DNA of 32,000 nt, taken from contig NZ_CP060397.1 in NCBI RefSeq assembly GCF_015840715.1, positions 1,662,686-1,694,685 on the forward strand. The letters are read 5' to 3'. The notes below the pieces were generated by a model. That model was given only the letters and a program-made list of their open reading frames with translations, was not told the DNA's origin and did no database searches. Shown here piece by piece: positions 1 through 32,000 of this stretch (the first letter of the stretch is position 1; every line of letters starts with the position of its first letter). The position numbers and the translations under genes were made by a program. The stretch is from Synechococcus sp. CBW1004. GTDB lineage: Bacteria; Cyanobacteriota; Cyanobacteriia; PCC-6307; Cyanobiaceae.

Positions 1-3000
1 CCAGATCAGGGCCCGACAGGAACAACGCCGGATCGTTGCCGCTGGCCATCAGATCCAGCGTCAGCTGACTGCGCACCTGGGCGTTGGTGCTGCCGTCGGT
101 ATCGAGGGCCAGGCCATTGGGATCCTGGTTGTAGGCCGGTGGGGCGGCGTCCGGCGCGAGCCTCACGGCATCGAGAATCGCCACGCTCTGTCCGCCAGTT
201 GGGGCCGCGTCAGCAGCGCTGCGCTGGGCGATGGCGAAGGACAGGCTGGTGGAGGCATCCCCGGCATTGTTCGCGTCGGCGCGGAAGCTGAGCGTGGCCT
301 TCCGGCTGGAGGGATCGACGGCGAACCCGAAGCCCGACAGCACCGGAAGGCTGCCACGACCATCGGCAGCGGGCTCGAACAACAGATGGCGCTCCTGCAT
401 CTGCCCCAGATCGGGCAGCTCCTCGACCTGAAGCGACAGGCGGGCGCCGCGCAGGCGCTGGAAGGCCTCAGAGTTGATCGGCACCGTGATCTCCTGACGA
501 GCCTCGCCAGGCTTGAAGATCACCAGTCCGGCCACCGGCGTGTAATGACGACCGGCTTCTGCGCTGCTGTTCGCCGGAGTCGAGGCGTAGGCCACCAGCT
601 GACGACTGCTGGTATCGAACCGCTCAACGACGAAGCGGACACGATCGCTGGCGTCGAAGGTCTTGTAGGACAGCAGGCGCAGGCCCCTGCCGAAATCGAC
701 CTCAGAGGAGATGGCGCTGGGAAGCAGTGGGTCGGCAGGCTCGCTGCTCGCCGACGGCTGCGAGGAGAGCGCAGCAGCCGCAGCCTGCGACCTAACAGCA
801 CTGACGTGGCTCGCCAGCCAGGCGTTCTCACCCGAGGGGGTCAGGGCGGTCTCTGAACTGGGAACAGCAACGTAGAGAAGGGCTGCGGTGGTGGAGCCGG
901 AGAAGGCATTCCAGCGCAACCCTGCGTACACCGTGTCACGGGAGGAATCGCGCTGCAGGTCGCCGCTCAGCAGGATGCTGTCAGTGGCGTCAGGCGTGAG
1001 GAAAAGGGTGTGGTTGTTGTTGATCGCATTGATAGCTGCTGCATCAATCTGCAGGGTATTGGCGCCATATCCCTGACTGGAGATCACCTCGATTGAACGC
1101 AACTGATTACCCGGACGAATCGAAAAAGCTGCAGGATTGATCGCAGCCGTGTTGAGACTGAAGTTCCAGTCCTGATTCACCTGCCCTTCGAGCTGGAGGC
1201 TGTCTACGCCGATGCCACCATCAACGCGGCGGAAGCGTGCATCGATGATGCTGATCGCGTCGTTACCGGATCCAGCCAGGATCAGATCACGACCTCCATG
1301 ACTGATGATGACATCGGAACCCTCCAGTGCATAGATCACGTCACCAAGAGGGGTTCCAATCTGCGTGTCATCGGCGGGCGTGCCGATGAGCGTGCCGATA
1401 TCGAGGAAGTCGCCACCAAACAGCGCGTATTGATTATCGAGGCCAAGCGAGGGGTTGCTGGGATCGCTGATCAGCAGATCCTGGAAGCCATCGCCATTTA
1501 TGTCGAGATTGGCATCGATAGAGTATCCAGCCAATGACTGCTGGGCAGCCGGAGCGAGGCTGGGATCGAGCGTGACGGCGTAGGTTTTGTTATCCGCAGA
1601 GACAACCGAAAAAAGGCGGCCACCTACAGTTGCCAACTGAGGGATCCCGGCAAAGCTGGTGGTATTAAACCCGGTGAACGCTTGCCCCGAGGACCAGTTC
1701 AATACAGGAGCGCCGCTGTTATTGGAACGGGTGGCGCTTGCCGTGTACAGCCGTGGGGAAGCCTTTGGAACGTTTGCCGTGAGGTAGAGCTGGGTGGAGG
1801 TGGCAGCCAAGGCCAGGTCCCCACTCGAAGTGGCTGTGGCACTGACAAACTGCACGTTGCCCCAGTTGTTGTCGAGCCAGGGAGTAGCCGTAGGCTGCAT
1901 CGTGATGCCGATGCCGGCTTCCGGATTTTTACTGGTGCCGCTGAAATAGGCCAACACCGTTCGCCCCTGGAAGCGCACGGCACTCAGCTGGCCGGAGCTG
2001 GTCTGCACACCGCCGCTATACAGAACCACACCACTGGTGCCGACAAAAGCGTCATCCGAACCCGCGCTTCCCGCCTGGAGGGAGCTGCCCCAAGACGAGC
2101 CCGTGCTGCCACTGCTCGACTGGGCCTGACTGGAGGGATCGCTGGAGAAGAGATAGTGAATTTTACTATCGGTACCGACAAAGTAGAGGGCCAGATACGA
2201 TCCCTCATTCACAAGCACTGGCGATGACAGGGCCTTCTCACCGTTGAGCGTGCTGACGACCGTCCAGACAGGATCGACAGCCGTGGGATCAGAGCAGTAG
2301 GCAAAGCCGATCACATTGTCTTCGGCACTCTTGCCACTACCAGTTGTGCTGGTGAAGGCAGCGTAAAGCCTGCCCTCGAACCAAGCAAAATTCGAAGCGG
2401 TCTTACCAGAGAGAATTGGCTGACTCCTGAACTGCCAACTGGAGTCAGCAAGCGTCCCGAAGTAATAGCTCCCAGTCAAGCTATTTGTCGAGGGAGCAAA
2501 AATCAGCCCTGAGCCATCGCCTGCCAGGGCCACCATGCCACCACCACCGTTAATTTTCGCACCTGTTGCCAGGGTCGGCGCTGCCGTCAGGCTGCTCGCT
2601 CCCTGGTAGCTCTGGATCCCTTCAAACCAGGTCTGCAGGCTGGGGATGCTGTCGCCGCCGGTGGGATCGTTGTAGGCATAGGTGTAGGGATCGAGCGCTG
2701 CCTTCAGGCCTGGGGTCGTCCAGATCGCTCCACTGCTGCTGCTGCTCAGGCCGGCCTGATTGAGGCTGAACTGGTTGTCGACCACATGGAACAGGGCCCC
2801 ATCCACGAGCACCGACTGGATGAACTGACCAGCGGTCTCCACTGGACTGAGGGCCAGGAAGACATCGTCGCAGCCATTGCCGTTGACATCGCCTGCAGCG
2901 CGGATGCTCCAGACGCCATAGCCGCTGCCGGCGGGGGCATAGGGATTGAGCAGGCCATCGGCGGCGAGGTAATCGGTATAGCCATCGCCATTGAGATCTC

Positions 3001-6000
3001 CATAGCCTGCGGCACTGTTCAGCCCCCCCTGACCAGTACTGGCGGCAGCCGGTTCCGGCAGCATCACGCCACTGGGAAGCAACAGGTTGCTGACCGTGAG
3101 CAGGGAGGCAGGATCGCTCGCCTTGGCCAGCATCTCGGCCTCCGTCACGGGCCATGACGGACTCAGCAGATTGCCTGCCGGGGTGCGCTGGGCAAACGCC
3201 AGTGCGGTCGCCACCTGCAGCGGCTTGGCGGCCGGAGCCGGCGCTCCGGTCGGTCGCAGCTGGGGCGCCTCCGTGCCCAGGGCGGGCGCCTCGAACGCCT
3301 GAATCAGAGCCTGGCTGGCACCCACCTGAACCTGGGCGGCCAGGTCCGTGGGCGTGGGGGCACCGAGCAGCAGCCGAGCCGTGCTGAGCGCCCTGGCGTC
3401 AGGGCCAGTGAACTGGCCGCTGCCGGTGGGGTCGTAGGCCACGTTGGCGGCGGTGACCATCAGATCGTCGTAGCCGTCGCCATTGACATCGCCGACTGCC
3501 TGCAGACTGGATGCGACCTGGCTGGCGCTGAGGCTGGCGGTGTTCGGCGCCCCGAAGAACTGGATCGCTTCCGAGGAGTTGATCCCGGCGGCCACCAGGG
3601 AAGGGGCCCTGGCGCCGGCGGCCTGGCTGTAACCGAGGGCGATCGCTGCGTTGGAGTCAAACGCGGCCAGACTGCCGAAATCAGCCACCCAGTTGGCGCC
3701 ATCACCGCTGCGGAGCAGCTGCGTCTTGTTGCCAGTGGCCGTGTCGGCATAGCTGAGCACGAGGTTCGTCCCATCGCTGGTGAGCGCCAGGCCCAGGCCA
3801 TTCGCCAGCACCGGCGGTGTGGTGCCCTCGTTCAGGGTCGATGGGAATTCCCAGGCAGCACTGCTGTCAACCTGGCTGTCTGGGGTGGTCGTGATGAAGA
3901 TTCTGCTGCTGGGGTTGCTGCTGGTGCCGCCGAAATAGGCGAGGTAGGTCTGGCCATTGAAACGGGTGGCGGCAATCGCGGAGCTGGCCGTCTGGGGGAA
4001 CGTCTGCGTGCCATTGGCATAGTTGATAGCCGTGGTGCTCCAACCGGAACTGCTGGCTGGGGAGGCGCTGTAGGCCTTGAGGATCAGATCGCGGGAATCG
4101 TTGGCGGTGAAGTAAACCGCCAACTTGTCGCCCTCGGTCAACAGCGTGGCCGCGGTGGCCGATTGGCCAGGAATCTGATACTGCGTGACCCAGGATCCAT
4201 TGACATAGCGCGTGATATTGATCAGATTGTTGCCTTCCCCCAGATAGCAGAGATAGAGCTCACCGTTGAACACAGCAATCGAGGGGCTCTTGTAGGTGGT
4301 CATGCCAGACGGCAACGCCTCCCACCCGCTCCAGGTGCTGCCGGCATCGGTGCTTTGGTTCCAGTAGATCCGGTTGTCGGTACCCTGCACCGCGAGGCTG
4401 ATCGTGCTGCCGCTGGTCGCCATGCTTGGCGCCGAGGGGGAAGCACCGCCGATGGCACCGCTCCACACCGGCTGGTTGACGGGATTGGCCACGCCGGCCC
4501 GCTGGCTGAGGCTCTGGCTCTGGCCGGCACCCAGCTCGGCCGTGGTGTTCAGCCAGGTGACGCCACTGCTGGTGCCGATCGCGGTGAGCTCAACCGCATC
4601 GTTGGAAGCGAGGCTGCTGTTGATCAGCAGGGCCCCTTGGTGGAAGAGCGGCGTGGTGGCCAGCTGGGTGTTCAGGCCTGCCACGCTGGCGAAACTCCAG
4701 AATGGCTCTTCGCCGGAGATACTGGCCGCAGCCAGATCCAGAGTTCCCAGCTGCACCGTGCCGGCGTTGGTGGTGTAGGTGAGGGCAGGGCCAGTGCTGG
4801 TGAGCGTCAAGCCCGGCGCCTGGTCTGCGACCCGATCGGCACTGAGCAGCGAGTCCAGACTGGTGTACGCCAGATCACTCGGCGTGGAGGCGATCAGTTC
4901 AACGGTGGGCTGGCCGAGGCTGGCGGCATCTGCGCTGCTGCCGCCATAGGCGAGGATCGTGCGACCGCCGCTGACGACACCGGACAGAGCCGTGAGGCTG
5001 GTGATCGGCTCTCCGGTGGGCGTGGTGATCGCCTGGGGGCTGGTCCAGTTGCCCTGGGGACCGTCGGAAGGGGTGAAGAAGGCCTGCTGGATGGTGCCAG
5101 CCTCCCCCAGCCAATAGAGGGCCAGCCGCGATCCCTCATCCAGGAGCAACGGTGGGGCGCTGGTGGTGAAACCAGGGAGGCGCTGCGGCACACTCCAGCC
5201 ATCAGCCTCACCATCGGGATTGAGGCTGGTGAGGCAGATCGTGCCCGTCGTGGCGTCCACATAGGCCAGCTGCAAGAGGCCATCGAAGTAGGCGATTGAG
5301 GCACCAAGCTTGGTGGCCACACCCGCCTGACTTTCAGTGGTGATGTCAAACCAGGCCTGCCAGGTGTTGCCACCATCACTGCTGCTGTTGATATAGAGAT
5401 TGGTGTTAGCCAGGCCCTTGACGACGCTGTAGAGGGTGTCGCCCACGGCCGTCATCGCCGGGGCCTGATCTGTGAGGCCATCACTGATCTGCTGAGCCAA
5501 CGGTGCGCTGTAAGGATCAACCAGCAGGCCAGCATTCTCGCCCAGCTGGAGAGAGCTGCTGACATCGCCAAACAACAGACCGGTGAGGCTGCCGGCGCCG
5601 GGGGAGTTGTCGCCCGGCACATCCACCTGGCGGAACAGAGCCAGATCGGAAAGGCCATCCCCATTCACATCGCCGGCGGCCAGCACCTGGGTGTCACTGC
5701 TGACACTGAAGCTGATGAAGCTCTTGGCGGCCTGAGCAAGAATGTCCTCGGTGGAGGCCCCCAGCTCAATGCGGATGGTGCTGGTCAGGGCGCCATCCTG
5801 ACGGGAGAAGAAATCCCCATAGCCGTCACCGTTGATATCACCGATGGAACGCAGAGAACCCTGCGCTGTACTGGCCAGGCCCTCGAGAATGAAGCCATTA
5901 TTGCTGGCAAGCTTGTTGAGCTGGAAGCTGCTGATGTCGGCGAGATAATCCTTGCCGTAGGTGATATAGGCACTACCGGCACCACGGGCGCCAAGCAGGA

Positions 6001-9000
6001 TGTCCGGGATACCATTGCCATCCACATCCTTGATGTTGAAACTGCCACGTCCGGTCTCGGCGTTGGCCACGGCATTGGACTCCACCAGCACATCCAGCGC
6101 CAGGCTGCCGGCGTTGTTGCTGACCGAGCCGATGCCGCCCGCACCGATCGTGCCGGTGTAGGGGCCATCGCCAGCGAGAAAGGCATTGGCGTAATCGATG
6201 CTGTCGGTCCCAAACACCAGATAGCCAGCACCCTGGCTGCTGCCGGCATTGGGGGCCTGAATCAGCACATCGTCATAGCCATCGTTGTTGACATCACCAC
6301 TGGCAAGTCCATAGCCGAATTGGTCTGTGGTGTCGTTGCCATAGAGGGTGAGGCCGGCACTGAGATAGGCCAGATACTGGGGGCTGCCGCTGCTCGCATC
6401 GACCAGGGCCGTTGCGGGAAGCTTCTCCGGGGCGATGAAATAGGTGGCGCCCGGCCCACCACTGGTCCCCGCACCGATCACCAGAGTCTTGGTGTTGGTG
6501 TTGTTGGGATCGGCAAAGGCCAGACTGGAGCCGAAGCCAGTAGGGCCGGTGTTCCAGGGCGAGGGTCCATAGAAGGTGGCCGTGGGCTGACTGACGGCAG
6601 ACGCGGCGGCGTAGTAGTAGACCGCACCCACTGCATTGGCGGTAAGACTCTGATCGACGTAGGAAGTGGCTTTGGCGATCGGATCGGTCATCAACGCCTT
6701 GAGCCGCTGCATATAGCCGCTGGCTTCCGCACCGTTGCCCTGGCTGGCGTTGGCGACATCCGCATAGCTGCCACTGCCCGCCGTGGTGTTGAGCGCGGAA
6801 CCAAGCTGCAACTTCAGCAGCGCGCCATCGCCAAAGGATCCTGGGCTGGAGTTGGCGTCCAGCTCGTTCTGCACGACCTGCTTGCCGCTGTACTGGAGCG
6901 CAGCGGTATAGCCACTGGCGGCGATCGCCACCTCGCCGGTCTCCGGCGAGGCCGTGATGGCGCTGCCGAGCTGCTCACCCCAGTAACTGTTGACCGTTTC
7001 GCCGAGGGGATTGAGGGATTTGAGGCTGCCGCCAGTCCCCAGCTGCTGACTGAGGCTGGGGTTTGGGCTGCCGAGAGCCTGAACCTTGGCGTTGAAGCGA
7101 TAGACGGCGCCGATGCTGACCGCCGTGCTGCTATCGCCGTTGACCAGCTGCCGTCGATAGCCAGGCGCACCGATGATCAGATTGGTGCCATCAAAGGCCA
7201 GTGCTGTGCCAAACAGGGCATTGCTGTTGTCGTCACCAGCCGGCAAGCCACCGGCCGCATCAGGTGTGAGCACGGTGACAACATCCCCGAGGTTTTCGGG
7301 ATTGCTGAGATCAAGAATCTCGGGGTTGGTGGCGAGATTTGCCTGGATCCAGCTGCCGTCGATGATATAAACAGTGCCGCCGAGATTGGTATTAGGTGCG
7401 GCAACGATCAACTCATCATGGCCATCGCCGTTGAGGTCCGCTACCAGCATCGTGTTGCCGATGTTGCCGCCCCAGCCAGCGGTGGGATCCGCCTGGATCA
7501 GCAGGCCGCCACCACTGCTGGGGTTGCGGGCATCGTTCAGCAGGGGCAGATTGGGCACCGCATCAGAGAAACTGCTGCGAGCCAGCGCATTCAGCCAGGT
7601 GATCGGTGATTCAGCTGTGCTGGGATTGCCGCTGCTGGGATATTGGCCGGTGTACTGAATCCAGATCCGGCCGGCCGGATTGCTGCCGGCTGTGGGGGTG
7701 AAGGGCTGGGCAATCGCCAGCCAGCCGGAAGGGGTACTGGTGTCGCTGTTGAAGCGTCCGGCCATGGTGGAGTAGCCGAATCCCTGGATCGGCGTGGGCA
7801 GAGCGGGATTGGAAGCTGATGGCACACTCTGGCGTTGGATCACAACGCCGCTGTCGATGTACTGCAGCTGACTGGTGGCCTGCTCAAGCACATCGGCTGT
7901 GGCGATGGCTCTCGGGAAGAAGGACTTTTTCTGCAGCGCGGATGGATTGAGTTGCTGCCGCACCGGCAGCAACCGCGAAGGCGTCACCGTGCCCGACAAC
8001 ACCGTGGGTGGAGGGGTGGTACTGGTGAGGTTGGGCGCGAAGTTGAGGTTGTAGCGAACGGCATAAGCGTTGCCTGATTGCCGCTGCTGCAACGCCAGCT
8101 CCTCGCTGAGGGGAACCAGCAGGTTGAGTTCCGGAGTATTGCTGAGGAAGGTGTAGCTGAGGTTGGTGTCGCTGCCGGCGGGCTGCAGCTGCTGCAGGGT
8201 GCTGTTGCCCAGCAGGATCTGGTCGGGAGCCAGGTTGAAGGCGCTGCCAACGGGCGTGAAGGCACCGTTGACCACCGTGCCGTACTGGGCGGTGACCGAA
8301 GCGAGAGTGCGCTGGGCAGGGTTGAAACTGCTCCAGTCGTCGCCGGAGACCGTCACGATCGCCAGATCTTCAGCCAGCGTTGGCCGCGTGGCACTGGGCA
8401 GGGTGGCGATGGGGGCGGCCTGCAGGTTGAGGGGCCGGGCCTGCGTCCAGACCGCATCACCACTGGCATCCGTGGCGTAGGTGGCGGTGAAGGTGGCATT
8501 TTCAGCGCCGTTTGGATCCACACTGCGTGCCTGCCAGTGTTGATTGATCGCGCCGATCTCAACACCGGGATTCTGATTAAGCTGGGCGATGTCGTAGCCC
8601 AGTGCCTGCACCAGCTCCACAGCCTCCCGCCCGGACATCATCGGCCAGGGATTCTGGGGATCGAAAACGGCTGGCTTGGCTTCCACCGCCGTCAAGGCAG
8701 TGGTGTAGAAAGCCACTTCATCGATGCTGCCACCGGCATTTCCATAGAGAAGCAGGGCTGATTCGGCCTCCGTGGTGGGGGAGAACACATCATCGATCGA
8801 CAGCGGCGCGGCTGCAGCCTTGCCGTCGATGTAGAGCGAAGCCGTACCGGTGAGCAGCGGAACCTGATATTGCCTGTCAGCTATCGTTGCCAGGGCATAG
8901 TCTGGCAGGTAGGTGGCAACGACATAGTGCCAGTTACCATCATTGATGGCGGCGTCACTGAGCAGGCTGGAAGCGGCCCCCACATCAAAGACAAGCTTGC

Positions 9001-12000
9001 CGCTGGCGTTGATGGAAACGGCCGTGGATTGATTGAGCTGGAAGTTGAGCGCGTAGGCCGCGTATTGTTCCTGGGCGGTGGCGGATGGGGTCGAAGCAGA
9101 AGGCGCGGAGCTACTGGCAGGATCAAGGGTGAAGTTCACCTTGGGCTTGCCATAACTCTGCTGATAAGCCCACAGATTGGCGAACAGACTTTGAAGATTG
9201 GCGTTGTCTGTCCAGCTGCTGCTGTCGGCAGTGACCACGCCGGAGTTGATCAGGGCCGAACTGGTGTCAACAGCAATGGCATTGAGGCTGGAGCTGGGAT
9301 TGCCATCGACGAGGGCGGTGTTGAACTGCAGCTCTGTGACTGGCACTGTGGCCAGAAGGCTGGCACTGACCCCGGAGCTCCCCGTCAGCACATCGCTGCT
9401 GAGGCCGTAGCTGGCCAGAAACTGGGCCATGCCGGGCAGGGCATTGCCAGCCACCAGGTTGGTGATGCTGAGAGCGTTGCTGTAAAGGTTGCTGCCGCCA
9501 GGATTACTGGCGCCGCTGGCGGTGCTGTTGGCGCCATCAGCCACCAGGCCCCAGATGTAGCCATAGAGGTCGTTTTCCTGACCGCTGGGGATGGCGCTGC
9601 TGGCGATCAGTCCCTGGGCGGCGGCCTGGGCCCAGGTGAGCTGCTCCACCACAAAGCTCGAGGTGAGCGACCAACCCTGGGGCAGCACGGCGGCGCCCAC
9701 GGCTGCTTCGGAGGGTTGCCCCAGCGCCAGCAAGCCTGCGCCCTCGGGGTTCGTGCCGGCGGGGGCCTTGACCCAGAACTCCAGGCTGTAGGGACTGCGG
9801 GGCAGGGCTTGGCCGGCTGTGGTGCTGGGCACGCCGGACTGGGCCGCCAGTGCCTGCTCATAGCCGTTGAGGGAGCCCACGCCGATGCTGAGCACACCGG
9901 TGCCATCGCTGTTCTGCACGGCGGCATCACTGTTGATCTGCAGGGCGCCGGCGACGCCGAATTGCAGACCGGTGCTGGAGGCGCTGGTGAGAGTCAGGGG
10001 GGAATTGGCGAGGTTGCCGAGGTTGTTGTTGCTCAGTCCGGGCCCCTCCAGATTCAAGGGGTCGTAGACGACGGGGCTGCTGTTGAGCACCGACTGCTGG
10101 TAGGGCGTGGCGACGTACTGGCTCCAGCTCAGCGAGGGCGTCTGCACCAGACTGCCGTCGGCCGCCAGGCTCCAATGGGAGCTGAGGTTGAGATCGGTGA
10201 CGCCCAGCCCCACCTCGGTGCTCGGATCCCAGGGCACCTCCTGGGGGGTGGAGAAGCGGCCGCTCAGGGGGTCGAACAGGGCGGATTTGATCACCGTGGG
10301 GATGAAGCCGTTCTGCAGGCTGGAGAGCTGGGGCTTCAGCCCCTGCATGGCCTCAATCGAGGTTTCCGTCCACACCATCAGCACTTTGGGGATGCCGGAG
10401 CCCACGGGGGTGGTGTCGACCACCTGGAGGTTCTGGATGATCGCGCCGTCAGCGGCGATGTAGTAGAGCGGATTGGTCTCCCACTCGCCGCGCCGATTTT
10501 TGTAAGAGTAGGCAATTCGCTGATTGCTGTAGACATCCCCGATAAATGACTGATAGCTCTCCAGGCCATTGGCCCCTGAATAGGGTATGGCGCGTTGCAC
10601 AACCCCTTGGCTGGTGAGATTTTCCACCCAGGCCACCAGTGGCTCCCCGGTACTGCTCACCTGAGTGGAAACCGGCTGACTGGCGAGGGAGAACTCCGGC
10701 AGGGTGGATTGATAGCCATCCACCGGCAACACGGCGCGGTTGTTGGTCACACCCCAATACGCTGGCTGCGTTGGGGTGGCCGCCATCCAGCTGATGGCAT
10801 TGAGGTAGGTGCTGTTGCCATCGGAATCGCGGTAGACAACGCGGCTCTGCAGCGGCAGCGCCTGCTGATTGGCATACAGGGGAGCGCTGTCGGTGTTGCC
10901 CGCAGCGATGTAGACGCCGGCGCCGGTGGGCTCGCTGCCAGGGGCGAAGGCCTGGGCAGAAAAGCTGCCGTCATCAACAAAGTTGTTGTAACTGGCGCTG
11001 GATGGTGTGAGGCTGAGGCTGGCGGCAGCCGTAGGCAACACACCCTCAGGAAGCTGCAGATCAAGGCTGTAGCCAGCCGCACTAGCCACGGCCGTGGTGT
11101 AGAACGGCTGATCAAGGATCACCTTCTGGATCTTGCCGCCCACCAGCACCACCGTGGCGTAGGTGCTGGTGGCACCCTGCAGATCGGTGATAGGCCCTGA
11201 ACCATCGGCCGCAGATATCGTGCACAGCACTCGGCTGTAGGTGTAGGGGGTGTTGTCACCGGGCACGGGGGCCGTGGCGGTGGCGGTACTGGCATCCCAG
11301 AGGGGATAGCCCGAGCCACCGGAGGCCACCGTGACCTGGCTGAACACGGAGATCGGCGTCTTGCTCAGCTGGGCAGGCGGATCTCCAGCCGGAGGGTTGG
11401 TGGTGACCAGAATGGTGGGCAGCACGACACTGCCCTGGGCCACGGCAGCCGGGTCGGCAAGGCTGGTGCCGGTGGCGGGATTGACGGTGTAGAACTCTGG
11501 CACCAGCACCACTTCGCCAGCGGAGTCGGTGTTGCCGATGGTGCTGTAGGGGGGCAGGTAGAGATAGGTGCCCGTCTTGGTGATCACCACACTGGTGATG
11601 GCGCCACCCGTCACCACGATGCTGGCTTCCGCATAGCTGTTGCTATCCTCCGGCACGACACCCAGCAGGCGCACATTCGTGTAGCTGCCATCATTCAAGC
11701 CACGGCCGCTGCTGCCACTCAGCTGGAACAGTCGGGTGCCGACCAGATCAGTGGGCCCTGCAGACACCACCAACGAATAGAGCGTGCTGACCGTGCTGCT
11801 CAGCGTGGAGGCACCCGCCCCATCACTGGCCGTCGATCCGAGGCTTGGGTTGTAATAGAAAGGCGAAGGGTCCGTGCCTTCGACCGGCTGCGCAGCACCC
11901 ACACCCTCCCCGGCAAGCCCGGGAGACCCTTGCGGCGCCGATGTGGACGGCGGCGCTGGGGTGACGGTGGGATCGCCCGAAGCAGTGTAGCTGGTGGTAT

Positions 12001-13987
12001 AGCGAAGAACCGGCTGGAAGGCGCCTAGCAGACTGAAGCCGACTTCTGCGAGAAACCTGTCATTAAAAAAGGCGTTATTACTGGCTCCAAGCAAGCCAGC
12101 ACTGAAGCTGATAACATTGAATAAATTAGCCTCAAAGCCCAGTCCATTCCAGGTGATACCGGCACTCAGCGCTGTGGCGTTGTAGAGGCTCTGCTTGCTC
12201 TCCAGATTGGCCGGCTGCCGCACGGCCACACCCACTGGAGCGAGCAGGGACGAAGCTGTACCAACCAGGGCAAGCGCATAATTGATATAGGCCCCAGCGC
12301 GGGCATCAGGGTTATTGAGAGCACTCTGTTCCTCAAGCGCTGCTCCACGGAGGTTCACCCCATTGAACCCATTATACCCACGAGCAAGTGGCTTGTATAT
12401 CCCAGCACTGGCCAGAAAGCGAAGCGCGGTGGCGCTGTCTGCCGCCAACCCCACCACTTCGGGCAGGATTCCACCTGCGCCGGGGATGGGCAACCCATTA
12501 TTGGAGAGCGTTTGCACCCACTGATAACCAAAGGAATCAGCGGCCTTGATATTAAAGACTTGAAGGACCGGAAATCCAGCGTCTGCCTTGAGCAGCTTTC
12601 TCCGGGTATAGAAGGCACCCAGGTCGAAGGAAACTGCCTCCCGACTGGCGACCTTGATCGGGAGCTTTGGCTGGGCGCTCAGACTGGAATAGAGAAATTC
12701 CGAGCCAACTGATCCCGCAGCCCCAAATGCATAATTCTTGGAGACTTTAGCCTCCCCTGCAAGCAAAAACCTCACTTGATCATTAAGAGATCGCACTGCA
12801 TCCGTTGTCGAATTAACGAATGCCAACTTCGCAAAGCTATCAAATGCCGGCCCCTCTCCCGTGTTCAACAAGCCAAACGATCCCCTCACGTAAACGCCCC
12901 AGCGCCAGTCGCCACTACCACTACTCGCCCTGCTGACATCACCTCCAATGAACGCAGAGTTTCCGCCTGTGAGAACAATGGGTCCCAGGCCCTTGCTGAG
13001 AAAGGATGATGACTGGCTCCGCGGCCGTTCGAAATCGTTACTAAGAACGCTAAGCCTGTTGCTCACTCTCCGGCCATCTTCGAGAATGACAACCGGCTCA
13101 CCAGCGGCGGAGGCGAAGGAGCTGGAGCGCGATGAGATATCGTCGCTGACGAAATTTTTATTCTGTGCAGTATATGTAGGGAAACTGATCTGCCACTTCA
13201 CAGGCCGCCCCAGCGCGCCAAAGTTCAGAAAGCCATTGCCGCCCGTGGTCGTCTGGCCACCCAGGAAGGTTCCACTTGCCTCCACGCCTCCCAAGCCGCT
13301 GCCCGGCAGCGCATTGTTGCCGCTGAAGACCAGAGTGCTGCGGTTGAACTGGATCCCCTCCCCCGTGGCCACCCTCGGCGCCGCCAGGGGCGCGCTGGCG
13401 GGATTGAGCACCAGGTCCTGCAGGCTGCTGCCGCCCGCCGCCTGCAGGCCATAGCCGCTGGGGCTGTCGGCATCGCGCTGGAGAGCGAAGTCTTCGCGAT
13501 ACAGCTCGGTGTCGGGCCTGGCGATCCCCAGGACAGTGGCCGTGCCCTCGCCTCCAGGCCGTTCCTCCTGCTTCTGGCTCACCAGCGAAAAGCCGCCGTT
13601 CAGCCCCGCCACCAGGCTGTACTCCTTCTCGTTGACGCCATTGCTGGTCAGTGGCTGCGGAGCGCTCCACTGCAGCTCGCCGTCGCTGCTCCACTGCCCG
13701 AACACCGCCTGGATCTCACTGCCATTGCCGCGGCCGGTGCGGTAGGCCACCACCAGGCCCGGATTCCAGGTGCCCGAACTGGAGCTGGAACTCGTGGGCC
13801 AGAGCTTGTCGAGGTAGAGCACGCTGAGGCTGTCGCCTCCCACCGCGCCGGGCACCACCTCGCCCTGCTCCCAGCGCCCCGCTTCAGGATTCCACTGGCA
13901 CTGCAGCAGCAGGCCGTTATCCACAAGGAAGCCATGGCTGGTGCCGTTGGCATCGATGACGGCCTGAAAGGAGCTGGTGGTCGGCAT
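1..13987 (-). CDS. Giant multi-repeat secreted/cell-surface protein, partial (at least 4662 codons in window; 3' end lies beyond base 1)
   Basis: Own translation of the minus strand. ATG 13987-13985 is preceded by AAGGGGG 8 nt upstream. An alternative in-frame ATG lies at 14059 and an in-frame stop at 14090-14092. There is no stop down to base 2, and no listed minus ORF shares this frame. Motifs: DxNGDGxxD FG-GAP/VCBS-like loops (ADLNGDGHDELIVAAP ~7395-7445; GDVNGDGYDDLMV ~3460-3497); Asp-boxes SSDGGNTW (5351-5387) and STDAGSTW (4322-4357); LamG-like NDGNWHYVVATY..LYIDGK..IDEVAFY (~8700-8945); RTX-like GGRDLILAGSGNDAI (~1255-1345); Calx-beta-like AEAGRHYTPVAGLVIFKPGEARQEITVPI (~470-660). The N-terminus MPTTSSFQAVIDANG has no signal-peptide character. 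Confidence 0.85.
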   Translation of the reverse strand, partial: MPTTSSFQAVIDANGTSHGFLVDNGLLLQCQWNPEAGRWEQGEVVPGAVGGDSLSVLYLDKLWPTSSSSSSGTWNPGLVVAYRTGRGNGSEIQAVFGQWSSDGELQWSAPQPLTSNGVNEKEYSLVAGLNGGFSLVSQKQEERPGGEGTATVLGIARPDTELYREDFALQRDADSPSGYGLQAAGGSSLQDLVLNPASAPLAAPRVATGEGIQFNRSTLVFSGNNALPGSGLGGVEASGTFLGGQTTTGGNGFLNFGALGRPVKWQISFPTYTAQNKNFVSDDISSRSSSFASAAGEPVVILEDGRRVSNRLSVLSNDFERPRSQSSSFLSKGLGPIVLTGGNSAFIGGDVSRASSGSGDWRWGVYVRGSFGLLNTGEGPAFDSFAKLAFVNSTTDAVRSLNDQVRFLLAGEAKVSKNYAFGAAGSVGSEFLYSSLSAQPKLPIKVASREAVSFDLGAFYTRRKLLKADAGFPVLQVFNIKAADSFGYQWVQTLSNNGLPIPGAGGILPEVVGLAADSATALRFLASAGIYKPLARGYNGFNGVNLRGAALEEQSALNNPDARAGAYINYALALVGTASSLLAPVGVAVRQPANLESKQSLYNATALSAGITWNGLGFEANLFNVISFSAGLLGASNNAFFNDRFLAEVGFSLLGAFQPVLRYTTSYTASGDPTVTPAPPSTSAPQGSPGLAGEGVGAAQPVEGTDPSPFYYNPSLGSTASDGAGASTLSSTVSTLYSLVVSAGPTDLVGTRLFQLSGSSGRGLNDGSYTNVRLLGVVPEDSNSYAEASIVVTGGAITSVVITKTGTYLYLPPYSTIGNTDSAGEVVLVPEFYTVNPATGTSLADPAAVAQGSVVLPTILVTTNPPAGDPPAQLSKTPISVFSQVTVASGGSGYPLWDASTATATAPVPGDNTPYTYSRVLCTISAADGSGPITDLQGATSTYATVVLVGGKIQKVILDQPFYTTAVASAAGYSLDLQLPEGVLPTAAASLSLTPSSASYNNFVDDGSFSAQAFAPGSEPTGAGVYIAAGNTDSAPLYANQQALPLQSRVVYRDSDGNSTYLNAISWMAATPTQPAYWGVTNNRAVLPVDGYQSTLPEFSLASQPVSTQVSSTGEPLVAWVENLTSQGVVQRAIPYSGANGLESYQSFIGDVYSNQRIAYSYKNRRGEWETNPLYYIAADGAIIQNLQVVDTTPVGSGIPKVLMVWTETSIEAMQGLKPQLSSLQNGFIPTVIKSALFDPLSGRFSTPQEVPWDPSTEVGLGVTDLNLSSHWSLAADGSLVQTPSLSWSQYVATPYQQSVLNSSPVVYDPLNLEGPGLSNNNLGNLANSPLTLTSASSTGLQFGVAGALQINSDAAVQNSDGTGVLSIGVGSLNGYEQALAAQSGVPSTTAGQALPRSPYSLEFWVKAPAGTNPEGAGLLALGQPSEAAVGAAVLPQGWSLTSSFVVEQLTWAQAAAQGLIASSAIPSGQENDLYGYIWGLVADGANSTASGASNPGGSNLYSNALSITNLVAGNALPGMAQFLASYGLSSDVLTGSSGVSASLLATVPVTELQFNTALVDGNPSSSLNAIAVDTSSALINSGVVTADSSSWTDNANLQSLFANLWAYQQSYGKPKVNFTLDPASSSAPSASTPSATAQEQYAAYALNFQLNQSTAVSINASGKLVFDVGAASSLLSDAAINDGNWHYVVATYLPDYALATIADRQYQVPLLTGTASLYIDGKAAAAPLSIDDVFSPTTEAESALLLYGNAGGSIDEVAFYTTALTAVEAKPAVFDPQNPWPMMSGREAVELVQALGYDIAQLNQNPGVEIGAINQHWQARSVDPNGAENATFTATYATDASGDAVWTQARPLNLQAAPIATLPSATRPTLAEDLAIVTVSGDDWSSFNPAQRTLASVTAQYGTVVNGAFTPVGSAFNLAPDQILLGNSTLQQLQPAGSDTNLSYTFLSNTPELNLLVPLSEELALQQRQSGNAYAVRYNLNFAPNLTSTTPPPTVLSGTVTPSRLLPVRQQLNPSALQKKSFFPRAIATADVLEQATSQLQYIDSGVVIQRQSVPSASNPALPTPIQGFGYSTMAGRFNSDTSTPSGWLAIAQPFTPTAGSNPAGRIWIQYTGQYPSSGNPSTAESPITWLNALARSSFSDAVPNLPLLNDARNPSSGGGLLIQADPTAGWGGNIGNTMLVADLNGDGHDELIVAAPNTNLGGTVYIIDGSWIQANLATNPEILDLSNPENLGDVVTVLTPDAAGGLPAGDDNSNALFGTALAFDGTNLIIGAPGYRRQLVNGDSSTAVSIGAVYRFNAKVQALGSPNPSLSQQLGTGGSLKSLNPLGETVNSYWGEQLGSAITASPETGEVAIAASGYTAALQYSGKQVVQNELDANSSPGSFGDGALLKLQLGSALNTTAGSGSYADVANASQGNGAEASGYMQRLKALMTDPIAKATSYVDQSLTANAVGAVYYYAAASAVSQPTATFYGPSPWNTGPTGFGSSLAFADPNNTNTKTLVIGAGTSGGPGATYFIAPEKLPATALVDASSGSPQYLAYLSAGLTLYGNDTTDQFGYGLASGDVNNDGYDDVLIQAPNAGSSQGAGYLVFGTDSIDYANAFLAGDGPYTGTIGAGGIGSVSNNAGSLALDVLVESNAVANAETGRGSFNIKDVDGNGIPDILLGARGAGSAYITYGKDYLADISSFQLNKLASNNGFILEGLASTAQGSLRSIGDINGDGYGDFFSRQDGALTSTIRIELGASTEDILAQAAKSFISFSVSSDTQVLAAGDVNGDGLSDLALFRQVDVPGDNSPGAGSLTGLLFGDVSSSLQLGENAGLLVDPYSAPLAQQISDGLTDQAPAMTAVGDTLYSVVKGLANTNLYINSSSDGGNTWQAWFDITTESQAGVATKLGASIAYFDGLLQLAYVDATTGTICLTSLNPDGEADGWSVPQRLPGFTTSAPPLLLDEGSRLALYWLGEAGTIQQAFFTPSDGPQGNWTSPQAITTPTGEPITSLTALSGVVSGGRTILAYGGSSADAASLGQPTVELIASTPSDLAYTSLDSLLSADRVADQAPGLTLTSTGPALTYTTNAGTVQLGTLDLAAASISGEEPFWSFASVAGLNTQLATTPLFHQGALLINSSLASNDAVELTAIGTSSGVTWLNTTAELGAGQSQSLSQRAGVANPVNQPVWSGAIGGASPSAPSMATSGSTISLAVQGTDNRIYWNQSTDAGSTWSGWEALPSGMTTYKSPSIAVFNGELYLCYLGEGNNLINITRYVNGSWVTQYQIPGQSATAATLLTEGDKLAVYFTANDSRDLILKAYSASPASSSGWSTTAINYANGTQTFPQTASSAIAATRFNGQTYLAYFGGTSSNPSSRIFITTTPDSQVDSSAAWEFPSTLNEGTTPPVLANGLGLALTSDGTNLVLSYADTATGNKTQLLRSGDGANWVADFGSLAAFDSNAAIALGYSQAAGARAPSLVAAGINSSEAIQFFGAPNTASLSASQVASSLQAVGDVNGDGYDDLMVTAANVAYDPTGSGQFTGPDARALSTARLLLGAPTPTDLAAQVQVGASQALIQAFEAPALGTEAPQLRPTGAPAPAAKPLQVATALAFAQRTPAGNLLSPSWPVTEAEMLAKASDPASLLTVSNLLLPSGVMLPEPAAASTGQGGLNSAAGYGDLNGDGYTDYLAADGLLNPYAPAGSGYGVWSIRAAGDVNGNGCDDVFLALSPVETAGQFIQSVLVDGALFHVVDNQFSLNQAGLSSSSSGAIWTTPGLKAALDPYTYAYNDPTGGDSIPSLQTWFEGIQSYQGASSLTAAPTLATGAKINGGGGMVALAGDGSGLIFAPSTNSLTGSYYFGTLADSSWQFRSQPILSGKTASNFAWFEGRLYAAFTSTTGSGKSAEDNVIGFAYCSDPTAVDPVWTVVSTLNGEKALSSPVLVNEGSYLALYFVGTDSKIHYLFSSDPSSQAQSSSGSTGSSWGSSLQAGSAGSDDAFVGTSGVVLYSGGVQTSSGQLSAVRFQGRTVLAYFSGTSKNPEAGIGITMQPTATPWLDNNWGNVQFVSATATSSGDLALAATSTQLYLTANVPKASPRLYTASATRSNNSGAPVLNWSSGQAFTGFNTTSFAGIPQLATVGGRLFSVVSADNKTYAVTLDPSLAPAAQQSLAGYSIDANLDINGDGFQDLLISDPSNPSLGLDNQYALFGGDFLDIGTLIGTPADDTQIGTPLGDVIYALEGSDVIISHGGRDLILAGSGNDAISIIDARFRRVDGGIGVDSLQLEGQVNQDWNFSLNTAAINPAAFSIRPGNQLRSIEVISSQGYGANTLQIDAAAINAINNNHTLFLTPDATDSILLSGDLQRDSSRDTVYAGLRWNAFSGSTTAALLYVAVPSSETALTPSGENAWLASHVSAVRSQAAAAALSSQPSASSEPADPLLPSAISSEVDFGRGLRLLSYKTFDASDRVRFVVERFDTSSRQLVAYASTPANSSAEAGRHYTPVAGLVIFKPGEARQEITVPINSEAFQRLRGARLSLQVEELPDLGQMQERHLLFEPAADGRGSLPVLSGFGFAVDPSSRKATLSFRADANNAGDASTSLSFAIAQRSAADAAPTGGQSVAILDAVRLAPDAAPPAYNQDPNGLALDTDGSTNAQVRSQLTLDLMASGNDPALFLSGPDL

Positions 13988-14012
13988 GACAGACGCCCCC
14001 TTCTGGAGGCGC

Positions 14013-14026
14013 GGATCAGGTGATCC
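14013..14026. promoter_or_regulatory. Perfect inverted repeat GGATCA-GG-TGATCC upstream of the giant ORF (candidate operator)
   Basis: Read directly as ggatcaggtgatcc, 26-39 nt upstream of ATG 13987. Another GATCC follows at 14032-14036. The function is pure inference. Confidence 0.2.
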
Positions 14027-14251
14027 TTCGATCCTGCGCTGGCTGCAGCGCTTTGCCATTCCTACAAATGTCGGGTCTGTGGGCTTCCGTCACCACCGCT
14101 GCAGCGGCTCTGCACGAATGGCCGCGCAGTCGCGATGGCGGCAAGCTCCGCCAATCCAGGCTCGCCTGGGGCGGCATCGGCAAGAACTCGAGCGCCCTCC
14201 TGGAAGACGGAGCGACCCATCGCTGCGGCGGGGGCTCCTGTCGCGCGCGTT

Positions 14252-14950
14252 TCAGCGCCCGACGCCCCGTTCGCGGATCAGGCCCAGGGCCAGAGCCCTG
14301 GCCAGAACCTCGGTGCGGTTGCAGACCCCCAGCTTGCGGATCAGGCTGCTGACGTAGTCGCGCACTGTCGTGGTGGCGATGCCGCTCTCCTGGGCGATCG
14401 CCTTGTTGGTGAGCCCGCGCGACAGACCGACCAGCACCTGCTGCTCGCGGCCGCTGAGGACGATGGCGGCCTCCTGCTGCAGCCGCTCGCCAAGACGCGG
14501 GTCGAGGAAGGTCTGCCCATGGCGCAGCGCCTGCAACGCCCGGATCAACGTGCCGCTGCCGAAGCTCTCCACATGCACGATCGCCTGGGCCTGGCAATCA
14601 GCCAACGACTCGGCCGTCAACCAATGATCCTGCTGCACCAGCAGCAGGATCAGAACCCGGAACTGGCTGCGCCGCAGGCGGCGGATCAGCCGACGGCCCT
14701 GATCGGCGGCGATGCTGTCGGTGAGCATCACCAACACGTCGCCGCCCTCAGCGGCCTGCTGGTGCACCAGATCCCACACCTCCTGCTCGTTGATGCCGCT
14801 GCCGCAGAAATTCGGCACGCGCGCCGTCAAGGCCAGCCGCGCCACCAGATGGGCCTCCAGCCACGAGCCGGTGCCGGCCACGATCGGCCAGCTGCCCAGC
14901 AGCGCATTCACCAGCCGGGTGCGGCGGATGAAGCCCGGGCTGGTGGGCAC
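14252..14950 (-). CDS. LuxR/NarL-family transcriptional regulator with a degenerate receiver-like N-terminal domain
   Basis: The C-terminal GerE-type HTH reads LSGREQQVLVGLSRGLTNKAIAQESGIATTTVRDYVSSLIRKLGVCNRTEVLARAL. The N-terminal half has receiver-like spacing (PIVAGTGSW.., VLVMLTDS, RVLILLLVQQD, AIVHVES) but lacks the acidic pair and the conserved Lys. The first start is GTG 14950; GTG 14911 is also possible. Confidence 0.8.
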   Translation of the reverse strand: MPTSPGFIRRTRLVNALLGSWPIVAGTGSWLEAHLVARLALTARVPNFCGSGINEQEVWDLVHQQAAEGGDVLVMLTDSIAADQGRRLIRRLRRSQFRVLILLLVQQDHWLTAESLADCQAQAIVHVESFGSGTLIRALQALRHGQTFLDPRLGERLQQEAAIVLSGREQQVLVGLSRGLTNKAIAQESGIATTTVRDYVSSLIRKLGVCNRTEVLARALALGLIRERGVGR

Positions 14951-15104
14951 GAAGCGCAGCGCATGGCTGCTGGTGAACGGCGGGAGGTCGGTTTCGACGA
15001 TGGGAGCAACCCCTGAGCCTGGAGGGGGACATCATCCTCGCGTCCTGTCAATCCATCCACCGACAGAGTCCCCACCCTGACGCCACCCCTGCGCAGGCTG
15101 CGCT

Positions 15105-15121
15105 CCAGCAGGCGCTGCTGG
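15105..15121 (-). terminator. Hairpin CCAGCAG-gcg-CTGCTGG just downstream of the amidohydrolase stop (no U-tract)
   Basis: Perfect 7-bp inverted repeat read directly, 13 nt after stop 15134-15136 on the minus strand. No T-run follows, so intrinsic-terminator function is uncertain. Confidence 0.25.
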
Positions 15122-15133
15122 GATGGCACCACC

Positions 15134-16498
15134 TCAGGTCGCCCTGCCCAACCGTTCGAGAATCTGGTGGCGCAGGGCCAGGGCCTCGGTTTCGATCGAG
15201 GTCTGATCCAGGGTCTGCAGCTGGCGATCACGCAACAGAACCCGGCCCTCCACAAGCACCGAGGCCACATCACTGGCCTTGGTCGCGTACACCAGTGCCG
15301 AATAGATGCTGCTGAGCGGAATCTGATTCATCGCTTCCATCTCCAGCACCACCAGATCCGCCCGCTTCCCCACCTCCAGTGAACCGATCTGATCGTCGAG
15401 GTGCAGAGCCCGGGCGCCGCGGATCGTGGCCAGCTCAAACGCCTCCTGGGCAGAAACCACCTTGGGATCGGCCGCGATCAGCTTGTGCAGCTTGGCGGCG
15501 GTATCGATCTCCTCCCAGAGGCTCAGGTCGTTGTTGGAGGCGGAGCCATCGGTGCCCAGCCCCACTGCAAGATCCCGCTCCAACATCGCCGGCAATGGAG
15601 CCACCCCTGAGGCCAGTTTCATGTTGGACTGCGGGTTGTGCACCACGCCCACGCCATGGTCGCGCAGCAGATCGAGCTCGTGGGCTTCGGCCCACACCAC
15701 ATGGGCCGCCACCATCCGCTCACTCAGTAGCCCCAGGCCCGCCAGATGCTCCACCGGCCGGGCGCCCTTCAACCGCTGGCTCTCCTGCACCTCATGGCGC
15801 GTTTCAGCCAAGTGGATGATCAGCCGGCAATCGCGCCGCTCAGCGAAGGCCTGGGCTTCACGCAGATGCTCATCGCCCACCGTATAAGGCGCATGGGGGG
15901 CGATCGCCGGGATGATCAGGGCATGGCCCTGCCAGCGCTCCACAAAGCGCTCGATGCAGGCCATGGCAGCATCATGGTCGCTCGCGTCGGGGGCTGGGAA
16001 GTCGATCAGGGCTTGACCCAGCAGGCCGCGCAGCCCGGCGGCCGCCAGCTCCTCGGCCACCGCCATCTCGTAGTAGTACATATCGCAGACAGTGGTGATG
16101 CCGCCACGAATCAACTCAGCGGCGCCCAGGCGGCTGCCGCAGCGCACGAAGGCCTCATCCACGTTCATGGCCTCGGCCGGGAAGATCGTGTGCTGCAGCC
16201 AGTCATCGAGGTCCTGATCGTCGGCCAGGCCGCGGAACAGGGTCATCGGTAGATGGGCATGGCCGTTGATCAGGCCCGGGATCACAGTGCGGCCGCTGGC
16301 ATCGAGGCGCTCAGCCGCCTGGAACATCGCCTCCACCCGTTCGCGACTGTCAACCGCCACGATCCGTCCCTCAGCGATCGCCACCGCCCCATCGGCGATC
16401 ACCCGCCGCTGCGGATCCATCGTGACCACCAGACCGCCGGCCACGATTCGATCCACCGGGCGACGAGGGCCGGCGTCAACGGGACGAGGAAGAGTCAT
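15134..16498 (-). CDS. Metal-dependent amidohydrolase, MtaD/TrzA-like (5-methylthioadenosine/S-adenosylhomocysteine deaminase family)
   Basis: 454 aa. Motifs: VVTMDP..IADGAVAIAEGRIVAV, PGLINGHAHLPMTLFRGLADD..LDDWL (HxH metal site), GTDGSASNNDLSLWEE. The pattern is typical of the MtaD-type deaminase subfamily. Confidence 0.85.
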   Translation of the reverse strand: MTLPRPVDAGPRRPVDRIVAGGLVVTMDPQRRVIADGAVAIAEGRIVAVDSRERVEAMFQAAERLDASGRTVIPGLINGHAHLPMTLFRGLADDQDLDDWLQHTIFPAEAMNVDEAFVRCGSRLGAAELIRGGITTVCDMYYYEMAVAEELAAAGLRGLLGQALIDFPAPDASDHDAAMACIERFVERWQGHALIIPAIAPHAPYTVGDEHLREAQAFAERRDCRLIIHLAETRHEVQESQRLKGARPVEHLAGLGLLSERMVAAHVVWAEAHELDLLRDHGVGVVHNPQSNMKLASGVAPLPAMLERDLAVGLGTDGSASNNDLSLWEEIDTAAKLHKLIAADPKVVSAQEAFELATIRGARALHLDDQIGSLEVGKRADLVVLEMEAMNQIPLSSIYSALVYATKASDVASVLVEGRVLLRDRQLQTLDQTSIETEALALRHQILERLGRAT

Positions 16499-16589
16499 GG
16501 GTCAGCGGCAGCAGACTGCGGCGCCAGTCTCGGCAGAGCGCACGACCAGCGCCACCGATCCACCGGAGGCTTCGTTCACGGGAGTGCTG

Positions 16590-16616
16590 ACAGAAGGAGA
16601 CCCGCCATGCGGCGGG
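16590..16616 (-). terminator. Candidate intrinsic terminator (CCCGCC-gcat-GGCGGG followed by UCUCCUUCU) between the TVP38 and amidohydrolase genes
   Basis: 6-bp GC stem at 16601-16616 read directly. The downstream pyrimidine/U-rich tail on the minus strand is weak. Confidence 0.3.
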
Positions 16617-16790
16617 CCCAGCCAAGGCCTGCACCCGACAAGCAGCGGCACCATTTCTGCCGGGTCCAGGTTCTGCTCCAACGTCGGTGGGCGATCGATG
16701 GCCACACCAGGACGTTCAGCCCGGCCTTCGTGTGGCGACCACGACCGGAGCACACCGCTGCACTGGAGTGACGGCAGAGCCCCCGGGTGA

Positions 16791-17324
16791 TCAGTCGCGA
16801 CCGGCAGACTCCTCAACGTCGGTCAGCAGCACGCGCCGCAGGCCACGCCCCAGCGTCCACAGCACGGCCGCCGTGGCGACCAGGCCCAGCAGCCAGGCGG
16901 TCAGGGCCAGGGGTGAAAGGCCACCACGACCCACCTCGCCCCCCAAGGCGCCGGCCAGCACCATCAGCGTGAAGCGCGGCAGCAGGGCCAGGCTGCCCAG
17001 GGCGTAGGTCCGCAGCGGTGTGGGCGACAGCGCGCAGCTGGCATTCACCAGGTTCATCGGCAGCAGCGCCAGCCGAACCATCACCATCAGTCGCAGCGAA
17101 GCAGGCTGCTGCAACAACCGCCTGAGCCGCCGCCCGCGACGCCGCCGCTCCAGCCAGGGCTGCAGCCGCGGCCGCAGCACACCACGGCAGAGCCGCCAGT
17201 TGAGCGTCAGCCCCAGCACCTCGCCCGACAGCACGGTGACGAGTCCGACCCAGGGACCGAACAGCACACCGCCTCCCACCACAAGCGCACCGGCAGGCAA
17301 ACCGAGCCCGACCGCCAGGGCCAC
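16791..17324 (-). CDS. TVP38/TMEM64 (DedA/SNARE-associated) family membrane protein; ORF as listed starts at GTG 17324, but see the finding on an in-frame TGA
   Basis: Motifs LPAGALVVGGGVLFGPWVGLVTVLSGEVLGLTLNWRLCRG and MVRLALLPMNLVNASCALSP match the family signature (P-x-x-x-x-x-x-G-x-x-FG, then L-x-P-x-x-x-x-N). An upstream in-frame ATG at 17390 is separated from this ORF by TGA 17364-17366. Confidence 0.75.
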   Translation of the reverse strand: MALAVGLGLPAGALVVGGGVLFGPWVGLVTVLSGEVLGLTLNWRLCRGVLRPRLQPWLERRRRGRRLRRLLQQPASLRLMVMVRLALLPMNLVNASCALSPTPLRTYALGSLALLPRFTLMVLAGALGGEVGRGGLSPLALTAWLLGLVATAAVLWTLGRGLRRVLLTDVEESAGRD

Positions 17325-17524
17325 GAGCAGTAGGTAGAGAAGCGGGTGAATGGTGAGCCCTCGTCAGAACCCAGCGGCCCTCGTTGTCATCACAGGGCTT
17401 CAGATCGGGCGAGACCCTAGCTGACAGAACACCTCATGACTCCTCCCCGGCACAACACCCAGTGACGCGCAGCTTGCTGCAGGAGCGATGCCCCCACCGT
17501 TGCGTGTCGGATCCGGAAGTCGTT

Positions 17525-17550
17525 GTGTGCGCCGGCTTCGCGGCGCACAC
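17525..17550 (-). terminator. Strong 10-bp GC hairpin GTGTGCGCCG-gcttcg-CGGCGCACAC downstream of the hydrolase gene fragment
   Basis: Perfect inverted repeat read directly. No U-tract on either strand, so its role is uncertain. It marks the point where similarity to the second repeat copy ends. Confidence 0.3.
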
Positions 17551-17872
17551 GGAGATCGGGCAGGCAGAAACTCTCCGCGACCTCGCCCCTCGGATCAGGC
17601 CTGTGATCGGTTCTCCAACAGCCGATCAAGCCACGCGATCATCATCGCGAACACCCGTTGCCGCTCCGGATCGCTGTGCAGTTCGTGGCGGAATCCCGGC
17701 CACAGCTTCAACGTCACCCGCTCCGCCGGAGCGGCGGCGGCGAAACGCTCACTGCCGCAGGGATAGGCGATCGCATCGTCTGTGCCATCCAGCAGCAGCA
17801 ACGGCACCGGGAACTGGCTGGCCTGGGCCTCCACCAGGGCGATCGCCTGCAGCATCGCCAGCCCCCAGGCGG
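17551..17872. repeat. Copy A of a ~320 bp segmental duplication (partner 20451-20772)
   Basis: Hand alignment. Similarity starts at caggcagaaa and is moderate at first. From cgctccggatcgctgtgcagttcgtggcggaatcc onward it is high, and about 115 nt (17756-17872 vs 20655-20772) are almost identical. Confidence 0.8.
17595..17872 (-). pseudogene. 3' fragment (last ~92 codons) of an alpha/beta-hydrolase gene, paralogous to 20495..21370
   Basis: The 86-aa ORF MLQAIALVEAQASQFPVPLLLLDGTDDAIAYPCGSERF..GFRHELHSDPER.. aligns without gaps to the C-terminus of the 291-aa hydrolase (70 of 86 identical by my count). It has no N-terminal half and no nucleophile elbow. Confidence 0.8.
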
Positions 17873-18078
17873 GGGCGCCAGGCGCGGATCAGCTGGCGCA
17901 GGTCGGAGGCGATCTCCACCATCCGATCCCCTTCGCTGCGGCCGGGATCGGTGCGGATCATGCCGCAGTCGAGCAGGCGCTGGCTGCAGCCGGCAGGCCT
18001 GCCCTGCGGGCCCTCGGCCACCTCAATCACGCCGTAGCCGACGATGGCCAGGCCGGGGTCGATGCCGAGGATGACCAT
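17873..18078 (-). pseudogene. ruvC: Holliday-junction resolvase RuvC, 5' fragment only (about 67 codons), fused out of frame to the hydrolase fragment
   Basis: MVILGIDPGLAIVGYGVIEV...LLDCGMIRTDPGRSEGDRMVEIASDLRQLIRAWRP matches the RuvC N-terminus (ILGIDPG, GYGVI, G.IRT). After RAWRP the frame reads through hydrolase-derived DNA as low-complexity sequence to a stop at 17749. The expected EK.F/QARG and DAADA motifs are absent. Confidence 0.75.
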
Positions 18079-18586
18079 GGGCGGAACAGGCGGCGTTCAG
18101 GCGATGACGACCGCAATGCAGCACCACCCGCAGCCATCCTGCTGCGACAGGCGGCGGCGGGGCCGATCCAGCGCAGGCTGGCTCCAGGCCTGACCCAGCC
18201 TGCGCTGCCCACCATCAGGCCCCGATGGCGCCTGCGGCACTGTGATGGCGATCCCCGGCGCGCTGCGCGAGCGTCGCCAGGCCGGGAGCCAGGGCCAGGC
18301 CCCGGAATCCGTCACGCAAGGAACGTGATGCCCCTCGAGGCAGGGCACCTGACGAACGGGGCCCCGTGCGTGCTGCCGATGCGCAGCCGGGAGCCGGCGA
18401 ACCCCCCGGCCATGCGGCGGGCAGCGCCACGGACAGCGGCCGAGTCAGGCCAGCAACAGAACGGAGCGGAAATGGGAACAAGGCACCGGCCGCCATGCTG
18501 AACTCACCACACCCGGCCGCTGCCCATCCGGACAGCCCGCAGATCAGAGAGCAGATTGCAGCAGAGGCGATACCGCGGGCCGGCCA

Positions 18587-19387
18587 TCACCGCTCAAAAT
18601 CCCGACGCACGATCGCATCGACCACGCCGGGCAGCACCAGTTTGAGCCACAAGCCGATCTTGCCTTGCAGGGTCACCACAACCTGACGCTTGCGATGAGC
18701 CACTGCGTTGCGGATGATGCGGGCACAGACATCAACGCGCATGCCATTGATCTCATGCTTCGAGATCGTTCCCAGTGGCGTTGAGTCCGCCTTGAGCGCT
18801 CTGCTGGTGATGCCGGAGCGCACCCAGCTGGGGTAGATCATCGTGACACTGACACCACTGCCCTGCAACTCAATGCGCAGGGAATCAAAGAAGCCTGCCA
18901 TCGCATACTTGCTGGGTCCATAGGCATCCGCAATCGCAGATGGATACAAACCCCGCAGACTGGACACCCCTGCCAGCCGGCCGCGAGTCTGACGCAGATA
19001 CGGCAAGGCATAGTGGGTGCAATAGACGCTGCCGAAGAAGTTCACCCGAAACACCTTCTCAAACAGAGCGAGATCCTCCAGGTCGCCGAATTTCGTGACC
19101 GAGCCGACGCCGGCATTGTTGATCAGGGTGTCAACCCGGCCATACTCGCCAACGGTTGCCATGATCAGGCGTTCACATTGGCCAGGATCAGAGATATCCG
19201 TCGGCACAACGAGCGCCCTGCCGCCAAGACGCAGGCATTGATCGGCCAGCTCAGCCAGGGGCTCAGGGCTTCGGGAGGCCAGCGCCAGCCAGGCCCCTTC
19301 CCTGGCCAGCTCCAATGCCAACTGCCTGCCGATCCCATAGGACGCGCCGGTCAGGATGACAACATTCTCCCGAAAGGTCCTGTTCAC
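18587..19387 (-). CDS. Classical short-chain dehydrogenase/reductase (SDR)
   Basis: 266 aa with GTG start. Motifs: TGASYGIG (TGxxxGxG), NNAG, catalytic S..YxxxK (YGPSKYA). Hand GC counts give about 55-60%, lower than neighbouring genes. Confidence 0.9.
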   Translation of the reverse strand: MNRTFRENVVILTGASYGIGRQLALELAREGAWLALASRSPEPLAELADQCLRLGGRALVVPTDISDPGQCERLIMATVGEYGRVDTLINNAGVGSVTKFGDLEDLALFEKVFRVNFFGSVYCTHYALPYLRQTRGRLAGVSSLRGLYPSAIADAYGPSKYAMAGFFDSLRIELQGSGVSVTMIYPSWVRSGITSRALKADSTPLGTISKHEINGMRVDVCARIIRNAVAHRKRQVVVTLQGKIGLWLKLVLPGVVDAIVRRDFER

Positions 19388-19487
19388 GGCCGCAGACCCT
19401 GTGTGGAAACGGTTGAAGCATACAGGCCTCTTCTTAGGCCAGATTTCTGCGCATCATTGGCGACGAGAGAGCAGGCGGCAAGCGCAA

Positions 19488-19565
19488 TCAGCAGAACAGC
19501 TGACGCAGATCGGTGACGATCTCAACCAGGGACTCCACTTCGCTGCGCACGGGGCCTGCGACCAT
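19488..19565 (-). pseudogene. Short RuvC-like relic (25 codons resembling RuvC residues ~38-62)
   Basis: MVAGPVRSEVESLVEIVTDLRQLFC* compared with GMIRTDPGRSEGDRMVEIASDLRQLI of the 18078 fragment. RSE, VEI and DLRQL align at both codon and nucleotide level (cgcagcgaa, gagatc, ctgcg.cagctg). About half the residues are identical, over a short span. Confidence 0.35.
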
Positions 19566-19580
19566 CTGAAAAGGCCCAGC

Positions 19581-20267
19581 TCAGGCAGAAGTCGCAAAGG
19601 GGCCTCGCGCCACCAGCGCCGCGATCCCCAGCTGCTCACGCCACTGCGCCAACGGCCGCTCCCAGCCCTGCTCCCAGCGCTGGGCCAGCAGCGGTGCGCA
19701 CGTCGCCCCCAGTTGCAGGCCATAGGCCACCGCCAGGCCGATGTCGGGCTCACCGGGAGTGGCGCCTTGCAGGCAGCGATGCATCAGATCGGCCCCCAGC
19801 AGCATGGCGCTGCCGGGCCAGCGCAGCTGCATCACATGGATGGCGCTCAGGGCCGCCTCGCCGGCCGGGGTGGGCGGGCAGCCACTCACCACATGCCAGA
19901 GGTCGTGGGTGTGGCGCACGCGTTGATGCAGCCAGGCCTCATCCCCTGCCGTGTCCGGCTCCAGCACCGGATCGGGCAACGGCTGGCCACCGGCGGCGGC
20001 GAACCAGATCGCATAGCGATGACCGAGGCTGTCGGGCGGCAGCTGGAGCAGCTCCTGAGCACTCGGCCAGGCCCCCCAGTAGCGCTCCTTCAGCAACGGC
20101 TGGATGGCGGGGTCGGCCCGCAGGCTGGCGCGGGCGGCGTCGGCGGCTGGGGTGGTGTAGCTGCGGGTCAGCAGATCGAAGCCGTGGTGAAGATCGCCGG
20201 GGTCCTCCACCAAAGCCGAGAGATCGGCCGCGAAATGCAGCAACTGGCGGCGCAGCGAGGCACGCAT
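19581..20267 (-). CDS. Coq4-family protein (ubiquinone-biosynthesis Coq4 homologue)
   Basis: 228 aa. It contains the exact Coq4 zinc-ligand signature HDxxH-x11-E, read as HDLWHVVSGCPPTPAGE. Confidence 0.75.
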   Translation of the reverse strand: MRASLRRQLLHFAADLSALVEDPGDLHHGFDLLTRSYTTPAADAARASLRADPAIQPLLKERYWGAWPSAQELLQLPPDSLGHRYAIWFAAAGGQPLPDPVLEPDTAGDEAWLHQRVRHTHDLWHVVSGCPPTPAGEAALSAIHVMQLRWPGSAMLLGADLMHRCLQGATPGEPDIGLAVAYGLQLGATCAPLLAQRWEQGWERPLAQWREQLGIAALVARGPFATSA

Positions 20268-20450
20268 GAAGGAGTCACGACTTTCGTCAGCTTGTCTGGG
20301 CCCGAGGGCCTCAGCCGGACGGAAGTGGCTGGCCGGCGCGGATCCAGGTCAGGCGTGCAACAGCCCATGGGGCCTGGCATGACCTGGAACAGTCCATCCC
20401 GGGACGTCCCCGAGCGAAGGTGATAACGGTGGCGATGCCCGGGCTGCCTT

Positions 20451-20772
20451 GAAGAACAGGCAGGCAGAAATGGTCTGGGGCCTCGCCGCCTGGATCACGG
20501 CTGCGATCGGTTCCCCAGCAGCCCATCCAGCCACTCCACCATCCGCGCGAACACCAGCTCTCGCTCCGGATCGCTGTGCAGTTCGTGGCGGAATCCCTGG
20601 AAGAGCTGCAACGTCAGCCGCTCCGCCGGGGCGGAGGCAGCGAAGCGCTGGCTCCCGCAGGGATAGGCGATCGCATCGTCTGTGCCATGCAGCAGCAGCA
20701 ACGGCACCGGGAACTGGCTGGCCTGGGCCTCCACCAGGGCGATCGCCTGCAGCAGTGCCAGCCCCCAGGCGG
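20451..20772. repeat. Copy B of the ~320 bp segmental duplication (partner 17551-17872)
   Basis: See copy A. It covers the last ~92 codons of the hydrolase gene plus ~45 nt downstream of its stop. Confidence 0.8.
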
Positions 20773-21370
20773 TGGTGACCCGCCGGTGGCAGAGGGGATC
20801 GGCCTCCACCAGGGCCTGCACCGCCGGATCGCGGCTGAGCTGGGAGAGATCGAGACCGTTGTCCAGCGACAGGGTGGGCAGCAGCCGCCCGAACAGTCGC
20901 ACCAGCAGCAGCTTGCAGCGCTGCTCGGCCACCCGGCTGCTCAGGGCGGGCGACGTGGCCATCACACCAACGACTGCCGATCGGCGCATCAGCGTGAACG
21001 CCAGGGCCAGAAGCGCCCCCATGCTGTGGCCGTAAAGCACCTGGGGCAGCCCTGGCCAGCGCCGGCTCAACTGGGCCAGAAACGCCGCAATGTCCTCGAG
21101 ATAGGCCTGCAGCGACGGGGTGTGTCCACGCCGGCCCTGGGAGCGGCCGAATCCCCGCTGGTCAAAACCGGCCACGGCATAGCCGGCGACGCACAGGGCT
21201 CCGGCCACCGCCGCATGGCGCTCCACATGGGAGCCGAGGCCATGCAGCAGGGCGATCACCGCTTTCGGCGGGCCTGAAGGGGTCCATCTCCTGGCAACCA
21301 GACGCAGACCGTCGGCGGTCGTCCAGATCCAGGTGTCGGTGGTCATGCGGCGGGCAGGGGCGGCAACCAC
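20495..21370 (-). CDS. Alpha/beta hydrolase, lysophospholipase/monoacylglycerol-lipase-like
   Basis: HGLGSH..., FDQRGFGRSQG, nucleophile elbow GHSMGA, acid HGTDD and His in GFRHELH. The listed start is GTG 21370. ATG 21346 (MTTDTWIW..) is an equally plausible start. Confidence 0.85.
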   Translation of the reverse strand: MVAAPARRMTTDTWIWTTADGLRLVARRWTPSGPPKAVIALLHGLGSHVERHAAVAGALCVAGYAVAGFDQRGFGRSQGRRGHTPSLQAYLEDIAAFLAQLSRRWPGLPQVLYGHSMGALLALAFTLMRRSAVVGVMATSPALSSRVAEQRCKLLLVRLFGRLLPTLSLDNGLDLSQLSRDPAVQALVEADPLCHRRVTTAWGLALLQAIALVEAQASQFPVPLLLLHGTDDAIAYPCGSQRFAASAPAERLTLQLFQGFRHELHSDPERELVFARMVEWLDGLLGNRSQP

Positions 21371-21383
21371 AGCCGCCGGAACC

Positions 21384-22472
21384 TCAGGCCGCCAGCGCCA
21401 GCTGGAAGGCGCTGCGGTCCGAGGGCTCGCCGCGCTCGAACACCTTGCAGAACACCTTCACCACCCGGTCGCCCGAGTCGATCGTCTCGAGCGGGTCCTT
21501 GCGCAGGCGATGGCGCAGACAGCAGGCCACCACCCGGGCCACGTCGTCCTCGGTCACCTCGGTGCGGCCCTCGAACGCCGCCAGGGCCCGGGCGGCCCGG
21601 TTGGTGACGATGTCGCCGCGCAGGCCGTCCACATCGAGCTCGCCGCACACCGCCGAGATGCGGATGCGCAGGTCGTCGTCGATCTCCACCTGCGGCAGCC
21701 GCTGCTGGGCCTCTACCACCCGCGCCTGGAGTCCGTCCTGGATCTCCTGCACCTGGACGCTGAAGCCCTCGGGGTCGTCGTCGAAGGCGGTGCGCTGATC
21801 CACCACCTGCACCCGCAGCTGAGGATCGCGCACGGTGCGCACCTCGACGCTCATGCCGAAGCGATCGAGCAGCTGCGGCCGCAGCTCGCCCTCCTCCGGG
21901 TTGCCGGAGCCGATGAGCACGAAGCGGGCCGGGTGGCGCACGCTGACGCCCTCGCGCTCCACCGTGTTCCAGCCCGAGGCGGCCGAATCGAGCAGCACGT
22001 CCACCAGGTGGTCGTCGAGCAGGTTCACCTCATCGACGTAGAGCAGGCCGCGATTGGCCTTGGCCAGCAGGCCGGGCTCAAAGGCACGCACGCCCTCACT
22101 GAGCGCCTTCTCGATGTCGATCGTGCCGCAGAGGCGGTCTTCGGTGGCGCCCAGGGGCAGGTCCACCATCGGCACCTGCCGCTGCTCGATCGGCAGCGTC
22201 TCGCCGTGCTCAGCCCGGCTGCGCACCTCGGCGCTCTGGAGGTCGGGGTCGCTGGGGGAGCTGTTGTAAGGGTCGCCGGCCACCACATCGATCTCGGGCA
22301 GCAGATCGGCCAGAGCCCGGATCGTGGTGCTCTTGCCGGTGCCCCGGTCGCCCATGATCATCACGCCGCCGATGCGTGGATCGATCACGTTGAGCAGCAG
22401 GGCGAGCTTCATCTCCTCCTGGCCGACGATGGCGGTGAAGGGGAAGACCCTGCGCGTCCTGGACTGACTCAC
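21384..22472 (-). CDS. chlI: Magnesium chelatase ATPase subunit I
   Basis: VFPFTAIVGQEEMKLALLLNVIDPRIGGVMIMGDRGTGKSTTIRALADLLPEI is diagnostic of ChlI/BchI. Length of 362 aa is typical. Confidence 0.95.
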   Translation of the reverse strand: MSQSRTRRVFPFTAIVGQEEMKLALLLNVIDPRIGGVMIMGDRGTGKSTTIRALADLLPEIDVVAGDPYNSSPSDPDLQSAEVRSRAEHGETLPIEQRQVPMVDLPLGATEDRLCGTIDIEKALSEGVRAFEPGLLAKANRGLLYVDEVNLLDDHLVDVLLDSAASGWNTVEREGVSVRHPARFVLIGSGNPEEGELRPQLLDRFGMSVEVRTVRDPQLRVQVVDQRTAFDDDPEGFSVQVQEIQDGLQARVVEAQQRLPQVEIDDDLRIRISAVCGELDVDGLRGDIVTNRAARALAAFEGRTEVTEDDVARVVACCLRHRLRKDPLETIDSGDRVVKVFCKVFERGEPSDRSAFQLALAA

Positions 22473-22581
22473 GGAGCGGGAACCGGCGGTGTGGGCGATT
22501 GTTTCACAGGCCCCCGGCCGGGCCGTGCGTCTGGCGGAGGCACCCCCAGAGGCGCACCTCAGCAGGCAAGCCCGAGCTGCT

Positions 22582-24114
22582 TCAGGGCCTGGCCGTGGAG
22601 GCTGATGGAGCCGGAGATGGCGCCGTCAGCGGCAGCAGGGTCAGCACCTGCGGCGGCGTCGCATCGGCCGGGTAGATCAGCCGCACCCGCACCTCGCGCC
22701 GGGCGCCGGGATCGAGCGTCACCGTGCCCAGCACCGGGCCGCTCTGGCCGCTTCGCAACACCACGTGGAAACTGCGTCGCCCCTGGGCCCGGCCGTCGGG
22801 GCCGTCCAGCCCGCTGACCTCCACCGTGCCGCGGAAGGTCACCCCCGGGCCGGGAGTCGGCAGGAAGCGCAGGCCGCCCTGGGCGGCATCGGCCTTGAGC
22901 GGCGATTCAAAGGCCACCTGCACACCGCTGCGGCTGCGGCCGTCATTCACCAGCGGCAGCGTCAGGTCGTATTCGACGCCGTAGTTGCCGTGGGCGGCCC
23001 AGGCGGTGCCCGGGTAGAAGGCCGTGAGCTCGGCGGTCTGCACCTGGGCCGTACCGAGGCTGCCGCGTTCCAGGGAAGCGATCGGCCAGGAGATCGGCGC
23101 CCGGATCAGCGGCAGGCCGGCGGGGCCCGGATCGCCGAGGCGGGCTCGCCAGACGCTGCCCTGCTGGATGCCGCTGACGCGCGAGTAGATCATCCCGCCG
23201 CTGGCGCCCCTGGGCGTGGGGGCGTGCTCGCGCGAACTGAGCCCTCCCTGCAGCAGTGGCGCCCAGCTGGCTGGGGAAGGCGGCTGGTCATTGGGGCCGA
23301 AGGCCGCCAGGGTGGCCACATCCAGCGGTCCATCGCTCTGCAGGCGCAGCTGCAGGTTGAGGCCGTTGAGCAACGGGTCGAGACCCCGCACCGGAATCGG
23401 GAGCACCAGCAGCGTGCTCAGCTGCCCCGCGGGCAGGGTCCAGCTGGCGGGGATCAGAGGGCTGCGCTGCCGGCGCAGCAGCTCGGTGGCCACCCGGCTG
23501 CCCGGGCCCGCCCACACCGGCGTGGCGCCTTGCTCCAGCAGCGTCGGCAGCGGCAGGAACGGCGCGGAGGGCTGCTTGCCATCGGGGGACTGGGACAAGG
23601 CCGTGGACCCGTTCAGCAGCCGCAGGGTCACGGGCCTGCTGCCACGCGGCGCCGCCACCACCGCCAGCCACAGCGTCGAATCGAGCGTCTCGGGCTTGCC
23701 GGCATAGACATGGTGACTGAACAGGCCGAAGACCCCGTTGACGGGACTGTTCAGGTGGGCGCCGGCCACCGGCAGGGGCTGACCGTTCCAGCCGGTGGCC
23801 GGATTGAACGTGGACAGCAGGATCCCCGGCTCCTTGATCAGCTCGGGGTTGTTGTCGTTGATCAGCGGCACCGCATCGAGACTGCCGCTCAGGGGGGCCA
23901 CAGCCTGCTGGCGCAGCTGCGGCTGTGGGCGGGCTGCAGGCGCGGACGGCGCCGGGGTGGGTTGGGCGGCGGGAGCCGGAGCCCCATTGGCCACGACCGC
24001 AGGCGATGCCGCCATCCGCCGTGGGAACGCGGGGCTCTGGTTCGGCAGAACTGCCGCCGCGGCCAGGGCCAACGGCAGCAGAGGGAGAACACGACAGCGG
24101 ACGGAGCGACTCAT
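22582..24114 (-). CDS. Secreted conserved hypothetical protein (signal peptide plus Pro/Ala-rich linker; possibly the cyanobacterial DUF3370 family, unverified)
   Basis: 510 aa. N-terminus MSRSVRCRVLPLLPLALAAAAVLP is signal-like. Its ATG overlaps the stop of the upstream gene (ATGA at 24111-24114). I recognised no catalytic motif. Confidence 0.7.
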   Translation of the reverse strand: MSRSVRCRVLPLLPLALAAAAVLPNQSPAFPRRMAASPAVVANGAPAPAAQPTPAPSAPAARPQPQLRQQAVAPLSGSLDAVPLINDNNPELIKEPGILLSTFNPATGWNGQPLPVAGAHLNSPVNGVFGLFSHHVYAGKPETLDSTLWLAVVAAPRGSRPVTLRLLNGSTALSQSPDGKQPSAPFLPLPTLLEQGATPVWAGPGSRVATELLRRQRSPLIPASWTLPAGQLSTLLVLPIPVRGLDPLLNGLNLQLRLQSDGPLDVATLAAFGPNDQPPSPASWAPLLQGGLSSREHAPTPRGASGGMIYSRVSGIQQGSVWRARLGDPGPAGLPLIRAPISWPIASLERGSLGTAQVQTAELTAFYPGTAWAAHGNYGVEYDLTLPLVNDGRSRSGVQVAFESPLKADAAQGGLRFLPTPGPGVTFRGTVEVSGLDGPDGRAQGRRSFHVVLRSGQSGPVLGTVTLDPGARREVRVRLIYPADATPPQVLTLLPLTAPSPAPSASTARP

Positions 24115-25226
24115 CCCTTCACCACCAGTGTTTTGGCGACGGCACCGGCCATCTTGCGGATCAGCTCGGCGGAGCGTGGGTCGTTGAACGGGCCCTTGAC
24201 CATGAAGGCCGCCACCGCCCGCTGTCCGTTGGGCAGCTCGATCAGGGCGGCGTCGGCGTAGGCGATGCCGATGTCACCGGTCTTGTTGAGCACCGTGATG
24301 CCCAGGGGCAGCAGCTCACTGTCGGGATCGGAGGAGTCCTTGCCGAGGCCCATCAGCATCCCCAGCGGGATCAGCGTGTTCGTGCCGGAGGTGCCAAGGA
24401 TGCCGCGGAACAGGTCGCGGGCCCGGGGGCTGAGCTTCTCGCTGGTGTCCACCAGAGCGATCGAGCGGGCCAGGTCGCGGCTGCTGGTGGTGTTGGTGCC
24501 ATCAAGATCGGGCAGCCAGTTCTTCACCTCGGTCGAGGGCAGGCCCAGGGCACGGAAGCGGGCGTTGATGGCCTGCTTGCCGCCGAGGCGCTTGATCAGC
24601 AGGTTGGTGGCGCTGTTGTCGCTCACCCGGATCATCTCGGTGGCGGCCTCGAAGAAGGGGAAGCGCGTTCCCACCGGCTTGTTCGCCATCCAGCCGGCGC
24701 CGCCTCCGACCAGCTCCTTCGTCATCGTCAGGGGCTCGTTCCAGCGCAGCTTGCCGGCATCGAGATCCTCCAGGCCCACCAGCAGGATCGGCGTCTTGAT
24801 CGCACTGGCGGCGGGCAGGGGCAGATCGGGCTGCAGCTGGGCGTAGCGGCCGTCATCCAGCACCAGCAGATAGCCGCTGGCGGTGAGGCCCTTCTGGGCC
24901 GCCGCCAGCTTCTTCCAGGTCTCGCTCAGCCCCGCCAGCTCCCGTCGCGGCTCGAAGCGACCGCTCGACAGGCCGCCGCTGGGGCGCAGATGGGGCGTGG
25001 GATCGGCCTTGGGCACCCCCACCGCCCCCTGGGCCAGACGCGGTGCCAGCAGCTTCAGGCCCGTACCTGCGATCACCCCCAGCCCCAGCCCCATCACCGC
25101 CAGCCGTAACAGCAGCAGCAGCGGGGCAATCCAGGGGCTGCGGCGGGAGCGGGGCGGGCGGCCGGTGGTCACGAGCGAGCAGGAGGGAACTCGGAGCCCG
25201 ACGCTAGTGGCGTGCGTCGTCAGCAC
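24111..25226 (-). CDS. Membrane-anchored class A beta-lactamase-like serine hydrolase
   Basis: SxxK (ASAIK), SDN (VSDNSA) and KTG (NKTGD) motifs in the correct order. N-terminal TM segment WIAPLLLLLRLAVMGLGLGVIAG. The listed start GTG 25226 overlaps the upstream gene by 23 nt, so the true start is uncertain. Confidence 0.8.
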   Translation of the reverse strand: MLTTHATSVGLRVPSCSLVTTGRPPRSRRSPWIAPLLLLLRLAVMGLGLGVIAGTGLKLLAPRLAQGAVGVPKADPTPHLRPSGGLSSGRFEPRRELAGLSETWKKLAAAQKGLTASGYLLVLDDGRYAQLQPDLPLPAASAIKTPILLVGLEDLDAGKLRWNEPLTMTKELVGGGAGWMANKPVGTRFPFFEAATEMIRVSDNSATNLLIKRLGGKQAINARFRALGLPSTEVKNWLPDLDGTNTTSSRDLARSIALVDTSEKLSPRARDLFRGILGTSGTNTLIPLGMLMGLGKDSSDPDSELLPLGITVLNKTGDIGIAYADAALIELPNGQRAVAAFMVKGPFNDPRSAELIRKMAGAVAKTLVVKG

Positions 25227-25992
25227 AAGGGCGGCGGCTTGCCCAGCGCAACTGGCACACCATGCCGCGCAGCAGAGCCACCTCCGGCGTGCGGATGCGA
25301 GCCCGTTGCAGCAGCGCCCGCAGCTTGGCCATGCGGGCCCGGGCGGTGTGGGGATGGAGGTAGCCCACCTCCAGCAGCAGGGCCTGGGCGTCGGTCAGCG
25401 CCGCCTCGAGTTCGCCGCGGGCACAGGGGTCCTCCTCGGATTCGCCCGCAGGCGGCACCCCAGCCGGCTGCGGGGCGGGCGCCGCAGGAGGCCGGCGCAG
25501 ACGGTGGAGCTCGTGCAGCACCAGCGCCACGGCATGCGAGAGGTTCAGGGAGGTGTAGGCCGGATCGGTGGACAGCGTCAGCAGCCTGCCGGCCTGCAGC
25601 AGCTCGTCGTTGCTCAGCCCCCGGTCCTCGCGGCCGAAGACCAGCGACGCCGCCGGCCCGTCGGTTCCCGGGGTCTCCATCCCTGGACCGCCCAGCAACC
25701 ACGGCAGGCAGGCCGAGGGCTCCTCCAGGGGTAGCGGCGGCCCCTCCAGCCGCCCGGTGCAGGCCACCACGCGGCGGCAGTCGGCCAACGCATCGGCCAG
25801 GCTGGCGAAGCGGCGGGCGTTCTCCAGCAGCGGCAGGCCATGCACGGCCATCCGCCGTGCCTCCGCATCGAGCGGATCGCAGCGGGGCGCCACCAGGCGC
25901 AGCTCCGTCAGGCCGAAATTGGCGCAGAGGCGGGCGACGCTGCCCACGTTCAACGGCCCGGACGGCTCCACCAGCACCAGATGCAGGCTCAT
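25204..25992 (-). CDS. SpoU/TrmH-family tRNA/rRNA 2'-O-methyltransferase (TrmJ/LasT-like)
   Basis: LVLVEPSGPLNVGSVARLCANFG, SLVFGREDRGLSNDEL and TSLNLSHAVALVLHEL are SPOUT motifs 1-3. Confidence 0.85.
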   Translation of the reverse strand: MSLHLVLVEPSGPLNVGSVARLCANFGLTELRLVAPRCDPLDAEARRMAVHGLPLLENARRFASLADALADCRRVVACTGRLEGPPLPLEEPSACLPWLLGGPGMETPGTDGPAASLVFGREDRGLSNDELLQAGRLLTLSTDPAYTSLNLSHAVALVLHELHRLRRPPAAPAPQPAGVPPAGESEEDPCARGELEAALTDAQALLLEVGYLHPHTARARMAKLRALLQRARIRTPEVALLRGMVCQLRWASRRPCADDARH

Positions 25993-26029
25993 CGGCAGGG
26001 GCGGCAGGCGGCGGAGGGCATGGGCCGGA

Positions 26030-26518
26030 TCAGTCCGGCAGGCTGTGCAGGAAGGCCAGAAGATCGGCCATCGCCTGCGGTTCAGGCTGGAAGCGGGGCA
26101 TCGGCGGCGTGCGGCCGCTCACCACCTGCTGGATCAGCTGGCGGTCGTTCTTGCGATGCACCACCCCGTGCAGATTCGGCCCCACCAGCCCCTGCGCGGC
26201 CAGGCCATGGCAGCCGGCGCAGTTGAGCCGGAACAGACGGCCGCCATCGCCGGCCGAGCCCTGCAACGCCAGCGTGGCGCGCGTATAGGGATCGCTGCGC
26301 CGCGCCGGCAGCCAGCCCACCAGCAACACCAGGGCCAGGGCCAGCAGGGCCACCAGCAGCAGGGCCCGCGCCAGGGTGAAGCGCCCGGACAGCCCGTCCC
26401 CGACCTCGGGGGCAGCGGCCTCCAGGGCGGGTGGGGGGACGGCGCTGGGGGAAGGGCCGGTCACGGTTGGTGGCGAGGGATCGCGGTCACGCTGTTCATC
26501 ATGGAAGAATGGCGCCAC
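26030..26518 (-). CDS. cytM: Cytochrome cM
   Basis: TM helix [18 protein letters not shown], then SDPY....[11 protein letters not shown] (CxxCH) ..[26 protein letters not shown], which is CytM-like. The listed 240-aa ORF (to 26752) would run antisense through petG. GTG 26518 or GTG 26464 are the plausible starts. Confidence 0.75.
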
Positions 26519-26540
26519 GAAACGAGCTCCCTGCCCTCCG

Positions 26541-26654
26541 ATGATCGAACCCCTCCTCTGCGGCATCGTGCTCGGACTGATTCCGGTGACCCTGGTGGGC
26601 CTGTTCGTCGCCGCCTGGAACCAGTACCGCCGTGGCAGCGCCCTGGGCGGCTGA
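26541..26654 (+). CDS. petG: Cytochrome b6f complex subunit 5 (PetG)
   Basis: ATG at 26541 gives the 37-aa [37 protein letters not shown], a near-canonical PetG. It is the C-terminal part of listed ORF 26376..26654. Confidence 0.92.
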
Positions 26655-26660
26655 TCCGCC

Positions 26661-27311
26661 TCATACCGGTTCCAGCAGCACCACCGTGCTGCCGCCATAG
26701 CGCCGCTGATCCCGCAGTGTCCAGCCGGCCGGCGGCAGCGGCACCGCATCACTGGGGCACTCCCACACCAGGGTGCCTCCGGGCTGAATCCACCCTTCCC
26801 GCGCCACCGCCTCTGTGAGAGGTCCGTGCAGTCCCGCGGGCCAGGGCGGATCGCAGTAGATCAGATCGAACGGCCGCTCCTGTTCCCCACGATCCATTGG
26901 GCGCCCATCGCGCCCTGTCTGCCTCTCGAACGCGGGTAAACAGTCAGCCTCCCGGCGGCCGCCGACCCCGGAATCGGGCGCGCGACTGGCGAGCCACCGG
27001 CGCGCGTCTGCCTGGATCACCCGCACCCGTGGCGCAGGCGTGCCCATCCCGGCGGCCACCGCCTCCAGGTTGGCCCTGGCCACCGACGCCACACGCCGGT
27101 CACGCTCGATGGCCACCACCTCGGCGGCACCGCGCTGCAGGGCCTCACACGCCATCACACCACTGCCGCAGCACAGATCCAGCCAGCGACATGCCGGCAG
27201 TTCCGCCGCCAGCAGATTGAGCACGGCCTGACGCACCCGCGCCGCCGTGGGACGGGCCGTGTCCCCCGGCGGGCTCTGCAGCCGGCGACCGCCGCTGAGG
27301 CGCAGCGTCAC
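26661..27311 (-). CDS. rsmD: 16S rRNA (guanine-N2)-methyltransferase RsmD-like
   Basis: RPTAARVRQAVLNLL, SAM motif LDLCCGSGVMACEA, catalytic DLIYCDPPW. The listed ORF start (27428) overlaps hisH by 120 nt. GTG 27311 gives a GTGA start/stop overlap with the hisH stop 27308-27310. Confidence 0.8.
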   Translation of the reverse strand: MTLRLSGGRRLQSPPGDTARPTAARVRQAVLNLLAAELPACRWLDLCCGSGVMACEALQRGAAEVVAIERDRRVASVARANLEAVAAGMGTPAPRVRVIQADARRWLASRAPDSGVGGRREADCLPAFERQTGRDGRPMDRGEQERPFDLIYCDPPWPAGLHGPLTEAVAREGWIQPGGTLVWECPSDAVPLPPAGWTLRDQRRYGGSTVVLLEPV

Positions 27312-27949
27312 GGCTTGAGAAGCGTCTCGCGCTGCGCCAGCCATCCGAGCCAGCGGTGCAGCAGCGCCTCCCCCACCGGCCCCGATTTCTCGGGATGAAA
27401 CTGACAGGCGGCAATGGTTCCCTGCCACACCGCCGCCGTCACCGGCACGCCACCCCAGTCCACCCAGGCGGTGACGATCGCGGGATCCCGGGGATCGGCG
27501 GCATAGGAATGCACGAAGTAGACCCAGTCCTCCCGGTGATCCGCCGGCAGCAGGGGCGAGGGAGTGGCGGGCAGCAGCGGCGCCCAGCCCATGTGGGGAA
27601 TCGGGTGGTGCGGCACCTTCGGCAGCGCCCGCACACGGCCGGCCAGCAATCCCAGTCCGGTCTCCTGCCCCTCCTCACTGGCCTCGAACAGAAGCTGCAG
27701 CCCCAGGCAGATGCCGAGCAGCGGCCGGCCGGCGGCGCAGGAGGCGAGCACACCCTGATCCAGGCCACTGTCCCGCAGCCGCTGCATCGCCGGGTCAAAA
27801 GCCCCGACCCCCGGCAGCACCAGCGCCGCGCAGTCCTCCATCGCGGCGACGTCCGTGACCGGAAGCACCTCGGCACCGAGCCGCTCGAAGGCCCGCTGCA
27901 CCGAGTGCAGGTTGCCCATGCCGTAGTCGATCAGGCCGATGCGTCCCAT
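27308..27949 (-). CDS. hisH: Imidazole glycerol phosphate synthase, glutamine amidotransferase subunit
   Basis: IGLIDYGMGNLHSVQRAFERLG, PGVGAF, GICLGLQLLF (Cys nucleophile), FHPEKSG. Confidence 0.95.
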   Translation of the reverse strand: MGRIGLIDYGMGNLHSVQRAFERLGAEVLPVTDVAAMEDCAALVLPGVGAFDPAMQRLRDSGLDQGVLASCAAGRPLLGICLGLQLLFEASEEGQETGLGLLAGRVRALPKVPHHPIPHMGWAPLLPATPSPLLPADHREDWVYFVHSYAADPRDPAIVTAWVDWGGVPVTAAVWQGTIAACQFHPEKSGPVGEALLHRWLGWLAQRETLLKP

Positions 27950-27963
27950 GCTGTGGCGGTGGT

Positions 27964-28923
27964 TCAGGCTCCGGAGACAGGGCAGGCCTGCCGGTCACAG
28001 GAGCGGTCGAAGGCGGCGATGGAGGGCAGGTCCAGACCGTTGAGGTGATCGATGAACTGGTAAAGGCGGCCCACCTTGCGGCGATCCAGGCGCAGTTGCA
28101 GGCAGGGATAGAGCAGCCCGTTGTCGTCCACGCTCTCACCGCTGTGGATCGCCCCTTCGCTGAGCATGTCAGCGAAGTCGGAGTTGAGCTCGCTGAGGAT
28201 CTCCTCCGGAATCGGGGCATGCAGGAGCAGCTCCATCGGCTGCTCGTCCAGCCGGGCCGTGTGGAAGACGCGATAGAAGCGGCGGATCCGATCCACCGCC
28301 TCCTCGGCGCTGGTGGCCTCGATCATCAGCGCCATATCCTCCGGTGAAATCAGGGCGCGCTCCACCAGCTGCGCACTCACGCTCTGACGCCACTGCTCCC
28401 AGTAGGGATCACCGGGTGGCGCGAGCAGCACGAGCGGGATCGGCGGCGTCCGACCCGTCTGAATCAGGGTGAGGCACTCGAACAGCTCATCGAAGGTGCC
28501 GAAGCCGCCGGGCAACACGAGAAGCGCGTCGCTCTCCCGGAGAAAGAACAGCTTGCGGGTGAAGAAGTAGCGGAAGAACAGCAGCCGCCCCTCGCAGTCA
28601 CTCAGATAGGGATTGGTGTGCTGTTCGTAGGGCAGATCGATGTTGAGGCCAAAGCTGTGGCTGCAACCGGCGCCGCTGTTGGCGGCCTCCATCACCCCAC
28701 CACCCGCTCCCGTCATCACCTCGAAACCGGCTTCCACCGCCAGCTCGGCAGCTCTGGAAGCGAGTCCGTAACAGGGCTCATCCCGACCGGTGCGCGCCGA
28801 CCCGAAGATGCTGATCTTGCGGGACGCGCGCACGGGACGGAACACCTGCAGGGCCTCGCTCAGATCCGCGAGCGCACCACTGACCAGACGCCAGGCATCC
28901 AGCTCGCGCTCCTCGCGGGCCAC
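27964..28923 (-). CDS. LOG-family (TIGR00730-type) nucleotide nucleosidase-like protein with a ~130-aa C-terminal extension (PpnN-like)
   Basis: ISIFGSAR, MTGAGGGVMEAAN and PGGFGTFDELFE are the LOG signature motifs. The start is GTG 28923. Coding-like in-frame sequence continues upstream without a canonical start. Confidence 0.8.
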   Translation of the reverse strand: MAREERELDAWRLVSGALADLSEALQVFRPVRASRKISIFGSARTGRDEPCYGLASRAAELAVEAGFEVMTGAGGGVMEAANSGAGCSHSFGLNIDLPYEQHTNPYLSDCEGRLLFFRYFFTRKLFFLRESDALLVLPGGFGTFDELFECLTLIQTGRTPPIPLVLLAPPGDPYWEQWRQSVSAQLVERALISPEDMALMIEATSAEEAVDRIRRFYRVFHTARLDEQPMELLLHAPIPEEILSELNSDFADMLSEGAIHSGESVDDNGLLYPCLQLRLDRRKVGRLYQFIDHLNGLDLPSIAAFDRSCDRQACPVSGA

Positions 28924-29042
28924 GCGCAGCAGAGAAACGAGCGCCCGCTCGATGTGGCGACGCTGCGGGTGCCCCCGGAGTTCGTCAGCCAGGACATCCA
29001 GGGGCCTGCGGGCGCCGGTGGGGCCTGTGGAGGGGGCAGTGC

Positions 29043-29366
29043 TCAGAGGTACTTGGCGATCGTGCCGGAGAGGGTGGTCTTGGGAACGGCACCGACAACG
29101 GTGTCGACCTTCTGACCGTCCTTGAACAGCATCAGTGTGGGGATGCTTCGGATGCCGTACTGGCTGGCGACGTTGGGATTCTCATCGGTGTTCAGCTTGA
29201 ACACCTTGATGCGGCCCTCGAAGTCCTTGGCGATCTCATCGACGATCGGGGCCACCATGCGGCAGGGGCCGCACCAGGGTGCCCAGAAATCGACCAGCAC
29301 GGGCACGTCGCTCTTGAGCACGTCCTGGTCGAAGGAGGCGTCGGTGACAGCGGCGGCGCTGGACAT
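29043..29366 (-). CDS. trxA: Thioredoxin
   Basis: [15 protein letters not shown] active site. The 107-aa form starts at ATG 29366 ([12 protein letters not shown]..). The first 12 codons of the listed 119-aa ORF are probably 5' UTR, and a TAGATT -10-like box lies at 29393-29398. Confidence 0.93.
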
Positions 29367-29599
29367 GCGGGTCCGGAAGTGGAGTTTGGCGGAATCTAGC
29401 AACGGTTTTCGCCTTCACCACCGGCTGAGCGGAGGGTGTTGCAGGCCTTAAGGGGCCTGCCCTGAAGCCCCTCGAAGCTGCAGCGCAGGAGCGTCGGCAG
29501 CGAGGCCCCTCGGACCTCCGCAACAGGGAGGCCGCTCAGTGGGGAAGCGATCACCGGTGGCTGGGGATGGAGCGGCACACCGGGCGCCCCGGAACAAGA

Positions 29600-29665
29600 C
29601 AAAAAGCCCGGGATCTCCGGGCCGGAGGGTGTGAGGAGTGTGCGAGCCGTAGCCCCCACGGCCTG
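29600..29665 (-). ncRNA. yfr1: Yfr1 small regulatory RNA
   Basis: Minus strand reads GGCCGUGGGGGCUACGGCUCGC-ACACUCCUCACAC-CCUCCGGCCCGGAGAUCCCGGGCUUUUUG. That is a 5' hairpin (GCCGU/ACGGC), the conserved unpaired Yfr1 motif ACUCCUCACAC (29629-29639), and a terminator hairpin GCCCGG/CCGGGC plus U5 (29601-29622). The location between guaB and trxA matches the reported Yfr1 synteny in marine picocyanobacteria. Confidence 0.8.
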
Positions 29666-29870
29666 ACACTAGCTCCATCTCGGCATGAGGCGGGACCGTC
29701 TGGGAGTGAGACAGCCGCACCCGGCGAACCCGTGCGAGCACCCAGCGACAGGCCTTCTGCGCACTGGCATGTGAGCCGGACAGGCGCTGAGGATTCAGGT
29801 CCGCGGGGACACCCTCTGAGACAGCATGTGAGACCGGCGCAGCGGTGTGGGCCGGAAAGCCGCCCGGGGC

Positions 29871-31034
29871 CTATTTGCCCATGCCCAGCTGCTGGGCCTT
29901 CTGATACACCTTGCCCTCGGTGAGCAGGGAGGGAGCCACCACCACTTCGACCTGCTGCATCTCCTTGAGAGTGCGGGCGCCCAGGGTGCCCATCGAGGTG
30001 CGGATGCAGCCCAGCAGGTTCTGGGTGCCGTCGTCGAGGGAGGCGGGACCGCGCAGGATCTTCTCGAGACTGCCGGTGGTGCCCACCTTGATGCGCGTGC
30101 CGCGGGGCAGGACCGGGCTGGGGGTGGCCATGCCCCAGTGGAAGCCGCGGCCGGGGGCTTCGGCGGCGCGGGCGATCGGAGATCCGATCATCACGGCGTC
30201 GGCGCCACAGGCCAGGCACTTGCAGATGTCACCACCGGTGACGATGCCGCCATCGGCGATCACGGGCACGTACCGGCCACTCTCCTTCTGATAGTCGTCG
30301 CGGGCGGACGCGCAATCGGCCACCGAGGTGGCCTGGGGGATGCCGATGCCGAGCACGCCGCGGCTGGTGCAGGCGGCACCGGGGCCGATACCCACCATCA
30401 CGCCGGCAGCGCCGGCGCGCATCAGCTTCAGGGCCACGTCGTAGGTGACGCAGTTGCCGATGATCACCGGCACGCCGAAATCGCGACAGAGGGCTTCGAG
30501 ATCCAGGCTCTCCTGGCCTTCGGGACCGATGTGCTCGGTGCTCACCACCGTGGCCTGGACGAAGAACAGATCGGCGCCGGCCTCGGAGATCGCCTTGCCG
30601 AACTTCAGGGCGGCCACCGGCGTGGCGCTCACGGCCGCGATGCCGCCTCGCTCCTTGATCTCGGCGATGCGCCGGCGGATCAGGTCCTCGCGCACGGGCT
30701 GGCTGTAGAGCTCCTGCATCAGCGGCACGAACTCCTCCTTACCGACCGAGGCGATGCGGTCGAGCACGGGGTTGGGATCGTCGTAGCGGCACTGAACACC
30801 CTCAAGGTTCAGCACGCCGAGCGCTCCGAGCCTGGTGAGCTCCGCACACATGCCCACATCGACGACGCCATCCATGGCGCTGGCGATGATCGGAATCTCG
30901 CGCTGCACACCACCGAGGGTCCAGCTGCTGTCGGTGACCGAGGGATCCACGGTGCGACCGCCCGGCACCAGAGCGATCTCATCGATGCCGTAGGCCCGGC
31001 GGACGGTTCGGGATCGACCCAGCTGAAGATTCAC
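29871..31034 (-). CDS. guaB: IMP dehydrogenase family protein (short, CBS-less cyanobacterial GuaB type)
   Basis: 387 aa with GTG start. RRAYGIDEIALVPG, IIASAMDGV, catalytic loop GIGPGAACTSR, IADGGI..GGDICKCLACGADAVMIG. Confidence 0.85.
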   Translation of the reverse strand: MNLQLGRSRTVRRAYGIDEIALVPGGRTVDPSVTDSSWTLGGVQREIPIIASAMDGVVDVGMCAELTRLGALGVLNLEGVQCRYDDPNPVLDRIASVGKEEFVPLMQELYSQPVREDLIRRRIAEIKERGGIAAVSATPVAALKFGKAISEAGADLFFVQATVVSTEHIGPEGQESLDLEALCRDFGVPVIIGNCVTYDVALKLMRAGAAGVMVGIGPGAACTSRGVLGIGIPQATSVADCASARDDYQKESGRYVPVIADGGIVTGGDICKCLACGADAVMIGSPIARAAEAPGRGFHWGMATPSPVLPRGTRIKVGTTGSLEKILRGPASLDDGTQNLLGCIRTSMGTLGARTLKEMQQVEVVVAPSLLTEGKVYQKAQQLGMGK

Positions 31035-31114
31035 CGGAGCAACGTTCGCAGTCCGGCCAAGCTATCAACCGGGCTGAAGCGGCCCTCCACACCGCTGGGG
31101 CGGGGGGCGGCGGT

Positions 31115-31840
31115 TCAGTTGCGACCGCGGAAATCGAGCCAGCGCTTCTGAAGCTGGGCGATCACCTCCTGGCGGTCGCTGCTGCGCAGCAGGCGGGTGG
31201 CGCCGAACTGCAGAACGACGATCAGACCGGTGAGCTCCAGCAGGCCGGAGACCAGCGGGATGCCGTCGATGGTGCGAACGACCGTGGCATACACCTGCAG
31301 AGCCACAAGCACGGCCAGCACGATCGCGACACCCTTGAGAGGGCCACGGATCCGCTGCCACTGTCGATTCAGCTCGCCGGAGTTCCACCAGGTGTTGAAC
31401 CGCTCGACCAGCAGCTCCCACTCGCCACCGCCTCCGGTGCCGGGATCCTCCAGGGGCGGAACGGTGATCGTGGCCGCCACCCCGGCGGGCTGCTCGGGCT
31501 GCGGCGCCGGGGTCGGCTCCGCAGCATCCGCAACCCCCGAGGGCACGGTCTGCGCGGGAGCGGCGCTGAAGGCTGGCGCGGCCGCGACAGGCTCCGGTGG
31601 AGCGGCTGGGGCCTCCGGAGCCGCAACCGGTTCGGGAGCGGAGGGCAGCGGATCCCCGGAGACGGCCTCAACGGGGGCGGGCGTCTCGCTCGCCTCCGGG
31701 GGGGCCGGCACGGGCTCCGGGTTGAAGCCGGCGGGAGGCTGAACGGGACTCCCCAGGTTCCCGTCCTCGGGAGCCGTGCCGCCGCTGGTGGCTCCGGATT
31801 CGGGGGAGAAGGGGGTCTCGGCCATGATCTGGGCGGGCAC
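31115..31840 (-). CDS. CAAD-domain (CURT1-like) membrane protein with a long Pro/Ala/Glu-rich N-terminal region
   Basis: The C-terminal ~100 aa (WELLVERFNTWWNSGELNRQWQRIRGPLKGVAIVLAVLVALQVYATVV..LVSGLLELTGLIVVLQFGATRLL) has the two-TM hairpin layout of CAAD domains. The listed start is GTG 31840. ATG 31825 (MAETPFSPE..) is the likelier start. Confidence 0.7.
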   Translation of the reverse strand: MPAQIMAETPFSPESGATSGGTAPEDGNLGSPVQPPAGFNPEPVPAPPEASETPAPVEAVSGDPLPSAPEPVAAPEAPAAPPEPVAAAPAFSAAPAQTVPSGVADAAEPTPAPQPEQPAGVAATITVPPLEDPGTGGGGEWELLVERFNTWWNSGELNRQWQRIRGPLKGVAIVLAVLVALQVYATVVRTIDGIPLVSGLLELTGLIVVLQFGATRLLRSSDRQEVIAQLQKRWLDFRGRN

Positions 31841-31893
31841 TGGCGGGAGCTTACGGCCGTTTCCCGGGCCGGACCCGGCGGCGCGCCGAAGCG

Positions 31894-32000
31894 TCAGGCT
31901 TCGAGAGGCAACAGCGAGGGGCGGCTGCTCAGGGGCAGCAGCGGCAGACGCAGGGGGAATCGGTCCTCCCGCAGGCGAACCGCCAGCTCCTCCGCCAGCT
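31894..32000 (-). CDS. 3' end of an unidentified gene continuing beyond the window end
   Basis: The frame is open from base 31998 to TGA 31896-31894: ..LAEELAVRLREDRFPLRLPLLPLSSRPSLLPLEA*. It is not in the ORF track because it is edge-truncated. No motif recognised. Confidence 0.4.
   Translation of the reverse strand, partial: LAEELAVRLREDRFPLRLPLLPLSSRPSLLPLEA

What the first reader, a model, noticed from the sequence alone, without database searches (positions are those of the whole stretch)
12000..13200. AT-rich ~1.2 kb island inside the giant ORF encoding a beta-barrel-like segment
Hand GC counts on about ten 60-nt lines between 12000 and 13200 give 42-58%. Two lines sampled in the rest of the ORF (11401-11460, 13201-13260) give about 65-68%. 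There is no frame break. The encoded segment (about aa 262-662) differs from the rest of the protein. It is Gly/Ser/Asn/aromatic-rich with alternating hydrophobic patterns: DWRWGVYVRGSFGLLNTGEGPAFDS, AVSFDLGAFYTRRKLL, VLQVFNIKAADSFGYQW, ITWNGLGFEANLFNVISFSAGLLGASNNAFFNDRFLAEVGFSLLGAF. This resembles autotransporter or OMP translocator barrels that end in an aromatic residue. A barrel-like module near the N-terminus of a protein with RTX-like features and no Sec signal would be an unusual anchoring design, reminiscent of an inverse autotransporter but not fitting that class. The compositional break also suggests the module was acquired or exchanged horizontally.
Basis: partly seen in the sequence, partly recalled or inferred. 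Interest (0 to 1): 0.7.

Follow-up and report, generated by a model that had tools for sequence, protein, structure and literature searches.

The report
Hypervariable AT-rich module in giant cyanobacterial protein
The AT-rich stretch is real, but it is the fast-evolving, strain-variable module of a roughly 5000-residue surface-type protein of freshwater picocyanobacteria, present with the same dip in every relative found; nothing supports a recently imported cassette, and the membrane-barrel idea could not be tested structurally.

Summary
Observation confirmed and sharpened. The giant ORF is on the minus strand (ATG 13987, runs off the left end of the window). GC3 falls from 0.82 to 0.59 over codons 268-725 (window 13186-11813). 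GC1 and GC2 stay flat, so the dip is synonymous.

The module is not a lineage-specific acquisition. All six relatives that cover it carry a homologous ~450-aa module at the same position with the same GC3 trough, and module trees match flank trees.

It is the hypervariable part of the protein:
- 59% identity to the ortholog P0001, against 90-95% in the flanks.
- A second pair (L003/L010) repeats the pattern.
- In a 99.4%-identical population contig (L015), 34 of 55 differences fall in these 1.4 kb. They split 22 nonsynonymous to 7 synonymous and are clustered.

No homolog exists outside the family in 1.84 billion representative proteins. Pfam, NCBIfam, PHROGs and PDB gave no significant hit. 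AlphaFold failed twice (pLDDT 27-32). There is no Sec signal and no excess beta-type hydrophobic periodicity.

Best reading: a diversifying, cell-proximal module of an RTX-type giant protein, with synonymous sites relaxed toward mutational equilibrium. The fold and the anchoring role remain undetermined.

The parts
2..13987 (-). Giant ORF, aa 1-4662. It is truncated by the left end of the window. The complete ortholog P0001 is 4957 aa.
   Evidence: Open frame. Pfam finds FG-GAP, BNR_2, RTX and Calx-beta. About 88% identical outside the module to P0001 on locus L001.
13313..13987 (-). Conserved N-terminal domain, aa 1-225. GC3 is 0.87. It has no signal peptide and contains an Asp-box-like motif, SSDGELQW.
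   Evidence: 94% identical to P0001 and 40-49% to distant family members. GC3 is 0.64-0.90 in this part in the six members measured (0.64 in L010).
11813..13186 (-). GC3 trough, codons 268-725: the AT-rich island as defined by composition.
   Evidence: Change-point analysis gives GC3 0.59 inside and 0.82 outside, with LLR 42.3.
11897..13312 (-). Hyper-divergent module as defined by divergence, aa 226-697.
   Evidence: 32-74% identity per 50 aa to P0001, dS >= 1, dN 0.2-0.4. 34 of 55 differences to the population contig L015 fall here, binomial p = 8.5e-16.
12743..13180 (-). Most variable core of the module, aa ~270-415. It is Ser-rich and indel-rich across the family.
   Evidence: 16 of the 22 nonsynonymous population differences lie here. 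It has the lowest identity to P0001, 32% at aa 301-350, and large gaps in the family alignment.
11897..12745 (-). More conserved half of the module, aa 415-697.
   Evidence: Family alignment. 52-66% identity to P0001.
12221..12277 (-). Gly/Ala-rich hydrophobic stretch ALALVGTASSLLAPVGVAV, aa 571-589.
   Evidence: Kyte-Doolittle 19-residue mean is 1.9. The top hydrophobic segment of each of the six members compared falls in this part of the module and appears to align to one position; 19-residue means are 1.2-1.9.
11843..11863 (-). PFYYNPS motif (aa 709-715), marking the return to conserved sequence after the module.
   Evidence: Conserved in window, L001, L003 and L010; L005 has PFLYAPQ.
13988..14090 (-). 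Conserved 5' leader or promoter-proximal region of the giant gene.
   Evidence: The last ~100 nt before the ATG are nearly identical to L001, while the rest of the intergenic region is not. A 1-nt indel rules out the upstream ATG at 14059 as the start.
14252..14950 (-). LuxR/GerE-family regulator directly upstream, on the same strand.
   Evidence: Pfam GerE. A homolog lies upstream of the giant gene in L001, L003, L005, L006, L007, L008, L009, L010 and L012.
5639..6319 (-). FG-GAP repeat region, aa 2557-2783.
   Evidence: Pfam PF01839 at 3e-31 and PF13517 at 6e-15.
1259..1357 (-). RTX nonapeptide repeats, aa 4211-4243.
   Evidence: Pfam PF00353 at 24.2 bits, cut-off 23.
461..652 (-). Calx-beta-like segment, aa 4446-4509.
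   Evidence: Pfam PF03160 at 25.9 bits, just below the cut-off of 27.

Best explanation
Window 13312-11813 (minus strand) encodes an orphan module of about 470 residues. It sits directly after the conserved N-terminal domain of a ~5000-residue RTX/FG-GAP/BNR protein found in freshwater picocyanobacteria.

Shown:
- The module is ancestral to the family.
- It is the fastest-evolving and most polymorphic part of the protein at every time-scale sampled.
- In every lineage it carries a deep trough in synonymous-site GC.

Inferred mechanism:
- The module is a diversifying, strain-specific part of a cell-surface protein.
- Amino-acid variants are tolerated or favoured, probably by frequency-dependent pressure from phages or grazers, or by co-variation with a strain-specific cell envelope.
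- Short recombination or multi-nucleotide events spread the variants.
- Alleles are too divergent to be homogenised, and codon and amino-acid constraint is weak. The GC-favouring force that keeps the rest of the genome at GC3 ~0.85 (GC-biased gene conversion or selection on codon usage) is therefore ineffective here.
- Synonymous sites consequently sit near the AT-richer mutational equilibrium.

By analogy with type-1-secreted RTX adhesins, the conserved first ~225 residues would be the cell-retained end. The module would then be the first segment at or just outside the outer membrane. This topological step is analogy only.
For: Conserved position and homology across the family:
- Alignment of eight N-terminal regions.
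- Shared start and N-domain.

GC3 trough in all six members that cover the module:
- Module GC3 is 0.19-0.45 below the N-domain.
- It is 0.31-0.33 in L003 and L010, whose neighbouring genes have GC3 ~0.75, and 0.59-0.66 in GC-rich hosts.

Window vs P0001/L001:
- aa identity is 94% before the module, 59% inside and 90-95% after it.
- dS is ~0.2 in the flanks and >= 1 inside. dN is ~0.03 in the flanks and 0.2-0.4 inside.
- Neighbouring LuxR gives dS 0.28 and dN 0.056 as a genomic baseline.

Independent pair L003/L010:
- aa identity is 86-90% before, 48-68% inside and 78-84% after.

Population contig L015 (99.44% identical over 9.8 kb):
- 34 of 55 differences fall in the module, p = 8.5e-16.
- They split 22 nonsynonymous to 7 synonymous, against 6 to 13 elsewhere in the gene (Fisher p = 0.003).
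- They are clustered: 17 gaps of <= 10 nt, against 7.1 expected.

GC3 is equally low at conserved (0.61) and variable (0.59) residues of the module. The effect is therefore regional and not per-site.

Polarised differences: GC->AT 7 to AT->GC 10 inside the module, against 13 to 2 outside (Fisher p = 0.012). This fits a module at compositional equilibrium and a remainder held above it.

The link between recombination and higher GC3 in bacteria is described in PMC4450053 (abstract seen; content from my own knowledge of the paper). RTX adhesin architecture with an N-terminal retained module is from bioRxiv 10.1101/2025.09.30.679566.
Against: - dN/dS between species is below 1: 0.2-0.5 in one pair and 0.5-0.7 in the other. 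Within-population pN/pS is only about 1. Positive selection is therefore not demonstrated, and simple relaxed constraint gives a similar picture.
- Only one population-level comparison exists. Both sequences are probably metagenome assemblies, so SNP clusters could be consensus or chimera effects.
- Nei-Gojobori dS is saturated and not corrected for composition. Part of the dS excess may only reflect weaker codon bias.
- Outside the module, GC3 does not correlate with amino-acid identity (rho = 0.10, not significant).
- No structure, localisation or secretion evidence exists. No T1SS genes are seen next to the gene in the window or in L001.
- No retention-module HMM hit.
Confidence: 0.6

Rival explanations
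1. Relaxed-constraint spacer. The module is a weakly constrained stalk or linker, partly disordered. It drifts faster than the rest without any diversifying selection, and AT-biased mutation lowers its GC3.
For: - dN/dS is below 1 in both species pairs.
- pN/pS is about 1, not clearly above it.
- The core is Ser-rich and indel-rich.
- AlphaFold gives no confident fold.
- GC->AT and AT->GC changes are balanced inside the module.
Against: - Motifs and a hydrophobic stretch are conserved across lineages whose N-domains are only 40-50% identical, which argues for a folded, functional domain in the C-terminal half.
- Length is conserved at 435-511 aa.
- Differences are strongly clustered.
- A nonsynonymous excess of about 12-fold per codon within one population is large for drift alone.
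Confidence: 0.25
2. First reader's reading. The module is an outer-membrane beta-barrel (or other membrane-embedded anchor) that fixes the N-proximal end of a type-1-secreted giant protein in the outer membrane.
For: - Some strand-like alternating segments, especially in L003 and L010.
- The two-sequence AlphaFold model draws long hairpins at aa ~359-510, but at pLDDT <= 37.
- One sub-threshold Porin_4 hit in L003, E = 0.012.
- Conserved aromatic-ending motif LGAFQPVLRY.
- A conserved hydrophobic stretch could touch a membrane.
Against: - There is no Sec signal to reach the periplasm and the BAM machinery.
- No significant hit to any barrel family in Pfam, NCBIfam or PDB, by sequence or by profile.
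- Period-2 hydrophobicity is not above shuffles, z 0-1.2, against 2.7 for the OmpA control.
- Ala 13% and Leu 10%, plus a 19-residue hydrophobic run, are atypical of barrels.
- Extreme sequence variability is unusual for membrane-embedded strands.
Confidence: 0.08
3. Recent horizontal acquisition or cassette swap from a lower-GC donor into this genome's gene.
For: Sharp compositional boundaries. Saturated dS against the closest ortholog while the flanks have dS ~0.2.
Against: - The module and its trough are present in every relative.
- Module GC3 is lowest (0.31-0.33) in the two GC-poorer loci and 0.59-0.66 in the GC-rich ones, so it does not point to one donor pool.
- Groupings are the same in the N-domain, the module and the downstream region.
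- No phage or plasmid relatives and no flanking repeats.
- The only relative in 1.84e9 representative proteins is the ortholog itself.
Confidence: 0.05
4. Programmed diversification: gene conversion from silent cassettes, or retroelement-guided (DGR-like) mutagenesis aimed at this segment.
For: Clustered and multi-nucleotide differences between window and L015, for example three consecutive bases at 12302-12304 and at 12749-12751.
Against: - No second copy of module DNA or protein exists in the 32-kb window or in any fetched locus.
- No reverse transcriptase was found among the neighbouring ORFs scanned.
- The variable tract is 1.4 kb, about ten times a DGR variable region.
- Only ~32 kb of the genome was visible.
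Confidence: 0.02

Closest known systems
Type-1-secreted RTX adhesins (LapA, MpIBP, FrhA type)
   Same: A giant protein with no Sec signal, RTX nonapeptide repeats near the C-terminus, a conserved N-terminal domain and Ca-binding modules (Calx-beta, FG-GAP). These adhesins have an N-terminal part that stays at the cell.
   Different: No retention-module HMM hit. Pfam detects no tandem Ig-like extender array. No adjacent T1SS or LapG/LapD-type genes. In RTX adhesins the N-terminal region is reported as highly conserved while the extender number varies. Here the segment right after the N-domain is the hypervariable part.
SwmB and other giant cell-surface proteins of marine Synechococcus
   Same: A megadalton-class surface-type protein of picocyanobacteria, encoded in a variable genomic neighbourhood. 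swmB is a known giant gene (PMC7522525).
   Different: No sequence relationship was found: searches with the module and with the N-terminal 1000 aa returned only P0001. All related contigs whose source is named come from freshwater or river material. No function is known.
Hypervariable regions of bacterial surface proteins under diversifying selection (general phenomenon; my own knowledge)
   Same: Divergence and nonsynonymous polymorphism are concentrated in one segment, changes are clustered and mosaic-like, and the flanks are conserved.
   Different: Here the variable segment also has a deep synonymous-GC trough conserved across the family. No positive selection (omega > 1) has been demonstrated.
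Inverse autotransporters (intimin/invasin) and classical autotransporter barrels
   Same: Only the position of a putative anchoring module near the N-terminus of a long surface protein.
   Different: No Sec signal, no HMM match and no significant strand periodicity.

Membership tests
Outer-membrane beta-barrel (autotransporter / inverse autotransporter / porin) | N-terminal Sec signal peptide for delivery to the periplasm and the BAM machinery | tested here: not met
   The N-terminus MPTTSSFQAVIDANGTSHGF has no basic n-region and no hydrophobic h-region. The start is conserved in all relatives, and the upstream ATG is out of frame in L001. Tested by inspection; no signal-peptide predictor was available.
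Outer-membrane beta-barrel (autotransporter / inverse autotransporter / porin) | Sequence or profile match to a known barrel family | tested here: not met
   Pfam gave 0 hits for the window module at E <= 10. One relative hit Porin_4 at 15.8 bits, cut-off 27. NCBIfam gave 0. PDB phmmer and profile searches gave nothing relevant.
Outer-membrane beta-barrel (autotransporter / inverse autotransporter / porin) | Series of amphipathic strands with period-2 hydrophobicity | tested here: not met
   Mean beta hydrophobic moment against 300 shuffles gives z 0.0-1.2 in six family members. This is a crude test.
Outer-membrane beta-barrel (autotransporter / inverse autotransporter / porin) | Closed barrel with a hydrophobic belt in a 3D model | tested here: inconclusive
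   AlphaFold2 with a single sequence gave pLDDT 32.4, and with a two-sequence alignment 26.7.
RTX / type-1-secreted giant adhesin | RTX nonapeptide (beta-roll) repeats near the C-terminus | tested here: met
   PF00353 at aa 4211-4243, 24.2 bits against a cut-off of 23. It is a single short block, and is marked faint in P0001.
RTX / type-1-secreted giant adhesin | N-terminal retention module | tested here: inconclusive
   No NCBIfam or Pfam hit in aa 1-729. A conserved N-domain does exist, but its fold was not modelled.
RTX / type-1-secreted giant adhesin | Tandem array of Ig-like extender domains | tested here: not met
   Pfam finds no Ig-like repeat family in 4662 aa, and the DNA repeat scan finds no long tandem repeats in the gene.
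RTX / type-1-secreted giant adhesin | C-terminal secretion signal and a cognate ABC/MFP/TolC system | not testable with these tools
   The C-terminus lies outside the window. P0001 ends ...KIHGLQVPLF. No T1SS genes are in the window or in L001, but they need not be linked to the gene.
Horizontally acquired compositional island | Deviant composition relative to the host | tested here: met
   GC3 0.59 against 0.82.
Horizontally acquired compositional island | Absent from close relatives, or phylogenetically incongruent with the flanks | tested here: not met
   Present in all six relatives that cover the position. Groupings are the same in all three partitions.
Horizontally acquired compositional island | Mobility signatures: flanking repeats, integrase or transposase, phage or plasmid relatives | tested here: not met
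   No repeats at the borders. No phage or plasmid tblastn match. PHROGs gave nothing significant.
Cassette- or DGR-based programmed variation | Donor copy (silent cassette or template repeat) of the variable segment | tested here: not met
   None in the window or in any fetched locus, at DNA or protein level. Only 32 kb of the genome was visible.

The most novel reading that the evidence does not exclude
The module could be a previously unknown kind of cell-envelope anchor or interaction domain: either membrane-inserting through its conserved Gly/Ala-rich hydrophobic stretch, or a barrel. It would tether a Sec-independent giant protein to the picocyanobacterial outer membrane. Its hypervariability and family-wide synonymous AT-richness would then reflect an arms race at the cell surface together with local escape from GC-biased gene conversion. 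If so, it would be a natural within-gene experiment on what sets bacterial GC content.
Probability: 0.12. Interest if true: 0.75.

Novelty: new variant of a known kind. Interest (0 to 1): 0.45.

Why it matters
Picocyanobacteria are major freshwater and marine primary producers. Their cell-surface genes are where phage and grazer pressure acts. This work defines an unannotated giant-protein family with a conserved LuxR-type regulator upstream. Only about a dozen contigs were found in very large public collections. It also pinpoints the segment that varies between, and apparently within, populations.

The segment is an orphan domain with no detectable relative or predicted structure. It therefore marks a gap in fold and function knowledge.

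The same synonymous-GC trough recurs in six lineages with different base composition. The within-gene contrast is 0.87 against 0.60, and it holds at conserved and variable residues alike. This makes a clean test bed for whether recombination-linked forces or selection keep bacterial GC3 high.

For annotation practice it is a caution: a sharp GC break inside a gene need not mean horizontal transfer.

Tried and rejected
- Word-indexed protein searches with the module, the N-terminal 1000 aa and the family alignment all returned nothing. This probably reflects candidate capping by low-complexity words. The exhaustive search did find the ortholog P0001.
- The second hit of that search, P0002, a repeat-rich 3074-aa protein (its sequence, with many near-identical tandem repeats, suggests Bacteroidota; not checked), matched at 29% in 13 short stretches. 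I judged it to be repeat and composition noise.
- AlphaFold2 on the module alone and on a two-row alignment gave pLDDT 32 and 27. I did not run fold searches because a model of this quality gives meaningless matches.
- The profile search of PDB gave one irrelevant hit at E = 0.27.
- PHROGs, NCBIfam and Pfam gave nothing significant.
- Internal-repeat search by hhalign between five sub-segments gave all probabilities below 1%.
- No silent cassettes or template repeats were found.
- Rfam found nothing in the gene, and promoter and terminator scans were at background.
- An Akashi-type per-site codon-accuracy effect was rejected, because GC3 is equally low at conserved and variable residues.
- A transmembrane helix is only borderline: KD19 is 1.2-1.9 and the stretch is not uniformly hydrophobic across members.
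Full report
**1. What is at the coordinates**

The 600-nt GC profile drops to 0.54-0.56 between 12001 and 13200, against 0.64-0.69 on either side. The only long open frame across this region is on the minus strand. It runs from 14089 to 2 and off the left end of the window.

I use aa N = window 13987-3(N-1).

Pfam on the 4662 residues in the window finds the following:
- FG-GAP repeats at aa 2557-2783;
- BNR_2 at aa 3204-3358;
- RTX nonapeptides at aa 4211-4243;
- a near-threshold Calx-beta at aa 4446-4509.

Pfam finds nothing in aa 1-729, even at E <= 10.

The neighbouring genes are cyanobacterial: ChlI-type Mg-chelatase, DUF3370, a CAAD-domain protein and cytochrome c. A Yfr1 sRNA lies at 29603-29659. 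The related contigs whose source is named come from freshwater or river material, and include a Synechococcaceae MAG. The host is therefore a GC-rich freshwater picocyanobacterium. This is an inference.

**2. The dip is synonymous**

- In 100-codon windows, GC3 is 0.86 for aa 1-250, 0.56-0.61 for aa 250-700 and 0.74-0.92 afterwards. GC1 and GC2 hardly change.
- GC3 is lower than in the rest of the gene for 14 of 16 amino acids.
- A likelihood change-point puts the trough at codons 268-725, which is window 13186-11813. GC3 is 0.59 inside and 0.82 outside. The LLR is 42.3, against at most 8.7 in 100 permutations.

Composition differs only modestly: more Phe, Arg and Lys and less Thr, while Gly, Ser and Asn are not enriched.

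**3. Relatives**

- Three word-indexed searches found nothing.
- The exhaustive search of 1.84 billion representative proteins found one true relative. P0001 is 4957 aa and 59% identical over the whole module, at the same position.
- Its contig (L001) has the same LuxR-VTT-giant gene order.
- Pattern scans anchored on the conserved N-terminus found L003 and L004 among GTDB genomes, and L005-L014 among JGI metagenomes.
- All begin MP[YT][AT]SS[IF]Q...DANG...QCQWNPE.
- In all six that extend far enough, a weakly conserved module of 435-511 aa follows the N-domain. It shares the motifs V[KR]WQ, GSFG, AxxSxG[YF]xWxxT[LI]S and LGxxxP. It ends before a conserved PFYYxPS motif, which L005 has in variant form (PFLYAPQ); the L007 contig ends before that point.

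**4. The trough is family-wide**

In every member, GC3 is high over the first ~200 codons and then falls sharply across the module. GC3 by region:

| Locus | N-domain | Module | Rest of gene |
|---|---|---|---|
| window | 0.87 | 0.60 | 0.76 |
| L001 | 0.88 | 0.59 | 0.80 |
| L005 | 0.85 | 0.66 | 0.76 |
| L007 | 0.90 | 0.66 | - |
| L003 | 0.78 | 0.33 | 0.58 |
| L010 | 0.64 | 0.31 | 0.61 |

Neighbouring core-like genes in L003 and L010 have GC3 ~0.75. Module GC3 is lowest in the two GC-poorer loci and does not point to one donor. The identity matrices give the same groupings for the N-domain, the module and the downstream region: window with L001, and L003 with L010.

No phage or plasmid relatives exist, and there are no border repeats. 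A lineage-specific horizontal acquisition is therefore not supported.

**5. The module is hypervariable at three time-scales**

(a) Window against P0001:

| Region | aa identity | dS | dN |
|---|---|---|---|
| aa 1-225 | ~94% | ~0.2 | 0.01-0.04 |
| aa 226-697 | 32-74% per 50 aa | 0.75 to saturated | 0.19-0.41 |
| next ~200 aa | 92-98% | 0.2-0.4 | ~0.03 |

The adjacent LuxR gene gives dS 0.28 and dN 0.056 as a genomic baseline.

(b) The independent pair L003/L010 shows 86-90% identity before the module, 48-68% inside and 78-84% after it. dN is 0.2-0.5 in the module, against 0.06 in the N-domain.

(c) Contig L015, from another assembly, is 99.44% identical to window 17683-7846.
- 34 of its 55 differences lie in the 1416 nt of the module (binomial p = 8.5e-16). 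Only one lies in the 3.7 kb of upstream genes.
- Changed codons split 22 nonsynonymous to 7 synonymous in the module, against 6 to 13 elsewhere in the gene (Fisher p = 0.003). This corresponds to pN/pS of about 1.1 against about 0.16 (my arithmetic).
- The differences are clustered: 17 gaps of <= 10 nt, against 7.1 expected.
- Sixteen of the 22 replacements fall in aa 271-413. This is the Ser-rich, indel-rich core, and also the least conserved stretch against P0001.

Several short metagenome contigs end inside or at the edge of the module: L004, L006, L008, L009, L021 and L022. This fits strain-level variation breaking assemblies, but it is anecdotal.

**6. Why the GC3 is low (inference)**

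- Within the module, GC3 is the same at residues conserved (0.61) and not conserved (0.59) with P0001. The effect is therefore regional.
- I polarised the window/L015 differences with L001 as outgroup. Outside the module, GC->AT to AT->GC is 13 to 2, as expected when GC content is held above mutational equilibrium. Inside the module it is 7 to 10 (Fisher p = 0.012).
- The numbers are small, and the outgroup is saturated inside the module.
- The pattern fits a module at its mutational equilibrium, where the GC-raising force is ineffective. Recombination-associated GC increase in bacteria is the subject of PMC4450053. Highly diverged alleles recombine poorly, which would explain the coincidence of divergence and low GC3. 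Weaker selection on codon usage is an alternative that I cannot separate from this.

**7. Structure and the barrel idea**

Evidence against, or failing to support, a barrel:
- No Sec signal.
- No significant HMM or PDB match. The single Porin_4 hit, in L003, is 15.8 bits against a 27-bit cut-off.
- The period-2 hydrophobic moment is not above shuffles (z 0-1.2).
- No internal repeats.

A Gly/Ala-rich hydrophobic stretch (aa 571-589 in the window, KD19 = 1.9) recurs at the same alignment position in all members, with KD19 1.2-1.9. It could be a buried core element or a membrane-interacting segment.

AlphaFold2 failed with one sequence (pLDDT 32.4) and with two (26.7). The two models disagree on secondary structure. 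The barrel is therefore unsupported and topologically awkward, but not excluded. I give it about 8%.

**8. Comparison with known systems**

The protein works most like a type-1-secreted RTX surface protein: no signal peptide, RTX repeats near the C-terminus and a conserved N-terminal domain.

It does not meet the minimal RTX-adhesin definition given in bioRxiv 10.1101/2025.09.30.679566. No retention-module match was found and no Ig-like extender array was detected. In those adhesins the N-terminal part is reported as conserved, whereas here the segment next to it is the variable one.

It shares size and habitat logic with SwmB (PMC7522525), but no sequence relationship was detected.

**9. Verdict**

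- The horizontal-acquisition reading is not supported.
- The barrel reading is not supported, but the fold is unresolved.
- What is there is an orphan, family-wide, hypervariable module with a conserved synonymous-GC trough, in an uncharacterised family of giant picocyanobacterial proteins.

Caveats:
- Only one within-population comparison was available.
- The sequences are metagenome-derived.
- dS is saturated and not corrected for composition.
- There are no functional data.

Noticed in passing
window 14252-14950 (-), and the loci L001, L003, L005-L010, L012: A LuxR/GerE-family regulator lies upstream of the giant gene, on the same strand, in every family locus with enough upstream DNA. A VTT-domain membrane protein is often between or beside them. 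This looks like a conserved regulator-plus-giant-gene cassette.
   Followed up: partly
window 13988-14090: The ~100 nt before the giant gene's ATG are nearly identical between window and L001, while the rest of the intergenic region is only ~65% identical. This is a likely conserved leader or promoter-proximal element.
   Followed up: partly
window 17553-17852 and 20453-20752: A 300-nt direct repeat, 86% identical. One copy is in the 3' part of the S33 alpha/beta-hydrolase gene. The other is in a ~1.1-kb stretch (17357-18501) where no ORF had a Pfam hit. It may be a gene fragment or pseudogene.
   Followed up: no
window 29603-29659 (-): Yfr1 cyanobacterial sRNA: Rfam RF01116, 61.8 bits, full length.
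   Followed up: no
window 9062-9090 (aa 1633-1642 of the giant protein): A second tight cluster of 8 differences to the population contig L015 within 29 nt. It lies in a shallower GC3 dip (aa 1550-1850, GC3 0.67-0.71).
   Followed up: no
window ~2140-2590 and ~1090-1690 (aa 3800-3950 and 4100-4300): Further GC3 dips (0.57-0.66) in the same ORF. They coincide with lower identity to P0001 (52-70% per 50 aa). The second dip includes the RTX repeats.
   Followed up: partly
window 13660-13690 (aa ~100-110): The conserved N-terminal domain contains an Asp-box/BNR-like motif (SSDGELQWS, SxDxGxxW), conserved in all relatives. A BNR_2 region also occurs at aa 3204-3358.
   Followed up: no
window 15134-16498 vs L001 1-8090: The neighbourhood upstream of the LuxR-VTT pair differs between the two close strains. 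The window has an amidohydrolase between LuxR and VTT. L001 instead has, beyond VTT, a lipase, a type I restriction-modification system and a TIR/SEFIR protein, so the flank is variable and defence-island-like.
   Followed up: no
L004, L006, L008, L009, L021, L022 (contig ends): Six short metagenome contigs that carry the gene's 5' end stop at aa 203-396, at or inside the module. This is consistent with assembly breaks caused by strain variation.
   Followed up: partly
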